Part shown: positions 1 through 64,000 of the stretch, piece after piece
Layout of the letters: each line of letters begins with the position of its first letter
How positions within the stretch are numbered: position 1 is the first letter of the stretch
Translations under genes and position numbers: made by a program
The notes under the pieces: generated by a model
The model's database searches: none
Seen by the model: the letters and a program-made list of their open reading frames with translations, nothing else
Told to the model about the DNA's origin: nothing
Assembly: GCA_964016885.1 (NCBI GenBank)
Contig: OZ024742.1
Span: forward strand, 19,964,001-20,028,000
Origin: Eledone cirrhosa
Lineage: Eukaryota
Reading direction: 5' to 3'
Length of the DNA stretch: 64,000 nucleotides

Positions 1-71
1 CCTGGCCAGGAATCAAACACACGACATTATGATCGTTAGTCCAACACCCTGAACACTAGGTCACGTGCCTC
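1..71 (-). mobile_element. tRNA-derived SINE head (family B), cut by the window edge
   Basis: Reverse complement GAGGCACGTGACCTAGTGTTCAGGGTGTTGGACT...GTTTGATTCCTGGCCAGG has A-box and B-box-like motifs, similar to the heads at 11244 and 12003. Confidence 0.65.
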
Positions 72-387
72 TACCTTTGCTGATCTAGTATCCAATATAC
101 ACATCAAGTTTCATAGCTATTATTATTGGAGCTACAATACATATATCAAGCCAGCTGGAAGAAAGTATCACTGAACTTGGTTTATTGGAGAAATAACGCA
201 ACGTCTAACATTCCTAAGCTTCAGATACAAATGACCACGACATCTGGACACTTTTAAATATGTAAATCATGTTCAAAGTATGAACGATTACACAAAGGAC
301 GACAGAAATTTTCTTTTCTTTACAATCTTGCCTCCGGGAAGATGGCCGCTCAAAATTATCTCCAAATTAAGAAAAAGATACATAGAT

Positions 388-486
388 TTATACATACATA
401 CATACATACATACATACATACATACATACATACATACATACATACATACATACATACATACATACATACATACATACATACATACA
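388..486. repeat. (TACA)n microsatellite; representative of dozens of (TA)n, (CA)n, (GA)n and (TACA)n tracts across 1-46 kb
   Basis: Direct reading of the sequence. Confidence 0.98.
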
Positions 487-535
487 TCTATAGACACATA
501 TTTCTAAACAGATAAAGGCTTCAATGGAAAAGAAG

Positions 536-567
<32 letters not shown>

Positions 568-746
568 CAAGATAGTAGAATGTGTGTGAGAAGAGTGGAA
601 CCAATGTGATTAAAGTGTCTAGTAAATGGCTAGCTGGTTTATTCTCTCCGCCTACACATAACATACCAAATACACTGACACAGACACACACAAACACACA
701 CACATGCACACTTACACACGCACTTATTCACACCCACATATAATAC

Positions 747-840
<94 letters not shown>

Positions 841-842
841 GT

Positions 843-916
<74 letters not shown>

Positions 917-1030
917 ATATATACACACACACGCACGCACACACACACACACACACACTCTCTCTCACACACACATACACACATATATATATATATATAC
1001 ACACACATATATATATATACATACATATCT

Positions 1031-1225
1031 ATATCTATATATAATATAAAAGAAAGATGTTTATTGGTTGGCTGGCTGGTTGGTTGGTTGAATCACACGA
1101 AAAGTATACACACACACATCTAAAGAGAGAGACACAGAGGGAGAGGCAGAAAGAGAGAGAGAGGCAGAAAGAGGGAGAGGCAGAAAGAGAGAGAGAGAGA
1201 GAGAGAGGGGTGTGGGAGAGAGAAA
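1031..1225 (+). mobile_element. Dispersed repeat with Helitron/Helentron-like 5' end and internal (TGGT)n; second copy at about 22420-22750
   Basis: TCTATATATAATATAAAAGAAAGATGTTTATTGG(TTGG)n TTGAATC.CACGAAAA...CATCTAAAGA.AGAGACAC is shared with 22420-22750. The layout resembles microsatellite-bearing non-autonomous Helitrons. Confidence 0.4.
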
Positions 1226-1408
1226 GAGAGTAACGGCCCACGAAAATCTAGAAACGGCTTAAACTATTGATCCGCTGATCTATAGGAAGGTTTAACAATA
1301 TTACGTTAGCTTTTATAAAGTAGTTTTACAGTTTTTGATTTTACTGAACAAAGGAAAATTGATACTATTTGAAATTAATCTGCCCTCCAGCTTTTACTCA
1401 TATACTAC

Positions 1409-3260
1409 TTACAGTCCGTACCAAGGAAGCAACTCTTTAGAAGCAATGTTATGCAGCCTTGGATGTAGTTTAAAGGTGATGCCAATGCAGATAATGTAGC
1501 GCTCACGGCGGCGTTGATGAGAATAAAGTTTGAGTTTTTCTAGTCGACTCCAATAGTCAAGGCCTGTTATGCCATCTGTCTTTTTCGTGATTAACATTTG
1601 AGGAGCTTCAATTTTCATGGTACTTCGTTTCGTGTGGGGAGACCATAGTGGACAATAGTATTCAAGGTGGGGTGGGCAAAAGTGGAGAAGAGAAAGATAA
1701 CAGTGTGGATATCTCTCGACTGGAATGTTTTGAGGATCCAGGAACACATTCTGCGGACCATGTCAACTTTGCTGTTTATGTGAGTGGCCCAGTTTATGTT
1801 GTTGTCCACAATTACTCCCAAATCTCTGATTTTGTTGGATGCCACGAGAGGTTAACCTGAAGGAAGGGAGTATGGGAGTTTCTGGGCATCCTCTATTTCA
1901 AAGTGGATTAAATGAAATTTATCCTCGTTCAGCAGCATATTATTCTTTTCCGCCCATTGGATAACAGCCAGTAGATCTGATTGGAGGCATATCCAGTCAC
2001 CCACACCATTGATGACCTTCTGGAGATTGCAATCATCTGCGAAGATTCTTATGCTGCTGTGCTTGATGATGTCAGTAATATCATTAATATAGATAATGAA
2101 AAGAAGTGGGCCCAACACAGTGCCTTGCGGGACACCACTACTGACTTTGGCTGTGCTCCTTTGACTAAAACATGTTGGGCTCTGTTTGACAGGAAACATT
2201 TGATCCACTGCAGCAACTTTCCAGTGACACTAAGGTTGGATAGTTTTCTCTGTAGAATTTTGTGATCAACCCTGTCAAAGGCCTCGCTGAAATCAAGGTA
2301 GATGACATCAGTGTTGGAGCCCTCTTCCAAAGCTCTCAAAATACCATCAAAGTGATGCAGTAGCTGCGTTAGGCAATACTTTCCCTTACGGAACCCATGT
2401 TGGTTGGAGTTCAGCAGATTGTTCCTTTCAAGAAAGTGAGTTATTCGTGATCTCACCATCCTCTCAAATACCTTAATGATATGAGAGGTGAGTGAGATCG
2501 GAAGGGATTTGTTTCCCTCTTTGAAAACTGGGACAACAGACTGGGATAGTAAATTTTCTGGTATATATCCAGCATCCAGTGAGTTCTTCCACAGATTAGC
2601 AAGAGGAGGTGCAAGTTGGTGTCGACACACATTCAGGACACAAACAGGGAACCTATCGAGGCCTACTGCTGAATTGTGTTTAGTTTCTTTTATTGCCGCT
2701 AAGACATCAAGGGCGCCAAAAGTTATGTCAGATATAGTGTGTTGGGGATTAGCATCAGTGATACAGCCCAGATCAGGCATATTAGGATTGCTGAAATCAG
2801 AGCAGTATTGTTTCTGGAGTATCTCACCCATGCTTTTAGCATTATCTTGGAGAGTGCTGCCATTGTCATCAATTAGAGGGCCAACAGTGGAGCCAGTGAC
2901 TTTGTGTTTTTTAGCAAATGAAAAGAATACTTTGGGATTGAGTTTGATTTTCTCAATAGCGCAGGCCTCTTCAGCTGCTCTTTGATTGCTGATGATGGAC
3001 ATCATGCTGTTTTGGAGGTTGTGTTTTTCGATTCTACTGATGTAATGGCAGTCAAATGGGTATGTTACTGCGGGTAGTATTTCAGTTTGTTGATATTTTT
3101 GTTAATTCTTTTAATTTTTCTGATAAGTGTTCTTCTATTTCTAGGGATTCTACACTAAGATTTGTTTACAGATTTGAATGGGGTATGTTTTGCACATATC
3201 TTTGTTACAGTGTCTACAAATGTCTCCCAGGATTTTTTTATGTTAGTGGGTGTGTGATTG
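1409..3260 (-). mobile_element. Decayed CR1/L2-group LINE: ORF2 RT region and C-terminus, frameshifted
   Basis: RT motifs across frames: PISLTSHIIKVFERMV, QHGFRKG, DVIYLDFSEAFDRVDH, SGVPQGTVLGPLLFIIYIND, IFADDC, IRDLGVIVD, LEYYCPLWSPH, LEKLKLYSHQRRRER. Confidence 0.92.
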
Positions 3261-3274
3261 TTCGTGAAAGATAT

Positions 3275-3509
3275 ATATAAGAATAAAGAAAATACTCAAT
3301 CGCAGAAATGCAATAAAGATAGCTTATAAAATAGGATGAAGATCCTTAAAAGACGGACAAAGAAGTTGCCATTAGCGACCATGAGGAAATGAACCCCATA
3401 TCTTCCAGATAGTGGCTAATGGCAACTTCTTTTCCCGTCTTTTAAGGGTCTTCGCTCTATTTTATAAGCTATTTTTATAGCATTCCTGCGCTTGAACACT
3501 TTCTCTATA

Positions 3510-3515
<6 letters not shown>
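3275..3515. repeat. Imperfect ~240-bp foldback (hairpin) element between TA tracts
   Basis: ATAGCTTATAAAATAG...AAAAGACGG..AAGAAGTTGCCATTAGC pairs with GCTAATGGCAACTTCTT..CCGTCTTTT...CTATTTTATAAGCTAT. Confidence 0.85.
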
Positions 3516-3598
<83 letters not shown>

Positions 3599-3637
3599 TT
3601 ACGAGGTTTTTGATATGAAATCGTGGTGTCGAAACAA

Positions 3638-4349
<712 letters not shown>

Positions 4350-4593
4350 GTTTCATTGTTGTAGAGGCTGAATTACTAAGTACGATAAACCAATTATTTA
4401 GCAGAAGAACAATTTGTTGTCATCTACAACCTAAAGGCACGCGTGCCAGCTTTCCACTCATCAAATGAAGGTTATCAAAGAAATGTATTGAAGAAAGTTT
4501 AATATCTTGCCACCATTATGAAACCTGATCAGTGGTCACGTGATATAAACAACCGGATAGCACAAACATAATTTGCTGTGAAGTCTCTAGTTA

Positions 4594-4892
4594 CTTTCGG
4601 GTCCCAAATAATAGGGGGTGGAGGGAATAAGCAGGTAGTGGTGGAATAAGTGGGAGTAATCCGTTGATTTTATAAGAAAGCAGAATTGGTCGTTTAGCTT
4701 ACATATTGAGACTCCAAACCACCCTATTTATTCTATAAATTATGGAATTTCTTGTAATGTTCTTTTTGTCAAATATGATGATTTTGTAATTCTGCTTTTT
4801 CAAAAACGTCATCGGGACAACCTACAAAAATTACCGATCCCCTCACCCCACTTATCCCACCCCCACCCACCTATTATTTGGGACCTATAACT
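4594..4892. mobile_element. MITE with terminal inverted repeats (Tc1/mariner-type likely)
   Basis: GGTCCCAAATAATAGGGGGTGG near 4600 pairs with CCACCTATTATTTGGGACC near 4868-4886. Confidence 0.6.
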
Positions 4893-5107
4893 GTGGTTTC
4901 AGTAGGATGGAGTTCGGAAAGTGAACTGGAAACCACCGTGAATCCGATTGGAAATAGATAAATTAAATTGTAGTGGTCGAATTAGTGGTGTATGTTCAAC
5001 ACTAATGAAATTGTAGTGGTCGAATTAGTGGTGTATGCTCAACACTAATGAAATTTTGTATAATGTTAGCAATAACAATTGTAATTTTGTATTTATTCAA
5101 CATATTA

Positions 5108-5285
5108 AGGCGACAAATTGGCAGAGTCATTAGAACGTCGGATAGAATAATTTGCAGTATTCGTTCCGGCTTTCTGCTCTCTGAGTTCAAATCTCGCTGT
5201 GGTCAACTTTGCTTTTCATCCTTTTGAGTTAGATTTAAAAAAAAGTACCAGTCTAGTACTGGGGTCGATTCTTCCTCTACATCTC
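5108..5285 (+). mobile_element. tRNA-derived SINE family A (Deu/Nin-like central domain)
   Basis: GGCGACAAATTGGCAGAGTCATTAGAACGTCGG...GAGTTCAAATCTCGC...ACTTTGCTTTTCATCC...AGTACCAG..ACTGGGGTCGAT. Confidence 0.8.
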
Positions 5286-5533
5286 TTTCTCTCTTCTATT
5301 CTCTCGCTCTCTTTCTCCTTCCTTCCTGTTGGTGGTGAGACATTCCATTTATAAATACAACTCCTTTTAGCCAACTGAGTTGACTGGAAGAATGTGAAAT
5401 AAAGTATCACGCTCAAGTACACAACACACAGCCGGATGTTTTCTGTTATGTTCCCCTCCTTATATATTTGATATATTACATAATCCAATGCTACACGGTA
5501 CTCTCCCATCTCCTGACCTTTGGATATATATAC

Positions 5534-5666
<133 letters not shown>

Positions 5667-5679
5667 TATATCTATATAT

Positions 5680-6148
5680 CTAACTAAGGCTGGTAAAATT
5701 CCCGAGATCCATGGACGAGTTCTCTCTAGCGGTCTCTGTCCCTCATTATCGCTGCCATGTCCTGCGTCTCCAACAGACCAGTGTCTGTCCTTAGGGCATC
5801 AACATACGTTAACCTTGGTCTTCCTCTTCCAGTGTGTCCATGTAGGGGCTCCCAAAGGAGCACTGAGTGCAATGTCAACTCTGGATGTCGGTGAGCATGT
5901 CCAGCTAACCTCAGTCTCCTCTGTGTCACTTTTGAGCTGACTTTTGGGATGCTCCCATACAGCTCTGATCGGTGTGGAAGTCGGACCTTCGTAGAGACCT
6001 GAAAGTCCGCCTCTTCATTGCTGTAGTGGAGTCTGTGCTGCTGTATGGGTCTGAGACTTGGACACTGACCAAGAAACTCACTCAGATGGTGGATGGGTGC
6101 TACACGAGAATGTTGAGGATGGCTCTGAACATTAATCAGTATACAGTG
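5680..6148 (-). mobile_element. RTE-clade LINE 3' fragment with inverted 5' portion, in (TA)n
   Basis: Minus 5726-5968 encodes [29 protein letters not shown]...[10 protein letters not shown]. Plus 5972-6148 encodes the normally upstream KVRLFIAVVESVLLYGSETWTLT...CYTRMLRMALNI. Confidence 0.88.
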
Positions 6149-6169
6149 AGGATATATATATATATACAT

Positions 6170-6386
6170 ATATTTATTAAAATAACAGATTAAAGTTTAA
6201 GCAAAGAATCGCTGCTTTCACCCTTAACGGGATCTTCTGAAACTAACAAAATCAATATGACTCTTTGCTTAAACTTTAATCTGTTATTTTAATAAATATT
6301 TGCTCTACGGTTCTTATATATTTGATATATATTTTCCTTATCGAGCCCTCTTTGGATTTTAGTCTTCAATTTTATTATTATTACTA
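6170..6386. repeat. (TA)n-associated foldback repeat family; other copies at 18274-18437 and 22030-22112
   Basis: TATTTATTAAAATAACAGATTAAAGTTTAAGCAAAGA pairs with TCTTTGCTTAAACTTTAATCTGTTATTTTAATAAATA. The same sequence recurs at two other TA tracts. Confidence 0.8.
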
Positions 6387-6393
6387 TATATAC

Positions 6394-6450
<57 letters not shown>

Positions 6451-6494
6451 AAAAAAGGAAAAGAATGACATCACTTGTAGTTCTAATCAATTTA

Positions 6495-6735
6495 CCGTAT
6501 TTCCCGGCGCCGAACGCTTCGTCCTCGGGGACGTACTCTAATTTTGACAACCAAAAATTTGAAAAAAAAAAAAAATAATAATAATAATTGTTTCTACTCT
6601 TGGCACAAGGCCAGCAATTACCCAGTACATAAAAATAATAATAATAATAAACAACCTTCGGCCTCCAGGACGCATGATAGACTTTTGAGACTTATTTTAG
6701 GGAAAAAGTAGCGTCTTCGACGCCGGGAAATACGG
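6495..6735. mobile_element. Tc1/mariner (pogo/Tc2-like) MITE containing SINE tail fragments
   Basis: TIRs TA|CCGTATTTCCCGGCG ... CGCCGGGAAATACGG|TC. Confidence 0.75.
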
Positions 6736-7094
6736 TCATTTATTTTATAATAATGTGATTTTTACAATTTGGTTTTGTAGATCTAGTAAGTTCTTTGTTT
6801 ACTTCGGTGGGAAGACTTTTAAAGATTCCTGGTTAACTTTCCGGGAGAACTTTCTCCATATATATATATATAAATGGCTTCTACAGGACTAGAACTGTTT
6901 CATTCGGACACACACACACAGACACACACACACATATATATATAGAGAGAATAAGAAGATGCAAAGTAGTTTCAGATGCTGTGATAATGCTGTGGTACAT
7001 ATTTCAATGACGACAGTGGCCACACGCTCCCAATACAAGGATTATGTTTGAAAAATAGAGAGGACGGGAATATAATCGTATTTGAAAACTATAC

Positions 7095-7252
<158 letters not shown>

Positions 7253-7515
7253 TATATACAAATCTACATAGAGAGAAAGAATGAGAGATGGAGGGGGAGA
7301 AGGGTGAGAAAGAATGAGTAGAATGGGGGATGATTAAGAAGAGACACGCCTTTAACTGACATTTCCTCTCTCACCCCCACTCTCTTTCATTCTCACCCTC
7401 TCTCATTCTCTACTCCTCAATCTTCCCCCTCTCTCTGTATGTGCTACTTTCTCTCTCACATTCCACTCCCCCCCCCCTCATTATATAGAGTTATGTTTGC
7501 TATATTGTATTTAGT

Positions 7516-7715
7516 NNNNNNNNNNNNNNNNNNNNNNNNNNNNNNNNNNNNNNNNNNNNNNNNNNNNNNNNNNNNNNNNNNNNNNNNNNNNNNNNNNNNN
7601 NNNNNNNNNNNNNNNNNNNNNNNNNNNNNNNNNNNNNNNNNNNNNNNNNNNNNNNNNNNNNNNNNNNNNNNNNNNNNNNNNNNNNNNNNNNNNNNNNNNN
7701 NNNNNNNNNNNNNNN
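7516..7715. other. Assembly gap (200 N)
   Basis: Run of n characters; the round length suggests a scaffolding placeholder. Confidence 0.99.
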
Positions 7716-7927
7716 AGTATTGAGTACTCTGGTGAGTTATGGTCCATCTGGTTCCTTACCACAATTCCTTTGTTATATATATATATATACAATATATTAA
7801 CAAATGGAAACTATATTTATATATATTTGTTATATATTGTATATTTACTCCACTACTTATTGAGTGCTTTATATCAGTTATAAAAATGTTTAAGCTTGTT
7901 GAATCCCAACAAATTAAATATAACCTC

Positions 7928-8174
<247 letters not shown>

Positions 8175-8318
8175 GGAAAATGATAAACAATTTTTTTTAA
8201 GGGGCGGCTAAATAAAATATTTAAAAAAAATACAAACGAAAGACACAGAACTCCAGGGTCCTCAGCTGCCGAGATGGACTTCGGCAGTTTCGACTCCTAC
8301 CAACGGTACTGCTGGTCC

Positions 8319-8433
<115 letters not shown>

Positions 8434-8589
8434 TTATATAAACACACACAACTACATACTTGCATACACGGATGCATGCATACATGCATACATATATATA
8501 TACATCTACACACTCTTATACATGTACACACATATTATATATATAAGTGTATGCATGTATGTATGTATGTATGTATGTATGTATGTATG

Positions 8590-8960
8590 TAGAAGGAAAA
8601 CTCTGATATAACACCTGCAACCCTGATGGTATCCAATGATGTTGACGTGTTCTTCTTTTTGGTAAATATCATCTTGGTTAAGAGAGTGGGACTGGCTTTA
8701 TGCAGTGCCTTTGCTCACTATAAAAGCTTCACGGCACAGGCATTGCTTTATATCTGGAGATCTCTCTGCACTTGTCGTCACATGGTACCATGGGCCCAGC
8801 ACTATGTACAATAATTGTCACAAGTGTAGTGTTTGTACCAGAGTTTTCAAGTCGCTGGCTGGACTAAAAAGTCACACTCGTTCAGCGCATCGGTAGGGGT
8901 CCTCCTACATGGATATAAAGTAGTGGCCGTACTCGAAAACGAGTTGGCAGCCACCATGTA
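8590..8960 (+). mobile_element. Bipartite non-autonomous RTE-like element: 5'UTR-like part joined to a 3' zinc-finger end, with (TATG)n tail
   Basis: 8591-8745 resembles 37120-37280 (AGAAG.AAAACTCTGA...GTGGGA.TGG...GCACAGGCATTGC). It is followed by CSVCTRVFKSLAGLKSHTRSAH, typical of RTE C-termini. Confidence 0.55.
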
Positions 8961-9254
8961 TGTATGTATGTAGGTAGGTAGGTAGGTGTGTAGGTAGGTA
9001 TGTAGGTATGTAGGTAGGTATGTCCCCTGGCGTCCCATGCTAGTTCGACAATTAGAGATCAATAGAATATATAGATAAATAACCAACAGACTGAAATAAG
9101 TATTGGGGTCGATATGATTGATTGGACTTTGTTCCGTCCCTGCTCCAGCCTGGCCACTGTCCAATAACTGTGAACTTTAAATTACTATGGAAAACCCTCA
9201 ACTTGAGCTCCTGTCAAAATCTTTGAATATTTTTAACTGCTAGTATTTCGTTGG

Positions 9255-9490
9255 TGGTAGTGCAGCCGAAACACCACCCCGACCTCGGCACAGAGTCTCT
9301 CACCCTCTCCCCTTACCCCTCTCTTTCACCCGCTGCCTAATAATCCTTGTTCTTTCCCTACTTTTCTTCATATTTATGGCATTTAGAGTCCTTTCTTATA
9401 CTTTCCTATAAACCCAGATCTGCCCTTCTTTACCCTTTATTCAATATTTTCATTATTGTATAAGTTCTATTTGTAAAATATCGTTGACAT
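9255..9490 (+). mobile_element. 3'UTR fragment of the CRE-like element seen at 11013-11710
   Basis: Shares GTGCAGCCGAAACACC and TTTATGGCATTTAGAGTCCTTTC...ACTTTCCTATA with 11185-11600. Confidence 0.6.
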
Positions 9491-10162
9491 AATAAAACCA
9501 CAGTTAAACAAAAAATAAAGATAAAATAGAGAAGAAGCAAACACTGACTAGATGGAAAGTTATTCTGATATTATTAGCAACTGTCAGCCTCAAGGGCAAT
9601 GTGAATTCTGTGAGATTTTATCTTACAACATACGTCAGTGAAAGGTATGTAAGCAAGGTAGCAGATATATGTTTGGCATCATGCTAGCTTTTTCCTGTTT
9701 TAGTAAGTAGAAGAAGGGCGAGGAGAGGTATATATTGAATTGAAGGGTAGCATGGATGACCTTCATACATTCTTTTGGTAACGATTCCCCCTCGCCGCCA
9801 TTCCAGCCCTCACCTCGCCAGCCATCCACCGCCTGCTACCATCCTCGAAATAAGTAAGAAGACGAGGGCTGCTGCGTTGGAAGAGGTGTGGGTGGTGGTA
9901 CCGAGCGTAGGGTGGGGTGGGGAGGCGTGGGATGGTGGGGGTAGCGAGGCTGCTGTGGTAGAAACAAACAAGCGTCTCTATAGCAAGCTGTACAGTTTAG
10001 TGCAAGAACATATAGCGAGAGAATGTTTAGCAGCATAGCTCCATGTTTTACAATGGAATGTCGAGTTATATAATAAGGGTTTCTTATATTGGCGCATGTC
10101 CATAACATCTGTAGCAGTAAGATGGTTGAGTGGTGGTGGGGTTGTAGAAGGTATGAAAAGCA

Positions 10163-10265
10163 TGAGAGAGGGTTGTATTGCTGGTTGAATTGTTTGCGAG
10201 AGAGGGTTGTATTGCTGGTTGAATTGTTTGCGAGAGAGGGTTGTATTGCTGGTTGAATTGTTTGC
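10163..10265. repeat. 34-bp tandem repeat, 3 copies
   Basis: GAGAGAGGGTTGTATTGCTGGTTGAATTGTTTGC x3. Confidence 0.92.
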
Positions 10266-10500
10266 GCCTCATTAGACAACTGGTATCTCTAACTAAACTG
10301 TGTTTACAATAAATATATTCCATATTTATGTCTTTAAGTTATTGTTAACTTTATGGAGGAAAGTTAGCAAGAACTTACCAGAACTAATACAAGCCTGTCA
10401 ACTCTCCCTGTCTGACGGAGAGATCCCCCACCCACTTTGGAGTGAAGGAGATATGTCTTCTCTTGTGAAAATGGGTATAGCTTTCATTATGTAAAAATCA

Positions 10501-10738
10501 GGGCGGTAGATTGGGAGTATCGGGAGAGGGTCGGACGCCATGCTAGGGTGGTGGGTTGGCAGTATCGGTAAAGGGTCGGACACCATGCTTTGACGTATAG
10601 AGTTACGCCCCTTGTCATTCTGAGTTCAAATCCCGCCGAAGTTAACTTTGCCTTTCATCCTTACGAGGTCGATAAAATAAAATACCAGTAATGTACTGGG
10701 TAATTGCTGGCCTCGTGCCAAAAGTAGAAACAATTATG
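10501..10738 (+). mobile_element. SINE family A with duplicated 5' head
   Basis: Two copies of GG.GGT.G.TTGG.AGTATCGG..AGGGTCGGAC.CCATGCT, then GAGTTCAAATCCC, GCCTTTCATCCTTACGAGGTCGATAAA and tail GCCTCGTGCCAAAAGTAGAAACAATTAT. Confidence 0.85.
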
Positions 10739-11012
10739 TAAAACCTCCCCATTTTGCCTCATTTCTGCCCACGTTGGGGCACTTTTTTTTCATGGTACTC
10801 CCCGTTTGAGTTTTTTTAGGTTGGCAGGTCTGTTGATATCAAGAATGGTTTACTATAAAGATTTGAAGTATAAAAGAATACCAATCACCAGTGGAAAACC
10901 CCCCGGAATTAATAAAAATTTGAAACGAAAACTTTGTCCTCTTACATTTTCTACTAATTCACATATCCCACTTATTACCATGCGTATTCATTTTGATGAA
11001 GAAAAAGAAAAA

Positions 11013-11710
11013 GGCAGCCTATCCGCTACGAGAACTCTGGCGTCCTTGGATCCCGTACTGTCGAGCTCCTCCGTACAATCGGAACACCCGTCTGTGCAAG
11101 GAGCTCCATGAGGTGGGGTGGCTGTTGTAGCGGGTGTCGCTGGCCATTGTCCATGGAAATGCCTTTGCAGTTTTTTCCGTGGGGTGCAGCCGAAACACCG
11201 CCATGTCCTGAGCATAGAGCCTGTCACCCTCTCCCATTCCCCTGAAGGGGCATGGTTTAATGGTTAGAGCATTGGGCTTGCAATCAAAAGGTTGTGAGTT
11301 CATTTCTCGGACCGAGTGATATGGTGATGTCCTTGAGCAAGACACTATATTTCACGTTGCTCCAGTTTACTCAACTGTAGAAATGAGATGATAGGACTGA
11401 GGTCCCTATCATTAAATTACCCAAGACACCTCCAACGAGATATACCTTGGAGGAGGCCAGCTAAACCTGCATAGGTGTGAGCTGTAACAACAACAACGAC
11501 AATTCCCCTATCCTTCCGTGACCTCATAGTCCTTGCTTTTTCCTTCCCTTTCCTCTCATTTATGGCATTTAGAGTCCTTTCCGTTACTTTCCTATACAAC
11601 CATATCCGCCCTTGTTTACTCCTTTCCCCCTTTTTTCCATTACTTAATTTTATTTTTATCTTTTCTTTCAATCTTTCCCTCATTGTGTAACTTCTGTTTG
11701 TAAAATATAG
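11013..11710 (+). mobile_element. CRE-clade non-LTR retrotransposon 3' end, interrupted by a SINE
   Basis: Encodes PIRYENSGVLGSRTVELLRTIG ... WLL*RVSLAIVHGNAFAVFS, matching the C-terminus of the copy at 21219-21654. Confidence 0.7.
11244..11500 (+). mobile_element. tRNA-derived SINE family B (CORE-like centre, (AAC)n tail) with 8-bp target site duplication
   Basis: Head GGGGCATGGTTTAATGGTTAGAGC...GAGTTCATTTCTC, centre TCCTTGAGCAAGACACT, tail AACAACAAC. Flanked by ATTCCCCT at 11236-11243 and 11502-11509. Confidence 0.85.
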
Positions 11711-12002
11711 TTCACATTAGATGTATAACATAACATCTTTGTTTAATAAGAAAAAAAAAAAAAATTGGCAATTAGCATTATAACCTCTGGATCTCCCCCC
11801 CCACATCTCAGTTTTGGCCCGCTGTACGTCTTCCCCAGGACATAATGGCCCTTTTATGTCCTTGAGTTTTGAGACTCCCTACTTTAGAAAATGTAGTCCT
11901 AGATACATTATGTCTGAATAAAAAGACGAGATAGTCATGACTGGGTCGATTATAAACAACAATAACAGGGGATATAAAGAAAATACAATGTGATGATAAC
12001 GA

Positions 12003-12245
12003 ATGACAGGCAACAGGTTTGTGGTTAGAGCATTGGGCTTGTAATCGAAAGTTTGTGAGTTCAATTCTCGGTCCGGGTGATGTATTGTTTCCTTGAGCAA
12101 GACACTTTATTTCACGTTGCTCCACTTTACTCAGCTATAGAAATAGATGATAGGACTGGGGTCCCTATCATGAAATCACTCAAGACTCCTCCAACGAGAT
12201 ATACCTTGGATAGGGCAGCTAAACCTGCATAGGTGTGAGCTGTTC
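12003..12245 (+). mobile_element. SINE family B copy
   Basis: Closely similar to 11244-11490 (CCTTGAGCAAGACACTTTATTTCACGTTGCTCCA...CAGCTAAACCTGCATAGGTGTGAGCTGT). Confidence 0.85.
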
Positions 12246-13234
12246 TGCTGCTAACATATGTTATCCATTTAACCATTTCGTTTCAGTTTATTTCTAACTG
12301 AACCAAAATAGAAATCTTAGGTTACCTAAAAATAGTAAGAAGGTTATACTTTAAAGGAAATAATTAATAATTAGACCATTTATTTCATTCATTTTAATTT
12401 AATTATTTTCAGTATATTTTAATTGTTTTCTATATAATTTTTTTCTTTTAATATCCAATGGTGACCAACAGATGCTCAGTCCTATATTTTCTCTGTAACC
12501 AGTTATTTTGTTTCTACGAAATATATTTAGCAAATCCTTTAAACTTTATAGAAAAAATTGTAACTATGAGTTGAGTTATTTAACTAAATAATAAAAACAA
12601 ATATTTAATTACTTAACACTTTAATCCCTTTAATTAAATTATTTTTAGTATTTTGAAAAAATAAAATTCCTTTTAGATGTTAAAAACAGGAAACTCGAGG
12701 CTGGAGGTCTGAAAATGTTACAACGTAATTTGTGTTTCTAAAAATGGCGACTGATGAAAGTTGTAAGGTGCAGTGATGCATGCTAATTGATATACTACGT
12801 CACTGTTACAGATTTAGCCTAGACCAAATAAAAGAATGTAGTAAGCGACAAGAAAGAATGTATAGTTGATTAATTACATAAGACCGTAGTTTTACATGCA
12901 ACACTTCTCACTAATTTATCTCTTTACTCACCTACTAGTTAGCAACAATAATCTTTAATAATTTTCACCCCAACTATCTATTATGGTTTAGCTCTGTTGC
13001 CTATTTGGCTCTGACTCTCGTCTATTTGACCTGTCTGATTACACTGACCTTTTACATGTTTTATTTTACTGACATTCAACATTTTCTACCTTTGATCATC
13101 CCTTCACAATGTTTTAATTAATATCGATTATAGACTCACCTACAATTGTTTCAGTAGTTGGATAGCTGAGTATTATGTTCTTGACAAAATAACGTACGTC
13201 TCAATGACACGACCTGCATACATGTATGGTCCAA

Positions 13235-13548
13235 TAACTCCCGAGGGAGTCATAAGAGCACCCTATATACATACAGCGCTTCTGGGGCATTTTCAAACCG
13301 GGCGGATCCCATCTCTCCAGGTCTGAATAGAGTAGATTTCCTCCAAGGAAGGATAGAGAGTGAGAGAATGGAAGTGAGAAAGAGACATAGAGGAAGATTC
13401 GACCCCAGTACATGACTGGTACATTTTTAATGGTCCTCGAATGGATATAAAGAAAAGTTGAGCTCGGTGAGATTTGAACTCAGAGAGCCGAAACAAATAC
13501 CGCAAAGTAATCTATCCGACGTTCTAACGACTGTCAATTCGTCACCTA
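13235..13548 (-). mobile_element. SINE family A, alternative-tail subfamily (tail shared with 42410-42490)
   Basis: GATTTGAACTCAGAGAG B-box on minus. TAACTCCCGAGGGAGTC...CGCTTCT matches 42435-42490 in reverse. Confidence 0.7.
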
Positions 13549-13784
13549 AATGACACGGCCTAAGAAACTATTATTAAGTACTACGCCCAGTCCTGAGATA
13601 TACCCATGTGTCATGTAGAGAAGTAGATTTTACTAATATATCCAATGTAGACATGAAAAGCAATAAATGTAAAGATTTGTTTAAAGCAATGTTTCTCATA
13701 GTTGTGACGATTGAAAAGTTTAGCAGATGGATTGTCATATTTTATAAAAATTAATGTTTTTTTTTTATCACCGTACATCAATAA

Positions 13785-13980
13785 TAATTGTTTCTACTTT
13801 TGGCACAAGGCCAGCAATTATCCCAGTGCATTACTGGTACTTTATTTTATCGACCCCGTAAGGATGAAAGGCAAAGATAACCTCGGCATGATTTGAACTC
13901 AGGCCATAAAAGGGCCGTAACTCTTTGCTGCAAAGCATGGCGTCAGACGCTCTACCGATACTGCCAATCCACCGCCCTAT
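13785..13980 (-). mobile_element. SINE family A
   Basis: TTGTTTCTACTTTTGGCACAAGGCCAGC...TATCGACCCCGTAAGGATGAAAGGCAAAG...GATTTGAACTC...GCCAATCCACCGCC. Confidence 0.88.
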
Positions 13981-14859
13981 TTCAATAATAATAGGATTTT
14001 ATTAGAATATAATGCTATGTTATATAAGTTTATTTTGAGTCTTCAATAATAAAAAGGGAAGGAATAAAATGATTTCACTATTATTTGGTGGGGGACTGGA
14101 TAGTTTAAGGCTGCCAGTTTAGAGTATTGGGAACCAAGCAACAGGTTTCTAAACATCAGTTAAGTATGCTGTGTTTAATTGAGTATGTAATTACTTGATT
14201 GACGTCATCCGATTGTCGCTATAGAGGGTGTGTTATTATTGAAAATGATACTTAAAGGTGTAGAGAGATAGAGAGAAACAGTTGTATAGATATAACACAG
14301 TGAAGGTGCGTTCTTTGTAAATATTATTTACACGGTGAAAGTTCAGCTGTCGTCAGTATAAATACTGCACTTATATGACATTCAAATAATTTGAACGTTT
14401 AATTTGTTGAATTTTAAGAGCGAGGTACAAGGTCCGAGGAGGGTTAAGTGGCTTAGGTTATTGTTTCATCCTAGAAAATAAGTAAGAGATAATTTTATAC
14501 TTAAGATGTCGGTCTATCGCAGGTAACACGATCTTAGCGAGATTAGATATGAACTGTACTTCTAAAAAAGGCCATGAAACTCCAAAAATATTTTGTCTGA
14601 AGCTTTCATTATTTCTGACACTCCAACACCTCCTCCACCTGAACAATAATATAGGACCAAGGTGGAACGAAGTCCAAGGGACCCGAGAGATTTATATTTA
14701 AAATCATGATGGTGGTGGTAGTGAGACATCAACTATTCAAGGGCTTTTCTTGGCTTTTCTTTTTCAAGCCCGGGCCAATGCACTGGCTGAACCCTGTCTT
14801 ATAGTCTCTGAATAGGACTGGACCTTGAGTAGCAGTTCTGATTTATTTACAAATGCTTA

Positions 14860-15270
14860 AAGTCGATTAAATCGATCCCATGGCGTTACTGGTACTTTAT
14901 GCTATCAATCCCATAAAGATGAAAGGCAAATTTAAACTCAGAGGGATTTGAACTCAGAAGGAAAAGGGCCATAACTCACAGTCGCAAAGCATGATTCTGC
15001 CATTCATGCTCTACCGATTCTGCCATTCCACCACCCTCATAATGATAATAATAATGGTTTCTGATTTAGGCACAAGGTCAGCAATTTTTGGGACAGAGCG
15101 AAAGTCAATTATATCAACCAAGTGCATTACTGGTGCTTTATTTTATCAACCCTGTAAGGATGAAAGGCAAAGCTATTCTCGGTGGGATTTGAACTCAGAT
15201 CGTAAAGGGCTGTAACTTTATGCCCTAAAGCATATTCTCCGACGCTCTACCGATACTTTTAATCCTTCGT
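14860..15270 (-). mobile_element. Two tandem SINE family A copies
   Basis: Two occurrences of ACTGGT.CTTTAT...GATGAAAGGCAAA...GGATTTGAACTCAGA...CTCTACCGAT. Confidence 0.85.
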
Positions 15271-15556
15271 CCTAAAAATATAACGACAATAAACTGGAAA
15301 ATGTGTATTGATCTTACAAAGCTTCACTAAAGACATAAAACATAGCAGATCTTATTCCACTGGCTTCACTCGACCAAATATAAATTCTGCCCAGAAGAAA
15401 TTTACTAAAAGAGTTTGGATAAAATAATTGAGTTTCTTTTATGTTTAAAATAAAGGAAAATGAATGGTTTGAATGAATGAAACTTTTATTCATGGACAAC
15501 AATTTATAGCATTTTATAAGACACTCACACACATACATACATAAACGCACATTGAA

Positions 15557-15612
<56 letters not shown>

Positions 15613-15906
15613 CGTAATCCTGGTATGTGTATATGCATTTTTTCTTCTAACTTTTATTTTATACCTAATTGTGTATGGTTGACGATATATTTAATCGATT
15701 TTCACGTACTATTGAAATCTTGGGTAAATATTCTATAGCGGTTGGTCGCGAATAGATTGCTGTCGTTTATTTATCTACTATTTCTTCATAGGTGCCTTTT
15801 AATCTTATAGCCTGATCTAATTGATTTTTTGTATGGTTAATTATGCTAATTGGGAGAGGAAATGGTGTATATATATTATCAAATGATTCTATGGACATAC
15901 TTTATA

Positions 15907-15945
<39 letters not shown>

Positions 15946-15955
15946 CACATACACA

Positions 15956-15992
<37 letters not shown>

Positions 15993-16047
15993 AACACATA
16001 TACGCATATTGAATTAGATACATAAACAGATAAATAGTCATATATAT

Positions 16048-16265
16048 ATATAACAAGGAGTTGACGGCCACACCATATTTATCAATGCCAGGACCGGTTG
16101 TATCTCGGCGTACTCAATAGGTAATGTAAGATATATTCCCAGAGTATACACATAGTAATTCGCTTCAATACAACACACGTAAAACGGGTGCCTATAATAG
16201 TTCCCGGACTCGAGTTTCGGCCGCACTAATGCAGCAGTAAGGTGCACTGCACCATCTGTCTGCAT
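16048..16265 (-). mobile_element. (TA)n-inserted Penelope-like pLTR fragment with the 3' half of a minimal hammerhead
   Basis: Minus strand reads ...TGCGGCC-GAAAC-TCGA-GTC-CGGG (palindromic tetraloop, GUC triplet). The CUGANGA half is lost at the TA junction. Confidence 0.5.
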
Positions 16266-16321
16266 ATATTATGCAACAATGCACAATCGACTTATGCGGT
16301 TTCATCAGCGGCTATCGCCTA

Positions 16322-16409
<88 letters not shown>

Positions 16410-16614
16410 ATTTCCGTAGGAAAGCTAAAGGAAAAGAGAGTGCTCTATGTAGGCTACAGAGCTTTTTAGTTATGTAATAAACAACATAAGATAATTATTT
16501 CATTTACCAGTGGTTTCTTGAAGACAGATATTTATATCTGTCTTCAGCCGTCAGAACGAATAAAATATATATACATAAAACATATAAAACATAAAACATA
16601 TAAACGAATAAAAA

Positions 16615-16785
<171 letters not shown>

Positions 16786-16957
16786 ATAAAGAATTCATAT
16801 CTAGTAACATATATATACATACAGATGCATATCAATGCTAGCAAATATATAGGTTTTATCTTAATAACAGTGTGGTTCAATGCATGGGGTTGAAGAACAA
16901 TAATATAAGAGACGTAAAATAAGAAAATTATAAAATTAACTTACTTACTAAAATATC

Positions 16958-17040
16958 ACTTCCAACTAATTAGTTTCTGGAATGGAGTAAATATATTTTC
17001 CGAAGAATAATATCGAGAAGCATTCCGTCGTCAGGAAAGT
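16958..17040 (-). ncRNA. Type I hammerhead ribozyme motif (mirror copy)
   Basis: Reverse complement of 17659-17741. Confidence 0.7.
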
Positions 17041-17658
17041 CTATTCTCATGTAAGTTTCCAGGCAAAGCGAGGACACTGGAAACTTATTAAAAAATAATT
17101 CAGTGGATAGGAAATAGCAAAGCGTGGACTGAATTCCAAGCCATTGAGAAAATCACTGCCTCTACGTCTGTGGCAAATTCAAAAAGAATCGAACACGTGA
17201 CATCGAGGTCAATCAGTGGAAAGTGGTTTGCTAATAAGACAGCGGCCTGCCTACAACCGTAGCAGCAGTCATGGCCAATATTGCTCGACAAATAATTTGG
17301 AGATAATAATAAAGAATTCATATCTAGTAACATATATATACATACAGATGCATATCAATGCTAGCAAATATATAGATATGAATTCTTTATTATTATCTCC
17401 AAATTATTTGTCGAGCAATATTGGCCATGACTGCTGCTACGGTTGTAGGCAGGCCGCTGTCTTATTAGCAAACCACTTTCCACTGATTGACCTCGATGTC
17501 ACGTGTTCGATTCTTTTTGAATTTGCCACAGACGTAGAGGCAGTGATTTTCTCAATGGCTTGGAATTCAGTCCACGCTTCGCTATTTCCTATCCACTGAA
17601 TTATTTTTTAATAAGTTTCCAGTGTCCTCGCTTTGCCTGGAAACTTACATGAGAATAG

Positions 17659-17741
17659 ACTTTCCTGACGACGGAATGCTTCTCGATATTATTCTTCGGA
17701 AAATATATTTACTCCATTCCAGAAACTAATTAGTTGGAAGT
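17659..17741 (+). ncRNA. Type I hammerhead ribozyme motif
   Basis: ACTTTC-CTGACGA-C.GGAATG...CATTCC.A-GAAAC-TAATTA-GTT-GGAAGT: stem I ACTTTC/GGAAGT, stem II GGAATG/CATTCC, palindromic stem III ACTAATTAGT, GUU triplet. Confidence 0.75.
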
Positions 17742-17807
17742 GATATTTTAGTAAGTAATTTAATTTTATAATTTTCTTATTTTACGTCTCTTATATATAT
17801 ATATATA

Positions 17808-17975
17808 TAGGAAAAGGGTAAGGACCCGACGGCTGAGCTCGGCCGTTTCGACAGCTAGTTCAGAACTAGCTGTCGAAATGGCCGGAACTCAGCCGTCGGG
17901 GTCCTGACTCTTTTCCTATTACCCACTCTACTACCCACAGTATCGAGTACTCGGGTGCGTTATGGGCCACTAAAA
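17808..17975. mobile_element. (TA)n-inserted hairpin family carrying the hammerhead 3' half; related copies at 7716-7775, 23585-23760, 39158-39375
   Basis: CCCGACGGCTGAGCTCGGCCGTTTCGACAGCTAGTT-CAG-AACTAGCTGTCGAAATGGCC...GCCGTCGGGG followed by the shared tail CCTATTACCCACTCTACTACCC...GAGTACTC. Confidence 0.75.
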
Positions 17976-18146
17976 CTGGTGAGAGAACCAAAGTCAGCAC
18001 TCGATGTTGTGTCAACATTGCTCTGAGGATCAGACAGATTTGAAGTCTGATCTGGGGTGGCGAGTCAGATCACGAGCCAGCTGCTTGAGAAATATTTGTA
18101 ACCAGGATTGAGCAATACATCTCCCATGTACCACCTCCTACTTTGT

Positions 18147-18207
<61 letters not shown>

Positions 18208-18241
18208 TATGGAATACTGTTGGCTTCTTGCTACAATACTT

Positions 18242-18278
<37 letters not shown>

Positions 18279-18497
18279 TTATTAAAATAACAAATTAAAG
18301 TTTAAGCAAATAATCGCTGCTTTCACCCTTAACGGGATCTTCTGATACTAAAAAAAATCATCTTATAAATTTGATATATATTTATCTTTATCGAGTCTTC
18401 TTTGAATTTTAGTCTTCACATTTATTATTATTACTATATATATATATATATAGTGACGAAACATAAGTCAATTGCATGAACTCATAATCCTTTATTT

Positions 18498-18553
18498 ACT
18501 GCTATATATATTTCGATGATAGCCATTGAGTGGCTATGACCTCATCAGGCAGT
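18498..18553 (-). ncRNA. Minimal type I hammerhead ribozyme (Penelope pLTR type) followed by AATAAA
   Basis: Minus: ACTGC-CTGATGA-GGTCATAGCCA.CTCAA.TGGCTATCATC-GAAA-T.ATAT.A-TA-GCAGT-AAATAAA. Lies in a TA-flanked insert at 18452-18735. Confidence 0.85.
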
Positions 18554-19474
18554 TAGTCAGTTCTTAGATATGCCAGCTCTGTGTTTATAGTGTTGATGGT
18601 ATCAGAGCCTTGGGACATATGAGCTTGTTAGGAATAATTTAATGTTGTCAGCAGGAATAATCTTAATTCTCATTGGTCAGTTTGTAGATGCTAGTAGGGT
18701 TGGTATTTGACCTCAAAGAGGCAGGTGGTGTTGTATAATATATATATATATATATATATATATTAATACGGTAATATCTGCACGTGCTACATATATATTT
18801 TTCTATATATATGATATGTTTTATGTATCTTTTATTTTACATATTGCGCTAACTAACTATATGTACTTGCCACTGCTTTTTACGAACTCTTCCTACAACT
18901 TAATTAACAAACTTTATTCTACCTATATAAAGAAAAATGATAGCAAAATTCTTGATATATAAACTGTACATAAACCCATTCAGTGCAATCTAATGACATA
19001 AATCACAAGTAAGCATGGCTTTTTTAAAAATTCCATCTGAATAACATGCCTTTAAATCTTATTGCTTGCTTTTACGCTAAATGTTTTTTTTATAATGTTT
19101 GTTTATTTAACATACCTTGTGAGGTTAAGCCTCATTTATATCTTATTTATTCTATGTAGGTTTCCTAAAGATATATAGTTTGTATGTAACATATATGAAT
19201 GTGACATTGTAACCGCATTGAAACGTGCGTAGAAAGGAAACAATAAATATAATTTCACATCCTTGATATTTTTTCTAAAATTGAATTTTAATGCTCTGCT
19301 ACCGGAACCGTCCTTAACAACAGGATATTTAACTAACGATAACTTAATCGTCCACTTTGAACTCCTGATGAAGTAGGATCTGTAATATGCATAGAGCTTC
19401 TCACATCTTACCAAATAAAATAATGAAGTACTGCACTATAATCACACACACACACACGCACACACGCGCGCGCG

Positions 19475-19528
<54 letters not shown>

Positions 19529-19849
19529 GATATGTATGAGAGAGAGGTTAGAAGAAGAAGAAGAAGAAGAAGAAGAAGAAGAAGAAGAAGAAGAAGAAAA
19601 AGAGAGACTAGTTCAGGGAACATCTGCTGTAATATGTTGACTCAACCTAATTGGCGAAGCTTCAGATACCAAAGTTGCAGATAATTCTAATTTAGTACAG
19701 ATGTTTCGGTTCGTTAATTATACCTTGCTGCTAATTAGAGAAGCAGTCCCAAAATATCAGACCTATTTAGATCCCAGTACCATCTGTATGACATCATAAA
19801 TGTGTGACGTCACAGATGTAGTCCTCTAGATATACTAATATATCTTCAC

Positions 19850-20125
19850 GGCAGAGAGTTACGGCCCTTTAGGCTCTGAATTCAAATCCAACCGAGGTTA
19901 GTTTTGCCTTTCATCCTTACGGGGTCGATACAATAAAGCAACAGTAACGCACTGGGGTCGATTTAATCGACTTTTCCCTTCCTCTAAAATTTGTTGGCCT
20001 TGTGCCTAAATTAGAAACCATTAGAGGTTAACTTTGCCTTTCATCCTTACGGGGTCGATAAAATAAAGTACCAGTAATGCACTGGATAATTGCTGGCCTT
20101 GTGCCAAAAGTAGAAACAATTATTA
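19850..20125 (+). mobile_element. SINE family A with tandemly duplicated 3' half
   Basis: GAGGTTA..TTTGCCTTTCATCCTTACGGGGTCGATA occurs twice, each followed by the GGCCTTGTGCC.AAA.TAGAAAC tail. Confidence 0.85.
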
Positions 20126-20189
20126 TTTTGTTTTTCAATGAACGCGGTTTTTTTAGGGCAATTTTAAATATGGCGGAGCCCATCTCCTT

Positions 20190-20415
20190 TCAGATTTCTT
20201 CCAGAGAAGGACAGAGAGTGGAAGAAAGGAAGTGAATAAGAGATATACAGGAAGAATCGACCAGAGTACTTGACTGGTACTTTTTTTTATCGACCTTCAA
20301 TGTATGAAAGGCAAAGTCGACCTCGGTGAGATTTAAACTCGGTCTACAGAGAGTCGGAACGAATGCTGCAAAACATTCGTTCCAACGTTCTAACGACACT
20401 GCCAATTCGCCGCCT
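20190..20415 (-). mobile_element. SINE family A, alternative-tail subfamily
   Basis: Minus: GGCGGCGAATTGGCAGTGTCGTTAGAACG...CTCTCTGTAGACCGAGTTTAAATCTCACCGAGGTCGACTTTGCCTTTCAT. Confidence 0.8.
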
Positions 20416-20480
20416 ATGGTTTCCGCCTTCACTTCCCACTAAAGAATTCTGAAATGAGAAATTATTGGCTGTGCTGAGAG

Positions 20481-20611
<131 letters not shown>

Positions 20612-21099
20612 AACAGGAGAGGTGGCAAGAGAGAGAAAGATAGATAGATAGATAGTGAGTGAGAGAGTATTTTAAAAGCGAGAATATTTTAATTGAGGGT
20701 GGTTTAGACAGATAAATAAGATTGCTGACCTTTTGAAAAAGTATGAGGAAGAAAGTATAGCCAGTGGTCAGCCAACAAGCGAGACAAGTAGTCAGGTGAG
20801 TTAATTAAAATATAGGAAGGTGAGAGAAGGTAAGATAGTCCGTGTACAGGAGACGGAGAAAGAAAAAAAGTAAGTCTTTATAATGGAGGGTGGTGGTGGT
20901 AGTAGATAGGTGGTAGAGTAATAGAGTAACATTGGTATAGAGGGAGTGGATAATAGAGAGGATGATATAGGAAGAGAGAGGGGGAGGTAAGGGGGAGAGT
21001 AAAAAGGGGGGTAAGAGAGGGAGAGAAATGGGGAGAGAAAGGGAGAGAGAAGGGGGTGAGAAAGGGAGAGTGAAAGGGGGGAAGAAAGGGAGAGGGTAA

Positions 21100-21655
21100 G
21101 AGTAACGAAGCTAAGAAATAACTTTTCAAATATTCAACAGGTAATTTGCAAGAGAAACAAACAAGAAAAAGTTCTCGGCCATCTATAACTATATCTAGGA
21201 TGAAAGAATGGTATTTAACTAATGTACTGGTACGCGATGGGGCCCACCCACAGCCCCGGCGGACAGAATGGAGAAGGCGTTTCCCCGGAGGACGGCAAGG
21301 GAGACGCGCTGGAAAAGCCACTCCAACTCGCGGGGCTCACACCTACGGCTGGCCAGCTCAGCGCTTATGGTGGTGAGTAAGGAGGTCCCTAGGGCCGAGG
21401 ACACCAGAAGTTTCCACTGCCAGGGGAACGACCGCAAACCTGTCGGAGAGCGACCGGTATTTGAGGAGTTTGGCCTCCTCAGCCCGACGTGCAGCAGAAC
21501 CTGGGTCAGTCGCAGACTGCACCAGGTTGCGGCTGCAGAAAGTGTCGGTGCAAGTGGCATCCCAGACGAGGGGTTTGCCACCGCGGAACGAGAAGATGGT
21601 CATGCCATCAGTCCTTTTTCCGTCCCCTCGATCCAGCCCCACCGGCTCGAGCAAC
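21100..21655 (-). mobile_element. CRE-clade non-LTR retrotransposon 3' fragment (restriction-like endonuclease domain)
   Basis: EPVGLDRGDGKRTDGMTIFSFRGGKPLVWDATCTDT...AEEAKLLKY...VVPLAVETSGVLG, frameshift, then WLFQRVSLAVLRGNAFSIL. Confidence 0.85.
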
Positions 21656-22625
21656 AGAGAATGTATGTCTGTGTGTCTGTCTGACTCCCTAAAACTCGAG
21701 AACCACCCAACCGATTTTTTTCAAACTTTACAGACGTAATACTTATGGTCGTATGAGTGTTTTGAGCAAAGAATATTTCAAATTTTCAATGCCCTAGGGA
21801 CGGCATTAGGCTATTTAACGATCTCTCTATAATTCTTAGTCTTTCTTTTTAGATAGATACATAGCTAAGACGTCGCGCCCTTATAATATCTGTCTGTATA
21901 TCTGGCTGTCTGCATTATGACATTATGATGCTATATGTGTGTGTATATATATATATGTATATATAGTGTGTGTATATATATATATAGTGCGTAACGTTTT
22001 TCGAAATATTTACTTCTGCGTTCACAGATTGATTTTTTTAGTTTCAGAAGATCCCGTTAAGGGTGAAAGCAGCGATTCTTTGCTTAAACTTTAATCTGTT
22101 ATTTTAATAAATATATATATATATATATATATATATTCGTGTACATATATTTTTGCATACACAATAACAAAATATAAACAAACGTATTTATTTCACGAGG
22201 CTCGACAGCAGCAAAAAACAAAACAAAAAATAGAGGGAACGCAATTACATGCTTTTGAAAAAATTTTATGGAAAATGATTTGCCTATTCACCCAAGGCGA
22301 CTTCACTTTTTATTAGGACTTCTAATCAATTGGTGAACATACGACGAAACTGTTTCAGAAAGAACGGATAGACATGTCAATCTATGTTTGGAATCCCGAG
22401 CAGCGCCCGCCATTCTGTTAGTATAATATAAAAGAGAGATGTTTATTGGTTGGATGGTTGGTTGGTGGGCTGGTTGGTTGGTTGGTTGGCTGGTTGGCTG
22501 GTTGGTTGGTTGGTTGGTTGGTTGGTCGGTTGGTTGGTTGGTTGGTTGGTTGGTTGGTTGGTTGGTTGGTTGGCAGGTTGGTTTGTCGGTTGGTTGGTCG
22601 GTTGGTTGGTTGAATCGCACGAAAA

Positions 22626-22692
<67 letters not shown>

Positions 22693-22763
22693 CACACACA
22701 TCTAAAGAAAGAGACACACAGAGGGAGAGGCAGAAAGAGAGAGATAGGCCGTTATACAGAGAG

Positions 22764-22817
<54 letters not shown>

Positions 22818-23315
22818 GAAGCTGGAAATAGCACGGAAAATATATTTTAGGGTCTGTTTTTCTTTATCCTTTCTTTGATTCGTCAAAGTAACATTATTGA
22901 AAAAATGAGAAGGACAATTCTTTAAAAAAAAAGTTTTATAATGTATATAAAGTATATAAAGTATATAAAGTATATAGAGTATATAAAGTATATAATGTAT
23001 ATAAAGTATATAAAGTATATAAAGTATATAATGTATATAAAGTATATAAAGTATATAGAGTATTACCGGTTTCGATGTATTAGTAAAATTCATCTTATCA
23101 AATATTGAGTGTTACATTTAAAAAAAATTAATAAGAATTAATAGGAGTTAAAAACTAAAAATTAAAGATTTAAAATTAAAATCAAGTGTTGGAGTAAGTT
23201 TGTTTCCATCTTTCTTGCTCAAAATTTGGCTGGAGAATGAGTTCTTGTTAATAGAGAGGTGGTAGTGAAGATAGGCTATATATATATATAATTCAAAATA
23301 TAGAAGACTATATAT

Positions 23316-23427
23316 TTATATAATTCAAAATTCACTAAGACCAAGGATTAGTATTATTATTGTTATCTATTTACTATAAATAATAATAATGCTAATCCTT
23401 GGCCTTATTGAATTTTGAATTATAAAT
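23316..23427. repeat. AT-rich hairpin (~110 bp)
   Basis: ATAATTCAAAATTCA.TAAG.CCAAGGATTAG.ATTATTATT pairs with AATAATAATGCTAATCCTTGGCCTTATTGAATTTTGAATTAT. Confidence 0.75.
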
Positions 23428-23537
23428 GTTCTGTTTCTATAACTGTTGAACGAATGGTAAAAATGTGCTTTGAGCTTAACTCACCTTACCAATGAAAATA
23501 GTGAACTATTACAACACTATACTTTATATATATATAC

Positions 23538-23584
<47 letters not shown>

Positions 23585-23586
<2 letters not shown>

Positions 23587-23757
23587 CGAAGGAATTGTGG
23601 TAAGGAACCAGATGGACCATAACGCACCAAAGTACTCAATACTTAGGGTAGTAGAGTGGGTAATAGGAACAAGTATAACCCCGACGGCAGAGCTCAAGCC
23701 GTTTCGAAATAGCCGTCGAAACGGCTTGAGCTCTGCCGTCGGGGTCATACTTGTTCC

Positions 23758-23760
<3 letters not shown>
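23585..23760 (-). mobile_element. (TA)n-inserted hairpin family copy (hammerhead 3' half)
   Basis: CCCCGACGGCAGAGCTCAAGCCGTTTCG...CGAAACGGCTTGAGCTCTGCCGTCGGGG; same tail as 39290-39375. Confidence 0.8.
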
Positions 23761-23798
<38 letters not shown>

Positions 23799-23964
23799 AT
23801 ATGCATATATATGTGTGTGTGTATGTATATATATGCATATATATGTGTGTGTGTATATACATATATATGTGTGTGTGTATATACATATATATATGTGTGT
23901 GTGTGTGTTTATACATATATATATATATATACACACTCAGCGTGACACAGAATGTGACAAGTAT

Positions 23965-24092
23965 GGTCCAGCTAATAACATCTACATCTCATTTTTGACA
24001 GCTGAGTGAACTGGAGCAACGGGAAATAAAGTGTCTTGCTCAAGGGCACAGTGCGCTGTCGGGAATCGAACTCATGACTTTATGATATTGAG
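23965..24092 (-). mobile_element. SINE family B fragment
   Basis: CAGCTGAGTGAACTGGAGCAACGGGAAATAAAGTGTCTTGCTCAAG...GGGAATCGAACTC. Confidence 0.75.
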
Positions 24093-24341
24093 ATAAGATT
24101 TCTATATAAGAATGTACATATTTTAACATCCTGTTGTTCTTTGTTTAAAGGTGGTGGGGTCATAGTATCATGAAGTTATTGGGTCGTGGGCTCACATATT
24201 CCTGGAATCATGGGGGCATTTCCAGGGAGTTGCTTCGTGGTCGCAATTCTTCGCTCAATTAGATGGGACTCCGGATTAAAGAGTCCCCATGATACTACTA
24301 CTACTACTACCACTACCACTACTACCATACTACTACTACCA

Positions 24342-24406
<65 letters not shown>

Positions 24407-24722
24407 ATAATAATAATAATAATGATTTCTTTATTGACCACAAGGGCTGACATCAAGAAAAACATTACAGACGGCACAGGACGGTAAAGGACGGTACGAT
24501 GTGGGTTTTGTGCGTGTAAATATTTTTATTATTATATAAGAAAAGAAAAAAAAAGGACATAGAAACATATATATATATAAACAATAAAAATGAAAATTGA
24601 AACAATGAAAAATTCCCCAATAGGGGGGAAACCTCCGAGGGTTACTCGTGGCGAAAACCACACAAAAGACCACGGCCACCCTGACCACCAGGGCAAGCGC
24701 CCTCTCTCAATTTTTCCATCTC

Positions 24723-27700
24723 TCAAACTACAGATGTATATTCAGAGTTCACTCGGACCATTCTCGCTACATTCACCCACCTTTCAACAAACTTGCTAGA
24801 AAGCAGCACTTGCCTCTCCACTCTGATTTTCCTCTTCAAGTGAAACTTGAAAAAGTTAATTAGAGATTCGCCGAAGAGGAAAGTGTCTGTCTTTAATCCT
24901 TTTAACCTTGTCCACCACACAATCTCTTTCGCCATGGCCACCAGGCAGATGAAAACCGCCTTCCCTTCCTCCTCGAAGGAAGACGGCGAGACCATCTGCA
25001 CAATGGACTCAGTCGACAACCGGATCTGTCCCACACGCGACAGCAACTGTTCGACATAGCTCCACAAGTCAGCAATGCTCGGGCACTGAACGAGTGCGTG
25101 CACAACGGTTTCGTCGCTCTGCGCGCATCTCGGACAGGCTTGGCTGACGGCACTTCTGTGCCTGTAGAGCTTATCTCGAACCGGCAGCGCTCCCCGGTAG
25201 CACTGCCAGGACAGGGATTTTTGGAAGTTATCCATAGGCCCCGGGCTGAAAGTTCTCCGGAAGAGAGCAAACAGCTGATCTTCTTCGACGCCCAGGATCT
25301 CTCCGAGAATGTCGTCGCTCTTCCCCTCCACTAGTCCTCTATAGAACGCCGAGGTGGATGTTCCACTGATACTGGTGCCCAGCTGGGAGAGGGCAGTGAG
25401 CGCCTGGAGACATTCCAGTTTCCATGCGCTATCCCTCGGTCTTTTCTGACCCAGGACTGCAGCTCCGTCAAGGAGACGAGCTGTGGGAAAATGTGCCTGG
25501 CGAACGGCGACCACACCCGTTCACCATCAAGGAAGCACCAGAGATGTCGCAGCCTCAGCGCATGTTTGCGCATCATCAGCCATGGCATGCCCAGTCCTCC
25601 ACGCAACGGGTGTTGATAGCAGATGGATTGTCTGACCATGGGAGCGCGTCCCTTCCACAAAAAGCGGAAGAGGAGGCGCTCCATTTTGGTGAGAGTTGGG
25701 CTGGAGCAAGGGACGACGGTGAGGCGGTAGCAGATGACGGATGCGATGTACGCATTCGCCACCTCCGCCCGGCTTTTCAGGGACAGCTTCCTCTCAGCCC
25801 ATTTCTGGGTGAGGGAGGCCACCCTGCTCGTCACCTCGTTCCAGTTTTTCTCCATCTGGAGGTCCGGTCCGAACCAGACCCCGAGCAATTTAACCGGTCC
25901 GTCCGTCCAACGCCCCACGACGCTGTCGGACGGCATGGAATTGCCTCTCCAGGTGCCGAGCTGCAAGCCCACCGACTTTTTCTGGTTTATCTTTGCTCCT
26001 GTCACCGCTTCGTATTCATTGAGAGCGGTGCCGAGCATCTGGACGTGTCTGGTGCTCGACACCACCACGGTGACGTCGTCAGCGTAAGCTGACTCGGATT
26101 TCCCGCATCCTAGTTCGCGTGGGACGCCCCTCATCGCCCCAAGTTTGTGCAGTAACGGCTCGAGAGCCAATACGTACAAGAGGGACGAGAGGGGACAACC
26201 CTGGCGGACTGAGCGCATGATGCTGAACGGCTGCGACAGGTGACCGTTCACCCTCACAACTGAGCAGATGTCGCTGTACATTGCTGCGATCCAACCCCTG
26301 AAAACAGGCCCGAAACCGGCTGCCTCGAGGACCGCCGCCAGGTACCGAAGGTCGACCCTATCTAATGCTTTGGATTGATCCAAGTTGATCACGGCCCCAC
26401 CCTTGCCAGGTTCCTAACCACCCTCTCTATGATGTATCGCATGAGGTGGAGGTTGTCGTGTATGGATCTGTCCGGAATGGCGCATGTCTGCGCCTCTCCC
26501 ACCAGACCCTTGACGACAAGCGCCAACCTCGTTGCTAACACCTTGGCCAAAATCTTGAACTCTGCGTTTAGCAGGGTTATGGGCCTGAAATAATCGATAA
26601 CATCCCCCTTGTACGGGTCTTTTCTCAGCAGCGCCACTGCTCCCCGGCTCACAAAACTGTGAATGCTCTCGTTCTGCTGCCAGTTGCAGTAGACGTCTGC
26701 CAAGAGGTCACCGAACAAGTCTGGCATAAATGCATAAAGCTCGTAGGGCAGACCATCTAAACCTGGCGATTTACCCCTTGTGCAGTTAGCCATCGCTTCC
26801 CGTATTTCACCGGCTGTTATTGGCTTTTCGCAACACTGTGCTGCGGTCGTCGAGAGCCGAGGCAGTCCGTCGAGGTATGCACTGAAGTCCATGCCCCGAT
26901 CCGGGCCGCCGCTGCTCCCGAACAGTTCAGCAAAGTGCTGCTGAAAAGCTTCACACATCCGCTCGGGTTCGAGCATCACGGACCCGTTTTGGTCAGACAA
27001 GGACCGAATTGTGGCTTTGATGCCACGTCGCGCCTCTGCCACCCGGGCACATTGGACGGCTTTTGTCCCCTCGTGTTTCAGATCACGCGCTCTAGCTCTG
27101 ACAACGCAGCCTTCGTGTTTTGCGTTGAAGAATTGGTCGAGTGACAATCTCGCCGCAAGCACGTCGGTTACGATGCCTGTCCTAAACGCCTCTTCTAGCT
27201 TTCTGACTAGCTCTCCCTCTACTCTATTTTCCTCTATCACTACTCCTTTGCTAAACCTAATCGACTCTACTTTAATTGCCCTTTTCAGGGCGAACCACCA
27301 CCTGTTGTTCACGACCGCTCCCGTCAACGCCCGCTTAACTAATACGCTAATCCGGTCTCTGTAGGCTTTGCGCGCCGGGAAAGACGCGTTCAGCTTCCAG
27401 TATCTAGACCCTTGTCTATGAAGTCTGTCTATGTCGATCTCACAGATGACAAATTTGTGGTCTGTGTAGTCGACTATTTTAAATTGTGGACAACTTATAC
27501 TAGCCTTATCTAGTTCCCTGCAGAATACCCTATCTAGATACGATCTGGATGACCCGATACGGTTTGTCCATGTCCACATTGGCACATTCAGGTGATCCAG
27601 TCGATACCTGTCAGACAGTTCAAAACGTCTGAGCAGGTTGGTGAGGCTCTTGCACCCTCCTCTCCTATCCACTATTCCCACACGATCCCAGCGTGCATCC

Positions 27701-28136
27701 AAGATACCGTTCCAGTCGCCCACTAACACTAAAGAGCTGGACGTTCCAAGAAAGGTCTCTAGACGTCTGAAGAAATCTGGCCATCCTGCCCCTGTTGGGG
27801 CGTAGACGGCTACTAGCCTGAAAGCATTGCCTTCGCTGCCGGTCACGTCCAGCACCACCGACTTACATTCTGGGTCCTGGAAGATGGCCCGTATCGCGAG
27901 ATCCAAGCCTCTCCGAAAAAGGACGGCAACCCCTCCCCCGATCCTGGACAGCTGGGAGATGCGTATACATCGTAGCCGCCGAAGATCGGTGCGAAAGCTT
28001 GTGCTTCGGAGATTCTGGTTTCACTGATGGCCACCACATCTATGTTTAGTGACCTGAGGTCATTGAGCAGGTGACCCTGCTTCCAAGATGACCCCAGGCC
28101 ACATGCATTTATACTGCCTATTCTGAGTACAGCCAT
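24723..28136 (-). pseudogene. LINE ORF2 (APE endonuclease-RT-zinc finger) broken by about 3 frameshifts
   Basis: MAVLRIGSINACGL...ISETR; VAVYAP; LVGDWN; SYLDRVF; TDHK; KSPGLDGLP; RPITLLNAEFKILAKVLATRL; LDQSKALDRVD; SVRQGCPLS; AYADDV; CPRCAQSDETVVHALVQC. Frame changes near 27910, 26390 and 25430. Confidence 0.92.
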
Positions 28137-28452
28137 GCTGGATGAGAAACGGGGCAAGTGAGAAAGGGTCACTTACCTTGTTCGTGTGGTGAAGGGAGAT
28201 TAGAACCGTCCCTTTCGCTGGTCATGGGTGTTTCCAAGAGGATGTCAGTGTATATCCTCTTGGTAACCGTCCCTCTGAAGTCTCCAATTGCGTTGCGGAA
28301 TTTTTGTTTTAAAGGTTTGTACTGTTCTATTGAGATTTCGATGATGCTTATGTTTGTCGGGAGAGTTCTTGGTGTTGGTGGGGTGTAGTAGTTTTTTTCT
28401 GTGATGTCTGTGTGCTGCTTTATATATTGTATGAGTTCTTTTTTTGCAATGT

Positions 28453-29346
28453 TTATGGCTGTGTACTTTTTGGGGGGAGGGGTGATTTTGTTGCTGTTTT
28501 CTTCTTGTTGCTGTTTTTAGTGTGTGTGTCTTGTGTTTGCGTTGTTGGTGTTTGTGGTGGTAATGGTGGTGGTGTTGCTGCAAGTTTCCTTGCTGCCTTT
28601 ACCCCTCTTTGTATGCCTTCGCTTTTGGAGGGTGAATCTAAGGGTTTTTTTCTTTTTTCTTTTTTGTGGCAGACCGTTTGCCACTTCACTCCCGCCCCAA
28701 ACTCCATGTCGGATTCTGTGGCGTCTGGGAAGGGTATGTGCTCCACGGCTGTTGGTGGTGGTAGTGGAGCCCTCTTCGGCAATGTTGTTGCTGGTGTAGC
28801 TACTTCAAATGTAGCTATTGGTGTTGCCGCTACTGATGATGCTGCTTTAGTTATCCGTGGCCTTGGTACGGGTGCTACGGACGTTGCCCTCCTACTCAAC
28901 GTGGAAGCGGCTTCTTCGTTTGTTGTCTGCCCTGCTCTTGGTAGCAGCGGCCCAGGTATTGGAAGGAGAGGGGCCTTCTTCGCTGTCTTCTGCGGGCAAA
29001 AGGCCCTGAGGTGACCCTTCGACCCACAGAGATAACATTTTGGCCGTCTTCCTTCTACACTTATAGGGAGTTGGAGTCCTTCCTCGATGTCTATGATATC
29101 GGGGATAGCGTCGATACATTCCTGCTCAGTTTGTATAAGCATTTGCATGCCTATACCTGACCAGTTCTCTCTCCCTATTTTTTCTACTTGCAGCATGGTC
29201 GCCCTGTTCTCGATTCCAGCAAGGACAGACGCGGCCAGCCAAGGTATGGGCACGTCGGGTGGGACCTGGGACACTTTGACCCTCACAATTTTCTGCCCGC
29301 AGTAGGAGGGCACCAAGACTATCTCCTCACTCTTTAGGGTTTCCAA
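28453..29346 (-). CDS. LINE ORF1 (gag-like nucleic-acid-binding protein), 5' part apparently damaged
   Basis: ISVEGRRPKCYLCGSKGHLRAFCP (CX2CX4HX4C) followed by a Pro/Thr/Lys-rich tail. No ATG start in the open region. Confidence 0.8.
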   Translation of the reverse strand: METLKSEEIVLVPSYCGQKIVRVKVSQVPPDVPIPWLAASVLAGIENRATMLQVEKIGRENWSGIGMQMLIQTEQECIDAIPDIIDIEEGLQLPISVEGRRPKCYLCGSKGHLRAFCPQKTAKKAPLLPIPGPLLPRAGQTTNEEAASTLSRRATSVAPVPRPRITKAASSVAATPIATFEVATPATTLPKRAPLPPPTAVEHIPFPDATESDMEFGAGVKWQTVCHKKEKRKKPLDSPSKSEGIQRGVKAARKLAATPPPLPPQTPTTQTQDTHTKNSNKKKTATKSPLPPKSTQP

Positions 29347-29544
29347 AGAGTGAGACTTTGTTTCCTGGAGGGTGGCGAAAAGTACGTCTACTGTGGCGTA
29401 CTTTCTGCTTCGGGTGACTTCTTCTAAACTTTTATCAAATTTAAAACTTCAATAAAAGGTTTAGAACGGTTGAAAACGAGGTAAAACGTTGAAGAAATTT
29501 GGAGGCGATAAGAAGCGTGGCTTCACCAACAATAATAATAATAA

Positions 29545-29633
29545 TAATTGTTTCTACTTTGGGCACAATAATAATAATAACGATTTCTGATATAGGTACG
29601 AGGGCAACAATTTTTGGGGACGGAGAGAGAGAG

Positions 29634-29714
<81 letters not shown>

Positions 29715-29905
29715 GGGTGGGGTGTAAAAGAGATATAGAAGAAGAATTGCTCCCAGTACTGGATTGGTATTTATTTTATCGACCTCTAAAAGATGAAAGG
29801 TAAAGCTGAATCCAGCAGGATTTGAACGCAGAATGCAGAGATCCAGAACGAAGATTGCAAATCATTCTATCGAAGGTTCTCACGACTTCGCCAAATTCAC
29901 CACCA
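29545..29905 (-). mobile_element. SINE family A (internal GA expansion) whose (ATT)n tail abuts the Tx1 5' end
   Basis: TTGTTTCTACTTTGGGCACAA...CCCAGTACTGG.TTGGTATTTATTTTATCGACC...GATGAAAGGTAAAG...GGATTTGAAC. Confidence 0.75.
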
Positions 29906-30129
29906 TTTTAACCTCTTTTTACGAGTCTAATGTCAGAAACCATATATACGGAACATAGACGACAGCGGTTACATTATTAACCGAATTTTAGATTTATTGT
30001 CAAAATGTATTCATGGAAAGCAAAACACACACATATACAGATATATACTCACATTCCCACACCTGCACTTACACCCAGAAATACACAGACACACACACAT
30101 ACACACACACACATGTATTTATATAAATA

Positions 30130-30165
<36 letters not shown>

Positions 30166-30172
30166 ATGTTTT

Positions 30173-30215
<43 letters not shown>

Positions 30216-30551
30216 ATTAAATGATGTATATATATATATATATATATACAGCATTTAATCAGACACACATACATACATGCAAATAAACCTACATGCATAC
30301 ACACACACACATACATACATATATACACACATACATACATATATACATACATACATACACACATACGTATATTGTGTTAGAAATGTTTATGTTTATTAAA
30401 TGACCTTTGACCAACTTTCAGAATAGAAAGAGTCGAACTAGGTCAGTTGAGAAACAAAATTGTATTGTATACAATACAATGTGTGCGTACACTATATATA
30501 TATACACACATACATACATGCACACACATACACATACATACGGTAACACAC

Positions 30552-30582
<31 letters not shown>

Positions 30583-30671
30583 CATACACACACACACATA
30601 TACATACATACACACATACACACATACGCATATACACATACACATACACACACACACATATATATATACAT

Positions 30672-30712
<41 letters not shown>

Positions 30713-30737
30713 CACACACACATTCACATATATATAA

Positions 30738-30776
<39 letters not shown>

Positions 30777-30871
30777 CACGTTCACATATACAAATGTAAG
30801 TTATTTTATATATTTTTTGTTATACATACATATATATATATATAATTATATATATATACGTACATATGCGT

Positions 30872-30962
<91 letters not shown>

Positions 30963-31088
30963 CATACGTATAAATATGTTTATTATCTCACAATAGATAG
31001 TGGTTACTACATTAGGAACTTGAAATTCTTCTACTATAATTCCTCCCACCTCCATATTTGAATCACACACACACACACACATACACAT

Positions 31089-31133
<45 letters not shown>

Positions 31134-31594
31134 CGCGCGTCACCGCACGCACACACTGATTCACACACACCGCAGATACACACACATATATATATACATA
31201 TATGCACACATAGACGTGAATATTTGTCTGTCTTCTGTCTTCTCATATATGTCTAAATCGATGTATGTATGGACTTGTATGTATAAAACAGAACAAAGAA
31301 GAGAGACAAAGTAACAACAAATGTAGTCACTGTGGAGGTCACAGAATGTGTGACGAAAGAACTTTGATGACAACCAACAGAGACTGGAGAATGTTGACCC
31401 CTAGTCTTGCGGTAATCGAGGGAGGTAGAGACTGGGGGATTTTGACCCTAATCTTCCGGTAATTGGTGGATGTGATGGTAACTGGGGGGGGGGGGTTAAC
31501 AGTCGAAGTCAGTTAAAATATTAAAAACAAGAAAAAGAGATATTGTGGATTTAGTGTAAAACCACAAAAGTTCCAGGAAAAAATGTGACTGTAC

Positions 31595-32105
31595 CTCCTC
31601 AAATGAGAGATTAAGTCTAATTATGTGATTTAATGAGGTCAATATTAAGTTTTAATTAAGAAAAGTGCATGTTTGAGTAGTGGTGTGGCGGGGCGGATAG
31701 TTCAGAAGAATCATTTGAGACAGAGGTTGGTTATAATGGATGTAACAGGGAATCTGGTAGACCTGGTAGACCTGGTAGATCTGGTAGACCTGGTAGACCT
31801 GGTAGATCTGGTAGACCTGGTAGACCTGGTAGATCTGGTAGACCTGGTAGACCTGGTAGATCTGGTAGACCTGGTAGACCTGGTAGATCTGGTAGACCTG
31901 GTAGACCTGGTAGACCTGGTAGATCTGGTAGACCTGGAAGACCTGGTAGATCTGGTAGACCTGGCAGACCTGGTAGATCTGGTAGATATGGTAGACCTGG
32001 TAGACCTGGTAGATCTGGTAGATATGGTAGACCTGGTAGGAAGAGAAGAGTTGTTAGTGTGGGAGACTGTGAGGATGTGATATGTTTGATAATGTTGATA
32101 AAACA
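31595..32105 (+). repeat. Arm 1 of an inverted duplication containing a 9-bp minisatellite (CTGGTAGAY)n at about 31754-32038
   Basis: Unique flanks are the reverse complement of 37641-38088 (mirror ORFs MSSGVAGRIV... at 31673+ and 38010-). Confidence 0.9.
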
Positions 32106-32152
32106 TAATTGTTCACATATGTATATATACATACATACACAGAGACACACAC

Positions 32153-32183
<31 letters not shown>

Positions 32184-32320
32184 TACACACACACATAGAC
32201 ACACACACATACATATATATATATATACATACATACATACACACACAGAGACACACATATATATATATGTATATGTGTATATAGATATATAATCCAAAAC
32301 CGCTGGGCCCCGCAGTCGGA

Positions 32321-32424
<104 letters not shown>

Positions 32425-32635
32425 TATTTACGTATCGAGAAAGAGAAAAAAGGGGAGGATAGGTGATACATATAGTTATTTAGTAGCGTATGCCAAAGGT
32501 GCTCGATACTAGTGCCGGCAGTATTAAATATTCGAAGTGTTAATATTTAGTGGGCTAGAGAGTTAGCAGAGCGTAAGCACGTGGGAAAGTAAGAACTCGG
32601 AGAATAGACCGTTAAAACATGTTTATTTAAAATAT

Positions 32636-32675
32636 CACCTACGTAAGTTTCGCCCAGTTGGGCTTCTCAAGGGCA
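32636..32675 (-). ncRNA. Minimal hammerhead (U3:A8 variant) in the Penelope pLTR
   Basis: Reverse complement of 33523-33562. Confidence 0.7.
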
Positions 32676-33338
32676 TAAATAATCAAAAGTGTTCCTTATA
32701 TTGCTCGGAAAGAGTTTTTGGGGTTAAATCCACATCAAGGTTCATTGCTCGCAAAAATAACCTGTTTTGATTTTGCAGCAGGTCAAGGGAGGTAACTCTG
32801 GCCGGTGTTAGGGCAGTCTTTCCCGGACAAATTTTTATTTTTTTATTTTTTGCCGCATCTGTTTGTCTGAGGCTGGGTCTGGTATGCAAGGATTGTTTAC
32901 TGGGTGTTATTTTGCAGCGCCTGCCCGCCGGGGTGTTAAGAATTGTTGCAGGGAGATCCGGTGTACGGTTTCACTCCTCATCCTTAACCCATCTGAAGAA
33001 GGATATTTTTAAGCGATGTGTACAACTTATCGCTGTTTCAGCTCTGCTGTTGATGAGCTCATGGGGTGCAGTTATGATGTGGTAGAGCTCCATGAGGTAA
33101 AGATCGCATTTCCTCTTGAAGTTCTACGGTGCAGCCCTGCCGACAATCTCCCAGTGCGTGGAGAAGCTGATGTTTAAGTCCTTTAGTGATGTGATGTAGT
33201 CCGCGAGCGAAGTGGGGTGCCTTAGTTTTCTATTTGTGAAAGAGTGGAGATGTGTCCGGCCCGTTCAAAATTAGGTTTCGAATACATCTCCACTCTTTCA
33301 CAAATAGAAAACTAAGGCACTCCACTTCGCTTGCGGCG

Positions 33339-33370
<32 letters not shown>

Positions 33371-33522
33371 TCCGGGAAAGACTGCCCTAACACCGGCCAG
33401 AGTTACCTCCCTTGACCTGCTGCAAAATCAAAACAAGCTATTTTTGCGAGCAATGAACCTTGATGTGGATTTAACCCCCAAAACTCTTTCCGAGCAATAT
33501 AAGGAACACTTTTGATTATTTA

Positions 33523-33562
33523 TGCCCTTGAGAAGCCCAACTGGGCGAAACTTACGTAGGTG
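33523..33562 (+). ncRNA. Minimal hammerhead (U3:A8 variant) in the inverted Penelope pLTR, AATAAA at 33571
   Basis: TGCCC-TTGAGAA-GCCC.AACT.GGGC-GAAAC-TTAC-GTA-GGTG; stem I is short. Confidence 0.7.
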
Positions 33563-33617
33563 CTGTTTTAAATAAACATGTTTTAACGGTCTATTCTCCG
33601 ATTTTTTACTTTCCCAC

Positions 33618-33676
<59 letters not shown>

Positions 33677-33738
33677 TATATATATATCATATCCACACAC
33701 ACACACATATATATATCAACACACACACACACGCGCAG

Positions 33739-33861
<123 letters not shown>

Positions 33862-33863
33862 TC

Positions 33864-33898
<35 letters not shown>

Positions 33899-34090
33899 CC
33901 ACACACTAACAAGTTGTATCGTACTCTAGTGTGTATGTAATGACTCACAACATTCTTATGTCCTCCACCCACACAGACAGGCAAACCGTTATCCCCCCCT
34001 CTCTCTCTTTCTCCCTCTCTCTCTGTACATAATACATACAGACACACACTCATATATATATATATGAATACACACACACTCACACACACG

Positions 34091-34144
<54 letters not shown>

Positions 34145-34159
34145 TATATATATATAGAA

Positions 34160-34234
<75 letters not shown>

Positions 34235-34397
34235 GAGAGAGAGAGAGAATGACTTATACCAAGTCACTGAGAGGTAGATTCCTAGTGCAGGAAACTAAAA
34301 CAAGAAACCTTCACAAGCTTCTTTCCTTATGGGAAGATTCCTAGTATAGCAATCACAAAACTTCTGGGAATCTGACAATTGGTGACCTTGTATAAGC

Positions 34398-34440
<43 letters not shown>

Positions 34441-34579
34441 AATAAAATTATCGAGAATCGGAACTTCGGCCCACGAAATAACGAAAAACAATCTTCGAAA
34501 TGTGCGGCAAAGTGCTCAATGGTTCAGATGAACCAGAGCTATAACTAACGTGTAATACCAAGACACTGAGACGATGCTT

Positions 34580-34637
34580 AAACAATCATTCGCACAGCCA
34601 AAAAAACGACCAAGTAATTCGGGTCAAACAAATAAAA

Positions 34638-34683
<46 letters not shown>

Positions 34684-34742
34684 TTTTATTTGTTTGACCC
34701 GAATTACTTGATCGATTTTTTGGCTGTGCGAATGATTGTTTA
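34580..34742. repeat. Inverted repeat centred on a (TA)n tract
   Basis: AAACAATCATTCGCACAGCCAAAA...AAGTAATTCGGGTCAAACAAATAAAAATATAA-(TA)n-reverse complement. Confidence 0.85.
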
Positions 34743-34909
34743 ATTTGCTTTGGTGTCCTTGAAATATGTATAATGAAATAAATATGGTTTTATAAATATA
34801 GTTTCCATTTATTAATATATTGTATTTTTACTCCAAAAATTTGTTGAATGCTTTATATCAGTTATAAAAATATTTACTTGTTGTATCCCAACAATTTAAA
34901 TATAACTTC

Positions 34910-34976
<67 letters not shown>

Positions 34977-35284
34977 TTTTCTGAATTAGATACATTTTAG
35001 CGATCTTTTTATTGAGTGTTTTGTATATTGGTGACAAATAACTTTGTAAATATATATATATAGAGAGAGAATAAGAAAATGCGAAGTAGTTGCAGATGTT
35101 AAAGTCCTTTAAGGACTGATAAGGCTGTGATACATATTTCAGTGACGACAGTGGCCACGCCATTCCGCCACACCAGTGTCATAGTCTCATCATAATAAGG
35201 TTAGGTTCTCGAGACAATCAAAGTAAGAACGACAAGGGAACGGACAAAGATGATATTTTTGAAGCCTTCGCCCATAGTGAAAGC

Positions 35285-35660
<376 letters not shown>

Positions 35661-35789
35661 TGTGTGTGTGAATTGTGTATATCAAATGATATACGGTGTG
35701 TTTACGAATAAACATTTTTCTTCTTCTGCTTCGCCCACTTATTCCTGAGAGGATCGCGTGTGTGTGTGTGTGTGAGGGGGGGGGGGGGG

Positions 35790-36150
35790 GGCAGAGTCCT
35801 CAAACATTGCCTCCAGAAGGTCCTGTCTGAAACAACCATCTCCAACTAATCAGGCTTGATCTCCAAGTGAGACCAGCCAGGCTCATGGATGTTATCCAAC
35901 CATCTTTCTCAGGGTCTACCCCTGGGTTTCCTGTCGGATGGTTTTGCCCTTGAAATCTGTCCAGCGATTATTTCCTGAGACATTCTAACCATAGTTCCAT
36001 AGTATCGGAGCTGTGATCTCTCAATTCGGAGAAGTAGCAGTTCTACCTGGAGTAATTCTCTGATCTCCAAGCTACCCACTCTATCGAGTAACGTTACTCC
36101 AAAGACCCTTCGGAGGAACCCCATTTCGCCCTTTTGTATTCGCAATCGTA
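35790..36150 (-). mobile_element. RTE-clade LINE 3' fragment (a different family)
   Basis: RIQKGEMGFLRRVFGVTLLDRVGSLEIRELLQVELLLLRIERSQLRYYG...KPRGRP. Confidence 0.85.
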
Positions 36151-36348
36151 TTATTTCGGTCATTATCCAATATTAATAAATATAGGTAAGGGTTGGCACG
36201 AATACCTCTCCTGTTCGTTATTTTCATGAACATGCGCAGCCGGGCTGGAAATGGTATTACGACTGGCGTGTGTAAAATCAGTCGGCTAGTATTTGCCATC
36301 GAAATATATACATGTATATATATTTAGTATAATTAAAATTTCATACAC

Positions 36349-36478
36349 TTAACATGTATGCGCGACCTTCGGTTCCGGGCTCCAATTATGACCACCACTG
36401 TATAGTGGAGGAGCCGTTTTTATTCTCCCCCACTATACAGTGGTGGCCGAAACCAAAGATCACACATACATGTTAACT
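36349..36478. repeat. Foldback element hinged on a hammerhead stem II-like hairpin
   Basis: CCACCACTGTATAGTGG.GGAG/CTCC.CCACTATACAGTGGTGGCC-GAAAC. The mirror arm reads G(G)AACCGAAGGTC on minus. Outer arms TTAACATGTATG/CATACATGTTAA. Confidence 0.65.
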
Positions 36479-36859
36479 ATATAAAATGTTATATATATGT
36501 ATATATAAAAAAATCTTAATTATACTAAATAAGCTCTCTTACGATAGGTTGAGCATTCTTTGGTGTCTTATTTCCGAATATCCTGCACACACACACACAC
36601 ACCACACACACACACACACAACACACACACACACACACACACATACTGTGTGTGATGTAAATAATGCATTTAGAAGTACGATATTATATAGAAAGACGGG
36701 AAGCAGGCCAATGGAGTTAGGGAGAGAGATGGGGAGAAGGGTGTGCCTGTTTGTGCGGGGGGAGGACATTAGAATGTTGTGAGTCATTACATACTAGAGT
36801 ACGATGCTTATTTTAACTTATATATATGCGTGTGTGTGTATTTATGGTTGTATATATGT

Positions 36860-37335
36860 CAGGTCACTCTCGAGTGATACTGGTAACATGTAACCCAGTA
36901 CAACCTGTCTCATGGTCGGGTCGTTGGCGACTAAACCTGTTAACGCACCAAGCTCGTTTGTTGGGGGGTGATATTTGGTCACCCTGCGGGATAAAATACA
37001 AGACACAGCAAAGGGCGGAGGAACTGAGCAGAATCAACGGCGATCCAAATAATAATATTTTTTTTTTTTTTTACCTGTGAATGAAAGGTCCCCAGTTGTT
37101 GTTACAAGACCTTCCTAGGAGAAGAAAACTCTGAAAAAAAAAAAGACCTGTAGCTTCAGAAGCATCCGATGATATTGACCAGTTCTCCTTTTCGGGTAAT
37201 GTTTTCGATGCTCAGAAAGTGGGATTGGTCAAGTTCAAGGCCTTTACCTACTTAATAAACCTTCAAAGCACAGGCATTGCTTGTTCAGGATATGTTACAG
37301 GTTCGTGTGGCTGGCCGTAACCTGAAAGTGCACCA
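36860..37335 (+). mobile_element. RTE 5'UTR-like non-autonomous repeat (related to 8590-8745)
   Basis: Shared AGAAGAAAACTCTGA...AGTGGGATTGG...GCACAGGCATTGC. Confidence 0.45.
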
Positions 37336-37393
37336 GTTTCGATAATATACAACTCTTAGCAGAGTTTGCAATCATCATATATATATGTATATA

Positions 37394-37525
37394 ATGTTTA
37401 ATATAGAAGTGGCTACTACGGGACTAGAACTGTTTCGTTCAAAAGAAATCATCAGGAAATCCCTGATGATTTCTTTAGAATGAAACAGTTCTAGTGCTGT
37501 AGAAGCCATTTTCTATATTAAACAT
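37394..37525. repeat. Inverted repeat of two head-to-head hammerhead motifs; related fragment at 6873-6905
   Basis: Plus 37463-37501: CTGATGA-TTTC.TTTA.GAAT-GAAACAG.TTCTAGTG.CTGTA. Mirror copy on minus at about 37415-37455. Confidence 0.75.
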
Positions 37526-37640
37526 GATGTTTATACTCTACTAATGTATTGCGTACCTTACTTACTGTGGTTACCCCCGATTGAACTCGGGACTCACACA
37601 CATACACATATATATATAAGTATTTGTGTGTGAGGATAAT

Positions 37641-38088
37641 TGTTTTATCAACATTATCAAACATATCACATCCTCACAGTCTCCCACACTAACAACTCTT
37701 CTCTTCCTACCAGATATACCAGATATACCAGGTCTACCAGATCTACCAGGTCTACCAGATATACCAGATCTACCAGATCTACCAGGTCTACCAGATCTAC
37801 CAGATATACCAGATATACCAGATATACCAGGTCTACCAGATCTACCAGATCTACCAGGTCTACCAGAACTACCAGGTCTACCAGGTCTACCAGGTCTACC
37901 AAATCTACCAGATCTACCAGGTCTACCAGATTCCCTGTTACATCCATTATAACCAACCTCTGTCTCAAATGATTCTTCTGAACTATCCGCCCCGCCACAC
38001 CACTACTCAAACATGCACTTTTCTTAATTAAAACTTAATATTGACCTCATTAAATCACATAATTAGACTTAATCTCTCATTTGAGGAG
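37641..38088 (-). repeat. Arm 2 of the inverted duplication, with a shorter and more diverged 9-bp minisatellite
   Basis: Reverse complement of 31595-32105. Confidence 0.9.
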
Positions 38089-38122
38089 ATACACCACCAT
38101 ATGTCGCATCTCTCTTTCGCTC

Positions 38123-38227
<105 letters not shown>

Positions 38228-38374
38228 ATATATATATATTGTATTTTCTTCGGGGTTATAAGAGGCTTAGCTCTGTTTCTCGACCGTTATATCGCGTGAC
38301 TATCTCCCCCTCCGCCTTTTGGGATTCTTTCTCACGTCGTGTAGACGCGTTCTTGAGACTAGTAAAATGAGGTA

Positions 38375-38464
38375 TCCTCTTGATAAGTCGGCAGACCTCG
38401 CAAGGACTCTATGTCTTTATGATATATTGTTTTTGTTTATGCCACGAAACTACGTAGTCGAGGA
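38375..38464 (+). ncRNA. Type I hammerhead ribozyme (U3:A8 core), predicted cleavage after 38459
   Basis: TCCTC-TTGATAA-GTCGGCAGAC...GTTTATGCCAC-GAAAC-TACGTA-GTC-GAGGA. Confidence 0.85.
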
Positions 38465-38969
38465 ATTTAGGAGCAGTTTAGGTATGATACATTTTATTAC
38501 TAATTATATCTAAATATTTCTTCTCTCTTCATAATGTATTTTTAACTCTGATACTGGTTCAGTCTAGTTCAACTGAATTGGTCTGTCCCAGTCATTCATT
38601 GAGCAACATCGGTGAAGTTGGCACCCTTAACTCACAGTTGGGTGCGGATGCATTCATGTATATATGTGTGTGTCCGCATGTATCTGTGTGTTTCTAATTA
38701 TATTGTTAATAACTCCCTCTGGTCGAGCAATCTTTGAAGTGTGGGGACAGCTGGAAGGCTTCCATTACTCATACTTCTCGCCTTCTTCACCACCTCTTCT
38801 GCGGCCTCGATATAAATACCCCCTCCGCCTCCGTGGTATTTTCTTCGGGGTTATAAGAGGCTTAGCTCTGTTTCTCGACCGTTATATCGCGTGACTATCT
38901 CCCCCTCCGCCTTTTGGGATTCTTTCTCACGTCGTGTAGACGCGTTCTTGAGACTAGTAAAATGAGGTA

Positions 38970-39059
38970 TCCTCTTGATAAGTCGGCAGACCTCGCAAGG
39001 ACTCTATGTCTTTATGATATATTGTTTTTGTTTATGCCACGAAACTACGTAGTCGAGGA
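38970..39059 (+). ncRNA. Identical second hammerhead, predicted cleavage after 39054
   Basis: Exact repeat of 38375-38464 at +595. Confidence 0.85.
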
Positions 39060-39157
39060 ATTTAGGAGCAGTTTAGGTATGATACATTTTATTACTAATT
39101 ATATCTAAATGTTTCTTCTCTCTTCATAATGTATAGATATATATATATATATATATA

Positions 39158-39372
39158 TAGGAAAAGGTATGACCCCGACGGCAGAGCTCAAGCCGTTTCG
39201 ACGGCTATTTCTGAACTCAAGCCATTTCGACGGCTATTTCAGAAATAGCCGTCGAAACGGCTTGAGCTCTGCCGTCGGGGTCATACTTTTTCCTATTACC
39301 CACTCTACTACCCTAAATATTGAGTACTCTGGTGCGTTATGGTCCACCTGGTTCCTTATCACAATTCCTTTG

Positions 39373-39375
<3 letters not shown>
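39158..39375 (+). mobile_element. (TA)n-inserted hairpin family copy (hammerhead 3' half) with internal duplication
   Basis: GACGGCTATTT-CAG-AAATAGCCGTC-GAAACGGC.TTGAGCTCT.GCCGTC-GGGG. Confidence 0.8.
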
Positions 39376-39435
<60 letters not shown>

Positions 39436-39471
39436 TATATATGTGTGAATAGAAATATCTTTTCCTTTCTG

Positions 39472-39512
<41 letters not shown>

Positions 39513-39577
39513 AAATATATTCATGTATCTAGGTATGTGTCTGTTTCTTGTATATATATATATATGTGTACGTATAC

Positions 39578-39620
<43 letters not shown>

Positions 39621-40142
39621 CATATATATATATATCGCTCGCACTGATTTTAGGTATCTAGTCTTTAATGCGTCGAAATACCAACGATAATCAGCAGACT
39701 ATTGAAGAGGACATTTTACCCCTTGTCTATATATATATATATATATATATATACGTATATGGAAGCAGCATGACCGAATGGTTAAGAAATTCGGTTTTAC
39801 CCTTTGCAATGTTTAGCACCCGAGTTCGATCCCTTATCGTGACGTCTTAGACAAGTCTTGGGAGAGCAACAGGTTGGAAATCCCATCTGATCGACTGGAA
39901 ACTCTATGTTCGTAGATCCAGTCTAGTCACACTGAATCATGTTAAATATTGGTGAGAATTACTTTAAAGGTACACGTGTCTATGGAATGTACAGCTACTT
40001 ACATACACGTTCATTTTATGAGCATGGGGAGGCTGTTTCGTTGATTAAATAAATGGAACACTCAGCATTGAAACCGTTCCGCAACCTCAGCCCCACTCCC
40101 TACACACACATACACACACACATATATATGTGTGTGTGTGTA

Positions 40143-40228
<86 letters not shown>

Positions 40229-40283
40229 GATATGTATATGTATATATGTGTTTGTATATATATATATATATATATATATATAC

Positions 40284-40329
<46 letters not shown>

Positions 40330-40401
40330 AACACATATATACATATACATATCTATATATATATATATATATATATAGACTGTATATATATATATATACA
40401 A

Positions 40402-40445
<44 letters not shown>

Positions 40446-40449
40446 GCAG

Positions 40450-40507
<58 letters not shown>

Positions 40508-41292
40508 TATATATACACACACCTACATATATGTATATATTTATGTGTGTGAACAAAATTAATGTGTGAACAAAAATAATGTATGTATGTATATATGTAT
40601 ATATATATGTTTATATAGTCTACACACCCACTTACGTTGATAGGGTATTTTCAAATTAATGTGTGTTGACTGAATCCTGAAATTTTGCTAAAGGTCACTG
40701 TTGCGTACTTTGAGCTTTCTACAGCGAGCTTGGCAAATGTTTTAAAATCACGTGTGAAGGTTAACTCAATTATTTCGGTGTCTTATGTTTTCACAATGAA
40801 GTATTTACCTCCAGCCACTTCACATTGTCCTTGGCTCACTTCCACTGCAGGCGTTATTAAACTATATAACATTTACTGAAATCATGCTTTTCTATATACT
40901 GGAATCTTATGTTAGCTTGTTTGCTTATCCGATAACATTAACTTGCTTGTTTGCATACAAATGATATATACATACGTACGTACATACATACATACGTACA
41001 TACATACATACATACATACATACACACATACATGCATACATACGTACATACATACATACATCATACATACATACATACATACATACATACATACATACAT
41101 ACATACGTACATACGTACATACATACATACATACATACATACATACATACATACATACATACATACATACATACATACATACATGCGTACATATATACGT
41201 ACATATATACATGTATATATACGCACAATTATACGTACATATATATATATATGTATGTGTGTGTGTGTGTGTTGCGTGTGCGTATGTGTGTG

Positions 41293-41397
<105 letters not shown>

Positions 41398-41888
41398 GTA
41401 TATATATATATGTATACACACACATATATATATATACACACACACACACATGTATCTCTATATATATATATATATATCAATCAACACACCGTTACCTAAC
41501 ACACACGGATTTATACACACTTACTTACACACACACACACACACACACATATATACATATACACACACGCACAGACACAGACACAGACACACACATGCTG
41601 CCTCACCCATATTATACATTCGTGTATGTACTATATACGACATATTTGAAATAGCTGTGTCTTTAGTTTATGATTAAATATATATATGACGTATGCGTTG
41701 ACCCTCTCATTATTTCGGCATCTGATGTCTACAAAAATAGTTGAAGGTTGTATTTTGTTTCGTTATAGATTTAACGAAAACAAATTTAACAATGTGGCGT
41801 AGTTTTGTGGTGGTAGTAGATGTTCGTAGGTTGTGTATATTAAAACAACGATATCTGTTTATATAGAAATTATATAAGATAAATATAT

Positions 41889-42500
41889 GGGCGGCAAATT
41901 AGAAGAGTAGTTAGAACGTCGGATAGAATGATTTAAAGTATTCATTTCGGCTTTCTGTTCTCATAGTTCAAATCCCGCCTTGGTCAACTTTGTCTTTCAT
42001 TCATTTAAGGTCAATAAAAGAAAGTAGCCGTCAAGTGCTGGGGTTGATTCCTCTTCTATATCTCTTTCTCACCTCAGTTCCCCCACTTTCTCTATCCTTG
42101 GTCAACTCTGACTTTCATCCATTTAAGGTCAATAAAAAAGTACCAGTCTTGAACTGGGGTAGATTCTTCCTCTATATCTCTTTCTCACCCCGATTCTCTA
42201 GCTTTCTCTATCCTTCTCTGGCAGAGTCGTTAAAACGCCAGATAGAATGCTTTGCACTATTCGTTTCGACTTTCTGCTCACTGAGTTCAAATCTCGCCTT
42301 GGTCACTTTTGTCTTTCATCCATTTAAGGTCAACAAAAGAAAGTACCAGTCTAGTACTGGGGCCGATTCTGCCTCTATATCTACTGTATTCAGGCCAGAA
42401 GAAGGATGAATTCCTCCAAGCTTAAAATGGCCAAGAAGCGCCGTATGAGTATGTCAATACGGCGCCCCTACGACTCCCTCGGGAGTTACAGGAACTAAAG
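41889..42500 (+). mobile_element. Cluster of 2-3 tandem SINE family A pieces (alternative-tail subfamily)
   Basis: Repeated CCTTGGTCA.CT.TG.CTTTCAT.CATTTAAGGTCAA and GTTCAAATC B-boxes. Confidence 0.8.
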
Positions 42501-43194
42501 ATTTAAATGTATCAACTGTGCCAATTCGTCATATTATATCACTTGTTTACGTTCAAGCTATATTTACGTTAGGATAACACTAACCTTTAGTCCATATGTA
42601 GTTAACTATAGCTCCACCTAGTCATATGTATCTTTCGTTTATATTTATCATATTAACGTTATATTTACTTCTAGCCAATAGTTACTTCTAGGATATATTT
42701 ACTGTTATCATTATCCTGTCCGTCGGGACCATCGCAGGGTAACCCCCTCCCCTCCCAGCTATTGCTGGTACTCATTTTCATGGATGAACGTGCAATGAAG
42801 TTTTTGCTCACCCTTACCACTAGACCACGTGCCCCTACTTACGGCATGCGTAACACCTAAGCTTCTTGTCGACCATTAAGAATCTTATTTAGTCCCCAAC
42901 TACAAATGAATGTTGTTGGGATATTTTGTAGGTTCACAGTTGGGGTTATTTAATGAAACCTTATTGGCTCTATTAGAAAGTGGGTCTGGAGGTGAACATA
43001 TTTCCATACTCTGCTACTACCATCGTTTGAAAGTTCCTGAAACCCAAATGGCAACCTGATTGCTAATTGTGTGAAGGTGCATGTGAGGGTCGATAGTTTG
43101 GGGGCGTCTAGTCCTTATTGATGCACAAATTCTGTAATGTTCCATATTAACATCCACTGGTATTATGTCATATTTCTCATACAGTGGTGTCATG

Positions 43195-43395
43195 TCGCCT
43201 CTCATACTACCACCTGCTAATGTCATATCATATATCACATATTACCACCTACTTGTGTCATATCATGTATCACATATTACCACCTGCTTGTGTCATATCA
43301 TATATCACATATTACCACCTGCTTGTGTCATATCATATATCACATACTTGTGTCATATCATATATCACATATTACCACCTGCTAATGTCATATCA
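43195..43395. repeat. ~35-bp minisatellite, about 5 copies
   Basis: TGTCATATCATATATCACATATTACCACCT(A/G)CTTG repeated. Confidence 0.9.
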
Positions 43396-43807
43396 TCTCC
43401 CATATTTAATACAATTAGTGACATCTCATATGACACACCCACACATTGCGTTTATTTTACTCCGTGTGCTACTGTAGGTTTCTCTAACCTTTTACTTCCT
43501 GTATTTCTATGTGTCAGCCTCTGGTCTGGTTAACATAGACCGAATAAAGCAGGCTTTACATTTTCCTTTTTATCCCTGATAACATCCTTGTTAGATAGAG
43601 TGTTATTCACTAAAAAGATAGTACTTCTGATGAAGGAACTGGCTTTCCTATTGCCATATCCCGTTCCGTCATTTTATATATTTTTATGTTAGTGTCTAAG
43701 ATGGTGATGATAGTGATTTCACTGCCGCTATTTTCTCTACTTCTCCATCTTGTTGGCTTGCTATCATGATACAGTTAGTTTTATGGTCATTATCTGTGTT
43801 AGCACTG

Positions 43808-44015
43808 TGGCGGTGGATTGGCAGTATCGGTAGAGCATCGGACAACATGCTTCGTGGCAGAGAGCTACGTCCCTTTACGTTCTTATTTAAAATCCCACCG
43901 AGGTTAGCTTTGCCTTTCATCCTTACAGAGTCGAGAAAATAAAGTACCTGTAATGCACTGGGATCGACTTAATCAACTTTCCCCTACCCCCAAAACGTTT
44001 GCCTTGTGGTTAAAT
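43808..44015 (+). mobile_element. SINE family A
   Basis: GGCGGTGGATTGGCAGTATCGGTAGAGC...CCGAGGTTAGCTTTGCCTTTCATCCTTAC. Confidence 0.88.
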
Positions 44016-44399
44016 AAAAATTCATTAACTCAATTGCTTTCGTAAGGAAGCCCTAGTGCAGTAATGAAATCTATGTAAAAATAATTAACCACACAATTAG
44101 TAAACCAATCCAGAAACTATATGAACCCGGAAGAGGTTTGACTTGAAAACTGGGTAGATGTAGCTTGCTTAGATTTAGGCAGTGGAACAGATGTTGGGTG
44201 AACACATAAAGAATCAATATGTTATCTTCTCAATGAACCAATGATATTTGTGAGTCACTGTGTAGGAGATAACACGTGAACCGGATATTGTTTGTCTTCG
44301 TAATCAGGGGATATTTTGACTAGTAGAGTGTGTTTCATAAATTAATCAGATTTTTGAATGTATGAAATGTTTGAATGTTGCTTTATTTATGGAACAAAT

Positions 44400-44870
44400 G
44401 TAATAATGGTTTCTTATATAGGCACAAGGCCAGCAATTTTGGGGAGGGGGTAAGTCGATTAAATTGATTCCAGTACGTTACTGGTACTTTATTTTACTGA
44501 TCCCGTAAGGATGAAAGGCAAAGTTAACCTTGACCGGATATGAAATCAGAACGTAAAGGGACGTATCTCTATATCATAAAGCATGGTGTCCGATGCTCTT
44601 CCCATTACTGTCAATCCACCACCCTTGGGACAGATGTAATAATGGGTTCTGATTTAGGGGGAAGGGAAAGTCGTTAAATCAACTCCAGTACATTACTGGC
44701 ACTTTATTTTACCGACCCCCGTAAGGAGAACAGATGTAAAAATTGTTTCTACTTTTGGCACAAGGCCAGCAATTATCCCAGTGTACCACTGGTACTTTAT
44801 TTTATTGACCCCATAAAGATGAAAGGCAGAGTTAACCGCGGCGGGATTTGAATCCATACCATAAAGGGCT
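44400..44870 (-). mobile_element. Stack of about 3 SINE family A copies or fragments
   Basis: Repeated ACTGG.ACTTTATTTTA...CCCGTAAGGA and GGCACAAGGCCAGCAATT. Confidence 0.85.
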
Positions 44871-45160
44871 GAAAAGCTTGGCGTTCGAGCCTCTATGAAG
44901 AATGACAATATGGAGTCAATCAAATAGATAACAACAACAAATAATAGATTTCAATAGTATCTGATATTAACTCGTTTACAGTGCCTGGCATAAAATATGT
45001 CTTTGTGGTAATGGACAGAAACATGACTGAAATACTCGTACACCACATATGGATGCTTATAGGAAATATTTATTAAAACAATACCACATATTTCACCAGA
45101 ATTAAAAGGATTGAAATAATTAAAGAGTTATTTGAAATGTCAAACACGCTCACACCAACA

Positions 45161-45622
45161 TTAACACTTTTGTTAACAATATTTTAAATAAAGGACACTG
45201 CCTATGTGTGTGCAATTTATTTTGAAAGTTATGAAGAATTTAGAGAGTATTGTAATATAAATTAACATTTTCATTATTAGGCTGGTGTAGAGGTGGTGGA
45301 TTGGCAGAATCGGTAGAGCGTCGGACAACATGCTTCGTGGCATAGAGTTACGTCTCTATCCCACCGAGGTTAGTTTGCCTTTCATCCTTACGGGGTCGAT
45401 AAAATAAAGTACCAGTAATGCACTGAAGTCGACTTAATCGACTTTCCCCTCCCCCTAAATTGCTGGCCAAAACCAGAAATCATTATTGGGCCGATAACTT
45501 AACAAAAGCTTCTTATTTAAACTTATGGAAAGTTTTAATTTAAATACAAACAGTTCAAAGCTGACAGTTTTGTACCATAAAACCAGCGGGGGTTTCAGGC
45601 GGGTCGATATTAAAAGGGTTAA
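45161..45622. mobile_element. piggyBac-like MITE (TTAA ends) with a nested SINE A at 45288-45490
   Basis: TTAA|CACTTTTGTTAAC ... GATATTAAAAGGG|TTAA. Confidence 0.55.
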
Positions 45623-45884
45623 TATTGAAATCAGAATTGCATTGTTATGTATGATTAACCCCATGACACTATCAGAAATGGGTGAGCGAAGAAGAAGAAG
45701 AAGAAGAAGAAGAATGATTGATTCTACTTTATGGAAGCGAAACACTGACATTAACAAAAGTATTATCAAATAGATTACAAGACTGGAAAGGAAGAAGGGG
45801 GAAACAAACAAGAATTACATAGATGACTAATGTAAAGGTATATTCAGCCACACCTTCGATCTATATAACGAGCTGGACCATAAT

Positions 45885-46070
45885 GGTCGGGGGAAGGTAA
45901 GTCAGGTAAATCGACCCCAGTGTATTACTGGTACTTTATTTTATCGACCTCGTAAGGATAAAAGGCAAAGCTAACTTCCGCGGGATTTAAACTCAAAAAG
46001 TAAAGGGCCGTAACTCTAAGCCGCAAAGCATGTTGCCCGACTCTCTAATGATACTACCAATCTACTGCCT
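45885..46070 (-). mobile_element. SINE family A
   Basis: ATCGACCCCAGTGTATTACTGGTACTTTATTTTATCGACCTCGTAAGGAT.AAAGGCAAAG. Confidence 0.85.
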
Positions 46071-46250
46071 TGGCTGGTCTGTAATAGTTTCTGATTTAGG
46101 CAAAAGGCCAACACATTTTGAGGGAGAGAAACAGTGCGGTTATTAATAAGAAGAGTTAAAATTAATGCATGCAAGATTTCACAGCGCTAGCATCACTCTT
46201 TCATATTCAGCCTATGTACTTATCAGCCGACCCTCAAATGTGTTATATCA

Positions 46251-46328
46251 AGACGATGAATTGGGAAAGTCGTTAGAAAGTCTGATAGAATGGTTTGGAG
46301 ATTTCGTTGCGGCTCTCTGTGCCCTGAG
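46251..46328 (+). mobile_element. SINE family A 5' head running directly into the satellite
   Basis: AGACGATGAATTGGGAAAGTCGTTAGAAAGTCTGATAGAATGGTTTG...GGCTCTCTGTGCCCTGAG aligns with the heads at 5108, 20415(-), 41889 and 42220. Confidence 0.75.
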
Positions 46329-49300
46329 GTTGACTTTGTCCTGAGGTTGACTTTGTCCTGAGGTTGACTTTGTTCTGAGGTTGACTTTGCTCTGAGGTTG
46401 ACTTTGTCCCGAGGTTTACTTTGTCCTGAGGTTGACTTTGCTCTGAGGTTGACTTTGCTCTGAGGTTGACTTTGCCCTGAGGTTGACTTTGTCCTGAGGT
46501 TGACTTTGTCCTGAGGTTGACTTTGTTCTGAGGTTGACTTTACTCTGAGGTTGACTTTGTCCTGAGGTTGACTTTGTCCCGAGGTTGACTTTGTCCTGAG
46601 GTTGACTTTGCTCTGAGGTTGACTTTGCTCTGAGGTTGACTTTGTCCTGAGGTTGACTTTGTCCTGAGGTTGACTTCGCTCTGAGCTTGATTTTGCTCTG
46701 AGGTTGACTTTGTCCTGAGGTTGACTTTGTCCTGAGGTTGACTTTGTTCTGAGGTTGACTTTGCTCTGAGGTTGACTTTGTCTTGAGGTTGACTTTGTCC
46801 TGAAGTTGACTTTGCTCTGAGGTTGACTTTGCTCTGAGGTTGACTTTGTCCTAAGGTTGACTTTGTCAAGAGGTTACCTTTGCCCTGAGGTTGACTTTGT
46901 CCTGAGGTTGACTTTGCTCTGAGGTTGACTTTGCTCTGAGGTTGATTTTGTTCTGAGGTTGACTTTGCCCTGAGGTTGACTTTGTCCTGAGGTTGACTTT
47001 GCACTGAGGTTGACTTTGTCCTGAGGTTGACTTTGCTCTGAGGTTGACTTTGTCCTGAGGTTGACTTTGTCCTGAGGTTGACTTTGTCCTGAGGTTGACT
47101 TTGCTCTGAGGTTCACTTTGCTCTGAGGTTGACTTTGCTCTGAGGTTGACTTTGTCCTGAGGTTGACTTTGTCCTGAGGTTGACTTTGTTCTGAGGTTGA
47201 CTTTGCTCTGAGGTTGACTTTGTCCCGAGGTTGACTTTGTCCCGAGGTTGACTCTGTCCTGAGGTTGACTTTGCTCTGAGGTTGACTTTGTCTTGAGGTT
47301 GACTTTGTACTGAGGTTGTCTTTGCTCTGAGGTTGACTTTGCTCTGAGGTTGACTTTGTCCTGAGGTTGAATTTGTCCTGAGGTTGACTTTGCTCTGAGG
47401 TTGACTTTGCTCTGAGGTTCACTTTGTCCCGAGGTTGACTTTGTCCCGAGGTTGACTTTGCTCTGAGGTTGACTTTGCCCTGAGGTTGACTTTGTCCTGA
47501 GGTTGACTTTGTCCTGAGGTTGACTTTGTTCCGAGGTTGACTTTGCTCTGAGGTTGACTTTGTCCCCAGGTTGACTTTGTCCCGAGGTTGACTTTGTCCT
47601 GAGGTTGACTTTGCTCTGAGGTTGACTTCGCTCTGTGGTTGACTTTGTCCTGAGGTTGACTTTGTCCTGAGGTTGACTTTGCTCTGAGGTTGACTTTGTC
47701 CTGAGGTTGACTTTGTCCTGAGGTTGACTTTGCTCTGAGGTTCACTTTGCTCTGAGGTTGACTTTGCTCTGAGGTTGACTTTGTCCTGAGGTTGACTTTG
47801 TCCTGAGGTTGACTTTGTTCTGAGGTTGACTTTGCTCTGAGGTTGACTTTGTCTCGAGGTTGACTTTGTTCCGAGGTTGACTTTGTCCTGAGGTTGACTT
47901 TGCTCTGAGGTTGACTTTGTCTTGAGGTTGACTTTGTCCTGAGGTTGACTTTGCTCTGAGGTTGACTTTGCTCTGAGGTTGACTTTGTCCTGAGGTTGAC
48001 TTTGTCCTGAGGTTGACTTTGCTCTGAGGTTGACTTTGCTCTGAGGTTGACTTTGTCCCGAGGTTGACTTTGTCCCAAGGTTGACTTTGTCCTGAGGTTG
48101 ATATGCTCTGAGGTTGACTTTGTCCTGTGGTTGACTTTGTCTTGAGGTTGACTTTGTCCTGAGGTTGACTTTGCTCTGAGGTTGACTTTGCTCTGAGGTT
48201 GACTTTGTCCTGAGGTTGACTTTGTCCTGAGGTTGACTTTGCTCTGAGGTTGACTTTGCTCTGAGGTTGACTTTGTCCCGAGGTTGACTTTGTCCCGAGG
48301 TTGACTTTGTCCTGAGGTTGACTTTGTCCTGATGTTGATTTTGCTCTGAGGTTGACTTTGCTCTGAGGTTGACTTGTCCTGTGGTTGACATTGTCCTGAG
48401 GTTGACTTTGCCCTGAGGTTGACTTTGTCCTGAGGTTGACTTTGTCCTGAGGTTGACTTTGCCCTGAGGTTGACTTTGCTCTGAGGCTGACTTTGCTCTG
48501 AGGTTGACTTTGTCCTGAGGTTGACTTTGTCCTGAGGTTGACTTTGTCCTGGGGTTGACTTTGTCCTGAGGTTGACTTTGTCCTGAGGTTGAATTGGCTC
48601 TGAGGTTGACTTTGCTCTGAGGTTGACTTTGTCCCGAGGTTGACTTTGTCCCAAGGTTGACTTTGTCCTGAGGTTGATATGCTCTGAGGTTGACTTTGTC
48701 CTGTGGTTGACTTTGTCTTGAGGTTGACTTTGTCCTGAGGTTGACTTTGCTCTGAGGTTGACTTTGCTCTGAGGTTGACTTTGTCCTGAGGTTGACTTTG
48801 TCCTGAGGTTGACTTTGCTCTGAGGTTGACTTTGCTCTGAGGTTGACTTTGTCCCGAGGTTGACTTTGTCCCGAGGTTGACTTTGTCCTGAGGTTGACTT
48901 TGCTCTGAGGTTCACTTCGTCATGAGGCTGACTTTGCTCTGAGGTTGACTTTTTCCTGAGGTTGATTTTGTCCTGAGGTTGACTTTGCTCTGAGGTTGAC
49001 TTTGCTCTGAGGTTGACTTTGCTCTGAGGTTCACTTCGTCCTGAGGCTGACTTTGCTCTGAGGTTGACTTTGTCCTGAGGTTGACTTTGTCCTGAGGTTG
49101 ACTTTGCTCTGAGGTTGACTTTGTCCTGAGGTTGACTTTGTCCTGAGATTGACTTTGTCCTGAGGTTGACTTTGCTCTGAGGTTGACTTTGCTCTGAGGT
49201 TGACTTTGTCCTGAGGTTGACTTTGTCCTGAGGTTGAGTTTGCTTTGAGGTTGACTTTGCTCTGAGGTTGACTTTGTCCTGAGGTTGACTTTGCTCTGAT

Positions 49301-52300
49301 GTTGACTTTTTCCTGAGGTTGACTTTGCTCTGAGGTTGACTTTATCCTGAGGTTGACTTTGTCCTGAGGTTGACTTTGCTCTGAGGTTGACTTTGTCCTG
49401 AGGTTGACTTTGTCCTGAGGTTGAATTGGCTCTGAGGTTGACTTTGCTCTGAGGTTCACTTCGTCCTGAGGCTGACTTTGCTCTGAGGTTGACTTTGTCC
49501 TGAGGTTGATTTTGTCCTGAGGTTGACTTTGCTCTGAGGTTGACTTTGTCCTGAGGTTGACTTTGTCCTGAGATTGACTTTGTCCTGAGGTTAACTTTGT
49601 CCTGAGGTTGACTTTGCTCTGAGGTTGACTTTGTCCTGAGGTTGACTTTGCTCTGAGGTTGATTTTGCTCTGAGGTTGACTTTGTCCTGAGGTTGACTTT
49701 GCTCTGAGGTTGACTTTGCTCTGAGGTTGACTTTGCTCTGAGGTTCACTTCGTCCTGAGGCTGACTTTGCTCTGAGGTTGACTTTGTCCTGAGGTTGACT
49801 TTGTCCTGAGGTTGACTTTGCTCTGAGGTTGACTTTGTCCTGAGGTTGACTTTGTCCTGAGATTGACTTTGTCCTGAGGTTGACTTTGCTCTGAGGTTGA
49901 CTTTGCTCTGAGGTTGACTTTGTCCTGAGGTTGACTTTGTCCTGAGGTTGACTTTGCTTTGAGGTTGACTTTGCTCTGAGGTTGACTTTGTCCTGAGGTT
50001 GACTTTGCTCTGATGTTGACTTTTTCCTGAGGTTGACTTTGCTCTGAGGTTGACTTTATCCTGAGGTTGACTTTGTCCTGAGGTTGACTTTGCTCTGAGG
50101 TTGACTTTGTCCTGAGGTTGACTTTGTCCTGAGGTTGACTTTGTCCTGAGGTTGACTTTGTCCTGAGGTTGACTTTGCTCTGAGGTTGACTTTGTCCTGA
50201 GGTTGACTTTGCTCTGAGGTTGACTTTGTCCTGAGGTTGACTTTGCCCTGAGGTTGACTTTGTCCTGAGGTTGACTTTGTCCTGAGGTTGACTCTGCCCT
50301 GAGGTTGACTTTGTCCTGAGGTTGACTTTGCTCTGAGCTTGACTTTGCTCTGAGGTTGACTTTGTCCTGAGGTTGACTTTGTCCTGAGGTTGACTTTGCT
50401 CTGAGGTTGACTTTGCTCTGAGGTTGACTTTGTCTTGAGGTTGACTTTGTCCTGAGGTTGACTTTGCTCTGAGGTTGACTTTGCTCTGAGGTTGACTTTG
50501 TCCTGAGGTTGACTTTGTCTTGAGGTTGACTTTGCCCTGAGGTTGACTTTGTCCTGAGGTTGACTTTGCTCTGAGGTTGACTTTGCTCTGAGGTTGATTT
50601 TGTTCTGAGGTTGACTTTGCCCTAAGGTTGATTTTGCTCTGAGGTTGACTTTGTCCTGAGGTTGACTTTATCCTGAGGTTGACTTTGTCCTGAGGTTGAC
50701 TTTGCTCTGAGGTTCACTTTGCTCTGAGGTTGACTTTGCTCTGAGGTTGACTTTGTCCTGAGGTTGACTTTGTCCTGAGGTTGACTTTGTTCTGAGGTTG
50801 ACTTTGCTCTGAGGATGACTTTGTCCCGAGGTTGACTTTGTCCCGAGGTTGACTTTGTCCTGAGGTTGACTTTGCTCTGAGGTTGACTTTGCTCTGAGGT
50901 TCACTTTGCTCTGAGGTTCACTTAGTCCTGAGGCTGACTTTGCTCTGAGGTTGACTTTGTCTTGAGGTTGACTTTGTACTGAGGTTGACTTTGCTCTGAG
51001 GTTGACTTTGCTCTGAGGTTGACTTTGCTCTGAGGTTCACTTCGTCCTGAGGCTGACTTTGCTCTGAGGTTGACTTTGTCTTGAGGTTGACTTTGTACTG
51101 AGGTTGACTTTGCTCTGAGGTTGACTTTGCTCTGAGGTTGACTTTGTCCTGAGTTTGAATTTGTCCTGAGGTTGACTTTGCTCTGAGGTTGACTTTGTCC
51201 TGAGTTTGAATTTGTCCTGAGGTTGACTTTGCTCTGAGGTTGACTTTGCTCTGAGGTTGACTTTGTCCCGAGGTTGACTTTGTCCCGAGGTTGACTTTGC
51301 TCTGAGGTTGACTTTGCCCTGAGGTTGACTTTGTCCTGAGGTTGACTTTGCTCTGAGGTTGACTTTGCTCTGAGGTTGACTTTGTCCTGAGTTTGAATTT
51401 GTCCTGAGGTTGACTTTGTTCCGAGGTTGACTTGACTCTGAGGTTGACTTTGTCCCGAGGTTGACTTTGTCCCGAGGTTGACTTTGTCCTGAGGTTGACT
51501 TTGCTCTGAGGTTGACTTTGTCCTGAGGTTGACTTTGCTCTGAGGTTGACTTTGTCCTGAGGTTGACTTTGTCCCGAGGTTGACTTTGTCCTGAGGTTGA
51601 CTTAGCCCTGAGGTTGACTTTCTCCTGAGGTTGACTTTGCTCTGAGGTTGACTTTGTCCTGAGGTTGACTTTGTCCTGAGGTTGACTTTGTCCTGAGGTT
51701 GACTTTGCTATGAGGTTCACTTTGTCCTGAGGTTGACTTTGTCCTGAGGTTGACTTTGTCCTGAGGTTGACTTAGCCCTGAGGTTGACTTTGCCCTGAGG
51801 TTGACTTTGCCCTGAGGTTGACTTTGCTCTGAGGTTGACTTTGTCCCGAGGTTGACATTGTCCCGAGGTTGACTTTGCTCTGAGGTTGACTTTGCCCTGA
51901 GGTTGACTTTGCCCTGAGGTTGACTTTGTCCTGAGGTTGACTTTGTTCTGAGGTTGACTTTGCTCTGAGGTTGACTTTGTCCCGAGGTTGACTTTGTCCC
52001 GGGGTTGACTTTGTCATGAGGTTGACTTTGCTCTGAGGTTGACTTTGTCTTGAGGTTGACTATGTCCTGAGGTTGACTTTGCTCTGAGGTTGACTTTGCT
52101 CTGAGGTTGACTTTGTCCTGAGGTTGACTTTGTCCTGATGTTGACTTTGCTCTGAGGTTGACTTTGCTCTGAGGTTGACTTTGTCCTGTGGTTGACTTTG
52201 TCTTGAGGTTGACTTTGTCCTGAGGTTGACTTTGCTCTGAGGTTGACTTTGCCCTGAGGTTGACTTTGTCCTGAGGTTGACTTGGTCCTGAGGTTGACTT

Positions 52301-55300
52301 TACTCTGAGGTTGATTTTACTCTGAGGTTGACTTTGTCCCGAGGTTGACTTTGTCTTGAGGTTGACTTTGTCCTGAGGTTGACTTTGTCCTGATGTTGAC
52401 TTTGCTCTGAGGTTGACTTTGCTCTGAGGTTGACTTTGTCCTGTGGTTGACTTTGCTCTGAGGTTGATTTTGCCCTGAGGTTGACTTTGTCCTGAGGTTG
52501 ACTTTGTCCTGAGGTTGACTTTGCCCTGAGGTTGACTTTGCTCTGAGACTGACTTTGCTCTGAGGTTGACTTTGTCCTGAGGTTGACTTTGTCCTGAGGT
52601 TGACTTTGTCCTGAGGTTGACTTTGCTCTGAGCTTGACTTTGCTCTGAGGTTGACTTTGCTCTGAGGTTGACTTTGTCCCGAGGTTGACTTTGTCCCGAG
52701 GTTGACTTTGTCCTGAGGTTGACTTTGTCCTGATGTTGACTTTGCTCTGAGCTTGACTTTGCTCTGAGGTTGACTTTGCTCTGAGGTTGACTTTGTCCCG
52801 AGGTTGACTTTGTCCCGAGGTTGACTTTGTCCTGCGGTTGACTTTGTCCTGATGTTGACTTTGCTCTGAGGTTGACTTTGCTCTGAGGTTGACTTTGTCC
52901 TGTGGTTGACTTTGTCCTGATGTTGACTTTGTCCTGAGGTTGACTTTGCCCTGAGGTTGACTTTGCTCTGAGGCTGACTTTGCTCTGAGGTTGACTTTGT
53001 CCTGAGTTTGACTTTGTCCTGAGGTTGACTTTGTCCTGAGGTTGACTTTGCTCTGAGCTTGACTTTGCTCTGAGGTTGACTTTGTCCTGAGGTTGACTTT
53101 GTCCTGAGGTTGACTTTGTCCTGAGGTTGACTTTGTCCTGAGGTTGACTTTGCTCTGAGGCTGACTTTGCTCTGAGGTTGACTTTGTCCTGAGGTTGACT
53201 TTGCCCTGAGGTTGACTTTGTCCTGGGGTTGACTTTGTCCTGAGGTTGACTTTGTCCTGAGGTTGAATTGGCTCTGAGGTTGACTTTGCTCTGAGGTTGA
53301 CATTGTCCCGAGGTTGACTTTGTCCCAAGGTTGACTTTGTCCTGAGGTTGATATGCTCTGAGGTTGACTTTGTCCTGTGGTTGACTTTGTCTTGAGGTTG
53401 ACTTTGTCCTGAGGTTGACTTTGCTCTGAGGTTGACTTTGCTCTGAGGTTGACTTTGTCCTGAGGTTGACTTTGTCCTGAGGTTGACTTTGCTCTGAGGT
53501 TGACTTTGCTCTGAGGTTGACTTTGTCCCGAGGTTGACTTTGTCCCGAGGTTGACTTTGTCCTGAGGTTGACTTTGTCCTGATGTTGACTTTGCTCTGAG
53601 GTTGACTTTGCTCTGAGGTTGACTTTGTCCTGTGGTTGACATTGTCCTGAGGTTGACTTTGCCCTGAGGTTGACTTTGTCCTGAGGTTGACTTTGTCCTG
53701 AGGTTGACTTTGCCCTGAGGTTGACTTTGCTCTGAGGCTGACTTTGCTCTGAGGTTGACTTTGTCCTGAGGTTGACTTTGTCCTGAGGTTGACTTTGTCC
53801 TGAGGTTGACTTTGTCCTGGGGTTGACTTTGTCCTGAGGTTGACTTTGTCCTGAGGTTGAATTGGCTCTGAGGTTGACTTTGCTCTGAGGTTGACTTTGC
53901 TCTGAGGTTGACTTTGTTCTGAGGTTGACTTTGCTCTTAGGTTGACTTTGCCCTGAGGTTGACTTTGTCCTGAGGTTGACTTTGCTCTGAGGTTGACTTT
54001 GCTCTGAGGTTGATTTTGTTCTGAGGTTGACTTTGCCCTGAGGTTGATTTTGCTCTGAGGTTGACTTTGTCCTGAGGTTGACTTTATCCTGAGGTTGACT
54101 TTGTCCTGAGGTTGACTTTGCTCTGAGGTTCACTTTGCTCTGCGGTTGACTTTGCTCTGAGGTTGACTTTGTCCTGAGGTTGACTTTGTCCTGAGGTTGA
54201 CTTTGTTCTGAGGTTGACTTTGCTCTGAGGATGACTTTGTCCCGAGGTTGACTTTGTCCCGTGGTTGACTTTGTCCTGAGGTTGACTTTGCTCTGAGGTT
54301 GACTTTGCTCTGAGGTTGACTTTTCTCTGAGGTTCACTTCGTCCTGAGGCTGACTTTGCTCTGAGGTTGACTTTGTCTTGAGGTTGACTTTGTACTGAGG
54401 TTGACTTTGCTCTAAGGTTGACTTTGCTCTGAGGTTGACTTTGCTCTGAGGTTCACTTCGTCCTGAGGCTGACTTTGCTCTGAGGTTGACTTTGTCCTGA
54501 GATTGACTTTGTCCTGAGGTTAACTTTGTCCTGAGGTTGACTTTGCTCTGAGGTTGACTTTGTCCTGAGGTTGACTTTGCTCTGAGGTTGATTTTGCTCT
54601 GAGGTTGACTTTGTCCTGAGGTTGACTTTGCTCTGAGGTTGACTTTGCTCTGAGGTTGACTTTGCTCTGAGGTTCACTTCGTCCTGAGGCTGACTTTGCT
54701 CTGAGGTTGACTTTGTCCTGAGGTTGACTTTGTCCTGAGGTTGACTTTGCTCTGAGGTTGACTTTGTCCTGAGGTTGACTTTGTCCTGAGATTGACTTTG
54801 TCCTGAGGTTGACTTTGCTCTGAGGTTGACTTTGCTCTGAGGTTGACTTTGTCCTGAGGTTGACTTTGTCCTGAGGTTGACTTTGCTTTGAGGTTGACTT
54901 TGCTCTGAGGTTGACTTTGTCCTGAGGTTGACTTTGCTCTGATGTTGACTTTTTCCTGAGGTTGACTTTGCTCTGAGGTTGACTTTATCCTGAGGTTGAC
55001 TTTGTCCTGAGGTTGACTTTGCTCTGAGGTTGACTTTGTCCTGAGGTTGACTTTGTCCTGAGGTTGACTTTGTCCTGAGGTTGACTTTGTCCTGAGGTTG
55101 ACTTTGCTCTGAGGTTGACTTTGTCCTGAGGTTGACTTTGCTCTGAGGTTGACTTTGTCCTGAGGTTGACTTTGCCCTGAGGTTGACTTTGTCCTGAGGT
55201 TGACTTTGTCCTGAGGTTGACTCTGCCCTGAGGTTGACTTTGTCCTGAGGTTGACTTTGCTCTGAGCTTGACTTTGCTCTGAGGTTGACTTTGTCCTGAG

Positions 55301-58300
55301 GTTGACTTTGTCCTGAGGTTGACTTTGCTCTGAGGTTGACTTTGCTCTGAGGTTGACTTTGTCTTGAGGTTGACTTTGTCCTGAGGTTGACTTTGCTCTG
55401 AGGTTGACTTTGCTCTGAGGTTGACTTTGTCCTGAGGTTGACTTTGTCTTGAGGTTGACTTTGCCCTGAGGTTGACTTTGTCCTGAGGTTGACTTTGCTC
55501 TGAGGTTGACTTTGCTCTGAGGTTGATTTTGTTCTGAGGTTGACTTTGCCCTAAGGTTGATTTTGCTCTGAGGTTGACTTTGTCCTGAGGTTGACTTTAT
55601 CCTGAGGTTGACTTTGTCCTGAGGTTGACTTTGCTCTGAGGTTCACTTTGCTCTGAGGTTGACTTTGCTCTGAGGTTGACTTTGTCCTGAGGTTGACTTT
55701 GTCCTGAGGTTGACTTTGTTCTGAGGTTGACTTTGCTCTGAGGATGACTTTGTCCCGAGGTTGACTTTGTCCCGAGGTTGACTTTGTCCTGAGGTTGACT
55801 TTGCTCTGAGGTTGACTTTGCTCTGAGGTTCACTTTGCTCTGAGGTTCACTTAGTCCTGAGGCTGACTTTGCTCTGAGGTTGACTTTGTCTTGAGGTTGA
55901 CTTTGTACTGAGGTTGACTTTGCTCTGAGGTTGACTTTGCTCTGAGGTTGACTTTGCTCTGAGGTTCACTTCGTCCTGAGGCTGACTTTGCTCTGAGGTT
56001 GACTTTGTCTTGAGGTTGACTTTGTACTGAGGTTGACTTTGCTCTGAGGTTGACTTTGCTCTGAGGTTGACTTTGTCCTGAGTTTGAATTTGTCCTGAGG
56101 TTGACTTTGCTCTGAGGTTGACTTTGTCCTGAGTTTGAATTTGTCCTGAGGTTGACTTTGCTCTGAGGTTGACTTTGCTCTGAGGTTGACTTTGTCCCGA
56201 GGTTGACTTTGTCCCGAGGTTGACTTTGCTCTGAGGTTGACTTTGCCCTGAGGTTGACTTTGTCCTGAGGTTGACTTTGCTCTGAGGTTGACTTTGCTCT
56301 GAGGTTGACTTTGTCCTGAGTTTGAATTTGTCCTGAGGTTGACTTTGTTCCGAGGTTGACTTGACTCTGAGGTTGACTTTGTCCCGAGGTTGACTTTGTC
56401 CCGAGGTTGACTTTGTCCTGAGGTTGACTTTGCTCTGAGGTTGACTTTGTCCTGAGGTTGACTTTGCTCTGAGGTTGACTTTGTCCTGAGGTTGACTTTG
56501 TCCCGAGGTTGACTTTGTCCTGAGGTTGACTTAGCCCTGAGGTTGACTTTCTCCTGAGGTTGACTTTGCTCTGAGGTTGACTTTGTCCTGAGGTTGACTT
56601 TGTCCTGAGGTTGACTTTGTCCTGAGGTTGACTTTGCTATGAGGTTCACTTTGTCCTGAGGTTGACTTTGTCCTGAGGTTGACTTTGTCCTGAGGTTGAC
56701 TTAGCCCTGAGGTTGACTTTGCCCTGAGGTTGACTTTGCCCTGAGGTTGACTTTGCTCTGAGGTTGACTTTGTCCCGAGGTTGACATTGTCCCGAGGTTG
56801 ACTTTGCTCTGAGGTTGACTTTGCCCTGAGGTTGACTTTGCCCTGAGGTTGACTTTGTCCTGAGGTTGACTTTGTTCTGAGGTTGACTTTGCTCTGAGGT
56901 TGACTTTGTCCCGAGGTTGACTTTGTCCCGGGGTTGACTTTGTCATGAGGTTGACTTTGCTCTGAGGTTGACTTTGTCTTGAGGTTGACTATGTCCTGAG
57001 GTTGACTTTGCTCTGAGGTTGACTTTGCTCTGAGGTTGACTTTGTCCTGAGGTTGACTTTGTCCTGATGTTGACTTTGCTCTGAGGTTGACTTTGCTCTG
57101 AGGTTGACTTTGTCCTGTGGTTGACTTTGTCTTGAGGTTGACTTTGTCCTGAGGTTGACTTTGCTCTGAGGTTGACTTTGCCCTGAGGTTGACTTTGTCC
57201 TGAGGTTGACTTGGTCCTGAGGTTGACTTTACTCTGAGGTTGATTTTACTCTGAGGTTGACTTTGTCCCGAGGTTGACTTTGTCTTGAGGTTGACTTTGT
57301 CCTGAGGTTGACTTTGTCCTGATGTTGACTTTGCTCTGAGGTTGACTTTGCTCTGAGGTTGACTTTGTCCTGTGGTTGACTTTGCTCTGAGGTTGATTTT
57401 GCCCTGAGGTTGACTTTGTCCTGAGGTTGACTTTGTCCTGAGGTTGACTTTGCCCTGAGGTTGACTTTGCTCTGAGACTGACTTTGCTCTGAGGTTGACT
57501 TTGTCCTGAGGTTGACTTTGTCCTGAGGTTGACTTTGTCCTGAGGTTGACTTTGCTCTGAGCTTGACTTTGCTCTGAGGTTGACTTTGCTCTGAGGTTGA
57601 CTTTGTCCCGAGGTTGACTTTGTCCCGAGGTTGACTTTGTCCTGAGGTTGACTTTGTCCTGATGTTGACTTTGCTCTGAGCTTGACTTTGCTCTGAGGTT
57701 GACTTTGCTCTGAGGTTGACTTTGTCCCGAGGTTGACTTTGTCCCGAGGTTGACTTTGTCCTGCGGTTGACTTTGTCCTGATGTTGACTTTGCTCTGAGG
57801 TTGACTTTGCTCTGAGGTTGACTTTGTCCTGTGGTTGACTTTGTCCTGATGTTGACTTTGTCCTGAGGTTGACTTTGCCCTGAGGTTGACTTTGCTCTGA
57901 GGCTGACTTTGCTCTGAGGTTGACTTTGTCCTGAGTTTGACTTTGTCCTGAGGTTGACTTTGTCCTGAGGTTGACTTTGCTCTGAGCTTGACTTTGCTCT
58001 GAGGTTGACTTTGTCCTGAGGTTGACTTTGTCCTGAGGTTGACTTTGTCCTGAGGTTGACTTTGTCCTGAGGTTGACTTTGCTCTGAGGCTGACTTTGCT
58101 CTGAGGTTGACTTTGTCCTGAGGTTGACTTTGCCCTGAGGTTGACTTTGTCCTGGGGTTGACTTTGTCCTGAGGTTGACTTTGTCCTGAGGTTGAATTGG
58201 CTCTGAGGTTGACTTTGCTCTGAGGTTGACTTTGTCCCGAGGTTGACTTTGTCCCAAGGTTGACTTTGTCCTGAGGTTGATATGCTCTGAGGTTGACTTT

Positions 58301-61300
58301 GTCCTGTGGTTGACTTTGTCTTGAGGTTGACTTTGTCCTGAGGTTGACTTTGCTCTGAGGTTGACTTTGCTCTGAGGTTGACTTTGTCCTGAGGTTGACT
58401 TTGTCCTGAGGTTGACTTTGCTCTGAGGTTGACTTTGCTCTGAGGTTGACTTTGTCCCGAGGTTGACTTTGTCCCGAGGTTGACTTTGTCCTGAGGTTGA
58501 CTTTGTCCTGATGTTGACTTTGCTCTGAGGTTGACTTTGCTCTGAGGTTGACTTTGTCCTGTGGTTGACATTGTCCTGAGGTTGACTTTGCCCTGAGGTT
58601 GACTTTGTCCTGAGGTTGACTTTGTCCTGAGGTTGACTTTGCCCTGAGGTTGACTTTGCTCTGAGGCTGACTTTGCTCTGAGGTTGACTTTGTCCTGAGG
58701 TTGACTTTGTCCTGAGGTTGACTTTGTCCTGAGGTTGACTTTGTCCTGGGGTTGACTTTGTCCTGAGGTTGACTTTGTCCTGAGGTTGAATTGGCTCTGA
58801 GGTTGACTTTGCTCTGAGGTTGACTTTGCTCTGAGGTTGACTTTGTTCTGAGGTTGACTTTGCTCTTAGGTTGACTTTGCCCTGAGGTTGACTTTGTCCT
58901 GAGGTTGACTTTGCTCTGAGGTTGACTTTGCTCTGAGGTTGATTTTGTTCTGAGGTTGACTTTGCCCTGAGGTTGATTTTGCTCTGAGGTTGACTTTGTC
59001 CTGAGGTTGACTTTATCCTGAGGTTGACTTTGTCCTGAGGTTGACTTTGCTCTGAGGTTCACTTTGCTCTGCGGTTGACTTTGCTCTGAGGTTGACTTTG
59101 TCCTGAGGTTGACTTTGTCCTGAGGTTGACTTTGTTCTGAGGTTGACTTTGCTCTGAGGATGACTTTGTCCCGAGGTTGACTTTGTCCCGTGGTTGACTT
59201 TGTCCTGAGGTTGACTTTGCTCTGAGGTTGACTTTGCTCTGAGGTTGACTTTTCTCTGAGGTTCACTTCGTCCTGAGGCTGACTTTGCTCTGAGGTTGAC
59301 TTTGTCTTGAGGTTGACTTTGTACTGAGGTTGACTTTGCTCTAAGGTTGACTTTGCTCTGAGGTTGACTTTGCTCTGAGGTTCACTTCGTCCTGAGGCTG
59401 ACTTTGCTCTGAGGTTGACTTTGTCTTGAGGTTGACTTTGTACTGAGGTTGACCTTGCTCTGAGGTTGACTTTGCTCTGAGGTTGACTTTGTCCTGAGTT
59501 TGAATTTGTCCTGAGGTTGACTTTGCTCTGAGGTTGACTTTGTCCTGAGTTTGAATTTGTCCTGAGGTTGACTTTGCTCTGAGCTTGACTTTGCTCTGAG
59601 GTTGACTTTGTCCCGAGGTTGACTTTGTCCCGAGGTTGACTTTGCTCTGAGGTTGACTTTGCCCTGAGGTAGACTTTGTCGTGAGGTTGACTTTGCTCTG
59701 AGGTTGACTTTGCTCTGAGGTTGACTTTGTCCTGAGTTTGAATTTGTCCTGAGGTTGACTTTGTTCCGAGGTTGACTTGACTCTGAGGTTGACTTTGTAC
59801 CGAGGTTGACTTTGTCCCGAGGTTGACTTTGTCCTGAGGTTGACTTTGATCTGAGGTTGACTTCGCTCTGTGGTTGACTTTGTCCTGAGGTTGACTTTGT
59901 CCTGAGGTTGACTTTGTTCTGAGGTTGATTTTGTCCTGAGGTTGACTTTGTCCTGAGGTTGACTTTGCTCTGAGGTTCACTTTGCTCTGAGTTTGACTTT
60001 GCTCTGAGGTTGACTTTGTCCTGAGGTTGACTTTGTCCTGAGGTTGACTTGGCTCTGAGGTTGACTTTGTCCTGAGGTTGACTTTGTCCTGAGATTGACT
60101 TTGTCCTGAGGTTGACTTTGTCCTGAGGTTGACTTTGCTCTGACGTTTACTTTGTCCTGAGGTTGACTTTGCCCTGAGGTTGATTTTGCTCTGAGGTTGA
60201 CTTTGTCCTGAGGTTGACTTTGCTCTGAGGTTGACTTTGCTCTGAGGTTGACTTTGCTCTGAGGTTCACTTCGTCCTGAGGCTGACTTTGCTCTGAGGTT
60301 GACTTTGTCCTGAGGTTGACTTTGTCCTGAGGTTGACTTTGCTCTGAGGTTGACTTTGTCCTAAGGTTGACTTTGTCCTGAGATTGACTTTGTCCTGAGG
60401 TTGACTTTGTCCTGAGGTTGACTTTGCTTTGAGGTTGACTTTGCTCTGAGGTTGACTTCGTCCTGAGGTTGACTTTGCTCTGAGGTTGACTTTGTCCTGA
60501 GGTTGACTTTGTCCTGAGGTTGACTTTGTCCTGAGGTTGACTTTGTCCTGAGGTTGACTTTGCTCTGAGGTTGACTTTGTCCCGAGGTTGACTTTGTCCC
60601 GAGGTTGACTTTGTCCTGCGGTTGACTTTGTCCTGATGTTGACTTTGCTCTGAGGTTGACTTTGCTCTGAGGTTGACTTTGTCCTGTGGTTGACTTTGTC
60701 CTGATGTTGACTTTGTCCTGAGGTTGACTTTGCCCTGAGGTTGACTTTGCTCTGAGGCTGACTTTGCTCTGAGGTTGACTTTGTCCTGAGTTTGACTTTG
60801 TCCTGAGGTTGACTTTGTCCTGAGGTTGACTTTGCTCTGAGCTTGACTTTGCTCTGAGGTTGACTTTGTCCTGAGGTTGACTTTGTCCTGAGGTTGACTT
60901 TGTCCTGAGGTTGACTTTGTCCTGAGGTTGACTTTGCCCTGAGGTTGACTTTGCTCTGAGGCTGACTTTGCTCTGAGGTTGACTTTGTCCTGAGGTTGAC
61001 TTTGCCCTGAGGTTGACTTTGTCCTGGGGTTGACTTTGTCCTGAGGTTGACTTTGTCCTGAGGTTGAATTGGCTCTGAGGTTGACTTTGCTCTGAGGTTG
61101 ACTTTGTCCCGAGGTTGACTTTGTCCCAAGGTTGACTTTGTCCTGAGATTGATATGCTCTGAGGTTGACTTTGTCCTGTGGTTGACTTTGTCTTGAGGTT
61201 GACTTTGTCCTGAGGTTGACTTTGCTCTGAGGTTGACTTTGCTCTGAGGTTGACTTTGTCCTGAGGTTGACTTTGTCCTGAGGTTGACTTTGCTCTGAGG

Positions 61301-64000
61301 TTGACTTTGCTCTGAGGTTGACTTTGTCCCGAGGTTGACTTTGTCCCGAGGTTGACTTTGTCCTGAGGTTGACTTTGTCCTGATGTTGACTTTGCTCTGA
61401 GGTTGACTTTGCTCTGAGGTTGACTTTGTCCTGTGGTTGACATTGTCCTGAGGTTGACTTTGCCCTGAGGTTGACTTTGTCCTGAGGTTGACTTTGTCCT
61501 GAGGTTGACTTTGCCCTGAGGTTGACTTTGCTCTGAGGCTGACTTTGCTCTGAGGTTGACTTTGTCCTGAGGTTGACTTTGTCCTGAGGTTGACTTTGTC
61601 CTGAGGTTGACTTTGTCCTGGGGTTGACTTTGTCCTGAGGTTGACTTTGTCCTGAGGTTGAATTGGCTCTGAGGTTGACTTTGCTCTGAGGTTGACTTTG
61701 CTCTGAGGTTGACTTTGTTCTGAGGTTGACTTTGCTCTGAGGTTGACTTTGCCCTGAGGTTGACTTTGTCCTGAGGTTGACTTTGCTCTGAGGTTGACTT
61801 TGCTCTGAGGTTGATTTTGTTCTGAGGTTGACTTTGCCCTGAGGTTGATTTTGCTCTGAGGTTGACTTTGTCCTGAGGTTGACTTTATCCTGAGGTTGAC
61901 TTTGTCCTGAGGTTGACTTTGCTCTGAGGTTCACTTTGCTCTGCGGTTGACTTTGCTCTGAGGTTGACTTTGTCCTGAGGTTGACTTTGTCCTGAGGTTG
62001 ACTTTGTTCTGAGGTTGACTTTGCTCTGAGGATGACTTTGTCCCGAGGTTGACTTTGTCCCGTGGTTGACTTTGTCCTGAGGTTGACTTTGCTCTGAGGT
62101 TGACTTTGCTCTGAGGTTGACTTTTCTCTGAGGTTCACTTCGTCCTGAGGCTGACTTTGCTCTGAGGTTGACTTTGTCTTGAGGTTGACTTTGTACTGAG
62201 GTTGACTTTGCTCTAAGGTTGACTTTGCTCTGAGGTTGACTTTGCTCTGAGGTTCACTTCGTCCTGAGGCTGACTTTGCTCTGAGGTTGACTTTGTCTTG
62301 AGGTTGACTTTGTACTGAGGTTGACCTTGCTCTGAGGTTGACTTTGCTCTGAGGTTGACTTTGTCCTGAGTTTGAATTTGTCCTGAGGTTGACTTTGCTC
62401 TGAGGTTGACTTTGTCCTGAGTTTGAATTTGTCCTGAGGTTGACTTTGCTCTGAGGTTGACTTTGCTCTGAGGTTGACTTTGTCCTGAGTTTGAATTTGT
62501 CCTGAGGTTGACTTTGTTCCGAGGTTGACTTGACTCTGAGGTTGACTTTGTACCGAGGTTGACTTTGTCCCGAGGTTGACTTTGTCCTGAGGTTGACTTT
62601 GATCTGAGGTTGACTTCGCTCTGTGGTTGACTTTGTCCTGAGGTTGACTTTGTCCTGAGGTTGACTTTGCTCTGACGTTTACTTTGTCCTGAGGTTGACT
62701 TTGCCCTGAGGTTGATTTTGCTCTGAGGTTGACTTTGTCCTGAGGTTGACTTTGCTCTGAGGTTGACTTTGCTCTGAGGTTGACTTTGCTCTGAGGTTCA
62801 CTTCGTCCTGAGGCTGACTTTGCTCTGAGGTTGACTTTGTCTTGAGGTTGACTTTGTACTGAGGTTGACTTTGCTCTAAGGTTGACTTTGCTCTGAGGTT
62901 GACTTTGCTCTGAGGTTCACTTCGTCCTGAGGCTGACTTTGCTCTGAGGTTGACTTTGTCTTGAGGTTGACTTTGTACTGAGGTTGACCTTGCTCTGAGG
63001 TTGACTTTGCTCTGAGGTTGACTTTGTCCTGAGTTTGAATTTGTCCTGAGGTTGACTTTGCTCTGAGGTTGACTTTGTCCTGAGTTTGAATTTGTCCTGA
63101 GGTTGACTTTGCTCTGAGCTTGACTTTGCTCTGAGGTTGACTTTGTCCCGAGGTTGACTTTGTCCCGAGGTTGACTTTGCTCTGAGGTTGACTTTGCCCT
63201 GAGGTAGACTTTGTCGTGAGGTTGACTTTGCTCTGAGGTTGACTTTGCTCTGAGGTTGACTTTGTCCTGAGTTTGAATTTGTCCTGAGGTTGACTTTGTT
63301 CCGAGGTTGACTTGACTCTGAGGTTGACTTTGTACCGAGGTTGACTTTGTCCCGAGGTTGACTTTGTCCTGAGGTTGACTTTGATCTGAGGTTGACTTCG
63401 CTCTGTGGTTGACTTTGTCCTGAGGTTGACTTTGTCCTGAGGTTGACTTTGTTCTGAGGTTGATTTTGTCCTGAGGTTGACTTTGTCCTGAGGTTGACTT
63501 TGCTCTGAGGTTCACTTTGCTCTGAGTTTGACTTTGCTCTGAGGTTGACTTTGTCCTGAGGTTGACTTTGTCCTGAGGTTGACTTGGCTCTGAGGTTGAC
63601 TTTGTCCTGAGGTTGACTTTGTCCTGAGATTGACTTTGTCCTGAGGTTGACTTTGTCCTGAGGTTGACTTTGCTCTGACGTTTACTTTGTCCTGAGGTTG
63701 ACTTTGCCCTGAGGTTGATTTTGCTCTGAGGTTGACTTTGTCCTGAGGTTGACTTTGCTCTGAGGTTGACTTTGCTCTGAGGTTGACTTTGCTCTGAGGT
63801 TCACTTCGTCCTGAGGCTGACTTTGCTCTGAGGTTGACTTTGTCCTGAGGTTGACTTTGTCCTGAGGTTGACTTTGCTCTGAGGTTGACTTTGTCCTAAG
63901 GTTGACTTTGTCCTGAGATTGACTTTGTCCTGAGGTTGACTTTGTCCTGAGGTTGACTTTGCTTTGAGGTTGACTTTGCTCTGAGGTTGACTTCGTCCTG
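46324..64000. repeat. 17-bp satellite array CTGAGGTTGACTTTG(TC|CT), about 1040 units, continuing past the window end
   Basis: Direct reading; higher-order duplications with offsets 4929, 2872 and 3535 bp from identical ORF translations. Confidence 0.99.

What the first reader, a model, noticed from the sequence alone, without database searches (positions are those of the whole stretch)
38241..39133. Retrozyme-like element: two identical complete hammerheads 595 nt apart in a non-coding, LTR-like unit
Seen: 298-bp direct repeats flank a 297-bp unique core inside (TA)n, with no coding capacity. Each repeat has a full type I hammerhead: 5-bp stem I (TCCTC/GAGGA), core UUGAUAA (the C3:G8 pair swapped for U3:A8), long stem II, perfectly palindromic stem III (ACTACGTAGT) and a GUC site. 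A TATA-like box precedes repeat 2. Established: tandem type I hammerheads define animal retrozymes and Penelope pseudo-LTRs, where double cleavage gives monomers that circularise and palindromic stem III allows dimeric folding. Inference: a young (repeats differ by about one base) cephalopod retrozyme producing a 595-nt linear or circular RNA (38460-39054), mobilised in trans by a Penelope RT. A standard CUGANGA search would miss it.
Basis: partly seen in the sequence, partly recalled or inferred. Interest (0 to 1): 0.92.

Follow-up and report, generated by a model that had tools for sequence, protein, structure and literature searches.

The report
Retrozyme copied from edited RNA circles
This is one of thousands of young genomic copies of a protein-free jumping repeat with a predicted self-cutting RNA motif, and because each insertion repeats the same private changes, often A-to-G, in all its units, each was likely copied round and round from a single, probably edited, RNA circle by a borrowed Penelope-type enzyme.

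Summary
Confirmed: 299-bp repeats (one difference), 595 nt apart, each with a type I hammerhead (U3:A8 core). It is not LTR-bounded: it is 1.5 laps of a 595-nt unit from a young family (7,119 hammerhead matches genome-wide). In 117 insertions, 175 of 183 3' ends lie at two internal sites, 80 and about 244 nt after the predicted cut, none at the cut; 60 of 61 classifiable two-armed insertions use one site per arm. Variants are shared by all units of an insertion, on both arms, and are A>G-rich (private: 17 of 65, against 20 of 242 single-unit variants), replicated in a fresh set. Best reading: a non-LTR retrozyme whose circular, probably ADAR-edited monomer is reverse-transcribed rolling-circle fashion by a Penelope-like enzyme. 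A young Neptune-like element in this genome has a U3:A8 core motif and the same two-site rule. Cleavage, circle and editing are untested. The class is known, and this scan noted two-site retrozymes before in other genomes; the A>G footprint returned nothing in my searches.

The parts
38241..39134 (+). Whole insertion: 1.5 laps (894 bp) of the 595-nt retrozyme unit, one-armed, 5'-truncated, ending at the proximal site
38241..38539 (+). First copy of the 299-bp repeat (pseudo-LTR; its 5' end is a truncation point, and 5' ends in the family are scattered)
38836..39134 (+). Second copy of the 299-bp repeat
38375..38464 (+). Hammerhead 1, type I: stem I 38375-38379/38460-38464, core UUGAUAA 38380-38386 (U3:A8), stem II with bulge and long hairpin 38400-38436, GAAA 38446-38449, palindromic stem III 38449-38458, predicted cut after 38459
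38970..39059 (+). Hammerhead 2, identical; predicted cut after 39054
38460..39054 (+). Predicted 595-nt monomer or circle (inferred); 42% GC; circular fold -180.5 kcal/mol, z -6.7 against 40 dinucleotide shuffles
39115..39134 (+). Proximal end site P (80 nt after the cut), used by this copy; predicted single-stranded in the circle; runs into (TA)n
38690..38704 (+). Distal end site D (about 244 nt after the cut), TTTCTAA(T/A)TATAT; not used by this copy, used by 80 of 183 family ends; mostly unpaired in the predicted circle
38811..38816 (+). TATA-like hexamer; not conserved in the 591-nt subfamily; no evidence of promoter function
38413..38413 (+). G where the 595-type majority has A, present in both repeats (also 39008); two further A>G differences at 38757 and 38801 are covered once
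38109..38240 (.). Left flank: (CT)n then (TA)n target microsatellite
39135..39159 (.). Right flank: (TA)n target microsatellite; a target-site duplication cannot be read

Best explanation
This is a 5'-truncated, 1.5-unit copy of a young, high-copy non-coding repeat with a type I hammerhead motif in every unit, likely transcribed, cut and closed into a 595-nt RNA circle that a Penelope-like reverse transcriptase/endonuclease likely copies round and round into (TA)n microsatellites. Shown by sequence: copy number, (TA)n targets, two fixed internal 3' ends (P, 80 nt after the cut; D, about 244 nt after it), scattered 5' ends, head-to-head arms with one P and one D end, arms that run through several cut sites, and one haplotype per insertion. 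Inferred: (1) read-through transcripts self-cleave, probably as dimers through the palindromic stem III; (2) the monomer is ligated and refolds so that stem I is blocked; (3) ADAR edits some A to I on this highly paired RNA; (4) the enzyme, probably as a dimer, nicks (TA)n and primes at P and D of one RNA molecule, from one or both target ends; (5) rolling-circle synthesis gives arms of up to 7.5 laps that join by microhomology, so every change on that one molecule appears in every lap. The likeliest partner is the young Neptune-like element represented by locus L084.
For: Ends: 175 of 183 3' ends at P (95) or D (80), 0 within 10 nt of the cut; 60 of 61 classifiable two-armed insertions are P+D, p 3e-17 against independent choice; 5 more were unclassifiable (117 insertions, one DNA duplicate dropped). 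5' ends within 10 nt of the cut: 5 of 121, 4.3 expected; 67 of 115 arms cross two or more cut sites. One haplotype per insertion: family variants present in all covered units in 122 of 129 and 307 of 316 cases; private changes in 13 of 13 units on both arms of L031 and 7-8 of 7-8 in L100. A>G among distinct insertion-wide variants against single-unit variants: 10 of 22 vs 11 of 101, 19 of 34 vs 2 of 54, and 17 of 55 vs 7 of 93 in a set fetched after the prediction was noted. At 32 A>G sites 133 insertion-site cases are all-G and 6 mixed; all 5 variants that recur in both subfamilies are A>G. A>G vs T>C sites 32:15, p 2.5e-5; private insertion-wide vs single-unit A>G 17 of 65 vs 20 of 242, p 3e-4. 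5' G depleted, 2 of 31 sites, p 0.018, as for ADAR (PMC5625713). L120 has four rare changes, all A>G, three in one hairpin, in both laps. Control: 0 of 17 shared variants in the partner's terminal repeat are A>G although it is 37% A. Partner: 67 of 67 scored copies at 98-100% protein identity, RT plus GIY-YIG, U3:A8 minimal hammerhead motif in both terminal repeats, ends 82 and 150 nt after its own predicted cut, 13 of 14 classifiable two-armed insertions P+D by my reading of the table, distal end TTTCTAATATATA against TTTCTAAATATAT in the retrozyme majority. Internal two-site initiation and a predicted dimer are reported for another Penelope-like protein (PMC11167929).
Against: No cleavage, circle or editing was observed directly. 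In vitro the one purified Penelope-like protein used mainly uncleaved RNA and did not need its hammerhead; 8 of 9 Xenopus retrozyme dimers did not cleave. Two of 117 insertions carry a core-breaking change in all covered units (A8U in L017, G10.1C in L039), and insertion-wide variants are not significantly rarer in the core than single-unit ones (4 of 95 vs 19 of 242, p 0.34). Covariation is thin: 2 of 29 pairs change on both sides in 17 sequences mostly chosen by the core pattern. Sixteen shared variants were only partly fixed. For editing: among private variants A>G vs T>C is only 17:13 (p 0.03); A>G sites are not enriched in paired regions (26 of 32 vs 77 of 102); the 3' G excess (11 of 31) fits vertebrate ADAR2, while octopus hyper-editing shows a weak 3' G preference; four-gamete conflicts are only modestly higher at A/G sites (p 0.03), so template switching could cause part of the recurrence. 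No BLASTN similarity, apart from simple repeats, links the unit to any of 35 GIY-YIG loci tested, and several other Penelope-like families are present. Set A was chosen for likeness to the window, and all sets for holding the hammerhead region.
Confidence: 0.72

Rival explanations
1. The same Penelope-type machinery copies long uncleaved multi-unit transcripts of source arrays; the hammerhead is weak or incidental and no circle is involved.
For: Uncleaved RNA was the main substrate in vitro and hammerhead mutants did not affect insertion (PMC11167929). Two insertions carry core-breaking changes throughout. Ends ignore the cut site. Homogeneous source arrays of up to about 14 units exist.
Against: A new change hits one unit of a concatemer, so daughters should be mosaic; instead 133 cases are all-G and 6 mixed, and single-unit variants show no A>G excess (20 A>G vs 41 T>C, p 0.51). 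Private changes fixed in 13 of 13 units on both arms need a one-unit bottleneck followed by amplification. The core is kept intact in a 76-79% relative found without a core pattern.
Confidence: 0.12
2. A linear cleaved monomer is the template and the reverse transcriptase jumps repeatedly from its 5' end to the 3' end of the same molecule, which gives the same uniform arrays without a covalent circle.
For: It explains the one-haplotype pattern equally well; end-to-end jumping is known for R2-type enzymes (recalled, no call).
Against: No insertion, deletion or substitution was recorded at unit positions 219-220 in set A, and 5' truncations are not enriched there (5 of 121); repeated jumps should leave scars, stops or mixed haplotypes.
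Confidence: 0.1
3. The circle model holds, but the A>G excess comes from DNA-level strand-biased mutation at heavily transcribed source loci, selection for G-U-tolerant changes, or recombination among subfamilies, and not from ADAR.
For: Private A>G vs T>C is only 17:13; no enrichment in stems; non-A/G sites also show four-gamete conflicts.
Against: C>T, which is equally G-U-tolerant, is not enriched (3, 3 and 8 distinct sites against 10, 19 and 17); 5' G is depleted; four clustered A>G in L120; none in the partner's repeat.
Confidence: 0.3
4. A DNA-level repeat (satellite, local tandem duplication or DNA transposon) homogenised by gene conversion or by assembly.
For: Units within arrays are nearly identical; some whole insertions are duplicated as DNA (L146/L147, L161).
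Against: Fixed 3' ends with scattered 5' ends, inverted arms, strand-asymmetric changes and 242 resolved single-unit differences are retrotransposition marks and show that units were not collapsed.
Confidence: 0.02

Closest known systems
Metazoan non-LTR retrozymes (coral, mussel, axolotl; Cervera and de la Pena 2020, PMC7229834; Li, Clavereau and Pollet 2026, bioRxiv 10.64898/2026.07.22.740005)
   Same: Non-coding tandem units, each with a type I hammerhead, GC under 50%, dispersed in thousands of copies, highly self-paired predicted RNA, co-resident Penelope-like elements.
   Different: 595/591 nt (above the 170-400 nt of the invertebrate circles described, inside the 51-972 bp of Li et al.); U3:A8 core and long stem II; no detectable homology to the terminal repeat of a Penelope-like element, unlike 24 of 57 Xenopus families with TE homology; stem I predicted blocked in the circle. 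Rolling-circle reverse transcription is a hypothesis in the parts of those papers that I read.
Penelope-like elements, Neptune clade, and Poseidon PAc (Craig et al. 2021, PMC8557442; Frangieh et al. 2024, PMC11167929)
   Same: 5' truncation, partial tandems that form pseudo-LTRs, inverted 5' arm, a 'tail' at one end that lies between two internal start sites, microsatellite bias, hammerhead upstream of the start sites.
   Different: No ORF; the tail is about 164 nt rather than 30-40 nt; arms reach 7.5 units; each end shows TA microhomology with the target, whereas PAc starts at a site not homologous to the cut DNA.
U3:A8 hammerhead variants (Perreault et al. 2011, PMC3088659; Cervera and de la Pena 2014, PMC4209133)
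   Same: C3:G8 replaced by U3:A8; described as natural and as active in vitro; about 1,300 such motifs in Schistosoma, first seen in a Cercyon Penelope-like element.
   Different: Here it sits in a full three-helix motif with a 10-nt palindromic stem III, in a non-coding family of about 7,100 motifs.
Plant LTR retrozymes (as described in PMC7229834, PMC6765202 and the bioRxiv preprint)
   Same: Two hammerheads in direct repeats around a non-coding core; circles of similar size.
   Different: Those have type III hammerheads, true LTRs, PBS/PPT and 4-bp duplications and are thought to use Gypsy enzymes; here the repeat is a by-product of 1.5 laps.

Membership tests
Metazoan non-LTR retrozyme | Type I hammerhead motif in every tandem unit | tested here: met
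Metazoan non-LTR retrozyme | Short non-coding unit, GC under 50% | tested here: met
   595 nt, 251 of 595 G+C; longest internal ATG ORF 76 aa
Metazoan non-LTR retrozyme | Dispersed, multi-copy, tandem arrays | tested here: met
   arrays to about 14 units
Metazoan non-LTR retrozyme | No true LTRs | tested here: met
   5' ends scattered, repeat length differs from copy to copy
Metazoan non-LTR retrozyme | No PBS or PPT | not tested
   no tRNA-complementarity search was run
Metazoan non-LTR retrozyme | Highly self-paired monomer | tested here: met
   prediction only: z -6.7
Metazoan non-LTR retrozyme | Self-cleavage in vitro | not testable with these tools
   bench test needed
Metazoan non-LTR retrozyme | Expressed as circular RNA | not testable with these tools
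   needs RNA data; only indirect genomic signs
Metazoan non-LTR retrozyme | Target-site duplications longer than 4 bp when present | tested here: inconclusive
   insertions sit in (TA)n
Type I hammerhead ribozyme | Core with a Watson-Crick 3:8 pair, G5, G12-A13-A14, A15.1:U16.1, H17, G10.1:C11.1 | tested here: met
   U3:A8, GUC site; U3:A8 described as natural and active
Type I hammerhead ribozyme | Three helices supported by folding or covariation | tested here: inconclusive
   hammerhead fold 1.1 kcal/mol above the local minimum; stem I probability about 0.88, stem III about 0.08 as a monomer; 92.7% of cells paired, 2 of 29 pairs with double changes
Type I hammerhead ribozyme | Loop I/II tertiary contact | not tested
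   no tool or script was applied to it
Type I hammerhead ribozyme | Match to an Rfam hammerhead model | tested here: not met
   (E up to 10); I take this as a limit of the models (variant core, 59-nt stem II), not as a defining failure
Element mobilised by Penelope-like machinery | Fixed internal 3' ends with a tail at one end, 5' truncation, tandem and inverted arms, microsatellite target | tested here: met
Direct derivative of a Penelope-like terminal repeat (Li et al. 2026 sense) | Sequence homology to the terminal repeat of an autonomous element | tested here: not met
   BLASTN word 7, E 0.05, against 35 GIY-YIG loci of 10,595 candidates: only simple-repeat hits; other families untested
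Neptune clade (candidate partner L084) | RT with C-terminal GIY-YIG and a CX2-5CxxC linker | tested here: met
   motif definition from PMC8557442
Neptune clade (candidate partner L084) | Placement in an RT phylogeny with reference clades | not tested
   no named reference sequences were on hand
Plant LTR retrozyme | Type III hammerhead in true LTRs, 4-bp duplications | tested here: not met
   type I topology, pseudo-LTR

The most novel reading that the evidence does not exclude
The arrays are a genomic record of single RNA molecules: a dimeric Penelope-like enzyme copies one ADAR-edited 595-nt circle from two fixed sites at once, for up to about 14 laps, so that A-to-I edits made in the germ line are written into the genome and drive the evolution of the family; the partner is the co-resident U3:A8 Neptune-like element, which the retrozyme mimics by start-site spacing and motif rather than by descent.
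Probability: 0.45. Interest if true: 0.85.

Novelty: new variant of a known kind. Interest (0 to 1): 0.68.

Why it matters
How animal retrozymes spread, and whether their circles are real transposition intermediates, is proposed but not shown in the papers read here; the one in vitro study of a Penelope-like protein found the hammerhead dispensable. This family gives a large natural test set that favours a one-molecule, many-laps template, names a young candidate enzyme with open RT-endonuclease frames, and predicts exact start sites (+80, +244). If the A>G marks are ADAR edits, RNA editing is feeding heritable sequence change in an octopod genome through a circular RNA, and the hot sites can be checked directly in RNA.

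Tried and rejected
Rfam: only microsatellite-driven miRNA hits and no hammerhead. A canonical CTGANGAG version joined to the same stem III: 0 matches. Expression: no RNA holder listed. I first read run X5 as dominated by a rare haplotype; one search showed that haplotype to be the commonest subfamily, so I dropped the idea. Presence in organisms B and C (single 620/621-nt contigs at depth about 8): the same runs hold another repeat of this genome at depth 4-12, so carry-over is likelier than transfer, and a head-to-tail contig cannot tell circle from array. Apparent ends at unit position 50 were alignment artefacts. One search split arms at a duplicated 12-mer and was redone. Classic twin priming with adjacent segments does not fit, since 5' ends do not cluster at P or D. 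No tree-based count of independent A>G origins was obtained, so recurrence rests on subfamily overlap and four-gamete counts. TATA box as promoter: rejected as not conserved. PMC2920678 passages gave nothing on U3:A8; Luense et al. 2017 was not held. Earlier-finding look-ups by sequence, by this genome and by editing words returned nothing.

Full report
Observation. The repeats are real: 38241-38539 and 38836-39134, 299 bp, one difference. Each carries a type I hammerhead with stem I TCCTC/GAGGA, core UUGAUAA (U3:A8), a bulged stem II base extended by a long hairpin, GAAA, palindromic stem III and a GUC site. Locally the hammerhead fold lies 1.1 kcal/mol above the minimum; stem I forms with probability about 0.88 and stem III only about 0.08 as a monomer, while the stem III palindrome makes a -14.3 kcal/mol duplex with itself, which suits a dimer. 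In the folded 595-nt circle stem I has probability 0, so the circle is predicted to be protected (z -6.7 against 40 shuffles). Rfam misses the motif. U3:A8 cores are described as natural and active in vitro (PMC3088659, passages) and occur in Schistosoma Penelope-like elements (PMC4209133, passages).

Family. The window lies in a 3.0-Gb genome; the unit gave 1,321 candidates, of which 38 were scored, with full-length hits at 98-100% identity. Exact patterns count 3,627 matches for a 591-nt subfamily, 1,285 for the 595-nt type and 7,119 for the hammerhead core in all subfamilies, with 0 for the reversed controls. A relative at 76-79% identity, found through a motif outside the ribozyme, keeps stems I and III and the core unchanged in one arm while the stem II hairpin drifts. 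Across 17 hammerheads 92.7% of pair cells stay paired, but only 2 of 29 pairs change on both sides, and most rows were chosen by the core pattern, so covariation support is mild. Units within insertions differ by 0.14-0.27%: the family is young.

Insertion anatomy. I mapped 118 insertions and dropped one DNA duplicate: set A, 35 loci from the best hits; set B, 43 consecutive insertions of the 591-nt subfamily on contig 1; set C, 40 loci of the 595-nt type (30 regions with two or more pattern hits and 10 single hits from the first 100 listed), fetched with the predictions written down before analysis. Almost all sit in (TA)n. Of 183 3' ends, 95 lie at site P (80 nt after the cut), 80 at site D (about 244 nt after it) and none within 10 nt of the cut. 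5' ends are scattered. Of 66 two-armed, head-to-head insertions 61 were classifiable and 60 have one P and one D end. The window's copy is a one-armed P insertion of 1.5 laps, so its 'LTRs' are a pseudo-LTR. These are the marks of Penelope-like elements (PMC8557442, passages), whose enzyme starts at two internal sites that bound the 'tail' and is predicted to be a dimer (PMC11167929, parts 1-2 of 4). Other TATAT-like sites in the unit are not used, and P and D are predicted mostly unpaired.

One template per insertion. Variants that segregate in the family are present in all covered units of an insertion in 122 of 129 (A) and 307 of 316 (B) cases. Private changes run through both arms: 13 of 13 units in L031, seven changes in 7-8 units in L100. 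67 of 115 arms cross two or more cut sites, and no change was recorded at the cut junction in set A. A one-unit bottleneck followed by repeated copying explains this; a concatemer template predicts mosaics. A circle is the simplest such template, as proposed in PMC7229834 (parts 2-4 of 6); repeated jumping on one linear monomer is not excluded.

A>G footprint. Insertion-wide variants are rich in sense-strand A>G and single-unit variants are not: 10 of 22 vs 11 of 101 (A), 19 of 34 vs 2 of 54 (B), 17 of 55 vs 7 of 93 (C, duplicate still included). At the 32 A>G sites 133 cases are all-G and 6 mixed, and the 5 variants that recur in both subfamilies are all A>G. G is depleted 5' of the sites (2 of 31, p 0.018) and enriched 3' (11 of 31, p 0.005) in sets B and C. 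The first fits all ADARs; the second fits vertebrate ADAR2 better than octopus hyper-editing (PMC5625713, passages). The partner's A-rich repeat shows 0 A>G among 17 shared variants, so the bias is not a general product of this pathway. Against: private A>G vs T>C is only 17:13, sites are not enriched in stems, and recurrence could partly be recombination. I put editing at about 70% given the main model. The window's copy differs from the 595-type majority by three A>G, one A>T and one single-repeat G>A.

Partner. A GIY-YIG search gave 10,595 candidates, 150 scored. Locus L084 is a 4,979-nt unit between two terminal repeats, with an RT plus GIY-YIG frame, a CX4CxxC linker as in Neptune elements, and a minimal U3:A8 hammerhead motif in each repeat. 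All 67 scored copies are 98-100% identical in protein, most without stops. It inserts in (TA)n, ends 82 or 150 nt after its own predicted cut, and 13 of 14 classifiable two-armed insertions among 26 loci use one site per arm. Its distal end, TTTCTAATATATA, resembles retrozyme site D, and its proximal offset matches site P within 2 nt. There is no alignable homology and other Penelope-like families exist, so the pairing is a lead (about 60%). The closest named protein is from Octopus bimaculoides.

Counter-evidence on the ribozyme. L017 carries A8U and L039 carries G10.1C in all covered units; dimeric cleavage by a neighbour's core could allow this (inference), but it also fits a dispensable ribozyme. 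Core positions are not significantly depleted of insertion-wide variants. In Xenopus 8 of 9 dimers did not cleave (bioRxiv 10.64898/2026.07.22.740005, parts 1-3 of 5).

Comparison and novelty. It meets every sequence-level feature of metazoan non-LTR retrozymes that I tested and fails those of plant LTR retrozymes; the two RNA-level features are untested. An Octopus vulgaris repeat annotation does not contain the words hammerhead or ribozyme (PMC13282606, passages). Five full-text searches listed no paper that, by title or abstract, reports cephalopod retrozymes, two-site retrozyme ends or editing marks in retrozyme arrays; subscription papers are not covered, and I did not see the supplements of PMC7229834 (its model figure S9) or of the preprint, which may bear on this. 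PMC6765202 was seen as passages. This scan has already noted two-site, circle-like retrozymes in other genomes (42 notes, 8 shown); I saw them only after my own analysis and did not check them. A look-up for editing returned none. Verdict: a real feature, a new variant of a known kind, valuable mainly as a testable case for rolling-circle copying of an edited RNA; interest 0.68.

Noticed in passing
window 18503-18548 (-): A second type I hammerhead with canonical C3:G8 core and palindromic stem III (ATATATAT), part of a different repeat that also occurs in stored loci; related motifs lie in L093 and L099 and, with a TGCGCA loop, in L089 and L097. Probably further retrozyme families.
   Followed up: partly
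window 37425-37493: Head-to-head pair of minimal hammerhead cores (CTGATGA...GAAAC on each strand), as expected of an inverted Penelope-type remnant; 39 BLAST matches of 37381-37600 in stored loci.
   Followed up: partly
window 39161-39290: Near-perfect palindrome with an internal 29-bp duplication, directly after the element's right (TA)n; 72 BLAST matches of 39159-39370 in stored loci, so a common repeat of unknown kind.
   Followed up: partly
window 37707-37931 and 31754-32039: The same 9-bp minisatellite in opposite orientations, 25 and 32 copies.
   Followed up: no
window 46323-64000: 17-bp satellite of more than 1,040 copies that runs off the window end.
   Followed up: no
L084 (G000:C1:145868500-145878000): Young Neptune-like element whose unit has a short upstream frame and an RT-endonuclease frame in another phase; most copies show a 775-aa open frame, which suggests a frameshift or an intron. 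Both terminal repeats of one insertion share private variants.
   Followed up: partly
L008, L024, L027, L049, L055: Short end fragments of the Neptune-like element lie close to retrozyme insertions, both in (TA)n.
   Followed up: no
L146/L147 and L161: Whole two-armed insertions duplicated as DNA a few kb apart.
   Followed up: partly
L087, L088, L091, L098: Another Penelope-like family in this genome (RT plus GIY-YIG shown for L087, L088, L091) with short 3' regions and different ends; a rival candidate partner that was not characterised.
   Followed up: no

What the first reader, a model, noticed from the sequence alone, without database searches (positions are those of the whole stretch)
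46251..46400. Birth of a >17-kb satellite from inside a SINE
Seen: a SINE A head (46251-46328) runs without a break into the first satellite unit. Intact SINEs here read ...CTCTCTGT...GAGTT(C/T)AAATCTC(A/G)CCGAGGTCGACTTTGCC (e.g. 20415-20300 minus). At the array edge the sequence jumps from CTGAG to GTTGACTTTGTC at the shared GAG, dropping the B-box. The 17-mer CTGAGGTTGACTTTG(TC/CT) closely matches the SINE motif CCGAGGTCGACTTTGCC, with CpG-type changes. Inference: the progenitor junction of a SINE-derived satellite is preserved.
Basis: partly seen in the sequence, partly recalled or inferred. Interest (0 to 1): 0.78.

Follow-up and report, generated by a model that had tools for sequence, protein, structure and literature searches.

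The report
34-kb satellite grown inside one SINE
A 34-kb block of about 2,000 copies of a 17-base repeat sits inside one old copy of a short mobile element whose two halves still flank it, so the repeat likely grew in place from that element, an unusually large and clear case of a known way that repeat arrays arise.

Summary
Confirmed and extended. The SINE head (46251-46328) runs into the array, which continues past the window for 2,007 units (34,109 bp). It ends in register on the 3' half of the same SINE subfamily. The array is single-locus: 775 of 775 exact dimer hits in the 3.0-Gb assembly lie in it. The host copy lacks the 16-nt B-box segment. At least 4 of 30 sampled copies elsewhere carry the same deletion unexpanded. 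One of them has the same kind of 6-of-7 direct repeat 17 bp apart that brackets the array. Likely history: insertion, B-box deletion, slippage, then kilobase block duplications (largest 290 units, 1 difference in 4,946 bases). Corrections: the CpG derivation is not established, the motif is no hotspot and it forms no hairpin. No orthologous unexpanded allele was found. SINE-derived tandem repeats are known from squamates, mouse B1 and human Alu, and this scan earlier noted a similar 74-kb case in another genome. New member of a known kind; no function shown.

The parts
46238..46250 (+). Candidate decayed target-site duplication, left copy. The right copy lies beyond the window at extended 80660-80672 (G000:C3:20044660-20044672).
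   Evidence: 9 of 11 identical, score 5. The host flank paired with other copies' flanks scored at most 3 (10 pairs); 1 of 30 mismatched pairs reached 5. Suggestive only.
46251..46328 (+). 5' half of the host SINE: head with a degenerate A-box-like motif near 46262-46272, ending at the GAG where the 16-nt B-box segment is missing
   Evidence: 56 of 74 identical to the subfamily consensus. The A-box label is from recalled Pol III promoter consensus.
46317..46323 (+). Left copy of the 7-nt imperfect direct repeat (CTGTGCC). The right copy (CTTTGCC) ends the array at extended 80426-80432. They are 17 bp apart when the array is collapsed to one unit.
   Evidence: 6 of 7, best of offsets 12-23; one search prints both edges
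46324..64000 (+). In-window part of the 17-bp array (about 1,040 of 2,007 units). The whole array is extended 46324-80432 = G000:C3:20010324-20044432, 34,109 bp. Beyond the window it is followed in register by the 3' half of the host SINE (extended 80433-80660; L012:6433-6660; G000:C3:20044433-20044660).
   Evidence: for the 3' half (score 180 to the host subfamily against 70 to the other subfamily, shuffle maximum 32)
46324..49550 (+). Left edge layer of the array (units 1-190), not part of any long recent block duplication, rich in private variants
49551..59425 (+). Largest recent block duplication: 49551-54496 copied at 54480-59425 (lag 290 units, 4,929 bp)
   Evidence: 1 difference in 4,946 bases

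Best explanation
The array lies inside one old SINE copy with both halves in place, and it likely grew there in three inferred steps: loss of the 16-base B-box segment, slippage between two short near-identical words that this loss left 17 bases apart, and repeated kilobase block duplications. Shown: the nesting, the missing B-box, the flanking 6-of-7 direct repeat, the single location and the near-identical internal blocks. Inferred: the order (deletion before first duplication), slippage as the first event, and unequal sister or homologue exchange (or conversion-like copying) as the cause of the block duplications. It is most likely neutral, with no function; the host SINE has lost its B-box and is split by 34 kb, so it would be dead as a Pol III template.
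For: Nesting: head and tail both fit the same SINE subfamily best (head score 81 vs 40, tail 180 vs 70), and the array ends in register. Deletion: L089, L094, L102 and L114 carry the same 16-nt deletion unexpanded (4 clear cases of 30 loci examined, from 526 pattern hits). The reciprocal 16-bp duplication recurs among the first 100 of 200 B-box dimer hits. Seed: L089 has a 6-of-7 repeat at offset 17 like the host; L114 has 5 of 7 at offset 17; L094's best is at offset 19. Dimers of this core elsewhere have periods such as 14, 15, 16, 19, 22 and 27; 1 of the 69 hits has period 17 (L166, two copies, different junction). Growth: 1,710 of 2,007 units lie in long duplicated blocks (score 35 or more; shuffled order reaches 6), with 0-3 differences per block except one older block with 8. 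26 of 30 private unit variants sit in the outer 300 units (edges chosen after seeing the data). Age: the host is 75-85% like the consensus, as are six window copies (73-87%), while units are 97% alike at positions 1-15. The flanking-repeat model (Haber and Louis) is described in PMC6947457 and PMC3389668 (passages seen).
Against: No orthologous unexpanded allele was found, so the order of steps is not observed. The left CTGTGCC may be a partial unit that overwrote the flank rather than a pre-existing seed: TG at that position occurs in only 2, and CC in 8, of the first 100 of 1,104 intact copies listed (hand count). The host subfamily reads GTCAAC where the unit reads GTTGAC, so two further changes or a variant source copy are needed. 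Nothing explains why this copy reached 2,007 units when the next largest array measured has about 61. Some near-perfect blocks could be assembly duplication.
Confidence: 0.75

Rival explanations
1. Same in-place birth, other order: the 17-mer just downstream of the B-box duplicated first in an intact SINE, and the B-box was lost later, by deletion or by being overwritten as the array exchanged with the similar CTGAG upstream.
For: The unit equals a contiguous 17-mer of the intact SINE apart from substitutions. The CC-ending unit closes the array. Units with C at position 2 (CCGAG type) exist (152 of 1,996).
Against: The intact consensus has no direct repeat at offset 17 (read). Duplications of this core in B-box-bearing copies show other periods, 15 most often. 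The first and last units both start CTGAG, and CC-starting units follow mostly TC-ending units (132 of 151), as expected for a derived variant. The same deletion exists without any array.
Confidence: 0.17
2. The nesting is real but the length and block structure are partly an assembly artefact (haplotype mixing or false duplication inside a repeat longer than the reads).
For: Several blocks of 0.7-1.4 kb are 100% identical and the largest differs at 1 of 4,946 bases. 34 kb may exceed read length. No long reads were available to me.
Against: The blocks form a nested, many-copy history with 0-8 differences. In run X4, contigs on the last units sum to depth about 4,775 against about 4.7 for a 124-of-124 flank contig. 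That is the same order as the 1,498 array words within 2 mismatches. The tool warns that this depth is no copy number, and X4 may be the source sample.
Confidence: 0.12
3. A satellite born elsewhere was inserted or recombined into this SINE, or between two SINE copies, through sequence similarity.
For: SINE copies are very dense (156,556 exact core matches), so recombination between copies is possible. The head (75%) is somewhat more diverged from the consensus than the tail (85%).
Against: No donor array exists in the assembly. Head and tail are the same subfamily, in register, with a candidate target duplication around the whole element. The head-tail gap is like that of the copy at 20415 (78% vs 86%).
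Confidence: 0.04

Closest known systems
SINE-derived satellites (sSat1-3) of squamate reptiles, Vassetzky, Kosushkin and Ryskov 2023 (PMC10702118; parts 1, 3 and 4 of 5 of the text read)
   Same: Tandem array of an internal SINE segment with SINE sequence at the array ends. The paper reports an uncommon variant with both SINE termini, loci of up to 1,000 units, and more uniform units in longer loci.
   Different: Their units are about 70-290 nt and most families are multi-locus with a subtelomeric tendency. Here the unit is 17 bp, there is one locus of 2,007 units, the unit likely spans a deletion junction, and the host is likely not a reptile.
[quoted passage not shown] 1998) and Alu-derived human minisatellites (Jurka and Gentles 2006); seen only as table entries and references in PMC6947457
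   Same: A short unit amplified from inside a SINE copy; origin explained by short flanking direct repeats.
   Different: That table lists shorter units, (GGCAGA)n and (CGGGAGGC)n. By recall these recur in many SINE copies, whereas this unit is confined to one locus. Instability is in the title of the mouse paper and is untested here.
TE-derived tandem repeats of the human genome, Ahmed and Liang 2012 (PMC3389668; passages and section 9 part 2 read)
   Same: At least 23% of human mini/satellites derive from TEs; 300 of 7,276 have flanking direct repeats, mostly 7 bp, as here.
   Different: The paper says the majority of its remaining 6,817 repeats have only two units; this array has about 2,000.
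Octopus tRNA-derived CORE-SINEs OR1/OR2 (named in PMC4824008 and PMC4758252; passages seen)
   Same: By recall, the host element's layout (A/B-box head, conserved central segment shared by two subfamilies in this genome, different tails) resembles them.
   Different: Not tested: no sequence of OR1/OR2 or of the CORE domain was found in the supplements searched (one file each was not searchable).

Membership tests
SINE-derived tandem repeat (minisatellite/satellite) | Unit homologous to a segment of a SINE | tested here: met
   The unit matches the SINE segment after the B-box; the last unit continues into the SINE tail
SINE-derived tandem repeat (minisatellite/satellite) | Head-to-tail array of at least four middle units | tested here: met
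   2,007 units, 1,997 of them 17 bp and 10 of them 16 bp (last unit trimmed to its 17 bases)
SINE-derived tandem repeat (minisatellite/satellite) | Terminal units continue into the parent SINE | tested here: met
   Both ends, same subfamily
Classical satellite DNA family | Dispersed to several loci or chromosomes | tested here: not met
   775 of 775 and 1127 of 1128 hits lie in one array; unassembled arrays cannot be excluded
Classical satellite DNA family | Heterochromatic, centromeric or telomeric location | not testable with these tools
   20.0 Mb along a 378.9-Mb contig; no chromatin data
Haber-Louis minisatellite origin | Array flanked by 5-10 bp direct repeats one unit apart | tested here: met
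   6 of 7 at offset 17; whether the left copy predates the array is not shown
Hypermutable minisatellite / expanded simple tandem repeat | High germline length mutation and allele-length variation | not testable with these tools
   Only one assembly; short reads show presence only
tRNA-derived SINE (host element) | A and B boxes, high interspersed copy number, short length | tested here: met
   A/B-like motifs in the aligned copies (box consensus recalled); 156,556 exact core matches
tRNA-derived SINE (host element) | Similarity to a tRNA model | tested here: inconclusive
   No tRNA hit among 50 Rfam matches at E up to 1 in 4 loci; SINE heads are often too diverged (recalled)
tRNA-derived SINE (host element) | Target-site duplication | tested here: inconclusive
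   Host candidate 9 of 11; 2 of 5 other full-length copies score 4-5; 1 of 30 mismatched pairs reaches the host score
CORE-SINE superfamily (OR1/OR2) | About 60-bp CORE domain homology | not tested
   No reference sequence obtained

The most novel reading that the evidence does not exclude
This is a satellite caught before dispersal: a single, still-turning-over array that has passed from slippage growth to kilobase unequal exchange, with old edges and a young centre. The same genome holds its whole series, from a seeded but unexpanded copy (L089) through arrays of 2 to 61 units to 2,007. At the boldest, the array is highly length-variable between individuals and already nucleates its own heterochromatin, which would let one test what lets one copy among more than 150,000 run away.
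Probability: 0.25. Interest if true: 0.65.

Novelty: new member of a known kind. Interest (0 to 1): 0.38.

Why it matters
The first duplication that starts a minisatellite is rarely seen, because turnover erases the flanks. Here both junctions survive, a look-alike seed allele exists elsewhere in the genome, and the variant order records the later growth. That makes the locus a clean test case for the flanking-repeat model and for the step from minisatellite to satellite. It also gives a likely hypervariable single-locus marker. It does not reveal a new mechanism or a function. My paper searches (listings seen) showed no report of such an array in a cephalopod; the library lacks most subscription journals, and the host group is my inference.

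Tried and rejected
Hotspot motif: rejected. Dimer patterns of equal form gave 69 matches for the satellite's core, 200 for the B-box and 223 for the downstream motif; these are matches, not loci. Hairpin-driven expansion: rejected. Four 102-nt folds had z = +0.27 to +1.31 against shuffles. CpG decay as the source of the unit: not established. Orthologous allele from public runs: laid X4, X5, X1 and X2 on the left flank and returned only repeat-derived pieces; no listed piece spanned the junction, and two stretches had no cover, which proves nothing. One search (X4, X3, X6, X7 on the right junction) listed no piece running from the tail into a single-unit allele; X3 had no cover on the first unit bases, which is weak since contigs show presence only. 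X1-X3 were small-share rows. Rfam gave only low-complexity matches below gathering score. A recalled link to MetaSINE/Sauria was dropped: 0 occurrences of Sauria in PMC4824008. The search for the mouse MMS10 literature found 0 papers; the Gilbert and Labuda paper was not held. The automatic head/tail flags chose the wrong strand for several loci because the core is nearly palindromic, so I used only its printed sequences and the TRF measures. No host gene was sought beyond ORF lists, which showed retroelement-like frames by my reading and simple-repeat frames; short exons would be missed. The look-up of earlier notes on this genome was empty.

Full report
Setting. The window is G000:C3:19964001-20028000 in a 2,995,841,428-base assembly of 1,796 contigs. 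It is AT-rich, full of microsatellites and of two related SINE subfamilies. From recall the SINE type and genome size suggest an octopod cephalopod; this is an inference and was not tested. 'Extended' coordinates continue the window numbering into L011-L020.

Observation. The sequence from 46245 to 46328 matches six other SINE copies in the window (75-78%). From 46251 it aligns without gaps to the consensus of its subfamily up to GAG at 46326-46328 (score 81, shuffle maximum 30). Intact copies continue with a 16-nt segment that carries the B-box and ends in a second GAG. The host skips it and enters the array. TRF gives period 17 and 1040.2 copies to the window end.

Far end. The last core lies at extended 80418, with no gap over 120 bases between cores. 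The last unit ends in TTTGCC and is followed by the SINE 3' half. This tail scores 180 to the host subfamily and 70 to the other; the head scores 81 and 40. The consensus was built from 29 loci chosen by likeness to this tail, which favours the tail score; the head was not used in choosing them. Homology runs to about 80660. A 9-of-11 direct repeat brackets the whole element, above all 10 host-specific null pairs and reached by 1 of 30 mismatched pairs, so a decayed target duplication is possible but not shown. The array is 46324-80432, 34,109 bp, 2,007 units of 109 types.

Uniqueness. An exact two-unit pattern has 775 forward and 0 reverse matches in the genome, and 775 are counted in the window plus the next 100 kb. 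A looser pattern (periods 14-25) has 1127 forward and 1 reverse, with all 1127 in this array. Arrays missing from the assembly cannot be excluded.

Origin of the unit. The 16-nt deletion is not peculiar to this copy. Of 30 loci examined from 526 matches to a deleted-type pattern, four show exactly this deletion (L089, L094, L102, L114), and a few diverged copies may too; about half are intact copies with point changes. Intact cores have 156,556 matches to a similar pattern, so deleted copies are a small minority. The reciprocal event, a 16-bp duplication across the same two GAG words, recurs in the listing and has made a 9-copy array at L232. With the array collapsed to one unit, CTGTGCC (46317-46323) and CTTTGCC lie 17 bp apart, 6 of 7 identical, the best of offsets 12-23. 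L089 has an equivalent 6-of-7 repeat at offset 17 and no array; L114 has 5 of 7; L094 and L102 do not have offset 17 among their best three. TG at that position is a minority state in intact copies (CT 61, TT 13, CA 11, CC 4, AT 3, CG 2, TG 2, TA 2, others 2 of the first 100 of 1,104, hand count); CG, CA and TG together hint at a CpG-bearing subtype. I therefore infer deletion first, then slippage between the two words, as in the Haber-Louis model (PMC6947457, passage seen). The left word could instead be a partial unit. The outer edges both read TGCC, so a CC-ending unit (115 of 1,996) is the likely ancestor of the common TC (1,055) and CT (727) endings, each by one change (inference).

Growth. 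Positions 1-15 of the units are 97% identical to the consensus, while the host SINE is 75% (head) and 85% (tail) like its consensus, within the 73-87% of six window copies. So the present array is likely much younger than the insertion, though turnover can hide an older start. 1,710 of 2,007 units lie in long duplicated blocks: lags of 290, 208, 193, 136 and 129 units among others, with 0-3 differences per block and 8 in the block nearest the right end. Units 1-190 and 1969-2007 lie outside such blocks, and 26 of 30 private variants are in the outer 300 units (boundaries set afterwards, and duplication itself removes private variants). A greedy parse needs 683 new units and 21 copied blocks to build 2,006 units. 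This fits growth from the middle by unequal exchange or long conversion tracts (inference).

Context in the genome. Internal duplications of this SINE family are common and not tied to this motif: 69, 200 and 223 matches for three motifs (the last two listed only their first 100). I measured 18 loci picked for having several hits or known arrays: 3 to 61 units, periods 14-27, 51-1,218 bp. L237 (22 bp x 24) and L172 (19 bp x 24) keep both SINE halves; L228 is the longest, and its printed flanks show no SINE by eye. The totals of these searches leave no room for another array near 2,000 units with those exact cores. The units do not fold better than shuffles.

Reads. The run search gave 8 rows, none holding half the words. 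The left flank gave only repeat noise. On the right junction, X4 has a contig identical over 124 bases of the tail, contigs on the last units at summed depth about 4,775 against about 4.7 on that contig, and joints that go back by whole units; X4 may be the source sample. Raw reads of X6 and X7 (other samples, same species label, one study) give depth 3 each on the units and 2 reads each with such a joint; X6 also has depth 1-6 on the flank beyond the SINE. So the tandem unit is seen outside the assembly, on very few reads for X6 and X7. No unexpanded orthologue was found.

Known kinds. Squamate SINE-derived satellites include an uncommon form with both SINE ends, loci of up to 1,000 units, and units of about 70-290 nt (PMC10702118, parts 1, 3, 4 of 5). 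Minisatellites from mouse B1 and human Alu are listed in PMC6947457 (the original papers were not seen). 23% of human mini/satellites derive from TEs (PMC3389668). This scan earlier noted a 74-kb array inside a SINE and a 115-kb array inside a Penelope-like copy in other genomes (unchecked notes). The host element may be an octopus CORE-SINE (OR1/OR2 named in PMC4824008 and PMC4758252), but this was not tested; one supplementary file of each paper could not be searched and may hold the needed sequences. PMC12988792 mentions octopus SINEs but has 0 occurrences of 'satellite' (passages).

Verdict. It is a new member of a known kind, notable for its size, its single location and a look-alike seed allele elsewhere in the genome. 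No function is shown. Interest 0.38.

Noticed in passing
L237:2204-2733 (G000:C3, minus) and L172:3155-3609 (G000:C8, plus): Two independent arrays (22 bp x 24 and 19 bp x 24) grown from the same SINE segment, each with the SINE head and tail still flanking; L172 also lacks a B-box.
   Followed up: partly
L228:3287-4504, L229:2367-3227, L173:3287-3692, L230:2406-2784: Further arrays whose units carry SINE motifs: 20 bp x 61, 15 bp x 57, 27 bp x 15, 20 bp x 19. L228's printed flanks show no SINE sequence by eye.
   Followed up: partly
L154:1487-1707, L155:1955-2161: Short arrays at the 5' end of SINE copies that lack a head; several other copies also begin right at the near-palindromic core. 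Some first duplications may arise at 5' truncation junctions during insertion; untested.
   Followed up: no
window 45292-45470: A copy of the second SINE subfamily with a 17-nt deletion over the same B-box region, 800 bases left of the array.
   Followed up: no
window 14930-14962 (minus): A SINE copy with a 16-bp duplication of the B-box segment, the reciprocal of the host's deletion.
   Followed up: no
window 41887-42400: Tandem run of SINE pieces with a 116-bp duplication.
   Followed up: no
extended 89967-90941, 101433-103487, 107510-111786 (G000:C3, add 19,964,000): Three more sizeable minisatellites within 32 kb downstream: 44 bp x 22, 48 bp x 44, 31 bp x 138. The region may favour tandem expansion; no genome background was measured.
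   Followed up: no
window 24723-29448 (minus) and 2049-3101 (minus): Broken frames that read like non-LTR retrotransposon endonuclease and reverse-transcriptase pieces by eye; not run against a family library.
   Followed up: no
window 31754-32039 and 37707-37931: Two 9-bp arrays (32 and 25 copies) with related units on opposite strands.
   Followed up: no
window 46123-46240: The stretch just left of the SINE head is itself a high-copy repeat (40 other hits listed at 79-93%); L003 has the same repeat followed by a B-box-bearing SINE, 79% alike, so not a recent duplicate.
   Followed up: partly
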